A DNA stretch of 39,013 bases, from positions 1 to 39,013 of the forward strand of contig DATKAS010000189.1 of NCBI GenBank assembly GCA_035497855.1, read 5' to 3'. Below, in pieces: positions 1 through 39,013 of this stretch (its first letter is position 1; every line of letters begins with the position of its first letter). Source of the DNA: Acidimicrobiales bacterium. GTDB taxonomy: Bacteria; Actinomycetota; Acidimicrobiia; Acidimicrobiales; DATKAS01. The translations under genes were made by a program, and so were the position numbers. The notes beneath the pieces were generated by a model. It saw only the letters and a list, made by a program, of their open reading frames with translations. It was not told the origin of the DNA and ran no database searches.

Positions 1-1283
1 CGAGGCTCGGCGTGGCGCAGCGCCTCGGCGATCTCGGGATTGTCCGCGACGCGGAGACGGAAGGGTCGCGCCCGCCGACCGCCGCCGGCCCAGCCGTGCG
101 TCGCGCGGAGGGTGAACGTCGTCGAGGTGGAGTCCGAGGAGAACACCGCGGCGCGATCGGCCCCCGCGACGGTCGTGACCGCGACCGCGACCTGATCGGC
201 CACCTGAGGGACCTCGCGCGCGCCGGCAAGGGACCGCGACAGCTCGAGCAGCTCGACGAGGTGCTGCCGTTGCTCGCGGACTTGGTCGAGCGCGGTCGCG
301 GCGTCGAGCGCGGCGGCGGCATGGCGTGCATAGACCGCGAGCATTCGACGTTCGTCGGCGAGGAAGCCGTGCGCCTGCGGGTAGCGCGCGGCGAGACGTC
401 CGTACTGGCGACGTGACGAGACCACATCGACAACGAGCAGCTGGGGGTCGTCCTCGGGTGGCAGGCGAGCGGTGAGCTGCGGCACGAGCTGCGCGACTTC
501 GTCGTCAGTGAGCCCGACGTGGTGCACGCGCAGCGGATCGACATCGGTCGGGCGCACCGCGAGCACGAACTGGGGTGCCTTCGCGGCGACCGCCGCGCGC
601 TCCGTGATCCGTGCGAGCACTGTGTCGACGTCGTCGTCGGACACGAGGTCGGCTGCCGTCGAAAGCACCTGATCGAACGTCGCGTCGAGGTCCGCGAGCT
701 GCGCCGCGAGCACCGACGCCTTGCGTCGCCGTCCGCGCTGTGCAGGCGCCTTGCCGACCCAGCTGACCTCGTAGATGCACCGACGGTCGCCCTCGACCTG
801 GCATCCGTACTGCACGACGGTCGACCGCGGGAGGCCGAACAGTGGTCCGATCTGCGACAGGAGCCCGATGTTGTACTGGCAGTCGGCGCGGTGCGGCTCG
901 ACGGTCGGGAGCACGTGGTACGCGATCAGTGCGCGAGTGCGCTCGACTTCGAGCGCCTCCATGATCGCGACGCTCGAGAACTTGCCCGTCACACGGGGCA
1001 GGTTGCGAAGGACCATCGGAGGCGAGCCCAGGCTGCGCAACAGCGCCTTCGTCGATGCCCCGACACCGAGAGCGAGAGACGCTTCGCCGACGTGGCGCGC
1101 GACGACAGGGTCGTCGAGCACGACCGCAGCGGCTTCGAAGAGAGCGATCTTCTGTGCGTACGTGCTCCAGGTGCCCTCGTCGCTGACCACCCGTTCGGAT
1201 CGTTGCTCGCCCGCGAGCTGGAGCAGCCGCCGCACACCGCGGTCGCCCGCCCGCGCGCGGACGTACTCCACGATGAGCCGCAT
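1..1283 (-). CDS. Multi-domain sensor protein, 5' portion only (V4R-like N-terminal domain followed by GAF-like domains); the C-terminus lies beyond the window start
   Basis: Hand translation of the minus strand gives an uninterrupted frame from ATG 1283 (alternative GTG 1331, with an in-frame TAG just upstream) to position 1: MRLIVEYVRARAGDRGVRRLLQLAGEQRSE...ADCQYNIGLLSQIGPLFGLPRSTVVQYGCQVEGDRRCIYEVSW (Cys pattern typical of V4R), then ...LLELSRSLAGAREVPQVADQVAVAVTTVAGADRAAVF (typical GAF start). It is absent from the ORF track because it has no stop inside the window. The listed plus-strand ORFs here (12..416, 519..1544, 775..1410) are Arg/Ser-rich antisense shadows. Confidence 0.6.
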   Translation of the reverse strand, partial: MRLIVEYVRARAGDRGVRRLLQLAGEQRSERVVSDEGTWSTYAQKIALFEAAAVVLDDPVVARHVGEASLALGVGASTKALLRSLGSPPMVLRNLPRVTGKFSSVAIMEALEVERTRALIAYHVLPTVEPHRADCQYNIGLLSQIGPLFGLPRSTVVQYGCQVEGDRRCIYEVSWVGKAPAQRGRRRKASVLAAQLADLDATFDQVLSTAADLVSDDDVDTVLARITERAAVAAKAPQFVLAVRPTDVDPLRVHHVGLTDDEVAQLVPQLTARLPPEDDPQLLVVDVVSSRRQYGRLAARYPQAHGFLADERRMLAVYARHAAAALDAATALDQVREQRQHLVELLELSRSLAGAREVPQVADQVAVAVTTVAGADRAAVFSSDSTSTTFTLRATHGWAGGGRRARPFRLRVADNPEIAEALRHAEP

Positions 1284-1420
1284 CGTGGCGCCTGCCGTCT
1301 GGCGCTCGAGGTTGGTGGTGACGTCATTCACGGCCGCGGTGTCCCGGTCGGTGAAGGGGGCGTGCCGAGGCTACCCAGCCGCTGGCGCGGCGCTGCCCGC
1401 GATCCAGTAGAAAGCGGCGC

Positions 1421-2266
1421 GTGGACCTCGGGATCACCATGTTTCCCACTGACTATTCGATCGGCCCCGCGCGGCTGGCGGCTGAAGTCGAAAACCGCGG
1501 TTTCCGATCGCTCTGGTTTCCGGAGCACACCCACATCCCCGTAGGCCGAAAGACCCCCTACCCGGCAGGTGGCGAGCTGCCACAGGAGTACAGCCACACG
1601 CTCGATCCGTTCGTGGCATTGGGCGTCGCCGCCGCGGTCACCGAGCGGCTGCTGCTCGGCACCGGCGTGTGCCTCGTCGCGCAGCACGACCCGATCGTGC
1701 TCGCGAAGGAGGTGGCGACGCTCGATCTCGTGTCGGGCGGTCGTTTCATGTTCGGCATCGGCGTCGGCTGGAACGAGGACGAGATGGAGGACCACGGTGT
1801 CGACCCGGCGCGCCGCCGGGCCGTGGTGCGCGAGAAGGTGCTCGCGATGAAGGCGCTGTGGACGCAGGACGAAGCCTCGTTCGACGGCGAGTTCGTTCGC
1901 TTCCCGCCGAGCTGGTCGTGGCCGAAGCCAGTGCAGCAGCCGCATCCCCCGGTCCTCATGGGCGGTGCGGGCGGGCCCGTCACGTTCCGTCACGTCATCG
2001 AGTACTGCGACGGATGGATGCCGATCTCAGGCCGCGCGGACGTCGCTCGTCGCTCGGCCGAGCTGCGCGAGGAAGCCGCGGCTGCCGGTCGCGATCCCGC
2101 GAGCCTGCGACTCCACGTGTTCGGAGGACGGCCCGACGCCGAGGTGCTCGACCACTACCAAGAGGCAGGAGCCGACGGCGTGATCCTCTGGCTCCCACCG
2201 GCGAGCGAAGACAAGGTGCTCGCGATGCTCGATCGATACGACGCGCTGGTGGCTCGCTACCGCTGA
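1421..2266 (+). CDS. LLM-class (luciferase-like) F420-dependent oxidoreductase
   Basis: 281 aa. [14 protein letters not shown]...[12 protein letters not shown]...[21 protein letters not shown]...[11 protein letters not shown] is the characteristic profile of actinobacterial luciferase-like F420 oxidoreductases. Confidence 0.8.
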
Positions 2267-3588
2267 GCCCACTCGCGGTCGGGTTGGGCGTCGAGCAGCC
2301 GTGTGATCACCGCGGCGATCGGGCTGCGCTCGGATCTCGTCAGCGTCACGTGACCGAAGATCGGGTGCCCTCGCAGCGCGTCGATCACCGAGACCACGCC
2401 GTCGTAGCGGCCCACGCGGAGGTTGTCGCGCTGCGCGACGTCGTGTGTCAGCACGACTCGGCTGCCCTCACCGAGCCGGCTCAAGGCGGTGAGGAGCACG
2501 CCTCGTTCGAGGTTCTGGGCCTCGTCGATCACGACGAAGCTGTCCGTGAGGCTGCGGCCGCGGATGTGCGTCAGCGGAAGGACTTCGAGGAGGTTGCGCG
2601 CGAAGACCTCCTCGATGACCTCTGGCCCGACGATCGATTCGAGCGCGTCGCCCACCGCCGCGGCCCACGGCGCCATCTTCTCCGTCTCGGATCCGGGCAG
2701 GAACCCGAGCTCCTGACCGCCGACCGCGAACAACGGGCGGAACACGAGCACGCGCTTGTGGCTGCGCTGCTCGAGCACCGCGTCGAGGCCGGCCGCGAGT
2801 GCGAGCACGCTCTTCCCGGTGCCTGCGTTGCCCCCGAGGCTGACGATGCCGATGCTCGCATCGGCGAGGAGGTCGATCGCGACGCGCTGCTCGGCGCTCC
2901 GGCCTCGCACATCGAACAGCGACCGATCGCCGCGGATGAGGTGCACGCGCTTGTCCTCGTGCACGCGCCCGAGCGCGGACTGCGATCCCGAGGTGAGGGC
3001 GACGCCGGTGTTGCACGGAAGATCGCGCGTGACACCGAGGTCGACGACGCGCTCCGAGAAGAGGGAGTCGATGCTCTCGCTGTCGACGTCGAGCTCGACG
3101 AAGCCCGTCCACGTCGCGTCGCCCGCGAGCTCGTTGCGGTACTCCTCGGCGTCGAGGCCGACGATGCTCGCCTTGAGCCTGAGCGGGAGGTCCTTCGTGA
3201 CCACGACCACTCGCTGCGCCTCGTTCGCGAGGTTCTTGGCCACAGCGAGGATGCGGTGGTCGTTGTTGTCGCCGATCAGCGCGGCCGGCAGGCCGGTCGC
3301 GTCCATGTGGTTGATCTCGACGCGCAACGTGCCGCCGAGCGGCGTGATCGGCATCGGCCGCACGAGCGAGCCGAACTGCGCGCGGAGGTCCTCGAGGAGG
3401 CGAAGGCTTCGACGAGCCGCCCACCCGAGCTCGGGGTGCTCGCGCTTGGACTCGAGCTCCGCGATGACGACGAGTGGCAGCACGACCTCGTGCTCGTCGA
3501 ACCGGAAGACGGAGCCCGGGTCCGCGAGGAGCACGGACGTGTCGAGGACGTAGGTGCTGTGTTCGATCACAGAGGCCGGGTCGCTCAC
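2257..3588 (-). CDS. phoH2: PhoH2-type PIN-PhoH fusion protein (PIN RNase domain plus PhoH ATPase/helicase domain)
   Basis: PIN-like N-terminus [13 protein letters not shown]...[12 protein letters not shown]; Walker [16 protein letters not shown]; Walker [10 protein letters not shown]. The tracked ORF extends to 3807, but its first 73 aa are Arg/Pro-rich junk that overlaps the neighbouring gene. GTG at 3586-3588 gives [16 protein letters not shown]... (443 aa). Confidence 0.8.
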
Positions 3589-3686
3589 AGGGTCTGATGC
3601 TGGCGTCGAGGGGTCGTGCCCGCATTGAACCCGAGTCCCTCGCGCGAATGGGGGATGGGCGTGGACCTGCCGTTCCGGCCAGCGGG

Positions 3687-4451
3687 TCAGAGGCGACCGG
3701 CTTCGATGATCCTTCGGAGGAAGCTCTGCAGCCGAGGTGTGCGCGGCTCGCTGAAGATCTGCTCGGGCGGGCCTTCCTCCCCGACGACACCGTCTGCGAG
3801 GAAGCACACGCGGCTCGCGACCTCACGCGCGAACCCCATCTCGTGGGTGGCCAAGACCATCGTGAGCCCGTCGTCTTTGAGGTCGCGCACGATGTTCAGT
3901 ACCTCGGCGACGAGCTCCGGGTCGAGCGCGCTCGTGATCTCGTCGAGCAGCAGCACCCGAGGCTGCATCGCGAGCGCGCGGACGATCGCGACTCGCTGCT
4001 GCTGCCCTCCGGAGAGCCGGTCGGGGTACTCGTTCGCCTTGTCGGACAGGCCGATGCGTTCGAGGAGCGCCATTGCGCTCGCCCCCGCGTACTCCTTGTT
4101 CTGCCCGAGCACTCGCGTCGGGGCGAGCGTGATGTTGCGCAGCACCGTCATGTGCGGGAACAGGTTGAAGCTTTGGAAGACGATGCCGACTTGGCGGCGC
4201 ACATCGTCGACGTCGACGCCGACGTCGGTGACGCAATCGCCGTTGATCGTGATCGTGCCGGCGTCGACCTTCTCGAGCAGGTTGACGCACCGCAGCAGCG
4301 TGGACTTCCCGGAGCCCGACGCGCCGATGAGGCACACCACTTCGTGCTCGTTGACGTTCATGTCGATGCCGCGGAGCACCCAGTTGTCGCCGAACCGCTT
4401 CTCGACGCCTTCGATCTCGAGGTAGGCGCTCACCCGTGCGGTCTCAACCAT
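3687..4451 (-). CDS. Polar amino acid ABC transporter, ATP-binding protein (GlnQ/HisP-like)
   Basis: Walker [10 protein letters not shown], signature [11 protein letters not shown], Walker [12 protein letters not shown]. The start overlaps the permease stop by 8 nt (alternative GTG at 4433). Confidence 0.9.
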
Positions 4452-5445
4452 TCGCGCGCATCTTCTTCTGGTCGCGCTTCACGAGGTGATCGACGACGAT
4501 CGCGAGTGGGACCGTGATCACGATGTACGCGATCGCCACGCCGGTGACAGCGGAGAGGTTGAAGCGGTTCGCTGCGACGATGCGGGCACGATTGAACGCG
4601 TCGAGCACCCCCACGAAACCGACGAGCGCGGTGTCCTTCTGCAACGAGATGAAGTCGTTGAGCAGCGGAGGGATGATCCGCCGCACCGCCTGCGGCACCA
4701 CGACGAAGCGCATCGTCTCGGAGTACGACAGGCCGAGGGATCGGGAGCTCGCGCTCTGGCTCCAGTGCACGCTCTCGATGCCCGACCGGTACACCTCCGC
4801 CACGTATGCGCCGTAGACGAGCGTCAACGCGAGGACGGCGAGCCAGAACACGGGCGCGTTCTCGACGATCGGAAGCCCGGTGAGCGGCAGGCCGAACACG
4901 ATCATGTAGATCACGATGACGGCCGGCAACGCGCGAAACAGGTCGATGTAGGCGATGACGAGGAAGCGGATCGGGGCAGCCGCTTTGCCAGGGAGCCCTC
5001 GCATGATCGCGACGAACAGGGACCAGATCAGCACGAGGACCTCGGCGACCATGAACAGCTTGACGTTCAGCCAGAAGCCCTTGCGGATGCCAGGGAAGCT
5101 GTCGGAGATCACACCCCAGTTGAGGAAGACGCGCTGAACGGCCTTGTCATTCAGAAAGATGGTCATGACCGCGAAGAGGCAGAACCACACGGTCAGGCCG
5201 ATGCCGATCGTCATCCAGAACCACTGGCGTGCCGCGTCGCCGTGGATCCGAGCTTGCCTTGTGTTCTCCTCGCGGACATAGCGCCGTGCCTTCACCGCGC
5301 TGACGATCGCCGGGATCGCGGTCGGGAAGAAGAAGATCAACGAGACGATGCTCGGCGCCAGGTAGGTGCGGACGTGGGGCGCCGCACGCGGAGGTGTTGT
5401 CGTCGTCGAGGTCTCGGTGATGCCAGTCGTGGGAACGCTGGTCAT
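4444..5445 (-). CDS. Amino acid ABC transporter permease (HisM/GlnP type) with an extra ~95-aa N-terminal two-helix CD225/dispanin-like region
   Basis: The C-terminal ~220 aa are a typical family-3 permease (EAA-like loop SRSLGLSYSETMRFVVVPQAVRRIIPPLLN). The N-terminus TYLAPSIVSLIFFFPTAIPAIVSAVKARRYVREENTRQARIHGDAARQWFWMTIGIGL resembles CD225-family membrane proteins. Confidence 0.8.
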   Translation of the reverse strand: MTSVPTTGITETSTTTTPPRAAPHVRTYLAPSIVSLIFFFPTAIPAIVSAVKARRYVREENTRQARIHGDAARQWFWMTIGIGLTVWFCLFAVMTIFLNDKAVQRVFLNWGVISDSFPGIRKGFWLNVKLFMVAEVLVLIWSLFVAIMRGLPGKAAAPIRFLVIAYIDLFRALPAVIVIYMIVFGLPLTGLPIVENAPVFWLAVLALTLVYGAYVAEVYRSGIESVHWSQSASSRSLGLSYSETMRFVVVPQAVRRIIPPLLNDFISLQKDTALVGFVGVLDAFNRARIVAANRFNLSAVTGVAIAYIVITVPLAIVVDHLVKRDQKKMRANG

Positions 5446-5472
5446 CGCGCTCCTCCGCCCGTCAGCTGCCGG

Positions 5473-6351
5473 CTACGGGGTGATGTAGGGGATCGAGTTG
5501 GGGTCGCCGTGGAACTGCGGCACCAGATACTCGCCTGACAGAGCCTTGAGCGTCCCATCGTCCGCGAAGCCCTGGATGATCTTGTTGATCGCGTCCTCGT
5601 TCGGCGAGCCCTTCTGGTAGATCCCGCCGTACTCCTCACCGGTCTTGAACTGCGCCACGACCACCTGTGCGCCGTTGCTCTGCGCGGCCTGGCCGAGCAC
5701 GATCGACGTGTCGAGCATGACCGCGTCGATCTGCTTCGCGGTGAGCGCGGCGAACATCGACGGAGTGTCCTGGTACACCGACGGCTCGCTGTCGGGCTTC
5801 ACCACATCCGTGAGGTACTGCTGGCCGGTGGTGCTCGCCTGCACGCCCCACTTCGCCTTCTTCGCCTCGTCGATGTTCGAGATCGTGGTGCCCTTGTTCA
5901 CGAGCACGCCCTGATCTGAGCTGAAGTACGGCACGCTGAAGTCGACGACCTTCTTGCGCTCGTCGGTGATCGTCACCTGCGAGAGGGCGATGTCGAAGTC
6001 GCTCGTCTGGCCGGCGACCAGCGCGTCGAAGGACACCTGCACGACCTTGACCTTGTCGAGCCCGAGCGCCGTCGCGATGTCGGCCGCCATGCAGTACTCG
6101 TAGCCGCTCTTGACGCTGTCCGGGTCGTCGCCGTTCCAGAAGCCGGGCGCGGGCAGGTTCGTGGCCACGGTCAGCTCGCCGTCGTGGGCGAGCTTGACGT
6201 CACCGAGGGTGCCCTTCGTGGCAGTGACGGTGCAGTCGCCGAAGCTCCCGCCGCCGCCGGTGCCACTCGCGCTGCCACCGCTGTCGTCGCCGCATGCGAC
6301 CGCGGTGAACACGAGTCCGAAGGCCAGCAGGCCTGTTGCGATCTTGCGCAC
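5473..6351 (-). CDS. Amino acid ABC transporter substrate-binding lipoprotein (SBP family 3)
   Basis: Lipoprotein signal MRKIATGLLAFGLVFTAVAC-GDD. SBP3-like body (DFDIALSQVTITDERKKVVDFSVPYF). GTG start at 6349-6351 is preceded by GGAGGAGG. Confidence 0.85.
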   Translation of the reverse strand: MRKIATGLLAFGLVFTAVACGDDSGGSASGTGGGGSFGDCTVTATKGTLGDVKLAHDGELTVATNLPAPGFWNGDDPDSVKSGYEYCMAADIATALGLDKVKVVQVSFDALVAGQTSDFDIALSQVTITDERKKVVDFSVPYFSSDQGVLVNKGTTISNIDEAKKAKWGVQASTTGQQYLTDVVKPDSEPSVYQDTPSMFAALTAKQIDAVMLDTSIVLGQAAQSNGAQVVVAQFKTGEEYGGIYQKGSPNEDAINKIIQGFADDGTLKALSGEYLVPQFHGDPNSIPYITP

Positions 6352-6403
6352 GTGAGCCCTCCTCCGCGCAGATGAACGCCGGGGAGCCTAGACGTGAACT
6401 GTG

Positions 6404-7063
6404 TCAGGACTGTTCCAACAGGACGATGTGCAGCGCGGTGGGGCCGTGCACCCCGAGGGTGAGGATCTGCTCGATGTCACCAGAGCGACTCGGCCCGCTG
6501 ATGAGCACGAGGTTGCTCGGCAGCCGTCCGGGCGCACCGAGCGTGCGGAGCACCGCAGTCGTCGACGGCACGAGCCGCGATGCCGGCAGCACGCACAGGT
6601 GCACGGGCGGGAGCAGGCTCGCCGTGCGGCCGCCCGCCACGGCGGACTCCTGCACGATCGAGCCGGTGGTGGCGAGCCCGAAGGTCGCGCTCGTGACGCC
6701 GAGGTCGGCGCGGGCTGCCGCCTCGATCGACAGCGGCTCGACCTCCACGGCCAGCGCGCGCAGCTCCTCGGCGACCGCTGCCGCCTCGGGCTCGGCCGAG
6801 ATCACCGCTCGCCGCACGTCGTAGCGCTCGCACAGCTCGGCGACGAGATCGGGCGGCACAGCGGTGCCGTGCACGCGGTGGACCTCGGCGGCAGCTGCCT
6901 TCGCGTTGCGCTCGAACGAGCCCGGCAGGTCATGCGAGTCGAGCAGGCGCGACCGGGCCTCGGGAACGTTCGCGGGGAGCGGCGGCATCGGATGCGCGGG
7001 GTTGTCGGGCACGGGTGTGGCGAGCCGGCGCCGGACACGCGCGAGGAAGACGCGCTGGTCCAT
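6404..7063 (-). CDS. lutC: Lactate utilization protein C (LUD domain, LutC/YkgG)
   Basis: Last gene of a lutA-lutB-lutC arrangement. The ATG at 7061-7063 forms an ATGA overlap with the lutB stop. The longer tracked ORF (to 7138) would overlap lutB by 75 nt. Confidence 0.7.
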   Translation of the reverse strand: MDQRVFLARVRRRLATPVPDNPAHPMPPLPANVPEARSRLLDSHDLPGSFERNAKAAAAEVHRVHGTAVPPDLVAELCERYDVRRAVISAEPEAAAVAEELRALAVEVEPLSIEAAARADLGVTSATFGLATTGSIVQESAVAGGRTASLLPPVHLCVLPASRLVPSTTAVLRTLGAPGRLPSNLVLISGPSRSGDIEQILTLGVHGPTALHIVLLEQS

Positions 7064-8493
7064 CAGATCTCTCCCGCTCGCCAGCGCTCGTGGAAGGTGC
7101 GCTTCGCGGGCATCGGAGCCTCGCGTCCCGCCGTCCACCTCGACAGGCCCGGCGCGCGTTCAGCGAACCGGCCGAGCCCTCGACCGGTGCTCGCGACCTT
7201 CATCGACGCGCGAAAAGCCTTCGGGTTCGACCATGCCGTTGCCCAGGCCTTCCACGCGGCGCGCTCGGACCGCGACGCGTCGGCCGCACGCCGTCGGCGC
7301 AACGCGAGCAAGAGGTCCTGCAGCGGGATGCTGACCGGGCACGCGTCCATGCACGCGCCGCACAGCGTCGACGCGTTCGACAGCTCCGCCGCCTCGGGAT
7401 GCTCGCCCGCGAGCAGTGGCGTGAGCACCGCGCCGACCGGGCCGCTGTACACCCAGCCGTACGCGTGCCCGCCGATCTGGCGGTAGACGGGGCAGACGTT
7501 GAGGCAGGCGCCGCACCGGATGCACGACAAGATCTCCTGCAGCTCGGTGCCGATGATGTCGCTGCGCCCGTTGTCGAGGATGACGACGTGCATCTCGTCG
7601 GGCCCGTCCGCCTCGCCTTCGCGCCGAGGCCCCGTGATGATGTTCGTGTAGCTCGACAGGTGCTGCCCCGAAGCGGAGCGCGCGAGCAGGTTGATGAAGA
7701 GGTCGAGCTGGTCCCAGTCGGCGAGCAACCGCTCCATCCCCATCACGGCGATGTGCACGCGGGGCACGGAGGTGCAGAGGCGTCCGTTTCCCTCGTTCGT
7801 CACGAGCACGACGGAGCCCGTCTCGGCGACGCCGAAGTTGCAACCCGAGATGCCGAGGTCGGCGCGGAGGAACTCGGCGCGCAGCTGCTCGCGTGCGAAC
7901 GCGGCCAGGGGACCGGGTGCCGCCTCGAGCACGCGGTCGTCGGTGACCTCGGCTTGGAGGAACTCGGCGACTTGGTAACGGTCGAGGTGCACCGCGGGGG
8001 CGATGATGTGGCTGGGTTTGTGATGTGCGAGCTGGATGATCCACTCGCCCAGGTCTGTCTCGACGACGTGGCACCCGATCGCCTCGAGTGCCTCGTTCAG
8101 CTCGGTCTCCTCCGTCGCCATGGACTTCGACTTCACGACCGTGCGAGCACCGATCCGCTGCGCGACGGATGTGATGTACGCGTTCGCCTCGCTGCCGTCG
8201 CCGGCCCAGAACACCTGACCTCCGCGCGCGACCACGTTTGCCGCGAACTGCTCCAGCAGCTCGGGGAGGTGTGCGATCACGTCGGCCTTGATCGCGCGCG
8301 CGGCAAGCCGGAGCGCGTCGGGATCCTCCAGCGAGTCCAGCGCGGCGCGGCGGTGGTCACCGAACCGTCCGGTCGCGCGAGCGAGAGCAGTGCGCAGCCG
8401 AACGTTCTGCGTCGCTTCCGCCGTGCGCTCGCGCAGGGTCGTGCCCACCAACCGGTGGCCCGTCGCGAGATCGTTCGACACCGCTTCGGTCAC
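7063..8493 (-). CDS. lutB: Lactate utilization iron-sulfur protein LutB/YkgF
   Basis: Two 4Fe-4S ferredoxin motifs (CIRCGACLNVCPVY and CGACMDACPV) plus an LUD-type domain. The GTG at 8491-8493 forms a GTGA overlap with the lutA stop. The upstream 116 aa of the tracked ORF are Arg/Pro junk. Confidence 0.8.
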   Translation of the reverse strand: MTEAVSNDLATGHRLVGTTLRERTAEATQNVRLRTALARATGRFGDHRRAALDSLEDPDALRLAARAIKADVIAHLPELLEQFAANVVARGGQVFWAGDGSEANAYITSVAQRIGARTVVKSKSMATEETELNEALEAIGCHVVETDLGEWIIQLAHHKPSHIIAPAVHLDRYQVAEFLQAEVTDDRVLEAAPGPLAAFAREQLRAEFLRADLGISGCNFGVAETGSVVLVTNEGNGRLCTSVPRVHIAVMGMERLLADWDQLDLFINLLARSASGQHLSSYTNIITGPRREGEADGPDEMHVVILDNGRSDIIGTELQEILSCIRCGACLNVCPVYRQIGGHAYGWVYSGPVGAVLTPLLAGEHPEAAELSNASTLCGACMDACPVSIPLQDLLLALRRRRAADASRSERAAWKAWATAWSNPKAFRASMKVASTGRGLGRFAERAPGLSRWTAGREAPMPAKRTFHERWRAGEI

Positions 8494-9233
8494 GGTGCTC
8501 GACCTTCGAGGCCGGCGGCGAGCACCTGCGCAACATGACGGGTCTGGATCGGCTTTCCCTCGTGGGCTGCGCGTCCGCGCAGGTGCATGAGGCAGGAGCT
8601 GTCCGCGCTCACGAGCACGTCCGGGTGCTGCTCCTCCAGTGACGTCAGCTTGTCGTCGGCCATGGTCACGGACACCTCGGGGAGCTTCATGCTGAACAGG
8701 CCGCCGAAGCCGCAGCATCGCTCGGACGCGGTCCAGTCGACACGGTTGCAGCCCTCGACGCGGTCGAGGAGCGCCAGCGGCTGATCGTGGCCGTGCAGCT
8801 CGCGGAGCAGATGGCACGAGTGGTGGTACGCCACCGTGCACCCCTCGGGCAGACGCATCGGCGGCAGATCTCGCTCACTGAGCAGCTCGGTGAGCTCCCT
8901 GGTCCGCGCGCCGAGCGCTCGCGCCCGCTCTGCGGCGTCGTGGTCGCCCGTGACTTCGAAGAGCTCGGGCCAGAAGACGCGGATCATCGTCGCGCACGAT
9001 CCTGCGGGAACCACGACGGTGTCGTCGGTCGCCTCGAGTGCCTCGAGTGTCGTGCGCGCCACCTTCGCCGCTTCGTCCGCGAAGCCCGCGTTCCACGCCG
9101 GCTGCCCGCAGCACGTCTGACCTTCGGGGCATTGCACGTCGCAGCCGGCCGCGCGGAGCACCTTCACGACGTCGGCACCGGTGTCGGGCTCGAACAGGTC
9201 GATGAGGCAGGTGACCAGCAGCGACACGCGCAC
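8490..9233 (-). CDS. lutA: (Fe-S)-binding CCG-domain protein LutA/YkgE
   Basis: MRVSLLVTCLIDLFEPD... with two cysteine-rich CCG motifs (CCGQPAWNAGF and CCGFGGLFS). GTG start. Confidence 0.85.
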   Translation of the reverse strand: MRVSLLVTCLIDLFEPDTGADVVKVLRAAGCDVQCPEGQTCCGQPAWNAGFADEAAKVARTTLEALEATDDTVVVPAGSCATMIRVFWPELFEVTGDHDAAERARALGARTRELTELLSERDLPPMRLPEGCTVAYHHSCHLLRELHGHDQPLALLDRVEGCNRVDWTASERCCGFGGLFSMKLPEVSVTMADDKLTSLEEQHPDVLVSADSSCLMHLRGRAAHEGKPIQTRHVAQVLAAGLEGRAP

Positions 9234-9279
9234 GGACGTCGAGGGTAGCCCTGTAGGCCGGCTCGGCCGGCGGGCTGGG

Positions 9280-9837
9280 CTACGTGGGCTCCGCCGGAAG
9301 GCCGACGACCCCTGGTTCGCGCTCGACGCCGAACGTGTTCAGCGCGTACGAGACGAGGGTGTACTGACCAACCGCGAAGACTGCGTCCATCAGCTGTTGC
9401 GTGTCGTATCGCTCGGCGACGGTCGCCCAGGTCGCGTCCGTGACGTTGGCGTTCGCGTGCAGCTCGTCGGCGAACCGCAGCAGCGCAGCGTCGAACGGAT
9501 CCCACCCGGGAGCGTCGGGACCGTGTGGGATGCGATCGATCTCCTGTTGGGAGATGTCGCTCCGCAACGCGATCGCGACGTGCTGCCCCCACTCGTACGG
9601 CGCACGGCAGTTCCATCCCGCGCGGAGGATGAGGAGCTCGCGATCGCGCGGGCTCAACGTGGACTTGGCGAGCACGTGGTTCGCGAACACGACCCAGCGC
9701 TTCATCAGCTTGGGATGGTTCGCGAGCGTGGCGAAGATGTTGAGAGGGGCTCCGTCGGGGGCGGACATGCCGCCGGCACCGAGCGGGCGCACCTCCTCGT
9801 CCCAGTCGTCGAGCGGGAGTGGCGCGATGCGAGGCAT
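9280..9837 (-). CDS. Carboxymuconolactone decarboxylase (AhpD-like) family protein
   Basis: MPRIAPLPLDDWDEE...NIFATLANHPKLMKRW...LSPRDRELLILRAGWNCRAPYEWGQH is typical of the CMD family. Start chosen at ATG 9835-9837; the tracked ORF begins 39 codons further upstream. Confidence 0.75.
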   Translation of the reverse strand: MPRIAPLPLDDWDEEVRPLGAGGMSAPDGAPLNIFATLANHPKLMKRWVVFANHVLAKSTLSPRDRELLILRAGWNCRAPYEWGQHVAIALRSDISQQEIDRIPHGPDAPGWDPFDAALLRFADELHANANVTDATWATVAERYDTQQLMDAVFAVGQYTLVSYALNTFGVEREPGVVGLPAEPT

Positions 9838-9853
9838 GCGCCATGATGCCCCG

Positions 9854-10291
9854 ATGCCCGCCGACCGCGCATCCTCGAGGGACAGCCCGGCCTGCCCCTT
9901 CTGCGGGATCGTCGCCGGCACCGAGCCCGCGCACATCGTCCTCGCGGACGACATCGCGGTCGCGTTCCTCGATCGACGACCCGTCTTCCCCGGTCACGTC
10001 TTGGTGGTGCCCCGCGAGCACGTCGAGACGTTCCTCGACCTGCCCCCTGACCGCGTCGGGCCGCTCATGGAGCGCGCGCAGCGCGTAGCGGCGGCGATGG
10101 AGTCCGGCCTCGGCGCAGACGGGTCCTTCGTCGCGATGAACAACCGCGTGAGCCAGAGCGTGGCGCACGTCCACGTGCACGTCGTGCCGCGACGCCGAGG
10201 CGACGGCCTCCGCGGCTTCTTCTGGCCGCGGCGGAAGTATCAGCCGGGGGAGGCCGAGGAGGTCGCGGCGAAGCTGCGGCACGTGATGTGA
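9854..10291 (+). CDS. HIT (histidine triad) family nucleotide hydrolase/transferase
   Basis: CPFCGIVAG...PVFPGHVLVVPREH...SVAHVHVHVVPR (HxHxHxx triad). Only the C-terminal 145 aa of the tracked ORF 9401..10291 look protein-like. In-frame ATGs lie at 9827, 9836 and 9854; I chose 9854 because it does not overlap the divergent CMD gene. Confidence 0.75.
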   Translation: MPADRASSRDSPACPFCGIVAGTEPAHIVLADDIAVAFLDRRPVFPGHVLVVPREHVETFLDLPPDRVGPLMERAQRVAAAMESGLGADGSFVAMNNRVSQSVAHVHVHVVPRRRGDGLRGFFWPRRKYQPGEAEEVAAKLRHVM

Positions 10292-10321
10292 CGGCGGAAG
10301 CTTGCGGACGACGCCGAAGAG

Positions 10322-10963
10322 TCAGATGCCGAACTCGCCTCGGCACTTGTCGAGGCCTTCGATGCGGATGTCGTCGCGACGCCGCTGTTCCCACTCGTCG
10401 CGGGGCAGGCGGAGGTGGATCATCCGGTCGCCGCGCCCCTGCCGCACACCGACGTGCTCACCGTTGGGTGAGTAGCCCATCGCAGCGCTCACGCCGAGGC
10501 TCGGCTTGTTGTCCTCCCACGCGCCGCTGAGCGCGACATCGGCGCCGAGGCCCTCGAACGCGAAGTGCAGGACTGCAGCGCGCATCTCCTTGCCGATGCC
10601 CTTCCCTTGATGGCGCTGCCCGAGCCACGAGCCGGTCTCGACCGTCTTCGTGATCGAGAAGTCCTTCGCGCCGATGCCTTGCATGCCGAGGACGCATCCG
10701 TCGACGACGGTGACCAGCGACAGATGCCACGCCTCGGGCTTCCACTCGGCTCGAATCCGCCAGTTGAACTGGAGCGTGCTGCGGGCTGCGACCTCGGGGC
10801 CGCCCTCGGTCCACGGGATGCCGAACGGCATGTACTCGGGATCGTGGACGCCCTGCGCCGCAGCCTCCGCCAGCGCAGCCAGGTCCTCGTCGCTCGGAGG
10901 CCGGAGCTCGAGACGGGGCGTGACGATGCGCAGCTCGAAGAGGGGCCAGTACGGCGAGCGCAT
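10322..10963 (-). CDS. GNAT family N-acetyltransferase (RimJ/RimL-like)
   Basis: LELRPPSDEDLAALAEAA... and the acetyl-CoA motif GSWLGQRHQGKGIGKEMRAAVLHFAFEGLG. Start at ATG 10963 (MRSPYWPLFEL...). Confidence 0.8.
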   Translation of the reverse strand: MRSPYWPLFELRIVTPRLELRPPSDEDLAALAEAAAQGVHDPEYMPFGIPWTEGGPEVAARSTLQFNWRIRAEWKPEAWHLSLVTVVDGCVLGMQGIGAKDFSITKTVETGSWLGQRHQGKGIGKEMRAAVLHFAFEGLGADVALSGAWEDNKPSLGVSAAMGYSPNGEHVGVRQGRGDRMIHLRLPRDEWEQRRRDDIRIEGLDKCRGEFGI

Positions 10964-11021
10964 GGGACAGTGTCCGACGCAGCGCCATCCGTCACAAGCC
11001 GATTTGGGAGCGCCGATCCGG

Positions 11022-11047
11022 TGAACCAAACCCGGAGGGGCTCCGTA
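11022..11047 (+). promoter_or_regulatory. Candidate ECF-type autoregulated promoter (TGAAC-N17-CGTA) placed for a leaderless or near-leaderless sigma-factor transcript
   Basis: gTGAACcaaacccggaggggctcCGTAgcc lies 9 nt upstream of the GTG/ATG at 11056/11059. It resembles the GGAAC..CGT architecture of group IV sigma promoters. Confidence 0.3.
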
Positions 11048-11055
11048 GCCTCATC

Positions 11056-11595
11056 GTGATGGCTCGCAGCCCCCTGGTGCTCGCCGACGAGGCGTCGGTC
11101 GCTGCGGCCTATCGCGCGCACGGACCCGAGCTGTACCGGGCCGCGTTTCGATCGCTCGCCGACAGCCAGCTCGCGGAAGAGGCGGTGCAGGAGGTGTTCG
11201 TCCGGGCGTGGCGGGCAGCCGATCGCTACGACCCGATGCTGTCGTCGCTGCGCACCTGGCTGTTCGCGATCCTGCGAAACGTCGTGGTCGACATGGCTCG
11301 AGCGCGATCCGTGCGGCCTGGGCTCGCGGCGGAGGGCCTCGTCGAGCGCGAGGCCGTCGACGATGTCGACGAATTCGATCGTGCTCTCGCGTCGTGGCAA
11401 GTCGAGGAGGCGCTGCTGCGGGTCAGTGAGGAGCACCGGATCGCGCTCGTCGAGGTGCACGTGCGGGGGCGACAGTACGGCGAGGTGGCAGCCGACCTCG
11501 GAGTTCCCGTGGGCACGCTGAAGAGCCGCGTGTACTACGGGTTGAAGGCGCTGCGCCTCGCGCTCGAGGAGCTCGGGTGGGTGGACGATGAGTGA
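11056..11595 (+). CDS. ECF (group IV) RNA polymerase sigma factor, SigK-like
   Basis: Region 2 (EEAVQEVFVRAWRAADRYDP...LRTWLFAILRNVVVD) and region 4 (YGEVAADLGVPVGTLKSRVYYGLKALR). Overlaps the downstream anti-sigma gene (ATGA-type, 8 nt). Confidence 0.9.
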   Translation: MMARSPLVLADEASVAAAYRAHGPELYRAAFRSLADSQLAEEAVQEVFVRAWRAADRYDPMLSSLRTWLFAILRNVVVDMARARSVRPGLAAEGLVEREAVDDVDEFDRALASWQVEEALLRVSEEHRIALVEVHVRGRQYGEVAADLGVPVGTLKSRVYYGLKALRLALEELGWVDDE

Positions 11596-12241
11596 CGCGT
11601 GCCGTGAGTGGAGGGGCGAGCTCGCCGCAACCGCGGCGGGCCGGCCCGATCCCGACAAGCAGGCTGGTCTCCTCGCGCACTTGGATGGGTGCCCACACTG
11701 CCGCGAGGAGCTGACCGAGCTGCGCCGAGTCGCGACGACGCTCGCCATCGTAGACGCCGATCGGCTGTCCGACCCGCCCCATCCTCCCGCCTCCCTCGCG
11801 GGTGACGTCGCGACTGCGGTTGCGATCGAGCGCCGCCACCGGGCGCGCGCGGCGCGTTGGCGCAACGTGCTCGTCGGAGCTCTCGCCGCCGCAGCGGCTT
11901 TCGCTCTGATGCTCGGCATCGTCTCGGTCGCGGGGCACGGCACCGGCTCGGTCGGGCAGCACGTCGCATTCGCCACCGCGCCGCCGGGCGTCGAGGCGTC
12001 CGCTGACCTCACGGCGGCGAAGTGGGGCACGCAGATCCAGCTGTCGGTCGACGGGCTCGACCACGACGGCGACGTGTACTGGCTCTGGCTGAGCACGAGC
12101 GACGGGAAGCGGGTCGCCGCGGGCACGTTCAGCGGTGACGGCACGATGCACATGACTGCCGCGCTCCCGCTCGACCAAGCCGCGCGGGTGTGGGTGACCG
12201 ACCGCAGCGACGCGGTCGTGCTCGACGCGCAGCTGCACTGA
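11588..12241 (+). CDS. Anti-sigma factor (zf-HC2 N-terminus, one TM helix, RskA-like extracytoplasmic domain)
   Basis: HLDGCPHCREEL zinc motif, TM helix LVGALAAAAAFALMLGIVSVA, and C-terminus KWGTQIQLSVDGL...VYWLWLSTSDGKRVAAGTF typical of anti-sigma-K (RskA) C-domains. Confidence 0.8.
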   Translation: MSDACREWRGELAATAAGRPDPDKQAGLLAHLDGCPHCREELTELRRVATTLAIVDADRLSDPPHPPASLAGDVATAVAIERRHRARAARWRNVLVGALAAAAAFALMLGIVSVAGHGTGSVGQHVAFATAPPGVEASADLTAAKWGTQIQLSVDGLDHDGDVYWLWLSTSDGKRVAAGTFSGDGTMHMTAALPLDQAARVWVTDRSDAVVLDAQLH

Positions 12242-12350
12242 CGCACGCGGGACGGCCCGCCGCGCGAATCGAGGACCGGTATCCTCGCCGAAGACCCGGC
12301 GGGCACACATCCCATCCTCATCACTCGGCCGGCGGGCGAGGCGAGCTCAC

Positions 12351-13154
12351 ATGGCGCGGTTCGGCGACTACCTCCTGGTGCGGCGGCTGGGTGAGGGTGC
12401 GCACGGCCGGTCGTACCTGGCCGAACCCCCGCTGCGGCTCGGCGTCAGCGACGAGTACGTCGTGCTCAAGGTCCTCCACCGTGAGGTGACGGAGGACGAG
12501 TTCTCGCGCGCTGCCGCACATCTCTCGTCGATCGCGTCCGTGCTGTCGCCCTACCTCGCCCGACCGCTCGACGTGCTTCGCGTCGATCGGTCCATGGGGG
12601 TCGTCACCGAGCACGTGGCCGGGGGATCGCTCGACGCTCCTTCCCGCCCGATCGGGCGTCGCGACGTGATGCAGGCCGTCGCCGATGCGGCCCTCGGAGC
12701 GCACGCTCTCCACGAGGCCGGCATCGCGCACGCGAACATCACGCCGTCGAACATCCTCCTCGGCACGCGGTGCGCAAAGCTCGCCGATGCGTCGCTGCTC
12801 GCGGTGCTCGACCCCGGTCGCACGACAGCGGGCACGAGGGCGGGCGACTCCGTCGATCTCACTGATCCCGCGCTGCTGCTCGGTGCTGAGCCTTCTCGCG
12901 CGTCAGACGTGTGGTCGCTCGGTGCGACCTTGCACCGCATGCTCACCGGTCAGTCGTTGTTCGGCGTCGTCCCCGACGTCGGCGAGACCGAGGCGCTTCG
13001 CCACGTCATCGTCGCTCCGGCGCGGCTCGGAGCGTCACTGTCGCCGGCGGAGGCGCGCATCATCGCGGACTGCGTGTCCGACGACCCCGTCGAGCGACCG
13101 CTCACGGCCGAGGCGCTCGCCACTCGACTTCGCTCGCTGCTCTTGGCGGCCTGA
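12351..13154 (+). CDS. Ser/Thr protein kinase-fold protein, predicted pseudokinase (cytosolic, kinase domain only)
   Basis: Retained: Gly loop LGEGAHGRSY, beta3 Lys (VVLKVL), DVWSLG and ERP. The catalytic loop reads IAHANITPSN (HRDxKxxN becomes HANxTxxN) and DFG reads DAS. Confidence 0.75.
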   Translation: MARFGDYLLVRRLGEGAHGRSYLAEPPLRLGVSDEYVVLKVLHREVTEDEFSRAAAHLSSIASVLSPYLARPLDVLRVDRSMGVVTEHVAGGSLDAPSRPIGRRDVMQAVADAALGAHALHEAGIAHANITPSNILLGTRCAKLADASLLAVLDPGRTTAGTRAGDSVDLTDPALLLGAEPSRASDVWSLGATLHRMLTGQSLFGVVPDVGETEALRHVIVAPARLGASLSPAEARIIADCVSDDPVERPLTAEALATRLRSLLLAA

Positions 13155-14365
13155 TGGCGGCGCCCGCGGTTCGACTCGACGACCTCCAGCTGACGGTCGT
13201 GCCCGGGGAGGGCCTCGTCGCGCGATTCGGCGAGGTCGCGCTCCTCGCGCTGTCTGGTGGGAGTGGCGCGGCGATCGACCAGCTCCTCGCGACATGTCGC
13301 GCGCTCGGCACCGCGCGCATCGACGAACCCGGCGCGATCCTCGTCGACCAGCTCGACGCGCTGCTCGGCGAGCGCATGCCGGCGAGCCCGTCCTTCTGTG
13401 TGCTCGCGACGTCCGCCGAGGGCGTGGAGGTCGTGCTCTGCGGCGAGGTCGAGGTCACCGTGGCGCGCGGAGGACAGGTGAGCCGGCATGCCGGGCCCGA
13501 TCCCGACACGTGGGTCGACCTGCTGGTCGACCAAGGGTTCGACTGGTTGGTTGCAGTCCCCCTCGGCTCGGCCGAGCCACCGAGCGACGTGCGCCTCGAC
13601 CTCCACGACGGTGTCGTTCCGGGGGGCGGGCTTCGGCTCACCCAGCGCGACCGTTTGCCGGGCGAGGTGCTCCCTCGACCCGAACCCGAGCAGAGCGAGC
13701 CGGCCCCCTCGGAGTCGGCGCCCGCGCCCGCGGCTGCGGAGGTGAGCCCGCCGCAGGTGGAGGCGCCCGGCGGATTCGTCTCGGTGCCGTTGTGGCGTGC
13801 CCCGGCGCCGGGCACGCGCGCGCCGCTCGCCGTCGCGACGACGTCCCTCGACGAGCCGGTGCCCGAGCCGGGTGAGGTGCTCGTGCCGACGCTCCGCTGC
13901 TCGGCGGGTCACCCGAACAACCCCGCGGCCACCCACTGCGGCTGGTGTGGTCGTTCGCTCGTCGACGGGACCGCTCGTCTGATCGATCGCCCCCAGCCCA
14001 CCCTCGGCATCCTTCTGCTCGACGACGGCTCCTCGTACACGCTCGACGCGGGCTACCTCATCGGATCGATGCCCGACCTCGCGAACGCGCTTTCGCGCGG
14101 TGATGTGCGCCCGCTCGTGCTGCCACAGCGCGACGGTGTGGTGCCGACGCATGCGGAGATCGCGTTGGACGGCTGGGCCGTGACCGTGGCCGATCGCGCA
14201 CCCGATGCAGGCACATGGGTGCGACGTCCGGGCGATCGCGAGTGGTCGCGTCTGGCTCCATCGCGCCCCGAGATGATCGTCGCGGAGTCACAGATCCGAG
14301 TCGGCGAGCGCGTGCTCACGTTCATCGCAGCGCGTCGGATCACCGGGGACGATCACTCGAGGTAG
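13154..14365 (+). CDS. FHA-domain protein with an N-terminal unknown domain, Pro-rich linker and zinc ribbon
   Basis: The ATG at 13154 overlaps the kinase stop (TGATG). Zinc ribbon CSAGHPNNPAATHCGWCG. C-terminal FHA-like GILLLDDGSSYTLDAGYLIGSMP...VPTHAEIALDGWAVTVADRAPDAGTWV...IRVGERVLTF. The tracked ORF starts at 12911 inside the kinase gene. Confidence 0.7.
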   Translation: MAAPAVRLDDLQLTVVPGEGLVARFGEVALLALSGGSGAAIDQLLATCRALGTARIDEPGAILVDQLDALLGERMPASPSFCVLATSAEGVEVVLCGEVEVTVARGGQVSRHAGPDPDTWVDLLVDQGFDWLVAVPLGSAEPPSDVRLDLHDGVVPGGGLRLTQRDRLPGEVLPRPEPEQSEPAPSESAPAPAAAEVSPPQVEAPGGFVSVPLWRAPAPGTRAPLAVATTSLDEPVPEPGEVLVPTLRCSAGHPNNPAATHCGWCGRSLVDGTARLIDRPQPTLGILLLDDGSSYTLDAGYLIGSMPDLANALSRGDVRPLVLPQRDGVVPTHAEIALDGWAVTVADRAPDAGTWVRRPGDREWSRLAPSRPEMIVAESQIRVGERVLTFIAARRITGDDHSR

Positions 14366-14452
14366 TTGCATCTGCAACGTGATCGCAGGCCGTTTGCGGA
14401 GCATCCGAGTGCATCGAGATGATGCGTCGAGATCGGTGATGTGCGGAAATGC

Positions 14453-14481
14453 TTGACCTTCGCGCTCAGTTCGGTTCTGAT
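14453..14481 (+). promoter_or_regulatory. Candidate sigma-A-type promoter for the HU operon (TTGACC-17 nt-TCTGAT)
   Basis: TTGACC at 14453-14458 and TCTGAT at 14476-14481, about 38 nt upstream of the HU GTG. The site was read by eye only. Confidence 0.3.
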
Positions 14482-14518
14482 TTGCCCTGGCGCTACGCGC
14501 TGTGACCAGGAGGTAGCG

Positions 14519-14803
14519 GTGGCTTCAGTCAGCAAGGCCGACACCGTCGACGCCATTGCGAAGGCGACTGACATGCGAAAGGTCGACGTCGAGACTGTTC
14601 TCGACGCGTTCTTCGACTATGTCGGCGATGCAGCAAAGCGCGGCGACAAGGTGGGGTGGCCGAGCTTCGGAAACTTCAGTGCAAGCCAACGTGCGGCTCG
14701 CACTGGTCGCAACCCTCAGACCGGAGAACCGGTCCAGATCGCCGCATCGACGGCGATGAAGTTCTCGGCGAGTAAGGCACTCAAAGAGAAGCTCAACGGT
14801 TAG
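14519..14803 (+). CDS. hup: HU family nucleoid-associated DNA-binding protein (HU fold only, 94 aa)
   Basis: VASVSKADTVDAIAKATDMRKVDVETVLDAFFDYVGDAAKRGDKVGWPSFGNFSASQRAARTGRNPQTGEPVQIAASTAMKFSASKALKEKL. GTG at 14519 is preceded by CCAGGAGG. The tracked ORF (from 14441) adds a non-protein-like leader. Confidence 0.9.
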   Translation: MASVSKADTVDAIAKATDMRKVDVETVLDAFFDYVGDAAKRGDKVGWPSFGNFSASQRAARTGRNPQTGEPVQIAASTAMKFSASKALKEKLNG

Positions 14804-14819
14804 CTAAGAGAGGAGACCC

Positions 14820-15101
14820 GTGAGCCCTGCCAAGAAGGCAGCCAAGAAGGCCCCGGCCAAGAAGGCTGCCAAGAAGAAGGCCCCGGCCAAGAAGGCCCCG
14901 GCCAAGAAGAAGGCTCCGGCCAAGCGCAAGGCGGCGGCCAAGAAGGCGCCGGCCAAGAAGAAGGCTCCGGCCAAGCGCAAGGCTCCTGCCAAGCGCAAGG
15001 CGGCGGCCAAGAAGGCTCCGGCCAAGCGCAAGGCTCCCGCCAAGCGCAAGGCTCCCGCCAAGCGCAAGGCTCCGGCCAAGAAGGCCGCAGCCAAGAAGTA
15101 G
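14820..15101 (+). CDS. Lysine/alanine/proline-repeat basic protein (histone H1-like; equivalent to the C-terminal tail of mycobacterial HupB)
   Basis: 93 aa made almost entirely of PAKK(K)A / PAKRKA repeats. Its own GTG start at 14820 is preceded by AGAGGAG. It lies 16 nt after the HU stop and in a different frame (+1). Confidence 0.75.
   Translation: MSPAKKAAKKAPAKKAAKKKAPAKKAPAKKKAPAKRKAAAKKAPAKKKAPAKRKAPAKRKAAAKKAPAKRKAPAKRKAPAKRKAPAKKAAAKK
14826..15098 (+). repeat. Imperfect in-frame tandem DNA repeats (gcc aag [aag/cgc] aag gc[n] cc[n] units) encoding the KAP repeats
   Basis: Direct reading, for example gccaagcgcaaggctcccgcc repeated consecutively at 15019-15081. The same repeats create the spurious minus-strand ORFs 14793..15260 and 14804..15094. 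Confidence 0.9.
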
Positions 15102-15130
15102 GACCCAGCAAGAACGGGTCGATCGCAGTC

Positions 15131-15152
15131 GGGGGGCCCGCGAGGGTCCCCC
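15131..15152 (+). terminator. Stable GC hairpin (9-bp stem, GCGA tetraloop) downstream of the HU/KAP gene pair; probable intrinsic terminator without a long U-tract
   Basis: GGGGGGCCC-gcga-GGGTCCCCC followed by gtt, located 30 nt after the stop of the KAP gene. Confidence 0.5.
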
Positions 15153-15192
15153 GTTGCGCGTCCGTGCCACGAGTCCGTGCCACCATTCGCGC

Positions 15193-15969
15193 GTGGACGC
15201 GATCTGCGACGACCTCACCGCGGAGCACGGCGCGCTCGACGCGATCGTCGCGTCGCTCACGGAGAGCGAATGGAAGCGACCGACGCCCGCGGTCGGATGG
15301 TCGATCCAAGACGAGGTCGGTCATCTCACGTACTTCGACGGCACCGCCACGCTCGCGTTGATCGATCCCGACGCGTTCACCGCGTCGGTCGAATCGTTGC
15401 TCTCCGGCCTCGGCACCGACGACCCGACGCTCGCCGAGTCGCGTGCGATGAGCGGCGCAGATCTGCTCGAGCGCTGGCGAAGCGGTCGTGCCGCGCTGCT
15501 CACCGAGCTGCGCCGCACCGATCCCAAGGCCCGCATCCCGTGGTACGGGCCGCCGATGAGCGCGCGCTCCTTCGCGACCGCCCGCCTCATGGAGACGTGG
15601 GCGCATGGCCAGGACATCGTCGACGCGCTGGGGGTGGAACGGGAGCCGACCGATCGATTGCGGCACATCGCCCACATCGGCGTGCGCGCTCGACCGTTCA
15701 GCTACGTCACGAACGGCCGCGAGGTGCCAGAGGGAGAGGTGCGGGTCGAGCTGCGCGGGCCGAGCGGTGACACGTGGACGTGGAACGAGTCGTCCACCGA
15801 CGTCGTACGCGGTGATGCGCTCGACTTCTGCCTCGTCGTCACGCAGCGGCGGCATGTCGCCGACACGGCGCTCGAGGTCGAGGGACCGCTCGCGGCGGAC
15901 TGGATCGCGATCGCGCAGGCGTTTGCCGGGCCGCCCGGTTCGGGCCGCGAGCCCGGTCAATTCGCTTGA
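15193..15969 (+). CDS. DinB/MDMPI-like metal-binding protein (TIGR03084-type, mycothiol maleylpyruvate isomerase N-domain family)
   Basis: LTAEHGALDAIVASLTESEWKRPTPAVGWSIQDEVGHLTYFD... and WAHGQDI. GTG 15193 is preferred because the tracked TTG start (15154) abuts the terminator hairpin. Confidence 0.65.
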   Translation: MDAICDDLTAEHGALDAIVASLTESEWKRPTPAVGWSIQDEVGHLTYFDGTATLALIDPDAFTASVESLLSGLGTDDPTLAESRAMSGADLLERWRSGRAALLTELRRTDPKARIPWYGPPMSARSFATARLMETWAHGQDIVDALGVEREPTDRLRHIAHIGVRARPFSYVTNGREVPEGEVRVELRGPSGDTWTWNESSTDVVRGDALDFCLVVTQRRHVADTALEVEGPLAADWIAIAQAFAGPPGSGREPGQFA

Positions 15970-16015
15970 TCCGCCCTCCCCGGACGATGGCGCGTACACC
16001 GCCCGGGACGTGCGC

Positions 16016-16786
16016 TCACAGCGAGTCGATGAGCTTGAACGCCTCGGCGTAGGCGACCCCGACGCGCCGGCCGTGCTCGGCGAGACGAGCCCGGACCCGA
16101 GACCGGAACGCGTCGAGCTCGGCGTCGAGGTGCTCACCGCTGGCGCGCATCGTCGACTCGAACTGGCTGGCGTGGCATTCGAGCGCCGCGAGCTTGGCGT
16201 CGATCGACGACGACACGTCCTCGGCATGGTCGGGCTCGTCGGCTTCCCAGAGGAGCAGCGCGGCAGGCCGGTGATGGGCCACACGGTGCTCGGGGAAGAA
16301 GTGAGGATCGCGCGCCGCGACGATGCCTTCGCACGCGAGCAACCCCGCGTGCCGATGGTCGGGATGGAGCCGGTACCGGCGCCACGGGTCGTGGCCGAGG
16401 ACGACATCGGGACGCAAGGCCCGGATCCAGCGCGCGACCTCCGACCGTTGGGCGACACCGGACTCGAGCTCGCCGTCGCGCCACCCGAGGAACACGACCT
16501 CGCCGGTCGAGCCGAGGGCCTTCGCCGCAGCGCGCTGCTCGTCCTGCCGGCGAGCGACCAGCGCGGCCGTGTCGGCCGTGACGTCCCATGTGCCCTTCGA
16601 TCCGTCCGTGCAGACGACGTGATGGATCACGCATCCCGCGGCGGCCCACTTCGCGAACGTGCCGCCCGCGCCGAACTCGATGTCGTCAGGGTGCGCGCCG
16701 ATCGCCAACGCGACGCCAGGTGTCGGGAGGTCGAGGCCGCGTCCGCGGGCAGCATGGCGGCCGGGCTGTCCGGGTTCGTCGCTCAT
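16016..16786 (-). CDS. PIG-L/LmbE family deacetylase (MshB/Mca-like)
   Basis: ALAIGAHPDDIEFGAGGTFAKW...VVCTDGSKGTWD...HPDHRHAG. ATG at 16784-16786; the upstream part of the tracked ORF is Ser/Arg junk overlapping cofC. Confidence 0.8.
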   Translation of the reverse strand: MSDEPGQPGRHAARGRGLDLPTPGVALAIGAHPDDIEFGAGGTFAKWAAAGCVIHHVVCTDGSKGTWDVTADTAALVARRQDEQRAAAKALGSTGEVVFLGWRDGELESGVAQRSEVARWIRALRPDVVLGHDPWRRYRLHPDHRHAGLLACEGIVAARDPHFFPEHRVAHHRPAALLLWEADEPDHAEDVSSSIDAKLAALECHASQFESTMRASGEHLDAELDAFRSRVRARLAEHGRRVGVAYAEAFKLIDSL

Positions 16787-16796
16787 CGCGCTCGAC

Positions 16797-17366
16797 TCAT
16801 CGGAGCGCGGCGACGGCGGGGTGATCGAGGTCCGCGGGCAGGTCGACGTCCCAGCCGAGACCGGGCTCACGCACGACCCGGAGCGCGAGGCCGAGCCGCC
16901 GAGCCTCCGCGGCGTGACGTCGGAACGAGCCAGGTCCGTAGCTGAACTCGAAGCCCGACGCGCTCGGGACGCAGACGACGTTGGTGCCGTCATCGCGCCG
17001 GTCAGGCACGATCGTCACGCCGTCGTGCTGCGCCGGCCACGCGAGGTCGACGGCGAGCGGCAAGTCGGCGTGGGCGACCACGACACGCTCGATGCCGGTG
17101 TCGCGGAGCGCGGCGACGCCGTCCGCCACCGCTCCGTTGAGCCCGAGCCCCGGTCGCCAGATCACGTCGGCACCTGCGTTGCGTGCCCAGCGGGCGACCT
17201 CGTCGTCATCACACACGACGAAGGCGGGCAGTGGGCCGGCCGCGGCGACGACAGCCTCTGCCATGCGGCGCGCGAGCGCGCTGCGCGCGTCGGCATCGAG
17301 AGCGGGAGCGAGTCGCAGCTTCGCGTCTCGAAAGCTCTTGACGGGCACGAGCACCGCGGCGCGCAC
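16797..17366 (-). CDS. fbiD: 2-phospho-L-lactate/phosphoenolpyruvate guanylyltransferase (F420 biosynthesis, CofC/FbiD)
   Basis: VRAAVLVPVKSFRDAKLRLAPAL...VVCDDDEVARWA...VVVAHADLPL...IVPDRRDDGTNV. This is only the C-terminal 189 aa of the 678-aa tracked ORF; the rest is antisense shadow. GTG at 17364-17366. Confidence 0.75.
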   Translation of the reverse strand: MRAAVLVPVKSFRDAKLRLAPALDADARSALARRMAEAVVAAAGPLPAFVVCDDDEVARWARNAGADVIWRPGLGLNGAVADGVAALRDTGIERVVVAHADLPLAVDLAWPAQHDGVTIVPDRRDDGTNVVCVPSASGFEFSYGPGSFRRHAAEARRLGLALRVVREPGLGWDVDLPADLDHPAVAALR

Positions 17367-17378
17367 CGCGGCGAGTCT

Positions 17379-18539
17379 ATGGTCAGCCGGATGCCGCTCC
17401 GCAGAGCTGTGGGCGTGCTCGGACGGGCGGAGACAGCAGAGGTCGACGAGCACGGCACGATCCACGGCGTGGGTGACTCGTGGCGCGTCGGATGGTCGGT
17501 CGGCGACGTCGAGGGGCGCTGGCGCGATCCGGAGGTCGACGCGTCTGTGCGTTGGCGCGCGATCGACGACACCCCTGTGTTCGAGACGGCGATGCGGGTG
17601 AACGGTGGTGACGTGCGCCAGCGGGTGCTCGGCGCGGTGGACCGCGACGAGGTCTTCGTCGCCGTCGAAGTCGAGAACGACTCCCCGCACCCGATCGCGG
17701 TCGCGTTCTCGCGAGATGACAGCTCGCCGCCGTTGGTGACGGCTCGGCGTCCTCCTGCCGAGCCCGACGTCTTCCCCCTTCCGCACCGCGCTGTGCTTCG
17801 TGTCGCTCTGCCGCTCTCCTCGCCGAGCGGCGCGTGGTCCGAGCGCATGCCGACGGCCGCGCAGGTGTCCGCGGGCTGGCGAGCCGTTCGTGAGCGAGGT
17901 GAGCGCCTCGATGTGCCGGGTCCTTGGGCGGGACAGTTCGCGCTCGCACACGCGCAGCTGCTGCTCACCTGGCGCGGCGATCCCTCTGCCAGGCTCCTCG
18001 CAGAAGGCGCCCGATGGCGACTCGCGCACGACTCGCGCGCAGCCTCGCATGCGGAGGTCGCGGTGCTCGCGCAGCGTGTCGCCGACCACTGTCGAGCTGA
18101 TCCGACCGCGCGCGATCGAGCCGCGCTCGTCGAGGCTCGAGCACTCCTGTCGGCGCTTCGCGACGAGCGTGCTGCTGCGGACGTCGGTCGCGTGCTCGAC
18201 CTCGTCCGCGGGCTCGTCCCGGACGAGCCATCCGACGCTGCGAGCGTCGTCGCGCAGGGTCGGGCGATGGTCGTGGGCGATCAACCCCGTCGGGTCGTCG
18301 ATCTGCTTCCTGCGGCAGCGGAGTGGGAAGGCGCCGACCTCGCAGTGCACCACATCCCGTCGCGGTGGGGTGAGGTGTCGTTCGCGGTGCGTTGGCACGG
18401 CATGCGGCCGGCGTTGCTGTGGGAGGTCGAGCCGGATGGCCGCGGCCCGGTGACCGTGCGCGCTTCGGCGCTCGACCCAGCGTGGCGAAGTGACGAGCGC
18501 AGCGGCGAGGCGCTGCTCGCAGGGGTCAGCGCAACCTGA
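17379..18539 (+). CDS. Hypothetical protein (386 aa, soluble, no recognisable motif)
   Basis: Protein-like composition from MVSRMPLRRAVGVLG... to ...GEALLAGVSAT, unlike the Arg/Ser/Cys-rich opposite-strand frame. The start (ATG 17379 or 17391) is uncertain. Overlaps the GH38 3' end by 14 nt. Confidence 0.55.
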   Translation: MVSRMPLRRAVGVLGRAETAEVDEHGTIHGVGDSWRVGWSVGDVEGRWRDPEVDASVRWRAIDDTPVFETAMRVNGGDVRQRVLGAVDRDEVFVAVEVENDSPHPIAVAFSRDDSSPPLVTARRPPAEPDVFPLPHRAVLRVALPLSSPSGAWSERMPTAAQVSAGWRAVRERGERLDVPGPWAGQFALAHAQLLLTWRGDPSARLLAEGARWRLAHDSRAASHAEVAVLAQRVADHCRADPTARDRAALVEARALLSALRDERAAADVGRVLDLVRGLVPDEPSDAASVVAQGRAMVVGDQPRRVVDLLPAAAEWEGADLAVHHIPSRWGEVSFAVRWHGMRPALLWEVEPDGRGPVTVRASALDPAWRSDERSGEALLAGVSAT

Positions 18540-21177
18540 GCGTGGCGATGCGCCACGGCCCGAGCGCGAACGATCCCTCCACGGAGTCGAGCGTGCGACC
18601 GCGGAGGTCGACGAGCCAGCCGGTGTGGTGGCCGACGTCGACTTCGACGTCGTTCGCCGTGGGGTTGAACACCCGCACCTCGAGTGCTCCGCCGACCCGG
18701 CGCACCGACGACACCTCCGCGCCGCTGATGCGGAGCATGTCACCCACGTCGGACCAATCCCCCTGTCCTTGCCCCACCGCGACCTGCAACGGGACGAACG
18801 CGTCGTCGGCCATCGCGTAGGGGTCCACGTCACCGAGCGCGACGACGTACCGCCACGAGTGGCGGCCGAGCACCTGCGATCCCTCCAACTCGACGATCGG
18901 TCCGGCGGGAAGGGCGCGGAGCGCCATCGGGCCGCGAGAGAGAAACCCGGTCGCTCGAAGCAACGTCAGCGCGAGGGCGCGTGCGCCACCCTCGCGGACG
19001 TCGACGAGCTCGTATTCGGTGATCCCTTCGTGCGCGACCGTCAGGCACCCGGCCTGCACGAAGCGGCGGGACGGGAACGTCGGGAGGCCGACCTCGGTCG
19101 GACCCCCTTCTGCGGTCAGCCCCCGCTCCACGACCGCGAACGCGCACTCGGCGTTCGAGCTCATCGCAGGGACGGGCAACGGGAACCAGGCCCGGAGTCG
19201 ATGGTCACGGCATTGGTTGTCGAGCTCGACGGTGACCCGAGCGAACCGCTCGCCCGCCCGCAGCTCGATCAGCGTCTCCACCGTGATGTCACGTCCTCGA
19301 GTTCGTTCGCCGTCCTCGACACGCTCCGGCCAGTGGTATCGCGCGGTCATGAGGAGCGCACCGCGCAGCGGGCCGTGCTCGAGGGTCAGCACCGTGCACG
19401 AGTCGGGCCAGTCGACCACCGAATCGAACGGTGGGGGCGAGTAGTTGTACGTGTCGCCCTCGTCGCCGTCGTCGACCAGTCGGCCGAGCCCAGCGACAGA
19501 CATGCCGTCGGCGTTCGTCAACGAGAAGGTCGCCGACGTGGCGTCGACCTCGATGGTGACGAGCCCGTTCGACAGGCTCGGCGCGGCCAGCACGGCATCA
19601 CCGGCGACGACCTCGGGCACGTCGAGAGGAGCGGCTTCCACAGGACGCCACCCGAACCCCGGCACGTCGACGGCGCGCACGAGCAGGCTCGTGCGCGCGG
19701 GCTCGTGCAGGTGGTAGCGGAAGGTGGCAGTGGGATCCGCTGCCGCGAGCTCGGCGATGTGGGCCTTCACGGGTTGGGTCACGAGCCGCGGCGCGCCGGG
19801 CGCGGCGTACGAACGGACGTCGACCGAGCCGTCGTCGTGGCGCTCGACGTCGACGTGGTACAGGCCGTGGGTCCACTCGATCACGTCGCGGAGCACCGCT
19901 GCCGCGTTCGCGGCGGGCATCGTCCACATCAGCCGCGCACCGCCCAGATGACCGACGACTTGACCGTGCTCGTTGACAGCGTCGTCGTCGACCGTGATGG
20001 TGACGAGGCCGCTGCGAGCACGATGCGTGGGGTTGACGGCCACCGAACCCTGATGCGCGAGGTTCGCGCCGAGCGCGCGCACCGCGCGATGGGTGAGACC
20101 GTCCGCGATCTGGCGAGCCTGCGCGAAGCGGTGCAGCACGGTGTCGCACACCTCGTCGACCGAGCACGCGCAGATCGAGTCGTGCGCCGCGTTGCGGATC
20201 ACCTCGAGCCACGCTTCGTCCAAGAGCGCGGCAGGCCAGCGGTCCGCGGGGAGCAGCAGCGCGCTCAACGGTTCCGCCAGGCGTTCGAGGGCCCGCTCGG
20301 TGATCGCCGCGGCCCGTCGCACGTCGGCGCGGTTCGACGCGACACCCATCAGGAGGTTGGCGCGCGACCCGGAGCGGAGCTCGCCCTGCCAGGTCGGCAG
20401 GCCGGCGGTGGGTGCGCCCGCGAGGTAGGAGGGAAGCGAGGTCACCTCTATGTCGAGCTCGTCCTGCAGCGCGTTCGCCTCCGACACCACCTGGCCGAGG
20501 AAGGCCTGCGGCGCAAGGTGATCGGAGCCGTTCATGATCAAGATCGGCGCGTCGTCGTCGAAGAGGTCGTGCTGCGACTCGATCCATCCGTTCAGCCGCT
20601 CGAGCAGCGACTTCGCGTCGTCGGGGAGCGTGGCCCCGTTGCCGTAGCCGGCCGGGAGGTACTCGGCGCGCACCGTGCTGCCGTCGGGGCTCGACCACCA
20701 GAACGCGGTGCGCTGCACGGCGCTCGGCACGCCGCGCCACACGACCGCGTCCGCGAACCCGAACTGACGCAGCAGCTGGGGCATCTGCGCGATGTGCCCG
20801 AACATGTCGGGCAGGTAGCCGACCTGCATCGCTCCGCCGAAGCGGGCCGCGCGGTCGAGGCCGAGCTGGAGGTCGCGGATGATCGTCTCGCCCGACACGA
20901 GGAACTCGTCCATGAGCACGTACCAAGGGCCCATCGCGAGACGGCCGGTGGCGGCGAGGCGACGCAGCGGCTCCTCGGCCTGCGGACGGACTGCGAGGTA
21001 GTCGTCGACGACTGCCATCTGGCCGTCGAGCAGGAAGTGCGCGTACGCCGGGTCGGCCTCGAGTCGGGGAAGCAGGTCGTCGAGCAGATCGACGAGGCGG
21101 AGGCGAAAGGTCTGGAAGGGCGAGTACCACTCGCGATCCCAGTGGGTGTGCGGGACAACTGCCACTCGTCTCGCCAT
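18526..21177 (-). CDS. Glycoside hydrolase family 38 protein (alpha-mannosidase / mannosylglycerate hydrolase-like)
   Basis: 883 aa. N-terminal VVPHTHWDREWYSPFQ...GPWYVLMDEFLVSGE...GYLPDMFGH is diagnostic of the GH38 catalytic domain. Confidence 0.85.
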   Translation of the reverse strand: MARRVAVVPHTHWDREWYSPFQTFRLRLVDLLDDLLPRLEADPAYAHFLLDGQMAVVDDYLAVRPQAEEPLRRLAATGRLAMGPWYVLMDEFLVSGETIIRDLQLGLDRAARFGGAMQVGYLPDMFGHIAQMPQLLRQFGFADAVVWRGVPSAVQRTAFWWSSPDGSTVRAEYLPAGYGNGATLPDDAKSLLERLNGWIESQHDLFDDDAPILIMNGSDHLAPQAFLGQVVSEANALQDELDIEVTSLPSYLAGAPTAGLPTWQGELRSGSRANLLMGVASNRADVRRAAAITERALERLAEPLSALLLPADRWPAALLDEAWLEVIRNAAHDSICACSVDEVCDTVLHRFAQARQIADGLTHRAVRALGANLAHQGSVAVNPTHRARSGLVTITVDDDAVNEHGQVVGHLGGARLMWTMPAANAAAVLRDVIEWTHGLYHVDVERHDDGSVDVRSYAAPGAPRLVTQPVKAHIAELAAADPTATFRYHLHEPARTSLLVRAVDVPGFGWRPVEAAPLDVPEVVAGDAVLAAPSLSNGLVTIEVDATSATFSLTNADGMSVAGLGRLVDDGDEGDTYNYSPPPFDSVVDWPDSCTVLTLEHGPLRGALLMTARYHWPERVEDGERTRGRDITVETLIELRAGERFARVTVELDNQCRDHRLRAWFPLPVPAMSSNAECAFAVVERGLTAEGGPTEVGLPTFPSRRFVQAGCLTVAHEGITEYELVDVREGGARALALTLLRATGFLSRGPMALRALPAGPIVELEGSQVLGRHSWRYVVALGDVDPYAMADDAFVPLQVAVGQGQGDWSDVGDMLRISGAEVSSVRRVGGALEVRVFNPTANDVEVDVGHHTGWLVDLRGRTLDSVEGSFALGPWRIATLRLR

Positions 21178-21237
21178 GTCGCCAAGTTAACGCCGTTGGA
21201 GCGCGCCCGACGCCGGCGCGACGCCTAGTTTGCAGTC

Positions 21238-21645
21238 GTGCGCGTCGCGTTCGGCACTGACGAGCAAACAGCGGTGACCGACGCGATCGTCGCGCTCCTC
21301 ACGGACCGTGGGCACGATGTCGACGTCGTCGCGCTCGGCGAGCCGTGGCCCGACGTGGGCCGGCTCGTCGGGGAGGCCGTGGCGTCGGGCAGCTGCGATC
21401 GAGGCGTCGTGTGCTGCTGGACGGGCACCGGGGTGAGCATCGCCGCGAACAAGGTGCCCCGCATCCGGGCCGCGCTCTGCACGGATGCCGTGACCGCGGA
21501 GGGCGCGCGGCGGTGGAACGACGCGAACGTCCTCGCAATGGGCCTTCGGCTCACGTCATCGGTCGTCGCGGCCGAGATGGTCGACGCCTTTCTCACGACT
21601 GACGTCGAACGAGCGGAGCTCGCGAACATCGAGAGGGTGCCATGA
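21238..21645 (+). CDS. rpiB: Ribose-5-phosphate isomerase B family (RpiB/LacA/LacB)
   Basis: VVCCWTGTGVSIAANKVPRIRAALCTD...ARRWNDANVLAMG. GTG start. Confidence 0.8.
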   Translation: MRVAFGTDEQTAVTDAIVALLTDRGHDVDVVALGEPWPDVGRLVGEAVASGSCDRGVVCCWTGTGVSIAANKVPRIRAALCTDAVTAEGARRWNDANVLAMGLRLTSSVVAAEMVDAFLTTDVERAELANIERVP

Positions 21646-22658
21646 CCGATCTCGACGAGTCCCGCGTGCGACTCACGGAGTGGACCACGTGCGGCGGTTG
21701 CGCGGCCAAGTGGGGAGCGGCACCGCTGTCTGCGTTGGTGCGAGAGCTCGTCTCGGAAGCCGATGCCCAGCTGCTCGTCGGCCTCGCGCCGTTCGACGAC
21801 GCGGCTGTCTACAAGGTGACCGAGGACCTCGCGATCGTCTCGACGACCGACTTCTTCCCGCCGCTCGTCGACGATCCTGCCGACTTCGGAGCGATCGCAG
21901 CGGCCAACGCCTGCAGCGACGTGTTCGCGATGGGTGGTCGGGTCGTGATGGCGCTGAACATCTCCGCCTTCCCCGAGCGGATGCCGGTCGAGGCCATCGG
22001 CGCGATCCTCTCCGCGGCGGCCGAGGTCGTGCGCGAGGCGGGCGGCGTCGTCGCCGGCGGGCACACGATCCGCTCCGAGGAGCCGATCTTCGGGCTCGCG
22101 GTGCAGGGTCTCGTGCACCCGGACCGGATCTTCACGAAGGCGGGCGCGCGGCCCGGCGACCTGCTCGTGCTGTCGAAGCCTCTCGGCACCGGCATCGTGC
22201 TCGCGGGCGGCACCGAGGACGAGAAGGCCAGTGCGATCGCGCGCATGAAGGTGCTCAACCGGTCGGCGTCCGAGGCGCTGTCAGCGATGGGCGATGCCGT
22301 CCATGCCGTCACCGACGTCACGGGGTTCGGCCTCGCCGGGCACGGCTGGGAGATGGCGGAGCGCTCCGGCTCGCGGCTCGTGTTCGATGTCGCTCGACTT
22401 CCGTTCTACGAGGGCGCACTCTCCGCGGCGAAGGCGGGCACGCGCACCGGCGGCGACGCTCGCAATCGCGAGCATCTGCACGACCGAGTCGACTCGACGG
22501 CGCCCCCCGAGGTCGAGGCGCTGTGCTTCGATCCGCAGACTTCCGGAGGACTCCTCGCGTCGATCGCCCCGGCCGCGTCCGACGCGGCGGAGGCCGTGGG
22601 GTTCACGATCGTCGGCGAGGTGGTCGCGGGGCCCGCCGGAGTCACGTTGCGCGCCTGA
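21642..22658 (+). CDS. selD: Selenide, water dikinase (selenophosphate synthetase), Cys-type
   Basis: N-terminal LTEWTTCGGCAAKWG places Cys three residues before Lys, as in the SelD glycine-rich loop. AIR-synthase-like body with VTDVTGFGLAGHGWEMA. ATGA overlap with rpiB. Confidence 0.75.
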   Translation: MTDLDESRVRLTEWTTCGGCAAKWGAAPLSALVRELVSEADAQLLVGLAPFDDAAVYKVTEDLAIVSTTDFFPPLVDDPADFGAIAAANACSDVFAMGGRVVMALNISAFPERMPVEAIGAILSAAAEVVREAGGVVAGGHTIRSEEPIFGLAVQGLVHPDRIFTKAGARPGDLLVLSKPLGTGIVLAGGTEDEKASAIARMKVLNRSASEALSAMGDAVHAVTDVTGFGLAGHGWEMAERSGSRLVFDVARLPFYEGALSAAKAGTRTGGDARNREHLHDRVDSTAPPEVEALCFDPQTSGGLLASIAPAASDAAEAVGFTIVGEVVAGPAGVTLRA

Positions 22659-23335
22659 TGCGCACACGCCCGCCCTCCCTCAGCGTCGAGCGCGAGCTCT
22701 GGGACGCCGGCCACGAGGTCGTGGTCGGCGTGGACGAGGTGGGTCGCGGTGCGTGGGCCGGGCCGTTGTCGGTCGGTGCAGCCGTGCTCCCGCGCGATCG
22801 GCGCGTCTACAAGGTGCGTGACTCGAAGCAGCTCACCGAGGCCGAGCGGGAGAAGCTGTTCGCGCGGCTCGCGGCCTGGTGTGTCACGTGGGCAGTCGGA
22901 CATGCGTCGCAGGCCGAGTGCGACGAGATCGGGATGGCGGACGCGCAGCGCCTTGCCGCGCAGCGCGCGATCGAGGAGCTCGGCGTCGTTCCCGACGCGA
23001 TCGTCGTCGACGGCAAGTGGGACTTCGTCTCGCGCGCCGCGCCCGACGCCGAGATCCATCGCATCGTGAAGGCGGACGCGAAGTGCTTGACGGTGTCGGC
23101 CGCATCGGTGCTCGCGAAGGTCACGCGCGACCGCATCATGCGTGCAGAGTCGGAGCACTTCCCGGGATACGACTTCGACGCGAACAAGGGCTACCCGTGC
23201 CCGAGGCACAAGGCAGCCCTTGCCGCGTGGGGCCCCACGTCGATCCATCGCCGCACGTGGGTGTTCATGGATCACCTGCCCTGGCCGGGGATGCGGGTCT
23301 TCCGGCCCGAGCAGGCACAATTGTTCGAGGCGTGA
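22658..23335 (+). CDS. rnhB: Ribonuclease HII
   Basis: VVGVDEVGRGAWAGPLSVGAAVL...VRDSKQLT...IVVDGK...ADAKCLTVSAASVLAKVTRD...YGFDANKGY-like (PGYDFDANKGYP). The ATG at 22658 overlaps the selD TGA. Confidence 0.9.
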   Translation: MRTRPPSLSVERELWDAGHEVVVGVDEVGRGAWAGPLSVGAAVLPRDRRVYKVRDSKQLTEAEREKLFARLAAWCVTWAVGHASQAECDEIGMADAQRLAAQRAIEELGVVPDAIVVDGKWDFVSRAAPDAEIHRIVKADAKCLTVSAASVLAKVTRDRIMRAESEHFPGYDFDANKGYPCPRHKAALAAWGPTSIHRRTWVFMDHLPWPGMRVFRPEQAQLFEA

Positions 23336-23338
23336 CTG

Positions 23339-23905
23339 CTACTTCTGCAGCACGATCTCCGTCTCGATCTCGAACTGGATGTTCTTCGAGACGAGCAGGC
23401 CGCCCTTCTCGAGCGGCATGTTCCAGGTCAGTCCCCAGTCTTCGCGGTTGACCTCGCCGCGGGCGGAGAACACGGCGCGGTTGCCGCCCCACGGGTCGGT
23501 CACGACACCGCCGAGCTCGACGTCGAGGGTGATCGGCTTGGTCACGCCGCGGACCGTCAGGTCGCCGGTGACCGAGCCCTCGCTGCCTTTCCAAGCGACG
23601 TTCGTGCTCTTGAACGTGATCTGCGGGTGGCTCTCGACGTCGAAGAAGTCGGCCGACCGCAGGTGGCCGTCCCGGTCGGCGTTCCCGGTGGTCAACGAGC
23701 CCGCGTCGAGGGTGACCTCGACCGCCGAGGCGTTGGGGTCGTCGCTGATCGTGACCGAGCCGGACACGTCGGTGAACCGGCCGCGGACCTTCGTGAAGAC
23801 GAGGTGCCGGCCGATGAACTCGACCGTGGTGTGGCTGGGATCGATCGCCCAGACGCCGGCGACCGGCGTCTCGGTTCCGTCGATGGTGCGGGTGGCAGTG
23901 CTCAT
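23339..23905 (-). CDS. yceI: YceI family (polyisoprenoid-binding lipocalin-like) protein, paralogue 1
   Basis: WAIDPSHTTVEFIGRHLVFTKVRGRF...GNADRDGHLRSADFFDVESHPQITFKS...GDLTVRGVTKPITL. SD GAAGGAG upstream. Confidence 0.9.
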   Translation of the reverse strand: MSTATRTIDGTETPVAGVWAIDPSHTTVEFIGRHLVFTKVRGRFTDVSGSVTISDDPNASAVEVTLDAGSLTTGNADRDGHLRSADFFDVESHPQITFKSTNVAWKGSEGSVTGDLTVRGVTKPITLDVELGGVVTDPWGGNRAVFSARGEVNREDWGLTWNMPLEKGGLLVSKNIQFEIETEIVLQK

Positions 23906-23922
23906 GACACTCCTTCAGATGT

Positions 23923-23960
23923 GTGCGGACGCACATATAATGCGTGCGGACGCACATATA
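23923..23960. promoter_or_regulatory. Two perfect 17-nt direct repeats (GTGCGGACGCACATATA) phased 21 bp apart, each containing the palindrome GTGCG-GA-CGCAC; candidate MarR operator pair in the yceI-marR divergent intergenic region
   Basis: Copies at 23923-23939 and 23944-23960, read directly. They sit between the yceI start (23905) and the marR GTG (23996). Confidence 0.55.
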
Positions 23961-23995
23961 TTCCGGCTCACCGGATCGATCGGTAGGTTTCTCTC

Positions 23996-24442
23996 GTGGA
24001 GGAGGGTCCGGGCATCGCTGCATTCGCCGCGCTGCTGCGCGCCCACGCCGCGCTCATCCGTCGCTTGGACGACGAGCTCGTCGCCGAGGGAGGGATGTCG
24101 CTCGGGTGGTACGACGTGCTGCTCACACTCAGCCGCGCCGAGGGTCGCCGCTTGCGGATGCAGGACCTGTCAGACGCCGTCGTGCTCTCGCGCAGCCGCG
24201 TGAGCCGCATCGTCGACGAGCTCGTGCGCGTGGGGTACGTCGCGCGTGAACCCTGTGCCGCCGACCGCCGAGTCGTCTACGCGTCGATCACCCGCGAGGG
24301 TCGGCGCGCGCTCCGTAGGGCGCGCACCGTGAACGTGCGCGGCATCGAGGATCACTTCGCGTCAGTGCTGAGCGGTGACGAGCTCGAGACGATGCGCTGC
24401 GCGCTCGAGCGAGTGACGGCGGTGAACAGCTCGCGGGTCTGA
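23996..24442 (+). CDS. MarR family transcriptional regulator
   Basis: 148 aa with a winged-HTH profile: MSLGWYDVLLTLSRAEGRRLRMQDLSDAVVLSRSRVSRIVDELVRVGYVAREPCAADRRVVYASITREG. Confidence 0.85.
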   Translation: MEEGPGIAAFAALLRAHAALIRRLDDELVAEGGMSLGWYDVLLTLSRAEGRRLRMQDLSDAVVLSRSRVSRIVDELVRVGYVAREPCAADRRVVYASITREGRRALRRARTVNVRGIEDHFASVLSGDELETMRCALERVTAVNSSRV

Positions 24443-24443
24443 G

Positions 24444-25004
24444 CTACTGCTGCACGAGCTCGGTCTCGATCTCGATCTCGACCTTCTTCGACACGAGCAC
24501 GCCCCCCGCCTCGAGCGCCATGTTCCACACCAGGCCCCAGTCCTCGCGATCGACATCACCCGACGCGGAGAACGCCGCGCGGACGCCGCCCCACGGGTCG
24601 CTCACGATGCCGTTGAACGCCAGGTCGAGCGTGATCGGCTTGGTCACGTCGCGCACCGTCAGGTCGCCGACCATCCGTCCCCGCACGCCGCTCCACTCGA
24701 TCGACGTGCTCTTGAAGGTGATCGAGGGGTACTTCTCCACGTCGAAGAAGTCGGCCGACCTCAGGTGGCCGTCGCGGTCTGCGATCCCGGTGCTCACGGT
24801 CGCGGTCTCCAGGCTCACCTCGACGGTGGACTCGTTCGGGTTCTCGGCGACGACGACCGTCCCCGACATGCCCGTGAAGCGACCTCGGACCTTCGTGAAG
24901 ACGAGATGCCGGCCGATGAACTCGACAGACGTGTGGGCGGGATCGACCGTCCACACCCCGGGCTTCGGTGCTTGGATGCCGATGACACGCGTTGCGTCGC
25001 TCAT
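24444..25004 (-). CDS. yceI: YceI family protein, paralogue 2
   Basis: WTVDPAHTSVEFIGRHLVFTKVRGRF...IADRDGHLRSADFFDVEKYPSITFKS...GDLTVRDVTKPITL is closely similar to paralogue 1. ATG at 25002-25004 with GGGGAGGA upstream. The tracked ORF extends to 25472 as junk. Confidence 0.9.
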   Translation of the reverse strand: MSDATRVIGIQAPKPGVWTVDPAHTSVEFIGRHLVFTKVRGRFTGMSGTVVVAENPNESTVEVSLETATVSTGIADRDGHLRSADFFDVEKYPSITFKSTSIEWSGVRGRMVGDLTVRDVTKPITLDLAFNGIVSDPWGGVRAAFSASGDVDREDWGLVWNMALEAGGVLVSKKVEIEIETELVQQ

Positions 25005-25087
25005 GAAGTCCTCCCCAAGGACGCGAGACAGGTGCTTCCGAGCGAACCCACCCGCCGTTGCATGTATTTCCCCCGGACCGGGCTCCG

Positions 25088-25879
25088 CTATGCGAACGAA
25101 ACGGGCGCGCTGAACGCGGCGCGGCGCGATGCCCTTCGCAGCGTGAGAAGCACGGCCGGCCCGAGCACGAGGATCGCGATCGCGTTCGTGATCGCGCGGC
25201 CCACGTCCCATCCCCATGTGGACGTCGCGAGCGTGAACAGCAGGAAGCGATGGAGGTTCTCGGTGATCGGCGCGCCGGCCACGTAGGAGAGCTGGCTGCC
25301 CGTGCCGGTGGTGAACGGCCAGAACCACAGGTCGAGGAGCATCCCGTAGGCGAACGCGGACGCGGCGCCGTAGGCAGCGAGCAGCGCGATCTCGCGCCGG
25401 CCGCGCGCGGGCGGCAGCAATCCCGCCCCCATGCCGACCCACGACGCGGCGAGCATCTGGAACGGGAGCCACGGGCCGATGCCGCCTGTGATCACGGCCG
25501 AGGCGAACAGCGTCGTCGAGCCGAGCACGAAGCCGAACCCCGGCCCGTACACGCGTCCTCCGAGCACGAGGAGGAAGAACACGGTCTCGAGTCCCGCGGT
25601 GCCCGCGCCCATCGGCCGCAGCGCTGCGCCGATGGCAGAGAGGACACCGAGCATCGCGATCGCCTTCGTGTCCATGCGCCCTCCGGTCATCTCCGACAGC
25701 AGCACGGCGATGAGGCAGGGGAGGAGCGCAGCGAACAGGAAGGGCGCGTCGTGTCCGTGAGCGAGACCGCTCGGTGGTGTCACGAGGAACGGCCAGAGGA
25801 ACATCATCGAGCCCGCGGCGGACACGAGCACGAGCGCGGTGGTGGACCGCGTGCTCAAGCCGAGGAGTCGTGTCTTCAC
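25088..25879 (-). CDS. ECF transporter substrate-specific (S) component
   Basis: 263 aa, about 6 TM helices, Gly/Ala-rich. Last gene after the EcfT and EcfA-A' genes. GTG start 13 nt after the ATPase stop. Confidence 0.65.
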   Translation of the reverse strand: MKTRLLGLSTRSTTALVLVSAAGSMMFLWPFLVTPPSGLAHGHDAPFLFAALLPCLIAVLLSEMTGGRMDTKAIAMLGVLSAIGAALRPMGAGTAGLETVFFLLVLGGRVYGPGFGFVLGSTTLFASAVITGGIGPWLPFQMLAASWVGMGAGLLPPARGRREIALLAAYGAASAFAYGMLLDLWFWPFTTGTGSQLSYVAGAPITENLHRFLLFTLATSTWGWDVGRAITNAIAILVLGPAVLLTLRRASRRAAFSAPVSFA

Positions 25880-25892
25880 GCGAGGGCCGCTG

Positions 25893-27461
25893 TCATGTCA
25901 GGGCCTGCTCGACCTCGCGCACCGTGAGCCACGGCGACGGAGCGAGGATCTTCGCGATCTGCGGTGCGAACGCGGGCGACGAGCACACGACGTCCGCTGT
26001 CGGCCCGTCGGCCACCACCTCGCCTTCGGCGAGCACGACCACGCGGTCGGCGACCGCTGCGACGAGCTCGACATCGTGGGTTGCGATCACGATCGCGTGA
26101 CCGGCATGCGCCAGCTCGGCGACGATCGCCGCGAACCGCTCTTTCGCGCCGGGGTCGAGGCCGCGGGTCGGTTCGTCGAGCAGGACCACGACGGGCGCTG
26201 CAGTGAGCTGGAGGGCGAGGACGAGCGCGAGCCGTTGACCTTCGGACAGGTCTCGTGGATGGGCATCGACCCCGACGTCGACTGCGAACCGCTCGAGGAT
26301 CGCGCGGCACGTGCCCGGTGCGGTGCCGGTGTCGGCATCGGCCTGCTCGCACTCCGCCGCGACGGTCGGGAGGTACAGGAGGTCGGACGGAGCCTGGGGC
26401 ACGAGGCCGATGCGAGCTGGCCCGTCGACGGTTCCCATGAGCCGCGGCCCTGATCCTTGGATCGCCCACAGCAGGGACGACTTGCCGGAGCCGTTGCGTC
26501 CCATCAACGCAACCACCTCGCCACGATGCAGGTCGAGGTCGACCTCGCGCACCGCGACTGTTGTGTCGTAGACGACCGTGATGCCCCGCGCGACGACCGC
26601 GATGTCGCCGCCCGACGAGGCGAGCTGACGTCCGCGCGAGGGCGCGGCCCGTTCGGCGAGCGCGGTTCGGAGCTCGCTCGCGTGGCGACGAGCCTCGCGC
26701 ACGGAGAGGGGAGGCGGCATCCATCCTTGCGACTTGGCCAGCTGGACGACCGGCGGAGCGAGCGACGTGTGCAGCAGGACCTCGCGGGGATCGCCGTCGA
26801 CGACGGTGCCGTCGCAGAGGAGCACCACGCGATCGCAGTGGTGCACCACCCGCTCGAGCCGGTGCTCGGCGAGGACGACGGTGACGCCGAGGTCGTGCAC
26901 GAGTCGCGTGACCGCAGCGAGCACGTCCTCGGCGGCCGTCGGATCGAGCGCCGACGTCGGCTCGTCGAGCACGAGCACGCGAGGGTGCGCGGTGAGCACC
27001 GACCCGATCGCGACTCGCTGCTGCTGGCCTCCCGACAGGGCGCGGAGTGGACGAGAGCGGAGATCCGCGATGCCGAGGAGGTCGAGCGTCTCCTCGACGC
27101 GCTTGCGCATCACCCCAGATGCGATGCCGAGCTGCTCCATCGAGTACGCGAGCTCTTCCTCCACCGTGTCGGTCACGAACCCCGCGAGCGGGTCCTGGCC
27201 GACGTAGCCGACCGTCTCGGCCATGTCGCGGGGCTTGTGCTGGCGCGTGTCGAGCCCGTCGACGACGACGCGGCCCGTGAGGTGCCCACCGGTGAAGTGC
27301 GGCACGAGCCCGTTGATCGTGCCGAGCAGGGTCGACTTGCCCGAGCCGGTCGGACCGATGACGAGGCACAGCTCGCCCTCGTCGATGGTGAGATCGATGT
27401 CGCGCAGCACGGGACGCTCGTTGCCGGCGTGCGTGAACGAGTCGATCTGGAGCCGGATCAC
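25893..27461 (-). CDS. ECF transporter fused double ATPase (EcfA-EcfA')
   Basis: Two ABC cassettes: [11 protein letters not shown] / [11 protein letters not shown] / VLVLDEPTSALD and GRNGSGKSSLL / LSEGQRLALVL / VVLLDEPTRGLD. GTG at 27459-27461 forms a GTGA overlap with the ecfT stop. The tracked ORF extends to 28199 as junk. Confidence 0.9.
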   Translation of the reverse strand: MIRLQIDSFTHAGNERPVLRDIDLTIDEGELCLVIGPTGSGKSTLLGTINGLVPHFTGGHLTGRVVVDGLDTRQHKPRDMAETVGYVGQDPLAGFVTDTVEEELAYSMEQLGIASGVMRKRVEETLDLLGIADLRSRPLRALSGGQQQRVAIGSVLTAHPRVLVLDEPTSALDPTAAEDVLAAVTRLVHDLGVTVVLAEHRLERVVHHCDRVVLLCDGTVVDGDPREVLLHTSLAPPVVQLAKSQGWMPPPLSVREARRHASELRTALAERAAPSRGRQLASSGGDIAVVARGITVVYDTTVAVREVDLDLHRGEVVALMGRNGSGKSSLLWAIQGSGPRLMGTVDGPARIGLVPQAPSDLLYLPTVAAECEQADADTGTAPGTCRAILERFAVDVGVDAHPRDLSEGQRLALVLALQLTAAPVVVLLDEPTRGLDPGAKERFAAIVAELAHAGHAIVIATHDVELVAAVADRVVVLAEGEVVADGPTADVVCSSPAFAPQIAKILAPSPWLTVREVEQALT

Positions 27462-28606
27462 GAGATCCCCACCATCGTCGGGACGCGCGCACCCGCCGGA
27501 TCGTGCGGCGCGGCGAGCCGCGGGGGAGGCGCGATCCAGGCGGGCAACGCGCCGGCGAGGATCGCGAGGAGAGGGACGAGCTGGATGGTGGGCCACTCCA
27601 ACGGCTGTAGGGACGGGTTCAGGTTGTCGGGGTTCACGTGGCCGGCGAGGAACAGGCCGGTGGCGACGAACAGGCCGGACGCCGCGACGAGCCACTCTGC
27701 GGTCCGCCACGGATCGGGGCGGTAGCGGGTCGTGTGGGCGCCTCGCCCGGCGAGCGCGAGGCCGCACACGGCGGCGAGCGCGCCGAGCACGAGTGTGGGC
27801 AGCCCGAGCACCGCGGGTGTCGTCGCGTCGAGCAACCCGTACACGCCCACGCACACACCGCAGAGGCCGGCGAGCACGAGTGCGCCGCTCCCGATGCGTC
27901 GCGCCGAGCTCGTCTCCGTCGTGCGCCCGTGGCCGCGAGCGTCCATCGACGCCGCGAGGAGGATCGATCGATCGAGGGCGTCCGTCATGACCGGCACGAC
28001 GATCTGACGGAGCAGGTGGCGACGAGATGGCGTGCCGCCCCGGAGCGCGCGGGCGCGTCGCACGCGGCGAGCGCTCTCGACGAGCTGCGGCGCGACGGTG
28101 AGCGCGACCGTGATCGCGACACCGATCTCGTGCAACGAGCTGGGCGCCGACTTCAGCAACCGCTTCGGGTTGGCGAGCACGTTCGCGGCGCCGATGCACA
28201 AGATCAGCGTCGCGAGCCGGAGCCCGTCGTAGAACGCGGCGAGCATCCCCTCGAGCGACACTGGACCACCGACGCGGATGCCTTGCGCTGCGGATGGCAA
28301 CGGCAGCTCTGGCAGATGGAACAGCACATGCTCGCCGTACTGACCGTCAAGCACGGTGCGCAGCGCGACGCGCACCGCGATCACGACGAGCGCGGCGATC
28401 ACGTACCCATGGAACCCAGAGCTCCACGGAGCGTCGCCACGCCGGGCCGACACGACGAACGCAACGACGGCGATGATCGCCACGAGCAGCAGTGGGTTCG
28501 TCGTGCGGGTGGCCGCGGTCGCCATGCCGAGTGCCCAGATCCACCACGCGGCGGGATGCAGCTCACGGGGCAGACGTTCGAGGCTCGTCGTGCGGCGCGT
28601 GCTCAC
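27458..28606 (-). CDS. ecfT: ECF transporter transmembrane (T) component, CbiQ/EcfT family, unusually long (382 aa)
   Basis: Multi-TM protein in T-component position, with a CbiQ-like coupling region (ARRVRRARALRG...RSILLAASMDARG) and additional C-terminal TM helices. GTGA overlap with the upstream gene. Confidence 0.7.
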   Translation of the reverse strand: MSTRRTTSLERLPRELHPAAWWIWALGMATAATRTTNPLLLVAIIAVVAFVVSARRGDAPWSSGFHGYVIAALVVIAVRVALRTVLDGQYGEHVLFHLPELPLPSAAQGIRVGGPVSLEGMLAAFYDGLRLATLILCIGAANVLANPKRLLKSAPSSLHEIGVAITVALTVAPQLVESARRVRRARALRGGTPSRRHLLRQIVVPVMTDALDRSILLAASMDARGHGRTTETSSARRIGSGALVLAGLCGVCVGVYGLLDATTPAVLGLPTLVLGALAAVCGLALAGRGAHTTRYRPDPWRTAEWLVAASGLFVATGLFLAGHVNPDNLNPSLQPLEWPTIQLVPLLAILAGALPAWIAPPPRLAAPHDPAGARVPTMVGIS

Positions 28607-29424
28607 GCGCGCGCCCGCCGTCGTCGCCGCACGATCATCACGCCGGCGGTGCCGATGCCGACCACGACCGCCGCCGAGATGACGAAGCCGAGCGGGCTGC
28701 CTCCATCGTCACCATCCTCGCCCAGGTCGACTGCGATCGTCGTCGTTGCCGCGGTCGTCGTTGCCGCGGTCGTCGTCGAGCCGGCGGTCGTGGCGGTGGT
28801 GACGACCGTGGTGGTTGCCGCGGTCGTGGTTGCCGCGGTCGTCGTTGCCGCGGTCGTCGTTGCGCCGGTGATCGGCGCACTCGTCGCTGTCGTGGTGGTG
28901 ACCACCGCCGGCGTCGACGCGCAATCGCTCCTGTTCAGGGTCGCCGGCGGCGACGTCGCCGACGCCGGAGGAGCGAAGCGCGGCGCTGGGATCTCCGACG
29001 CGACCTTGTCGAGCGAGAACGACCAGCCCTCGAATGTCCCTGGTGGCGGGACCCGGCTCCCCGCGCCGAGCGTGCTGTAGCACCAGGCCCCGCCGGGCGC
29101 AGCGAGCCAATAGCCCCAATACCCCGAGGCCGGCGACGTGTTCACGCACGGATCGTTCGCCGGCTGGTTCGCGATGCGGCACACGAAGCCTGGGAACCGC
29201 TGTGCGGTCTGGTAGCCGATCCCTGCGCGCGTGAGCGCGTCGAGTCCGGATGACACCTGGCCTTCGGCGCAGACGACGTGGATGCCACCACCGAGGTCTT
29301 GGAAGTCGACGACGACGGTGACGCCGCTGTCGCCGGCACACGCACCGGTCTGCTGGCGCGGTGTCGCCGATGCGATCGGCAACAGCGACAGCGCAGCCAT
29401 GACGAGTGCGAGTGGTTCGATCAC
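28603..29424 (-). CDS. Secreted, C-terminally membrane-anchored DUF4430-like (transcobalamin beta-domain-like) protein with a Thr/Ala-rich stalk
   Basis: Signal-like VIEPLALVMAALSLLPIASA. Cys-rich globular domain with GYWGYWLAAPGGAWCYSTLGAGSRVPPPGTFEGWSF. Long TTTAA-repeat linker, then TM helix FVISAAVVVGIGTAGVMIV plus an RRRRRARA tail. GTG at 29424, 10 nt after the upstream stop. Confidence 0.6.
   Translation of the reverse strand: MIEPLALVMAALSLLPIASATPRQQTGACAGDSGVTVVVDFQDLGGGIHVVCAEGQVSSGLDALTRAGIGYQTAQRFPGFVCRIANQPANDPCVNTSPASGYWGYWLAAPGGAWCYSTLGAGSRVPPPGTFEGWSFSLDKVASEIPAPRFAPPASATSPPATLNRSDCASTPAVVTTTTATSAPITGATTTAATTTAATTTAATTTVVTTATTAGSTTTAATTTAATTTIAVDLGEDGDDGGSPLGFVISAAVVVGIGTAGVMIVRRRRRARA
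28741..28873 (-). repeat. 15-nt tandem repeats (cgtcgttgccgcggt and variants) encoding the Thr/Ala stalk
   Basis: Perfect tandem copies at 28741-28755 and 28756-28770, with near-copies from 28814-28873. Confidence 0.85.
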
Positions 29425-29434
29425 GACGCAGTGC

Positions 29435-31027
29435 TCACGACAGGTCGTGCATGAACCGTCGCGAAGCGACCGCGACCAGCCCGAGACCACTCGCGATCAG
29501 CAGCAGCGCGATGGGAAGGCTGCGCGTCGCGTCGTCGCCCGTTCGGGGCAGCTCGCCCGAGCCGGACGGGGCGGTCGTCGGCGCGGTGGTCGCGGACCCG
29601 CCACCCGGTGCCGTGGTGGTCGCCCCTGCGACCGTCGTGGATGTCGTCGATGTCGTCGTCGTCGTCGATCCCGTGACTTGCAGCGCGATCGAGAGGCTCT
29701 TGCTGGAGATCTGCCCCGCCATCTCGACTTGGTGGGCCCCCGCAGGAGTGTTCGCGGGGACGACGAACGTGAACGACGCGAGACCGTTCGCGTCCGCGTT
29801 GACGGTGCCGAGGATCACCGGATCGGAGAACAGCGTGATGCGCACAGGCTCGTTCGGGTTGAAGCCGTTGCCGCCCACTGCCACCGTGTCTCCCGGCTTC
29901 GCGGTCTCGGTCGAGATGGTGATGCCGCCCGACGAGGTGCCCCCGCCACTGCCACCGCCTCCGCCCGAGGGGAGCGTGACCTGCGGGAGGGCGAGCACGC
30001 CCTGTGACGTCGCCCGCCGGAACGGATCGCGTTCAGCGGGAAGCCCGTGTGCGATCGCGTCATCACGCTGGCCGGGGTCGTACGCGATGACACCGATGTC
30101 CGCGCTGGCCGCGCCCGCGTTCGTGTCAGTGAGCTGCAGCGACTGGATCCACACACCGGCCTTGTTCGCCGCGGCGGTCTGCCCAGCCGCCCGCAGTGCT
30201 TGGGCGATGATGCCCGTCGAGTTCGCGTTCAGGCTCGCCGTCGGTCCCGAGCCGCGGAAGGCGCCACTCGCGTCCTGCTGCCCGAGCAGCCACGTGACCG
30301 CCTCGCTCACGGCGCCCGATGCTGCGGTCTGGCCGACGAGCGCTTGGATGGCGAGCCCGGTCGCGTCGGGGTCGGCCTCCGCATCGCTCGCGCATGTGTC
30401 GCCGCTGTCGTAGAAGAGTCGGAAGCCGCCTGCCGGGCACTGCTGTGCGAGCAAGAAGGTGATGGCTTCGGCAGGCACGCCGCCGCTGGTGCGCGCGAGG
30501 CCCAGGATGTCGAACGCCTGGCCGAACCCGTTGCTGAAGTCGCCGAACGCGCTGGCGTCGGAGAAGCGACCGGTCTGGCCTCCGCTCGTCCGCATCAGCG
30601 CCCGTAGCTCGGTCTCGATGTTCAGGCCGCCGAGGTTCGACGAGTCCACGCCGAACACCTTCGTCATGTACAGGAGCTTCCCCATCGGTCCCGCGTACCG
30701 CTCCGTGGTGCCCGGTGCGCCGTCCGTGACGTAGCTGGTCGCGTTTGCCGTGACATTGCTGACCGTCGCTTGCGTGTCGGCTGCGCTCGCGCGTCCACCA
30801 CCGGCGAGGGCGAGGACGAAGTCGATCGTGAGGCCCCAGTCCGTGAAGCCCGGAGCTCCCTTGAAGCCGAGCTGGTGGTTGTTCGCAGCGAGCTCGTGCG
30901 ACAGCCAGTCGAGCGCGCTCGCCGTCGGGTCGGTCGCAGCATGCGCCGGGGCGACCGGCGCGACGAGCGCGACACAGGCGAAGACGACGGCGACAGCAGC
31001 TGCGAGGCGGCGGGCCAGTGATCTCAT
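29435..31027 (-). CDS. LPXTG-anchored surface protein with a prenyltransferase/squalene-oxidase-repeat (alpha/alpha toroid) domain and an Ig-like domain
   Basis: Signal peptide MRSLARRLAAAVAVVFACVALVAPVAPAHA. Repeats of the type LLAQQCPAGGFRLFY and LLGQQDASGAFRGSG. Gly-rich hinge, then a beta-rich domain (ITISTETAKPGDTVAVGGNGF...HQVEMAG). Thr-rich stalk, and sorting signal LPRTG + hydrophobic helix + RRF. ATG at 31025-31027. Confidence 0.7.
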   Translation of the reverse strand: MRSLARRLAAAVAVVFACVALVAPVAPAHAATDPTASALDWLSHELAANNHQLGFKGAPGFTDWGLTIDFVLALAGGGRASAADTQATVSNVTANATSYVTDGAPGTTERYAGPMGKLLYMTKVFGVDSSNLGGLNIETELRALMRTSGGQTGRFSDASAFGDFSNGFGQAFDILGLARTSGGVPAEAITFLLAQQCPAGGFRLFYDSGDTCASDAEADPDATGLAIQALVGQTAASGAVSEAVTWLLGQQDASGAFRGSGPTASLNANSTGIIAQALRAAGQTAAANKAGVWIQSLQLTDTNAGAASADIGVIAYDPGQRDDAIAHGLPAERDPFRRATSQGVLALPQVTLPSGGGGGSGGGTSSGGITISTETAKPGDTVAVGGNGFNPNEPVRITLFSDPVILGTVNADANGLASFTFVVPANTPAGAHQVEMAGQISSKSLSIALQVTGSTTTTTSTTSTTVAGATTTAPGGGSATTAPTTAPSGSGELPRTGDDATRSLPIALLLIASGLGLVAVASRRFMHDLS

Positions 31028-31144
31028 CGAGATGCTCGCTTTCGGTTGCGCCTGCGCAATTCCCGACCGAAGCGTGCATCGCGCCTGCGAGCACGGACCC
31101 CGGCTCTCGTTCCGCAGACCACGACGGTGGTGTGAGCCAATGCA

Positions 31145-31243
31145 CTCGCAGACAGGCATTCCGACTCCCCGAGGCGAGCGAGCTCGCCATGGGCTACGGC
31201 TGCGGGTCAGTGCCGGACTTCGACCGGCTTCCCCCGTCTGAGA
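31145..31243 (-). promoter_or_regulatory. Cobalamin (B12) riboswitch aptamer in the 5' leader of the surface-protein/ECF operon
   Basis: Minus-strand RNA reads cuCAGAC-GGGGGAAgcCGGUCgAAgUCCGGCaCUGaCCCGCaGCcGUAgccc...(hairpin gcgagcucgcucgc)...ggGGAGUCGGAAuGCCUGUCUGcgag. It has the GGGAA..GGU..AA..UCC..CCCGC..GUA core and a B12-box-like AGUCGGAAUGCCUGUC. CAGAC/GUCUG can close P1. About 115 nt of expression platform follow before the ATG at 31027. Confidence 0.7.
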
Positions 31244-31277
31244 GCGATATGTCGAAGCGTGAACCTACCATTGGTCC

Positions 31278-31835
31278 GTGGCTGACGACTCCCCCCAGAC
31301 GCTCGTCGGCATCGCGTTCGGCGACACATTCCGCGCGCAGGAATTCCTCACCGCCGCGCAGCGTCTCGCCGCGAACCGGCACATGCACCTGAAGGACGCG
31401 GTGTTCGTGATCAAGCGCGAGGACGGCACGACCGTCGTGCGCGAGACGATCGACCCGCAGCCCGGGCGTTCGGCGCTGTCGGCGGCAGTGTGGGCGAGCC
31501 TGCTCGGACTCCTGCTCGGCGGCCCCGTCGGATGGCTCGCCGGTGGCGCGATCGGTGCAGCCGGAGGCGCGGCGGCGGCCAAGCTCGTCGACCTCGGCGT
31601 CCCGGATGAGTGGGTCTCGTGGTTCCGGGAAGAGGTGCAGCCGGGCACGTCCACGCTCGTGCTGCTCGTCACCGAGCTCGACCGCGATGCGCTCGTGACC
31701 GAGCTCGAGCGGTTCAACCCGGCAAAGCTCGTCTACGCGAACCTCGAGCCTTACTGGCTCGACAAGATCCACGAGGCGCTCGGCGAGACCAGCGCCTCGA
31801 ATGAGCCGTCAGGACTCGACGAACTCTCGCAGTAG
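31278..31835 (+). CDS. DUF1269-family membrane protein (general-stress-like, Gly-zipper TM segment)
   Basis: LVGIAFGDTFRAQEFLTAAQRLA...AVFVIKREDGTTVV...SLLGLLLGGPVGWLAGGAIGAAGGAAAAKL. GTG start. Confidence 0.65.
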   Translation: MADDSPQTLVGIAFGDTFRAQEFLTAAQRLAANRHMHLKDAVFVIKREDGTTVVRETIDPQPGRSALSAAVWASLLGLLLGGPVGWLAGGAIGAAGGAAAAKLVDLGVPDEWVSWFREEVQPGTSTLVLLVTELDRDALVTELERFNPAKLVYANLEPYWLDKIHEALGETSASNEPSGLDELSQ

Positions 31836-32660
31836 CGCGTTTGCCTGCTCGGGCAGCTCACCGAACATCCCGTGCCCGGCGGGATAGCGCTCGTAGCGAA
31901 CGAGGCTCGGATCGAGCCCAGTGACGATCTCCTCTGCGCACGCCGTGGGGGTCACCGGATCGTCGTCGCCCGACAGCACAAGCGCCGGGCACGTGATCTT
32001 CGACAGCAACGCCGTCTGGTCGTACGTCGGCTGCACCTCGGTGATGAAGTGCTGCAACACGTCGACGTTCATCAGCGTGCGACCGATCTGCTTTGCCTGC
32101 TTGTCCATCGCATCGGCCCGGCGGCTGTAGAGCGGCATGCAGACCTGGCCGTACTCGAGAAGGTTCTCCATGGACGGATCGGTCCAGAACCGCCTCGCGA
32201 CCTCGGCCGCGGCCGGGCCCCCCAAGCGCTCGAACACCGGGAACATGCGCTCGATGACGAGCCGCGCCGATGTCGAGTCGAGCACGACCTTCCCCGGGTG
32301 GTCCGGATGGCGGCCCGCGTAGCTGATGGCCACGAACCCGCCGAACGAGCTGCCGATCACGACCGGCTTCACGATGTCGAGCGCGTCGCAGAACCCGGCG
32401 ACGTCGTCACCCCACTGCTCCAGTGTCCACTTCTCGTGGGGACCCGGGTCGCTGCGGCCGTTGCCGCGGTGGTCGTAGACGACGACCTGCGCCCAGTCGC
32501 TGAGCGGCCCGACGGTGTCGGCCCAGATGGTGTGGTCGAACCCGGGACCCCCGTGGAGGAGCACGAGTGTCGGCCGCTCGACCATCGTGGCACCGTCGGC
32601 GACGCGCTTCGCTCCGATGACGTCGAAGTAGAGCTTGACGTCGTCGACCTGAACCTTCAT
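31809..32660 (-). CDS. Alpha/beta hydrolase fold protein (proline iminopeptidase-like)
   Basis: LVLLHGGPGFDH (oxyanion HGGPG), nucleophile elbow GSSFGG, C-terminal His in AGHGMF. The ATG at 32658-32660 overlaps the ACAD stop (ATGA). The tracked ORF extends further as junk. Confidence 0.8.
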   Translation of the reverse strand: MKVQVDDVKLYFDVIGAKRVADGATMVERPTLVLLHGGPGFDHTIWADTVGPLSDWAQVVVYDHRGNGRSDPGPHEKWTLEQWGDDVAGFCDALDIVKPVVIGSSFGGFVAISYAGRHPDHPGKVVLDSTSARLVIERMFPVFERLGGPAAAEVARRFWTDPSMENLLEYGQVCMPLYSRRADAMDKQAKQIGRTLMNVDVLQHFITEVQPTYDQTALLSKITCPALVLSGDDDPVTPTACAEEIVTGLDPSLVRYERYPAGHGMFGELPEQANALLREFVES

Positions 32661-33925
32661 GACGGGACCTGGGTGCCGACCTTCAGCTCGCGGAACGGCG
32701 TCGTCGAGTCGATGCCCGCATCCTTCGGGAGGCCGAGCACGCGCTCGCCGACGATGTTGCGCATGACCTCGTCGCTGCCACCCGCGATCCGCATGCCCGG
32801 GATGCCCATGACGAACTGCGACCACGCGTAGGTGCCCCACTCGCCGGAGTCGGCGACCATCTTGGCGCCGAGCACGTCGCCGACGAACTCGCCGGTGCGG
32901 AACATGTTCTGCGTGAGCGCGAGCTTCGCGATCGACATCTCGGGTCCGGGCAGCTGGCCCATCTTGATCTTGTCCATCGCGCGCTGGTTCGTGTAGCTCG
33001 CCACCTTGTTGCGGATGATGAGGTCGGCGAGGCGCTGACGTGTGATCGGGTCCTCGTCGAGGCCGTAGTAGCGCACCATCTCGATGAGACGCGTGATCGA
33101 GGCCATACCCCCGCCGCCCGCGCCGCCGCCGCCGATCGACGCTCGCTCGTTCATCAGCGTCGTGAGTGCGACGGTCCATCCTTGGTTGACGTCGCCGAGG
33201 CGATGGTCGTCACGTACGCGCACGTCCGTGAAGAAGACCTCGTTGAACGACGCGCCGCCGGTCATCTGGCGAAGGGGACGCACCTCCACGCCCGGCGCGT
33301 GCATGTCGACGATGAAGCCCGTGAGGCCCTTGTGCTTCGGCTGATCCGGATCGCTGCGCGTGATGATCTCGCCGATGTCGCTGCGGTGCGCACCGGACGT
33401 CCACACCTTCTGGCCGTTGATCCGCCACTCGTCGCCGTCGCGCTCGGCCCGGGTCTGGATCCCGGCGAGGTCGGAGCCCGCGATCGGCTCGGAGAACAGC
33501 TGACATCCGACGATCTCGCCGCGGTGGAGCGGACGGAGGTAGCGCTCGCGCACCTCCGGGATCGCGTGGGCGAGGATCGTCGGCGCGACCATCCCGAGGC
33601 CGATGCCGAAGAAGCCCTGGTTCGGCACCGCGTACTTGTTCTCGATCGCGGACCATGCGCGGTCGTAGGCCTGCGGCAGCTCGCGACCTCCGTACGCCGA
33701 GGGGCCGGTGATCCAGCCGAACCCCGCATCGAACTTCTTCTGCCGCCACTCCCGGGCCTTGGCGAGCTCGTCGAGCTCGTTCTTGCGGGTCTTTTCGTCG
33801 AAGAGCGTCACCCTGTCGGAGCCCTCGCCCCAGACGAACTTCTTCTCCTCGGCCTTGAGCGACGCGTTGGCGTCCATGAACTTCGTGGCCTCGGCCTCGA
33901 ACTGCTCGAGCGTGATGTCGGGCAT
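32657..33925 (-). CDS. Acyl-CoA dehydrogenase family protein (FadE-like)
   Basis: 422 aa. CQLFSEPIAGSDLAGIQTRAERDGDEWRINGQKVWTSGA...GLTGFIVDM...GGSDEVMRNIVGERVLGLP. Confidence 0.9.
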   Translation of the reverse strand: MPDITLEQFEAEATKFMDANASLKAEEKKFVWGEGSDRVTLFDEKTRKNELDELAKAREWRQKKFDAGFGWITGPSAYGGRELPQAYDRAWSAIENKYAVPNQGFFGIGLGMVAPTILAHAIPEVRERYLRPLHRGEIVGCQLFSEPIAGSDLAGIQTRAERDGDEWRINGQKVWTSGAHRSDIGEIITRSDPDQPKHKGLTGFIVDMHAPGVEVRPLRQMTGGASFNEVFFTDVRVRDDHRLGDVNQGWTVALTTLMNERASIGGGGAGGGGMASITRLIEMVRYYGLDEDPITRQRLADLIIRNKVASYTNQRAMDKIKMGQLPGPEMSIAKLALTQNMFRTGEFVGDVLGAKMVADSGEWGTYAWSQFVMGIPGMRIAGGSDEVMRNIVGERVLGLPKDAGIDSTTPFRELKVGTQVPS

Positions 33926-33982
33926 CCGGTTCGTCCCCCTGCTGGATGGATGTTGACCCGCGGGTCAACGTACCGTTTCCGC

Positions 33983-34237
33983 ATGACCCGCGCGCAGGCC
34001 AACGTGATCAGGGCGTTCTCGATCTGGACCGTCTACGTCTGGGTCACGCGAATCTGGAACATCTGGAACGACGCCACCCGTGACGGCGCGTTCAAGGCCG
34101 TCCACACCGTCATCTGCGTGATCTCGGTCGGCTTCGCGATCGCCGCGTGGATCGTCGTGTCGCAGGTCCGCCGCCGCCAGCTCGCCCGCGAGGCGGCGCC
34201 CGACACGGGCCTGGCGCCCGAGTCCAGCCGGACCTGA
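33983..34237 (+). CDS. Small two-TM membrane protein (84 aa; resembles small conserved actinobacterial membrane proteins)
   Basis: MTRAQANVIRAFSIWTVYVWVTRIWNIWND...VHTVICVISVGFAIAAWIVVSQVRRR. This is only the C-terminal part of tracked ORF 33182..34237; the rest is antisense to the ACAD gene. Confidence 0.5.
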   Translation: MTRAQANVIRAFSIWTVYVWVTRIWNIWNDATRDGAFKAVHTVICVISVGFAIAAWIVVSQVRRRQLAREAAPDTGLAPESSRT

Positions 34238-34252
34238 CGCCGGACACCGCGC

Positions 34253-34272
34253 CCTCCTCCTCCTCCTCCTCC
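34253..34272. repeat. (CCT)n microsatellite in a convergent intergenic spacer
   Basis: cctcctcctcctcctcctcc, read directly. Confidence 0.9.
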
Positions 34273-34334
34273 GACCGTTCGCGCGATCGGGGCACCATGC
34301 CGCGGGCGAGCGCGCGAACGCGAGAGCCGAGCGT

Positions 34335-35309
34335 CTAGAGCCAGTCGCGCTTCTTCAGGAAGACGAACAGCACCGTCGTCAGGATCAGCATCATCGCGAT
34401 CGCGCTCGGGTAGCCGAGGTACCACCGCAGCTCGGGCATGTGGGTGAAGTTCATGCCGTAGATGCCGGCGATGAGCGTCGCGCCGAGCAGGATCGATCCC
34501 CACCCGGTCATCGTCTTCATGACCTCGTTCATGCGCTGGCCGCTGAGCGCGAGGAGCGCGTCCATCTCGCTCTGCACGAGCTCACGGTGGCCCGAGATCT
34601 GCTCGTTGGCCCGCAGCACGTGGTGGCGGAGGTTCTCGAACTCCTTCCTGTTCTCGGCGCCGACCCACTTCACGTTGCCCTCGCTCAGCTTGGCGGCGAC
34701 CTCCTCGAGCGGTTGCACCTTGAGCTGGAGAGCGACGAGCTCGCGGCGGATCTTGAACAACCGCTTCTGGATCTCCTTCGTCTCCGAGCCCCTCATCGGC
34801 TGGTCGGCGAAGATCTGCTGCTCGATCTGCTCGATCTGCTCCTCGAGCTCGGAAGCGCGCGCGATGCAGTCGTCGACGAGGGCATCGAGCACGCACCACG
34901 CGAGCATCCCGATCGAGCCGATGTCGCCCTGCCCGAAGCGTGCGACGAGGGCATCCACCGGCCACGTGCGTCCTGCTTGGTTCTGCTGGCGGAAGGTGGA
35001 CAGCCAGCGGTCGCCGATGAGCAGGTTCACGGGGCTGAGGTCGCCGGAATACGCCGCGATGAACGCGTGGTGCTCGAAGATCTCGATCTTCGTGCGCGGC
35101 GCGGCGCCCGCGTCGCGCCGACCGCCGTCACGGATGTCGTCGACGGCGAGGTCGTCGATCTTGAACTCCTCGACGAGCCGGTCGGCCTCTCCCGGCGCGA
35201 GGTCGGTGATGTCGACCCACACGAAGCAACCTGCGTCGAGCGCCGTGTCGATGTCGTTGGGATCCGGGATCAGGTCGACTCGCCCGCCCTCGTTCTTCCA
35301 CGCCGTGAT
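34335..35309 (-). CDS. corA: CorA family magnesium/cobalt transporter
   Basis: YGMNF motif and two C-terminal TM helices. The GTG at 35307-35309 (VITAWKNEGGRVDLIP...) is preferred over the ATG at 35390, because the 35310-35390 stretch contains the LexA box and -10 element of the divergent imuA' gene. Confidence 0.8.
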   Translation of the reverse strand: MTAWKNEGGRVDLIPDPNDIDTALDAGCFVWVDITDLAPGEADRLVEEFKIDDLAVDDIRDGGRRDAGAAPRTKIEIFEHHAFIAAYSGDLSPVNLLIGDRWLSTFRQQNQAGRTWPVDALVARFGQGDIGSIGMLAWCVLDALVDDCIARASELEEQIEQIEQQIFADQPMRGSETKEIQKRLFKIRRELVALQLKVQPLEEVAAKLSEGNVKWVGAENRKEFENLRHHVLRANEQISGHRELVQSEMDALLALSGQRMNEVMKTMTGWGSILLGATLIAGIYGMNFTHMPELRWYLGYPSAIAMMLILTTVLFVFLKKRDWL

Positions 35310-35360
35310 CACGCGGCGGAGCGTAGGCGGCTGACCTGCGCCGACAGCGCCCTGGACGAG

Positions 35361-35376
35361 TCGAACACACGTTCGG
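35361..35376. promoter_or_regulatory. LexA (SOS) box, actinobacterial type, upstream of imuA'
   Basis: TCGAACacacGTTCGg matches TCGAAC-N4-GTTCGA at 11 of 12 positions. It is followed directly by TACAGT (a -10-like TAnnnT) and then 6 nt to the ATG at 35389. Confidence 0.75.
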
Positions 35377-35388
35377 TACAGTCGGCTC

Positions 35389-36081
35389 ATGGCGAGCGGA
35401 GCCACCGCGCTGACTGCCGACATCACGGGGCGGGCGAAGCCCGTCACGCTCGCCCGCGAGCAGGTGCTGCCGGTCATCGCGCCCCTCACGACGCTCCTCC
35501 CCCAGGGGCTCGTGCGCGGCACGACGGTCGCGGTCGAGGGCACGAGTGGCGTCACGTCGCTCGCGTTGGCGCTCGCGGCCGAAGCGTCGCAGGAAGGGTC
35601 GTGGGTCGCGGCTGTCGGTGTGCCGTGGCTCGGCCTCGGTGCAGCCGCTGAGTGCGGCGTCGTGCTCGAGCGCTTCGCCGTCGTGTCCGCGCCAGAGCGC
35701 AGCGAATGGGCGACCGTCGTCGCCGCGCTCGTCGACGCGATCGACATCGTGCTCGTGAACCCACCTCCACGAGTGGCGATGGGCGACGCACGCCGGTTGG
35801 CCGCTCGCGCACGAGAGCGCGGTGCGGTGCTGCTCGCAGTGGGAGCGACGAGCGCGTTGACGGTCGACGTGCGTTGCACGATCACCGAGTCGCAATGGTC
35901 GGGCGTCGAGCACGGTGCCGGTCATCTGCAGTCGCGGCGCGTCACGGTCACGGCGGCAGGGCGGGGGAGCGCGGCGCGCCCTCGCACGGCGTCGCTCTGG
36001 CTGCCCGGGCGCGACGGCGTGATCGCGACGTGTGACGACATTGCCGAAGTGACCCCACTGCGGCGCGCGGAGGCGGGGTGA
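35389..36081 (+). CDS. imuA': ImuA' (RecA/SulA-like component of the SOS mutasome)
   Basis: 230 aa with a degenerate RecA-like P-loop region (GTTVAVEGTSGVTSLALALAAEASQEGSWVAAVG). Sits immediately upstream of imuB and behind a LexA box. Confidence 0.7.
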   Translation: MASGATALTADITGRAKPVTLAREQVLPVIAPLTTLLPQGLVRGTTVAVEGTSGVTSLALALAAEASQEGSWVAAVGVPWLGLGAAAECGVVLERFAVVSAPERSEWATVVAALVDAIDIVLVNPPPRVAMGDARRLAARARERGAVLLAVGATSALTVDVRCTITESQWSGVEHGAGHLQSRRVTVTAAGRGSAARPRTASLWLPGRDGVIATCDDIAEVTPLRRAEAG

Positions 36082-36084
36082 GCG

Positions 36085-37656
36085 GTGCGCACGCTCGTGC
36101 TCTGCTGCCCGGAGTGGTCGGTCGTCGCAGCAGGCGCGGTGCCCGATCAGCCGCTCGCGGTCGTGCACGCCAACCGCGTGGTCGCGTCGTCGCCCGCCGC
36201 GCGGCTCGAAGGGGTGACGCCCGGGCTGCGCCGCCGTGAAGCGCAAGGGCGATGCCCGAGCCTCGAGGTGGTCGCTGCCGATCCCGCGCGCGACGCCAGA
36301 GCGTTCGAGCCGCTCGCGGTCGCGCTCGATGCACTCACCCCCTGCATCGAGATCACTCGCCCCGGCACGATCGCGTTCGCGACGCGTGGGCCTTCTCGCT
36401 ACTTCGGTGGAGACGATGCGCTGACCGAGCGGGTCGTCGCACTCGCCGCCGAGGCGCTCGGTGCCCGAGTCGAGGTCGCGGGAGCTCCAGTCGTCGGCAT
36501 CGCGGACAGCGCGTTCGCTGCCCAGCTCGCCGCTCGATGCGCAGACGGTGCCGCGGCACGTGTGATCCCGCATGGCGCATCCGCTGTGTTCCTTGCGCCA
36601 CTGCCCACGACCGCGTTCCCTGTGATCGAGCCCGACCTCGGCTTCGACGACCTCGTCGACCTGCTCGCCCGGCTCGGCATCCGCACGCTCGGACAGCTCG
36701 CGGCGCTCCCGGGGTCTGATGTCGCGGCGCGCTTCGGTCCTCTCGGCGCGCTCGCGCATCGGCTCGCAGACGGGCGCGACGGCCGGCTGCTCGACGAGCG
36801 TCCGGTGCCACCCGAGCTCGCGGTCGTCGCCGAGCTCGACCCTCCAGCGGAGCGAGTCGACCACGCTGCGTTCGTCGCGAAGGCGCTGGCCGACGAGCTG
36901 CAAGATCGCCTCGACGCGCGTGGGCTGGCGTGCACACGCATCGCCATCGAGGCCGAGACCGAGCACGGCGAGCACCTCGTGCGGCTCTGGCGCCACGAAG
37001 GTGGGCTCACGCCCGCTGCGGTCGCAGAGCGGGCGCGGTGGCAGCTCGACGGCTGGCTGCACTCGACGCAGCGTCCGACGAGCGGCATCACGTTGCTGCG
37101 GCTGGTGCCCGACGAGGTCGGCGCGGCGCGCGGTCACCAGATGGGGTTCTGGGGAGGCCGCACGCTCGCCGACGACCGGGCCGCCCGCGCCCTCGCGCGT
37201 GTGCAAGGCCTGCTCGGCGTCGACGCGGTGTCATTGCCCGAGGCGCGCGGCGGGCGATCACCGGGAGAGCACGTTGCGCTCGTCCCCGTCGGCCTCGCCG
37301 AGCCCGGTCGGATGATGGCCCCCGCACCCGACGCGCCATGGCCGGGTCGCGTGCCGCCGCCGTTGCCTGCCGCGGTGCACAAGGTGCGTCGTTCGGTCGA
37401 GGTGCGTGACAGACATGGCGAGCCGGTCGTCGTGAGCGGGCGCGGCCTCCTCAGCTGCCCGCCGGCGACGATCGAGAGCAACGGTCGCACCGAGGACATC
37501 GACGCGTGGTCGGGGCCGTGGGTGTTCGACGAGCGGTGGTGGGCGGCCGAGGAGCGACGCCGTCAGGCGCGCCTGCAGATCGTCACCGCGAGCGGCACCG
37601 CGCACCTGCTCGTGCTCGAGCAGCGGAGGTGGTGGATCGAAGCGACCTATGACTGA
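36085..37656 (+). CDS. imuB: ImuB (catalytically inactive Y-family polymerase homologue)
   Basis: MRTLVLCCPEWSV...VVHANRVVASSPAARLEGVTPGLRRREAQGRCPSL is a Y-family fold start in which the DinB catalytic acidic motif is replaced. 523 aa; GTG start 4 nt after the imuA' stop. Confidence 0.8.
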   Translation: MRTLVLCCPEWSVVAAGAVPDQPLAVVHANRVVASSPAARLEGVTPGLRRREAQGRCPSLEVVAADPARDARAFEPLAVALDALTPCIEITRPGTIAFATRGPSRYFGGDDALTERVVALAAEALGARVEVAGAPVVGIADSAFAAQLAARCADGAAARVIPHGASAVFLAPLPTTAFPVIEPDLGFDDLVDLLARLGIRTLGQLAALPGSDVAARFGPLGALAHRLADGRDGRLLDERPVPPELAVVAELDPPAERVDHAAFVAKALADELQDRLDARGLACTRIAIEAETEHGEHLVRLWRHEGGLTPAAVAERARWQLDGWLHSTQRPTSGITLLRLVPDEVGAARGHQMGFWGGRTLADDRAARALARVQGLLGVDAVSLPEARGGRSPGEHVALVPVGLAEPGRMMAPAPDAPWPGRVPPPLPAAVHKVRRSVEVRDRHGEPVVVSGRGLLSCPPATIESNGRTEDIDAWSGPWVFDERWWAAEERRRQARLQIVTASGTAHLLVLEQRRWWIEATYD

Positions 37657-37659
37657 TGG

Positions 37660-38151
37660 CTACGACGGAGCGGGAACGTCGATGATGCGCGCGCGTGGAG
37701 CGCCGTCGCCGACGACGAGCTCGCCGACCGTGAGCTCGGCCGCGAGCGACGGGCTGCCGGGGTTCACGAGCAGCACGCCACTGTCGTCTTCGATCACCGG
37801 CGCGTGCGTGCCGCCGAACACGACGACATCGACCGAACGACCGAACATCGCGGCCCAATCTGTTCCCGCTCGCGGATCGGGCACGGAGAACGTCAGCCCG
37901 ATCGCAGCGCCGTTCGCGTCGATGACGATCGGCCCGTCGTCGAGGCGACCCGGGATCGGATCGGGATCGTCGGTGTTCCGCGTCGCGCGCACCGGCGCGA
38001 TGCGCTCGAGGTCGTCGAGCACTGCCATCGTCGTGATGTCCCCGCAGAGGAGGACCAGGTCGACGCCGGCGAGCGCCGCGCTGACCCTCGCGCACACTGC
38101 CGGCCAGTCGCAGAGGTTGTCGTGGGTGTCGGACACGAGGCCGATGCGCAT
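37660..38151 (-). CDS. Metallophosphoesterase (YfcE/MJ0936-like)
   Basis: MRIGLVSDTHDN...LLCGDI...VVFGGTHAP...LVNPGS are the classic calcineurin-like phosphoesterase motifs. Confidence 0.8.
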   Translation of the reverse strand: MRIGLVSDTHDNLCDWPAVCARVSAALAGVDLVLLCGDITTMAVLDDLERIAPVRATRNTDDPDPIPGRLDDGPIVIDANGAAIGLTFSVPDPRAGTDWAAMFGRSVDVVVFGGTHAPVIEDDSGVLLVNPGSPSLAAELTVGELVVGDGAPRARIIDVPAPS

Positions 38152-38207
38152 CGCGCGATGTTCGCGCCGGACGGGTGATGAGCGCCCTGGCTACAGCCTC
38201 TGGACGG

Positions 38208-38223
38208 TCGAACATGTGTTCGA
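38208..38223. promoter_or_regulatory. LexA (SOS) box, perfect palindrome, upstream of dnaE2
   Basis: TCGAACatgtGTTCGA is followed by TACCCT and then 6 nt to the ATG at 38236. The geometry is the same as at imuA'. Confidence 0.8.
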
Positions 38224-38235
38224 TACCCTCGGCTC

Positions 38236-39013
38236 ATGGGGTTCGGCAATCCGCAGGTGCCGTGGATCGAGCTCGAGCACCAGCTCTCCGATCGTGGGCG
38301 CGACGGCCGTCCTCCCGGCTCGCCGCCGTGGACGAACGCCGGTGGCGACAGCCCCGCGTGGTCACGCCGGCGCCAGCCGTACAAGGCGCCCCAGAGCCTC
38401 GAGCGCCGCGCCGACGCGGTGCCGTACGCCGAGCTGCACTGCCATTCGAACTTCAGCTTCCTCGACGGCGCGAGCCATCCGGAAGAGCTCGTCGAAGAAG
38501 CCGTGCGGCTCGGGCTCGAAGCCCTTGCCATCACCGACCATGACGGCTTCTACGGCGTGGTGCGCTTCGCGGAGGCGGCGCGCGAGGTCGGCCTGCCCAC
38601 GGTGTTCGGTGCCGAGCTCACGCTCGGGGCGACGACACCACAGAACGGTGTGGCCGATCCCGCAGGCACGCATCTGATCGTGCTCGCCTCCGGCCCCGAC
38701 GGCTACGCGCGGCTCGGTCGTGCGATCAGCCACGCGCAGATGGCAGGGGAGAAGGGTGCACCGCGCACCTCGCTCGCCGCGCTCGCAGACGAGGCAGGCG
38801 ACTGGTGGGTGCTCTCCGGTTGCCGCAAGGGCGCGGTCTGCTCTGCCCTCATCGAGCACGGCCCCGCGGCGGCAGCACGCGAGCTGCAGCGCCTCGTCGA
38901 TGCGTTCGGGCGCGATCGCGTCGCCGTCGAGCTGTGGGATCACGGTGACCCGCTCGACTCGGTGCGCAACGACGCACTCGCCGAGCTCGCGGTGCGCGCC
39001 GGCGTCGCCTGCA
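38236..39013 (+). CDS. dnaE2: Error-prone DNA polymerase III alpha-subunit homologue DnaE2 (5' portion; continues beyond the window end)
   Basis: Hand translation from ATG 38236: MGFGNPQVPWIELEHQLS...YAELHCHSNFSFLDGASHPEELVEEAVRLGLEALAITDHDGFYGVVRF (PHP domain). Open to the window end, so it is not in the ORF track. Confidence 0.85.
   Translation, partial: MGFGNPQVPWIELEHQLSDRGRDGRPPGSPPWTNAGGDSPAWSRRRQPYKAPQSLERRADAVPYAELHCHSNFSFLDGASHPEELVEEAVRLGLEALAITDHDGFYGVVRFAEAAREVGLPTVFGAELTLGATTPQNGVADPAGTHLIVLASGPDGYARLGRAISHAQMAGEKGAPRTSLAALADEAGDWWVLSGCRKGAVCSALIEHGPAAAARELQRLVDAFGRDRVAVELWDHGDPLDSVRNDALAELAVRAGVAC

Follow-up and report, generated by a model that had tools for sequence, protein, structure and literature searches.

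An operon behind a cobalamin riboswitch in an Acidimicrobiales bacterium encodes two surface proteins and an ECF importer and probably serves corrinoid scavenging

Operon layout

The window analysed in this study is a stretch of 39,013 nt from an Acidimicrobiales bacterium (DATKAS01; assembly GCA_035497855.1, contig DATKAS010000189.1, forward-strand positions 1 to 39,013). On its minus strand, a cobalamin riboswitch is followed by genes for two surface proteins (gene 1 and gene 2), and then by those for an ECF T subunit, a fused A-A' ATPase and an ECF S component. The five genes form a compact operon, with spacing between them of -4 to +13 nt. The following features were delineated, in the order in which the minus strand is read:

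31134–31283, minus strand: cobalamin riboswitch aptamer (RF00174; cmscan 34.9 bits versus a gathering score of 31.5, E = 2.2e-5)
31028–31133, minus strand: leader from aptamer to gene 1 start, putative expression platform (read from the sequence)
29435–31027, minus strand: gene 1, ORF of 530 aa with signal peptide, toroid, Ig-like domain, Thr-rich stalk and LPRTG anchor
29933–30937, minus strand: gene 1 toroid domain, residues 31–365 (AlphaFold model, Foldseek and family profile)
29537–29551, minus strand: LPRTG sortase motif of gene 1, residues 493–497 (motif position)
28603–29424, minus strand: gene 2, ORF of 273 aa with signal peptide, beta domain, Thr/Ala stalk, TM helix and poly-Arg tail
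28960–29349, minus strand: globular beta-grasp domain of gene 2, SLBB, transcobalamin-like (AlphaFold and Foldseek)
28739–28863, minus strand: 15-nt tandem repeat coding for the Thr/Ala stalk of gene 2 (TRF: period 15, 7.7 copies, 78% matches)
27458–28606, minus strand: ECF T (transmembrane coupling) subunit, CbiQ family (PF02361, 30.2 bits versus a cutoff of 25)
25893–27461, minus strand: fused ECF A-A' double ATPase (two ABC_tran domains, E = 1.2e-45)
25088–25879, minus strand: ECF S (substrate-specific) component of an uncharacterised subfamily (PF12822, 27.0 bits versus a cutoff of 30.7)

These positions agree with the initial annotation, which had placed the pair of genes behind a B12 riboswitch and ahead of a dedicated ECF importer and had described both products as tethered to the surface; the RF00174 match, the five-gene operon, the LPRTG anchor of gene 1 and the C-terminal TM helix of gene 2 bear this out.

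The riboswitch match spans the full length of the model, and its core was invariant in eight aligned examples. The leader contained no intrinsic-terminator-like site, and its MFE fold was no better than that of shuffled sequences (z = 0.36). Further downstream, the T subunit start overlaps the gene 2 stop by 4 nt, and the GTG start of the double ATPase overlaps the T subunit stop. The double ATPase scored 266 bits against TIGR04520 and 263 bits against TIGR04521, both under the equivalog cutoffs. Homologues of the S component bear PF12822 and the annotation "ECF transporter S component"; its family profile detected no relative of solved structure, CbrT and BtuM being among those undetected.

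Structure of the two surface proteins

The signal peptide of gene 1 (MRSLARRL...APAHA) is followed by a domain of ~14 helices (AlphaFold pLDDT 94.7, pTM 0.92), the fold of which, as modelled, is an alpha6/alpha6 toroid. Top Foldseek matches were RabGGTase/GGTase3 beta subunits and class II terpene cyclases (E from 4e-6, TM ~0.6), with transcobalamin absent among the 50 best structural neighbours. The family profile matched squalene-hopene cyclase 1gsz (E = 1e-11), and several of the 268 homologues found were named prenyltransferase/squalene oxidase repeat protein. Direct Pfam searches with gene 1, expected beforehand to return Prenyltrans or SQHop models, gave neither. An invariant Cys pair occupies residues 167 and 182 of the toroid domain (Cys197 and Cys212 of the full-length protein). 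NF058592 matched the Ig-like segment (E = 5e-6, under cutoff), a Thr-rich stalk is present, and the LPRTG motif is followed by a hydrophobic stretch and a basic RR tail, with anchor models scoring just under their cutoffs (PF00746, 18.7 bits, cutoff 20; TIGR01167, 15.3 bits, cutoff 15.9). The initial reading of gene 1 as an LPXTG sortase substrate with prenyltransferase/squalene-type repeats in a toroid fold, an Ig-like domain and a Thr-rich stalk therefore stands.

The ORF of gene 2 has its first possible start at 29490; the GTG at 29424 is most likely the one used, judging from the N-termini of homologues and its location 10 nt past the gene 1 stop. All parts described earlier are present: a globular domain rich in Cys (six in the mature protein, four of which are invariant or nearly so across the family), a Thr/Ala stalk of ~90 residues, and a C-terminal TM helix with a poly-Arg tail (RRRRRARA). 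An AlphaFold model of a slightly longer segment (28921–29364, pLDDT 91.3) showed the domain topology beta-beta-alpha-hairpin-beta-beta. The beta-hairpin after the helix is the defining feature of the transcobalamin-like SLBB clade (PMC1796856), and is present in this model. Foldseek ranks 1–17 were taken exclusively by the bacterial protein 3u7z and by beta domains of transcobalamin or haptocorrin (probability ≤0.99, TM 0.64 on target 5no0, E 0.03–0.4).

The family search with gene 2 yielded 4202 representatives at E ≤ 1e-3, and its homologues carry PF28005. The DUF4430 signature that had been ascribed to gene 2 could not be upheld, as the Pfam DUF4430 model recognised neither gene 2 nor 21 relatives, even at E ≤ 10; on the modelled structure, the link to transcobalamin is accordingly one of fold only. 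Pfam Cobalamin_bind did not match gene 2 either, and a PDB profile search with it returned no transcobalamin. The earlier proposal that the two folds of the eukaryotic carriers occur here as separate polypeptides held at the level of fold type, with gene 1 modelled as an alpha6/alpha6 toroid and gene 2 as a transcobalamin-type beta domain; the closest structures to the gene 1 toroid are nevertheless those of prenyltransferases and terpene cyclases.

Conservation across related loci

Comparison of 79 related loci from Acidimicrobiia, many actinomycetes and one Chloroflexia MAG revealed a conserved gene order. Gene 1 was directly upstream of gene 2 in 54 of 79 loci and elsewhere in the locus in a further 15 (within 7 kb in 69/79), while the T subunit directly followed gene 2 in 69 of 79. 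A B12-riboswitch core lay upstream of the first operon gene in 65 of the 71 loci with enough flank, and the Rfam gathering score was passed in 11 of 20 loci tested. Streptomyces loci displayed the same gene order and riboswitch. Co-occurrence of the gene pair with ECF genes and the riboswitch, suggested as a check in the initial annotation, therefore holds across a wide range of Actinomycetota.

Departures from this arrangement were of several kinds. In four Embleya loci (L044, L045, L049 and L056), the gene 1 and gene 2 homologues each stood behind their own riboswitch-core match; in L045, the one locus of the four that was tested against it, both copies passed the Rfam gathering score. In Actinomadura hibisca (L079), a single ORF of 516 aa, preceded by a riboswitch-like element, encodes signal peptide, SLBB and toroid, and four further proteins (P0326, P0360, P0276 and P0241) were likewise SLBB-toroid fusions, with LAxTG/LPxTG anchors. 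Two loci (L004 and L036) carried the riboswitch, gene 2 and ECF genes with no gene 1 found within the flank, and the toroid is therefore not obligatory. Extra SLBB paralogues were present in 31 of 79 loci. One such paralogue, in L026, has a riboswitch of its own, and the gene adjoining it resembles a MeaB-type GTPase by sequence reading.

Discussion

The operon is probably a riboswitch-repressed system of this Acidimicrobiia actinobacterium for scavenging corrinoids (vitamin B12 and its relatives) at the cell surface. The idea of a capture device, put forward in the initial annotation, is well supported by context, since gene order and the upstream riboswitch are conserved and relatives fuse both folds. 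At low intracellular cobalamin, the riboswitch would permit expression of the five genes. Gene 1 would be exported, linked to the cell wall by sortase and present its alpha6/alpha6 toroid, and gene 2 would be exported, held in the membrane by its C-terminal helix and present the transcobalamin-beta-type beta-grasp domain on a stalk. We infer that the ligand is a corrinoid, which the two modules, jointly or sequentially, might bind as a two-protein sandwich, much as transcobalamin, intrinsic factor and haptocorrin do with their alpha and beta domains. Capture would raise the local corrinoid concentration at the membrane, with hand-off to the S component and import powered by the CbiQ-type T subunit and the fused A-A' ATPase.

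Several observations count against a corrinoid ligand. Our literature search found no ligand-binding evidence for any bacterial member, the relation of gene 2 to transcobalamin appears at the level of modelled fold only, with Foldseek E-values of 0.03–0.4, and no similarity could be detected between the S component and CbrT, an S component proven to serve B12.

A rather unlikely alternative is that the gene 2 SLBB domain alone acts as a corrinoid-binding ECF accessory, the gene 1 toroid having another surface role: binding of a different ligand or wall polymer, scaffolding, or retention of B12 against neighbours rather than feeding of the importer. The two loci with riboswitch, gene 2 and T-A-S genes but no gene 1 nearby speak for this, and also weigh against the corrinoid reading of the pair, as does the modelled gene 1 structure, which resembles transcobalamin less than it does prenyltransferases, terpene cyclases and glycoside-hydrolase toroids. 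SLBB paralogues that stand alone under riboswitch control are, moreover, common. However, separated gene 1 homologues have B12 riboswitches of their own (as core matches in Embleya, reaching the gathering score in L045), several relatives hold toroid and SLBB in one chain, and 69 of the 79 loci have gene 1 within 7 kb.

Import of haem or some other non-corrin tetrapyrrole, the role proposed for Lsa1836–1840 of Lactobacillus sakei, is very unlikely for this operon. In L. sakei, a deletion mutant and complementation tied an ECF system and its split alpha-like/beta-like pair to haem accumulation (bioRxiv 10.1101/864751). That system, compared here by description, is architecturally similar, comprising S, a fused A-A' ATPase, T and two separate exported proteins, and a capture-and-transfer model was proposed for it as well; as the sole experimentally studied split system, its tie to haem and not B12 counts against corrinoid as the ligand. 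Its proteins are described as soluble, whereas those studied here are wall- or membrane-anchored, and a cobalamin riboswitch goes unmentioned in that preprint (bioRxiv 10.1101/864751). Against haem, the operon is controlled by such a riboswitch, both here and in almost all relatives, and not by a regulator of the iron or haem type.

A role for gene 1 as a terpene-cyclase/prenyltransferase-type enzyme outside the cell, with B12 linked to the operon only through regulation, seems highly improbable. The profile match to squalene-hopene cyclase repeats and the enzymes among the top Foldseek matches would fit, and a D-x-D-A-T segment of gene 1 aligns with the cyclase DxDDTA motif, but the motif is incomplete (its third Asp is Ala). 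Gene 1 has no invariant His, and its only Cys are the conserved pair, a pattern that fits a disulfide and not a prenyltransferase zinc site. In relatives, the toroid is fused to a beta domain of B12-carrier type. To our knowledge, prenyl diphosphate substrates are not expected extracellularly. A cobalt-ion importer with metal-binding surface accessories, as hinted at by the T subunit match to Pfam 'Cobalt transport protein', the cbiO-type matches of the ATPase and the deposition of 3u7z as a 'putative metal binding protein', is hardly credible given that the CbiQ and CbiO families occur in ECF modules generally, that the operon has no CbiM/CbiN-type component, that its S component belongs to the vitamin type (PF12822) and that the accessory proteins share their folds with corrinoid carriers.

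Corrinoid scavenging by transcobalamin-like proteins of bacteria is already a known idea, and the initial claim of an uncharacterised, new system was overstated: Burroughs, Balaji, Iyer and Aravind (2007) predicted bacterial transcobalamin-like scavengers of B12 or its precursors in CbiO/CbiQ operons (PMC1796856), and the split pair has been analysed in L. sakei. As in the 2007 proteins, a secreted or Gram-positive-anchored transcobalamin-like beta-grasp domain is paired with an alpha/alpha toroid, and extra SLBB paralogues and CbiQ/CbiO genes occur nearby. Unlike the emphasis of that study on toroid-SLBB fusions and on low-GC Gram-positives and archaea, the present system, found in Acidimicrobiia and actinomycetes, has its two folds on individual polypeptides that are anchored differently, and riboswitch control documented across the 79 loci is an addition.

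The eukaryotic carriers transcobalamin, intrinsic factor and haptocorrin likewise combine an alpha6/alpha6 toroid with a beta-grasp domain that bears a hairpin insert, but are single soluble chains, alpha then beta, taken up by receptors, whereas here two tethered proteins are encoded; profile and Pfam searches detected no sequence-level similarity between the operon's surface proteins and these carriers. ECF-CbrT of Lactobacillus delbrueckii, a cobalamin and cobinamide importer first predicted from its B12-related gene neighbourhood (Santos et al. 2018, PMC5997447), is likewise of the ECF type, as is the putative corrinoid importer here. It uses a shared ECF module, with no extracytoplasmic binding proteins described, in contrast to the module dedicated to this operon.

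The best NCBIfam matches were the families of the Streptomyces coelicolor pair, SCO2321 for gene 1 (SCO2321_fam, E = 1.3e-21; 76.9 versus a cutoff of 300) and SCO2322 for gene 2 (SCO2322_fam, E = 4.7e-7; 30.3 versus 85). With scores so far under the cutoffs, the two genes are relatives and not equivalog members of these families. The SCO2321 family carries a membrane-protein description, whereas gene 1 encodes an LPXTG protein.

A cobalamin riboswitch heads a tightly packed five-gene operon

The sole Rfam family exceeding its gathering score anywhere in the 39-kb window was the cobalamin riboswitch RF00174, matched over its full length with 34.9 bits (gathering score 31.5, E = 2.2e-5). A run of five genes begins approximately 105 nt downstream of this element, on the same strand.

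Riboswitch and genes of the operon, in the direction of reading
31283-31134 (-): cobalamin riboswitch, RF00174
31027-29435 (-): gene 1, toroid protein with a predicted wall anchor; gene 2 starts 10 nt past its stop
29424-28603 (-): gene 2, membrane-tethered protein with a small beta-grasp (SLBB) domain; its stop overlaps the GTG start of the T subunit by 4 nt
28606-27458 (-): T subunit; its stop overlaps the GTG start of the ATPase
27461-25893 (-): fused double ATPase; followed by a 13-nt gap
25879-25088 (-): S component, last gene of the run

Such tight packing argues for a single operon. The initial annotation was confirmed in its observation of a riboswitch-led surface pair followed by an ECF importer, with corrections to the start of gene 2, the DUF4430 match and the closest structures of the toroid (see below). 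No terminator-like site was found in the leader between the aptamer and gene 1 (31028-31133), and the minimum free energy fold of this region was uninformative on the switching mechanism.

The T subunit scored above the CbiQ cutoff, while the ATPase was found to contain two ABC domains matching ECF ATPase models. The S component, with six or seven helices counted as hydrophobic segments, matched PF12822 weakly (27.0 bits, cutoff 30.7) and is part of a very large family whose members carry the annotation ECF S component. With T, two ATPase domains and S encoded contiguously, the importer is of the dedicated (group I) ECF type. Searches of all PDB chains with the single S sequence and with a 20-member profile retrieved no solved S component at E ≤ 10 and detected no kinship to CbrT or BtuM, and NCBIfam returned only a faint match to folT.

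Gene 2 encodes a transcobalamin-type beta domain on a membrane tether

Comparison with the N-termini of homologues makes the GTG codon at 29424 (273 aa), and not 29490, the most likely start of gene 2. A short signal peptide is followed by a domain of ~125 residues (28960-29349), in which particular Cys, Trp, Tyr and Gly positions are conserved, and then by a Thr/Ala stalk some 90 residues long, a transmembrane (TM) helix and RRRRRARA as the C-terminus. Part of the stalk arises from a 15-nt tandem repeat with 7.7 copies and 78% matches (28739-28863, minus strand), which translates into repeated ATTTA pentapeptides; the length of the stalk could vary between strains. At the C-terminus of the family (28606-28710 in the window), a conserved D-L-x(8)-G-S-P-x-G segment, preceded in the window protein by Gly-Gly, is succeeded by the TM helix and a cluster of Arg. 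This end resembles a sorting signal lacking LPXTG; none of the NCBIfam C-terminal sorting models matched gene 2, and the segment may instead serve as a plain tail anchor.

The AlphaFold model of gene 2 (pLDDT 91.3) displays strands at 14-20 and 28-34, a helix at 40-46, a hairpin (51-53/61-64) and strands at 82-88 and 111-117. Ranks 1-17 of the Foldseek search against the PDB were occupied exclusively by the beta domains of transcobalamin and haptocorrin or by 3u7z, a small protein of Ruminococcus gnavus, with probabilities of up to 0.99 and a TM score of 0.64 on 5no0, the isolated human beta domain. Generic ubiquitin-like beta-grasp domains followed only after rank 17, at probabilities not exceeding 0.28. 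The E-values to transcobalamin-type domains were weak (0.03-0.4), and the likeness therefore holds at the level of the fold only. In the model, a beta-hairpin directly follows the helix, which is the hallmark of the transcobalamin-like clade within the SLBB superfamily (Burroughs et al., PMC1796856). Further traits of this clade were also found, namely a signal peptide and a C-terminal anchor, both read from the sequence, an adjoining toroid, and neighbouring T and A subunits.

The initial annotation had associated the aromatic/Gly signature of gene 2 with DUF4430. The DUF4430 model (PF14478) matched neither gene 2 (E ≤ 0.1) nor any of 22 domains of the family (E ≤ 10). Homologues of gene 2 are assigned to PF28005, and the NCBIfam model SCO2322_fam gave 30.3 bits against a cutoff of 85.

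Gene 1 encodes an alpha6/alpha6 toroid with a predicted wall anchor

The product of gene 1 (530 aa) begins with a signal peptide and a globular part of 335 residues (31-365). A linker rich in Gly leads to an Ig-like segment (NF058592, E = 5e-6, below cutoff), which is followed by a Thr-rich stalk and the motif LPRTG (residues 493-497); behind this motif, a hydrophobic stretch of 20 residues and a basic tail with RR can be read. Scores of the anchor models were slightly under their cutoffs (PF00746, 18.7 bits, cutoff 20; TIGR01167, 15.3 bits, cutoff 15.9); the motif is clearly readable, and homologues carry LPXTG-anchored annotation. The NCBIfam model SCO2321_fam reached 76.9 bits (cutoff 300).

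Pfam gave no direct Prenyltrans match for gene 1; this match had been expected together with that to DUF4430, neither was obtained, and Cobalamin_bind was absent as well. A profile built from 58 gene 1 homologues matched squalene-hopene cyclase repeats (E = 1e-11), and the AlphaFold model of the globular part (pLDDT 94.7, pTM 0.92) contains about 14 helices. Its closest PDB folds according to Foldseek were the beta subunits of Rab geranylgeranyltransferase and GGTase3, with small squalene-hopene cyclases and drimenyl diphosphate synthase also in the top set (E from 4e-6, TM about 0.6), and glycoside-hydrolase toroids ranked after this group. Gene 1 thus carries an alpha6/alpha6 toroid with repeat motifs, as in class II terpene cyclases and prenyltransferase beta subunits. 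Of the toroid half of the earlier proposal, the fold stood, but the nearer structures are prenyltransferases, and transcobalamin was absent from the first 50 neighbours. Neither protein displayed sequence kinship to transcobalamin, intrinsic factor or haptocorrin in Pfam or in PDB sequence and profile searches.

The likeness to cyclases and prenyltransferases raises an enzymatic role for gene 1, which has little support from the residues concerned. The cyclase DxDDTA motif aligns to D-x-D-A-T (family consensus ADTDAT, DPDAT in the window, where EADPDAT occupies residues about 219-225, positions 30440-30460), so that the third catalytic Asp is replaced by Ala, while the central Asp is invariant across the family. 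Neither the catalytic DxDD of cyclases nor the Asp/Cys/His zinc site of prenyltransferases is present, no His is invariant in the family alignment, and conserved Cys are limited to one pair (full-length residues 197/212), which probably forms a disulfide. On the strength of the altered motif, the lack of an invariant His and the lone Cys pair, we take this alpha6/alpha6 toroid to be non-catalytic; with its probable disulfide, it agrees with an extracellular location. The D-x-D-A-T segment may have been left over from a cyclase ancestor, or it may provide a ligand-binding residue.

The module and its riboswitch are conserved across actinobacterial genomes

One genome per species was scanned, which yielded at least 576 loci with a relative of the gene 2 domain, the best 79 of which were retained. 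They include Acidimicrobiia (Microthrixaceae, Ilumatobacteraceae, Iamiaceae) and actinomycetes (Streptomyces, Embleya, Micromonospora, Saccharothrix, Actinomadura, Thermomonospora and others), together with Euzebya and one Chloroflexia MAG.

Module parts and riboswitch matches among the best 79 loci
Gene 1 homologue immediately upstream of gene 2: 54 of 79
Gene 1 homologue at another position in the locus: 15 of 79
T subunit immediately downstream of gene 2: 69 of 79
Any riboswitch-core match (nhmmer, sequence only): 71 of 79
Riboswitch-core match on the operon strand, ≤ 900 nt from the first gene: 65 of the 71 loci with sufficient flank
RF00174 above gathering score at the operon-upstream position: 11 of 20 loci tested

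Several of the loci failing the gathering score had near-threshold RF00174 scores. Co-occurrence of the gene pair with B12 riboswitches, put forward as a check in the initial annotation, was upheld by both the core matches and the RF00174 matches upstream of the operons. In four Embleya loci (L044, L045, L049, L056), several kb separate the gene 1 homologue from the gene 2 homologue, and each has a riboswitch-core match of its own; both copies pass the Rfam gathering score in L045. An additional SLBB copy follows the toroid gene in these four loci.

Across all loci, the elements preceding toroid and SLBB genes scored just 32-44 bits, far under the two classical cobalamin riboswitches (600-813 and 11646-11865; 101 and 88 bits) that flank the locus of Micromonospora carbonacea (L057). 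The operon riboswitch may be a member of a shorter variant class.

Extra SLBB paralogues were present in 31 of the best 79 loci. In six loci (L026, L002, L003, L005, L012, L017), the strand opposite to the operon carries a second riboswitch that converges on the S gene and precedes a small, lipoprotein-like SLBB paralogue. In L026 the paralogue unit lies at 11498 to about 12030 (-) and 12164-12264 (-), comprising a lipoprotein-like SLBB paralogue with its own riboswitch; the adjoining 12275-13240 reads as a MeaB/ArgK-type GTPase-like protein, judged from the sequence alone.

The two folds also occur fused. The isolate genome of Actinomadura hibisca (L079, 6890-8440) encodes a signal peptide, SLBB domain, linker and toroid in a single ORF of 516 aa, with a riboswitch-like element upstream and ECF genes adjoining. 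Among 4202 family members obtained in a profile search of 1.84 billion representative proteins, P0326, P0360, P0276 and P0241 combine one or two SLBB domains with one or two toroids and bear LAxTG or LPxTG anchors. Three metagenomic proteins (P0267, P0274, P0269) were not accepted as fusions: both the anchor TM helix of gene 1 and the signal peptide of gene 2 are still present in them, and they are probably gene-calling or frameshift artefacts in which gene 1 runs into gene 2. The fusions argue that the two folds act together and, equally, that the split state in the window is one of several arrangements and no special invention.

A predicted corrinoid-scavenging system

Surface capture of scarce B12 by Gram-positives is poorly understood. 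Proven B12 capture and uptake systems comprise BtuFCD, ECF-CbrT, BtuM and mycobacterial BacA, as well as the Bacteroides surface proteins BtuG and BtuH. ECF transporters are generally regarded as having no dedicated extracytoplasmic proteins for substrate capture.

Bacterial transcobalamin-like SLBB proteins with signal peptides, Gram-positive anchors and alpha/alpha toroids fused on either side, frequently with a second SLBB paralogue and in operons with CbiO and CbiQ, have been described previously; a role in scavenging B12 or its precursors was proposed for them, as was acquisition of animal transcobalamin from such bacteria (Burroughs, Balaji, Iyer, Aravind 2007, PMC1796856). The interpretation in the initial annotation, a split and cell-anchored transcobalamin analogue, was a sound reading of the locus, but one already published as a prediction (PMC1796856). 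Family models for the actinobacterial proteins likewise exist at NCBI and Pfam. The window system is a new member of this known type. In the literature searched, which was incomplete, we found no report of corrinoid binding by a bacterial member and nothing relevant on SCO2321-2324 or on B12-binding surface proteins of Gram-positives.

A B12-repressed corrinoid scavenging system fits the operon. Capture of a corrinoid at or within the wall would fall to two surface-tethered modules that share their folds with the two halves of animal B12 carriers, and the captured molecule would be passed to the dedicated ECF importer. The analysis establishes the folds, the anchoring signals, the operon, the riboswitch, their conservation and the fusions; corrinoid as the ligand, the two-chain sandwich and the transfer to the S component are inferred. 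Unlike transcobalamin, intrinsic factor and haptocorrin, in which the alpha and beta parts share a single polypeptide and hold cobalamin where the two domains meet, the window distributes the two folds over two chains. That the wall toroid and the membrane-tethered beta domain close on the corrinoid as a two-chain 'transcobalamin' and deliver it to the S component is a tentative proposal, to which we give somewhat less than an even chance. The main rival to capture by both modules is that the importer depends on the SLBB protein alone, the toroid having a different role at the surface; two loci in which gene 2 and the ECF genes occur with no gene 1 nearby speak for this, and the toroid-SLBB fusions favour joint action.

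Haem has been proposed as the substrate of a comparable system. In Lactobacillus sakei, the lsa1836-1840 cluster combines genes for an S component, a T subunit and a fused A-A' ATPase with those for two exported proteins on separate chains, and its substrate was concluded to be haem from a deletion mutant (Verplaetse et al., bioRxiv 10.1101/864751). A haem function is hard to square with the near-universal cobalamin riboswitch control among relatives of the window operon. Import of cobalt ions by the operon, which the CbiQ-type T subunit might suggest, has little support.

Predictions of a widespread, riboswitch-controlled surface pair that shares its folds with animal B12 carriers date back to 2007; the window adds a clean, doubly anchored split example from Acidimicrobiia, and the survey adds conservation of module and riboswitch over many actinomycetes. 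If binding and hand-off hold true, this would be an ECF transporter relying on dedicated extracytoplasmic capture proteins, which would revise the view of the class as free of binding proteins. The system would then likewise be relevant to how transcobalamin originated, as a living relative of the bacterial stock that gave rise to animal B12 carriers. Cultured Streptomyces, Micromonospora and Actinomadura are among the carriers, which makes experiments feasible.

Neighbouring genes

Genes next to the operon were considered as parts of the module.

Genes flanking the operon
23339-23905 and about 24444-24965 (-): pair of YceI-like genes shortly behind the S component
31278-31835 (+): divergent DUF1269 membrane-protein gene (E = 4e-17); its ORF start reaches a few bases into the 5' end of the riboswitch
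34335 to about 35225 (-): gene for a CorA-type Mg2+/Co2+ channel (E = 4e-49), at a distance of 3 kb from the riboswitch

All were rejected, with synteny seen only in the closest relative (L001). Confinement of the YceI synteny to this locus places these genes probably outside the module, and the closeness of CorA to the B12 operon, common to L001 only, is for that reason probably a coincidence. Further away, the window encodes an AIR-synthase-family protein whose N-terminus reads like selenophosphate synthetase (SelD) (21642-22658, plus strand), a GH38 alpha-mannosidase-like protein (18526-21177, minus strand) and a PIN-PhoH protein (2257-3807, minus strand), each without bearing on the operon.

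Follow-up and report, generated by a model that had tools for sequence, protein, structure and literature searches.

A compact cobalamin riboswitch, probably of the Cbl-II class, in the leader of a predicted B12-scavenging operon of an uncultured Acidimicrobiales bacterium

The window, by which we mean the whole stretch of 39,013 nucleotides analysed here, carries on its minus strand an operon of five genes for two secreted proteins and the likely parts of an ECF transporter. The genes in question are arranged as follows.

31278..31835, plus strand: gene for a DUF1269 protein, divergent from the operon
29435..31027, minus strand: gene 1, a 530-aa secreted protein with a signal peptide, an (alpha/alpha)6 toroid (34-346), an Ig-like domain (369-451) and an LPXTG-type anchor
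28603..29490, minus strand: gene 2, a secreted, membrane-anchored protein with a signal peptide, a Cys/Trp-rich domain of ~110 aa, a Thr/Pro linker and an anchor
25088..28606, minus strand: ECF transporter genes 3-5, comprising the three that follow
27458..28606, minus strand: T component, EcfT/CbiQ-like (PF02361 CbiQ, 30.2 bits with a cut-off of 25; EcfT chains 4hzu_T and 4huq_T at ~2e-4)
25893 to about 27464, minus strand: fused double ATPase (PF00005 twice; ECF_ATPase models at 1.8e-78)
25088..25879, minus strand: candidate S component (PF12822, 27 bits, below the cut-off of 30.7)

The first-pass annotation had regarded the riboswitch upstream of these genes as the only functional clue that ties them to corrinoids, which no longer holds, given the transcobalamin-beta-like fold predicted for the gene 2 product and the ECF transporter parts encoded by genes 3-5. 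No family was found for gene 2 in a scan with a Pfam copy that lacks PF28005, and its profile gave no meaningful match among PDB sequences; the predicted model of its domain, with pLDDT above 90, nevertheless adopts the beta-grasp fold of the transcobalamin beta-domain (SLBB/DUF4430-like). Its best 15 VIA-align matches consist of 14 transcobalamin, haptocorrin or intrinsic factor entries and the uncharacterised chain 3u7z (Z 8.8-9.7, rmsd 2.8-3.2 A over 94-97 residues), the next fold falls to Z 5.4, and the Foldseek probability is up to 0.98. Judging from this model, gene 2 would encode a transcobalamin-like SLBB domain, a putative B12 binder. Most of its homologues are labelled PF28005 in precomputed Pfam assignments. 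The product of gene 1 matches the SCO2321_fam model NF053823 at 1.3e-21, which is below the cut-off of that family, and the fold of its AF2 model (pLDDT 85.4) is nearest to terpene cyclases, with Z 24. The transcobalamin alpha domain was considered as its best match and set aside, since it is not among the best 50 Foldseek or VIA-align matches listed, which terpene cyclases lead; it is possible that gene 1 and transcobalamin alpha share the (alpha/alpha)6 class. Together, the products of genes 1 and 2 resemble a surface-anchored counterpart of transcobalamin that is divided over two proteins.

Operons of this kind are already known. Burroughs et al. 2007 (PMC1796856), in the operon descriptions of that paper, present secreted transcobalamin-like SLBB proteins, often accompanied by alpha/alpha toroids and by anchors of the Gram-positive kind, from the same operons as CbiO/CbiQ genes in bacteria without B12 synthesis, and propose that they serve in B12 scavenging. 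The present operon resembles those descriptions in its secreted toroid protein with a Gram-positive anchor, its SLBB-fold protein, its CbiQ/CbiO-like ECF genes and a genome apparently devoid of markers of B12 synthesis, and differs from them in that the toroid, here nearest to terpene cyclases, and the SLBB domain reside on two separate polypeptides. ECF modules behind cobalamin riboswitches are reported from acI Actinobacteria in PMC5301498, and ECF-CbrT is a characterised B12 importer according to the account in PMC5997447. The candidate S component of the window differs from the latter in sequence, with no meaningful match to any solved chain among PDB sequences, CbrT included. A literature search returned nothing relevant on SCO2321, nor on DUF4430 together with a riboswitch. 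As to the cell that would use the system, its genome encodes six proteins with B12-binding domains and a PduO-type adenosyltransferase (contigs C126, C23, C78, C472, C29, C308 and C102), and neither CbiC nor CobS turned up in the assembly, which is 91.5% complete. It is likely that the organism depends on imported corrinoids, and the picture of a B12 scavenger fits this combination of genes. Among the sequencing runs listed for the locus, three wetland DNA sources and no RNA source appear.

In the leader of the operon, the earlier annotation had recognised the parts of a cobalamin aptamer, namely the core, a hairpin, a B12-box-like segment and closing pairs, and all of them are present on the minus strand. 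The location that it gave was right, but the extent, 31145..31243, was too narrow, because P1 begins at 31246 and P13 of the switch ends at 31102. In the list below, the core, the G+C-rich hairpin and the B12 box were read from the sequence, and the aptamer as a whole was delimited by the RF00174 match, covariation and the minimum free energy (MFE) fold.

31262..31270, minus strand: candidate extended -10 element TGgTAGGTT, proposed from conservation only, which would put the transcription start near 31255
31142..31246, minus strand: cobalamin aptamer
31235..31195, minus strand: core GGGGGAAGCCGGUCGAAGUCCGGCACUGACCCGCAGCCGUA
31193..31168, minus strand: G+C-rich hairpin, which is the short P6 hairpin
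31166..31151, minus strand: B12 box AGUCGGAAUGCCUGUC
31246-42 with 31147-43, minus strand: P1
31240..31236 (CAGAC) with 31153..31149 (GUCUG), minus strand: P2
31235-33 with 31156-54, minus strand: P3
31228-24 with 31216-12, minus strand: P4, with L4 at 31223-17
31209-08 with 31202-01, minus strand: P5, with L5 at 31207-03
31199-97 with 31163-61, minus strand: P6
31102..31138, minus strand: P13 hairpin, with outer stem 31138-34 with 31106-02 and inner stem 31127-24 with 31115-12
31123..31116, minus strand: L13
31120..31117 (GGUC of L13) with 31208..31205 (GACC of L5), minus strand: kissing contact
31083..31100, minus strand: anti-SD segment, in which GGG (31100-98) and GUGCUCGC (31094-87) pair with the SD-to-AUG region
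31025..31043, minus strand: ribosome-binding region, with SD-like GAAAGCGAG (31043..31035), GCGAGCAU (31039..31032), CUC (31031..31029) and AUG (31027..31025)

The reading of this element as a cobalamin riboswitch is borne out by a covariance match, by conservation upstream of orthologues and by covariation. RF00174 (Cobalamin), one of two covariance models that had been suggested as a check, matches 31283..31134 on the minus strand over the full model (1-189) with 34.9 bits against a gathering threshold of 31.5, at an E-value of 2.2e-5 in the scan of the window and 4.8e-7 per genome. It is the single match over threshold when the whole window is compared with 4227 Rfam families, and the only RF00174 match in the source genome (3.66 Mb, 536 contigs). 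The conserved core, that is, the P3-P6 four-way junction, L4 and the B12 box in P6-3'/J6/3/P3-3', is aligned to the model at posterior probability '*'. The margin over the threshold is only 3.4 bits. RF01482 (AdoCbl) aligns at 31258..31099, also covering P13, with 24 bits and E 0.054, below its gathering threshold of 50. The other suggested model, RF01689 (AdoCbl-variant or AdoCbl-II, env8 type; gathering threshold 36.5 bits), failed to match the locus in a search of the genome, where its sole match, of 14.4 bits, is on another contig.

Conservation of the element among relatives is extensive. When 61 related genomes were searched with the gene 1 protein, 11 loci with a clear match to the N-terminal toroid domain were taken as orthologues, and in 10 of these 11 Rfam detects a cobalamin-clan element upstream on the same strand, scoring 30.2-90.1 bits on RF00174 or 43 bits on RF01482. 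Locus L026 has no Rfam match, yet R1, a covariance model that we built from nine same-genus sequences, finds the element there at 50.9 bits. R1 detects 26 places in 27 sources and recovers the element at all 11 orthologous loci; on RF01482 the orthologous leaders score 39.9-52.8 bits. A search of 201 genomes of the class with the family NF053823 returned 16 loci in 15 genomes, and a cobalamin-clan match with E <= 0.1 accompanies 14 of these loci. At the other two (L035 and L043) the contig ends before the expected position, the upstream DNA being shorter than the ~600-750 nt that separate the riboswitch match from the gene match elsewhere. None of the conclusions depends on G051, an unpublished genome.

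The secondary structure was examined in an alignment of 26 homologues, with P1-P6, the base of the P6 hairpin and both P13 stems as the tested structure. The alignment has 94.3% of its 862 cells paired, where shuffles give 79.7% and slid partners 30-42%, both sides have changed in 23 of 35 pairs, and none of 500 shuffles reaches the observed values on any of five measures, figures to be read with the knowledge that the alignment was fitted to the structure of the model and leans towards it, and that the sequences are related, so that shuffle counts overstate. P4, P5 and P6 are 100% paired across the 26 homologues, the pairs of P3 covary, and all five pairs of the outer P13 stem show compensatory change. 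The pairing of CAGAC with GUCUG, which had been predicted to be able to close the aptamer, is indeed present, as P2, and among nine same-genus leaders this closing helix is compensated, with CAGAC/GUCUG in the window, CGGAU/GACCG in G010 and CGUACA/UGUCCG in G002; in the same nine leaders the pair 31235:31154 is G-U, A-U or G-C, never A-C. The loops L5 and L13 were left unconstrained by the model, and 88 of their 91 cells (96.7%) are paired and 3 unpaired in the alignment of 26. At the variable kissing pair 14 sequences have A:U, 8 have U:A and 1 has a mismatch, although the covariation of the kissing loop rests on this one pair and may reflect few events. A kissing loop of L5 and L13 is, in the comparative overview of PMC7367189, shared by every cobalamin riboswitch. 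The unconstrained MFE fold of the leader recovers P1-P3, P4 and P6, and the MFE z-scores, 0.08 for the leader and 0.18 for the platform, are near zero and uninformative in a sequence of 68% G+C.

The RF00174 score near the threshold, together with the loss from the window copy of a 5' hairpin kept by eight relatives, might be taken to indicate a chance or decayed match without a regulatory role. That explanation was already disfavoured and is extremely improbable in the face of the strong covariation, a core that is invariant in nine species whose gene 1 proteins are only 56-77% identical, and a position and strand that do not vary in front of the same gene throughout the class. The riboswitch can therefore be regarded as genuine.

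As to its class, the element had been described as a possible compact variant, which agrees with a P6 extension of 21 nt against 64 nt in the RF00174 consensus and with the lack of a P2 arm. P1, P2 and P3 follow one another as an almost unbroken helix of 13 pairs, interrupted only by one U-C mismatch, and P3-P6 constitute a four-way junction. Because this architecture fits the definitions given in Figure 1 of PMC7367189, the compact element corresponds to the already described Cbl-II class (Rfam clan CL00101, with RF00174 and RF01482), and within it to a IIb-like form. Shared with the class as depicted there are the P3-P6 four-way junction, GAA in J3/4, the 7-nt L4, the B12 box across P6-3', J6/3 and P3-3', the short P6 hairpin, the L5-L13 kissing loop, the lack of a P2 arm with a paired, one-mismatch segment between P1 and P3, and the position upstream of corrinoid uptake genes. 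It departs from the class in that its RF01482 score lies below gathering (24 vs 50 bits) and in that P13 contains no SD; the latter is situated ~60 nt to the 3' side, and the segment after P13 covers it. With Cbl-I AdoCbl riboswitches such as E. coli btuB and that of T. tengcongensis (4GMA), it shares the conserved core and the logic of the kissing loop but neither the P2 loop-stem-loop nor the large P6 extension, and these Cbl-I features, the extension comprising P7-P11, are absent from the window and from eight same-genus relatives alike. The env8 hydroxocobalamin riboswitch (Cbl-IIa; 4FRN/4FRG; RF01689), as outlined in PMC7367189, is likewise compact, has no P7-P11 extension and uses an L13 kissing loop. 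The window element differs from it in having neither a match to RF01689 nor the bulged J1/3 T-loop. The env8 element is a translational OFF switch, as is proposed here for the window element, with the difference that its L13/P13 element carries the ribosome-binding site directly.

The corrinoid that the element senses might be other than adenosylcobalamin, in that a Cbl-IIa-like switch could respond to forms with a methyl, hydroxo or other upper ligand, or a promiscuous one to several. The P7-P11 extension, which forms the pocket for the adenosyl group in Cbl-I, is missing from the element, and, in the examples discussed in PMC7367189, minor alterations of the periphery are reported to shift selectivity, with promiscuity described for the yvrC switch of B. 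subtilis. We consider this rather doubtful, though deserving of attention, since the segment from P1 to P3 is paired with one mismatch, which in the classification of PMC7367189 is the pattern of Cbl-IIb (AdoCbl) and not the bulged J1/3 of IIa, RF01689 has no match at the locus, and the copies in relatives score best with RF01482, the 'AdoCbl' model.

The expression platform that follows points to control of translation initiation. The earlier annotation had placed an anti-SD sequence at about 31088-31095, and GUGCUCGC is found within 1 nt of that position, at 31094..31087, complementary to GCGAGCAU at 31039..31032, which lies 4 nt upstream of the AUG; the two form 8 pairs, one of them G-U. 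The anti-SD:SD duplex calculated with RNAduplex has -21.4 kcal/mol against -12.6 +/- 2.6 for shuffled sequences, 1 of 300 of which reaches it, and the corresponding duplexes of eight relatives range from -16.8 to -25.4 kcal/mol. The native value is equalled by no more than 10 of 300 shuffles in eight of the nine same-genus leaders, the exception being G008 with 51 of 300. In the alignment of these nine leaders 88.4% of 95 cells of the anti-SD:SD helix are paired, against 26-40% with the partner slid. The region from SD to AUG is invariant or nearly so in nine relatives, and compensation in the helix is confined to one pair, U:A to C:G, in 2 cells, and 27 of 500 shuffles reach the score of the helix. 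A terminator-like site was sought in 30900..31450 and none was found. Since there is no terminator and the anti-SD pairing is real and complementary in nine relatives, translational repression through occlusion of the SD and start codon is likely; the pairing, the conserved complementarity and the lack of a terminator that underlie the occlusion proposed earlier thus stand, and from them we infer the switching itself.

In such a mechanism, a bound corrinoid would lock P1-P3 and the L5-L13 kissing loop, upon which the segment after P13 (GGG...GUGCUCGC, 31100..31087) would pair with the SD-to-AUG region at 31039..31029. An invariant inner hairpin (GCUUCGGU...ACCGAAAGC), which covers the 5' half of the SD, would hide the rest of it. 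Translation of gene 1 would then be blocked, and uptake would be turned off when B12 is plentiful.

The state in which the gene would be expressed is harder to discern from folding. The SD is predicted to be ~80% paired in every fold tried, with either the aptamer plus P13 or the anti-P1 helix forced. This anti-P1 helix is an alternative of 12 pairs, in which 31094..31083 is perfectly complementary to the P2/P1 3' strand at 31153..31142 (-22.2 kcal/mol, reached by 0 of 300 shuffles in RNAduplex), but it is not conserved, being matched by 165-225 of 300 shuffles in G010, G001 and G009, and when it was forced in the window the SD was still 80% paired and no ON state was found. A 9-nt sequence, CGCAGGCGC, occurs twice in the platform, at 31089..31081 and 31056..31048 on the minus strand, and GUCUGCG in P13 (31120..31114) therefore has two possible partners; relatives keep only the second copy intact. 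Between the forced P13 and the forced GUCUGCG:CGCAGGC helix, the accessibility of the SD went up by 0.04-0.44 in eight of nine relatives and was 0.20 in both for the window, values that are indicative only, as the window and probably some other rows used the first of the two CGCAGGC copies in this run. RNAalifold applied to the nine leaders also offered GUCUGCG:CGCAGGC, but with the promoter, which is not transcribed, paired to the SD region and with invariant pairs throughout, so that it provides no test and was set aside.

One might therefore ask whether the riboswitch, though real, controls mainly transcription or mRNA stability, through Rho-dependent termination or decay after ribosome exclusion, instead of acting by simple occlusion of the SD. 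The platform is long (115 nt) and C-rich, and the SD is mostly paired in every predicted state, with no distinct ON fold found. In E. coli btuB and in other riboswitches that act on translation, Rho termination is triggered as well, which counts in favour of this explanation. We nevertheless think it unlikely, because the locus has no intrinsic terminator and the conserved complementarity targets the SD-AUG region, and the distant homologues also appear, from their sequences, to place the SD in a stem.

Occlusion of the start site remains the preferred reading, and a more specific version of it can be put forward as a speculation, with the odds against it. In this Acidimicrobiia-like lineage the platform might work as a relay, in which a ligand-locked P13 and kissing loop, rather than hiding the ribosome site on its own, frees the adjacent GGG...GCUCGC to clamp the SD-AUG region ~60 nt away around the invariant inner hairpin, with the 3' strand of either P13 or P1/P2 acting as a competing anti-sequestor, and with a split, cell-wall-anchored transcobalamin analogue as the cargo of the control. 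If true, this would represent a variant coupling of the kissing loop to translation that is not described for env8 or btuB.

Taking these observations together, we conclude with considerable confidence that 31246..31102 on the minus strand is a cobalamin riboswitch of the compact Cbl-II class, IIb-like, which as the leader of the five-gene operon presumably binds its ligand to act as a translational OFF switch. Knowledge of riboswitches as such is unchanged by the finding, both the compact class and this kind of operon being known already. What it offers is a label for the operon of an uncultured wetland actinobacterium that is apparently unable to make B12: the riboswitch marks the five genes as corrinoid-repressed, and together with the fold of gene 2 as a predicted B12-scavenging system. 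It should be useful for the annotation of hypothetical proteins and those named 'prenyltransferase/squalene oxidase repeat' in the family of gene 1, and for inferring B12 dependence in genomes from metagenomes.

Several features around the switch deserve mention. TGnTAGGTT, the candidate -10 element, is kept in all nine same-genus leaders, and a scan with the sigma-70 consensus gave 0 sites. No more than 8 nt separate it from the GTG codon (31278) at which the divergent DUF1269 gene starts, which makes for a very tight shared control region. Between the putative -10 and P1, a hairpin of ~20 nt (GCUCGGCUCUGGCCGAGU in G004) is present in all eight same-genus relatives (L003-L009, L011); the window leader is without it at 31250..31262 on the minus strand, and its aptamer is untouched. 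At the other end of the operon, a YceI-like gene (24444..24980, minus strand) follows the ECF genes by ~100 nt, and a MarR-family gene (23996..24442, plus strand) converges on it. A distant orthologue of gene 1 with 37% identity, at locus L012 (G060:C5), stands behind a long Cbl-I-type riboswitch (1285..1453, plus strand; 90.1 bits on RF00174), so that the gene under control has been retained although the subclass of its riboswitch has changed. Locus L047 (G165:C1) contains two tandem units, at 2605..2754 and 1014..1162 on the minus strand, in each of which a cobalamin-type riboswitch precedes a gene of the SCO2321 family.
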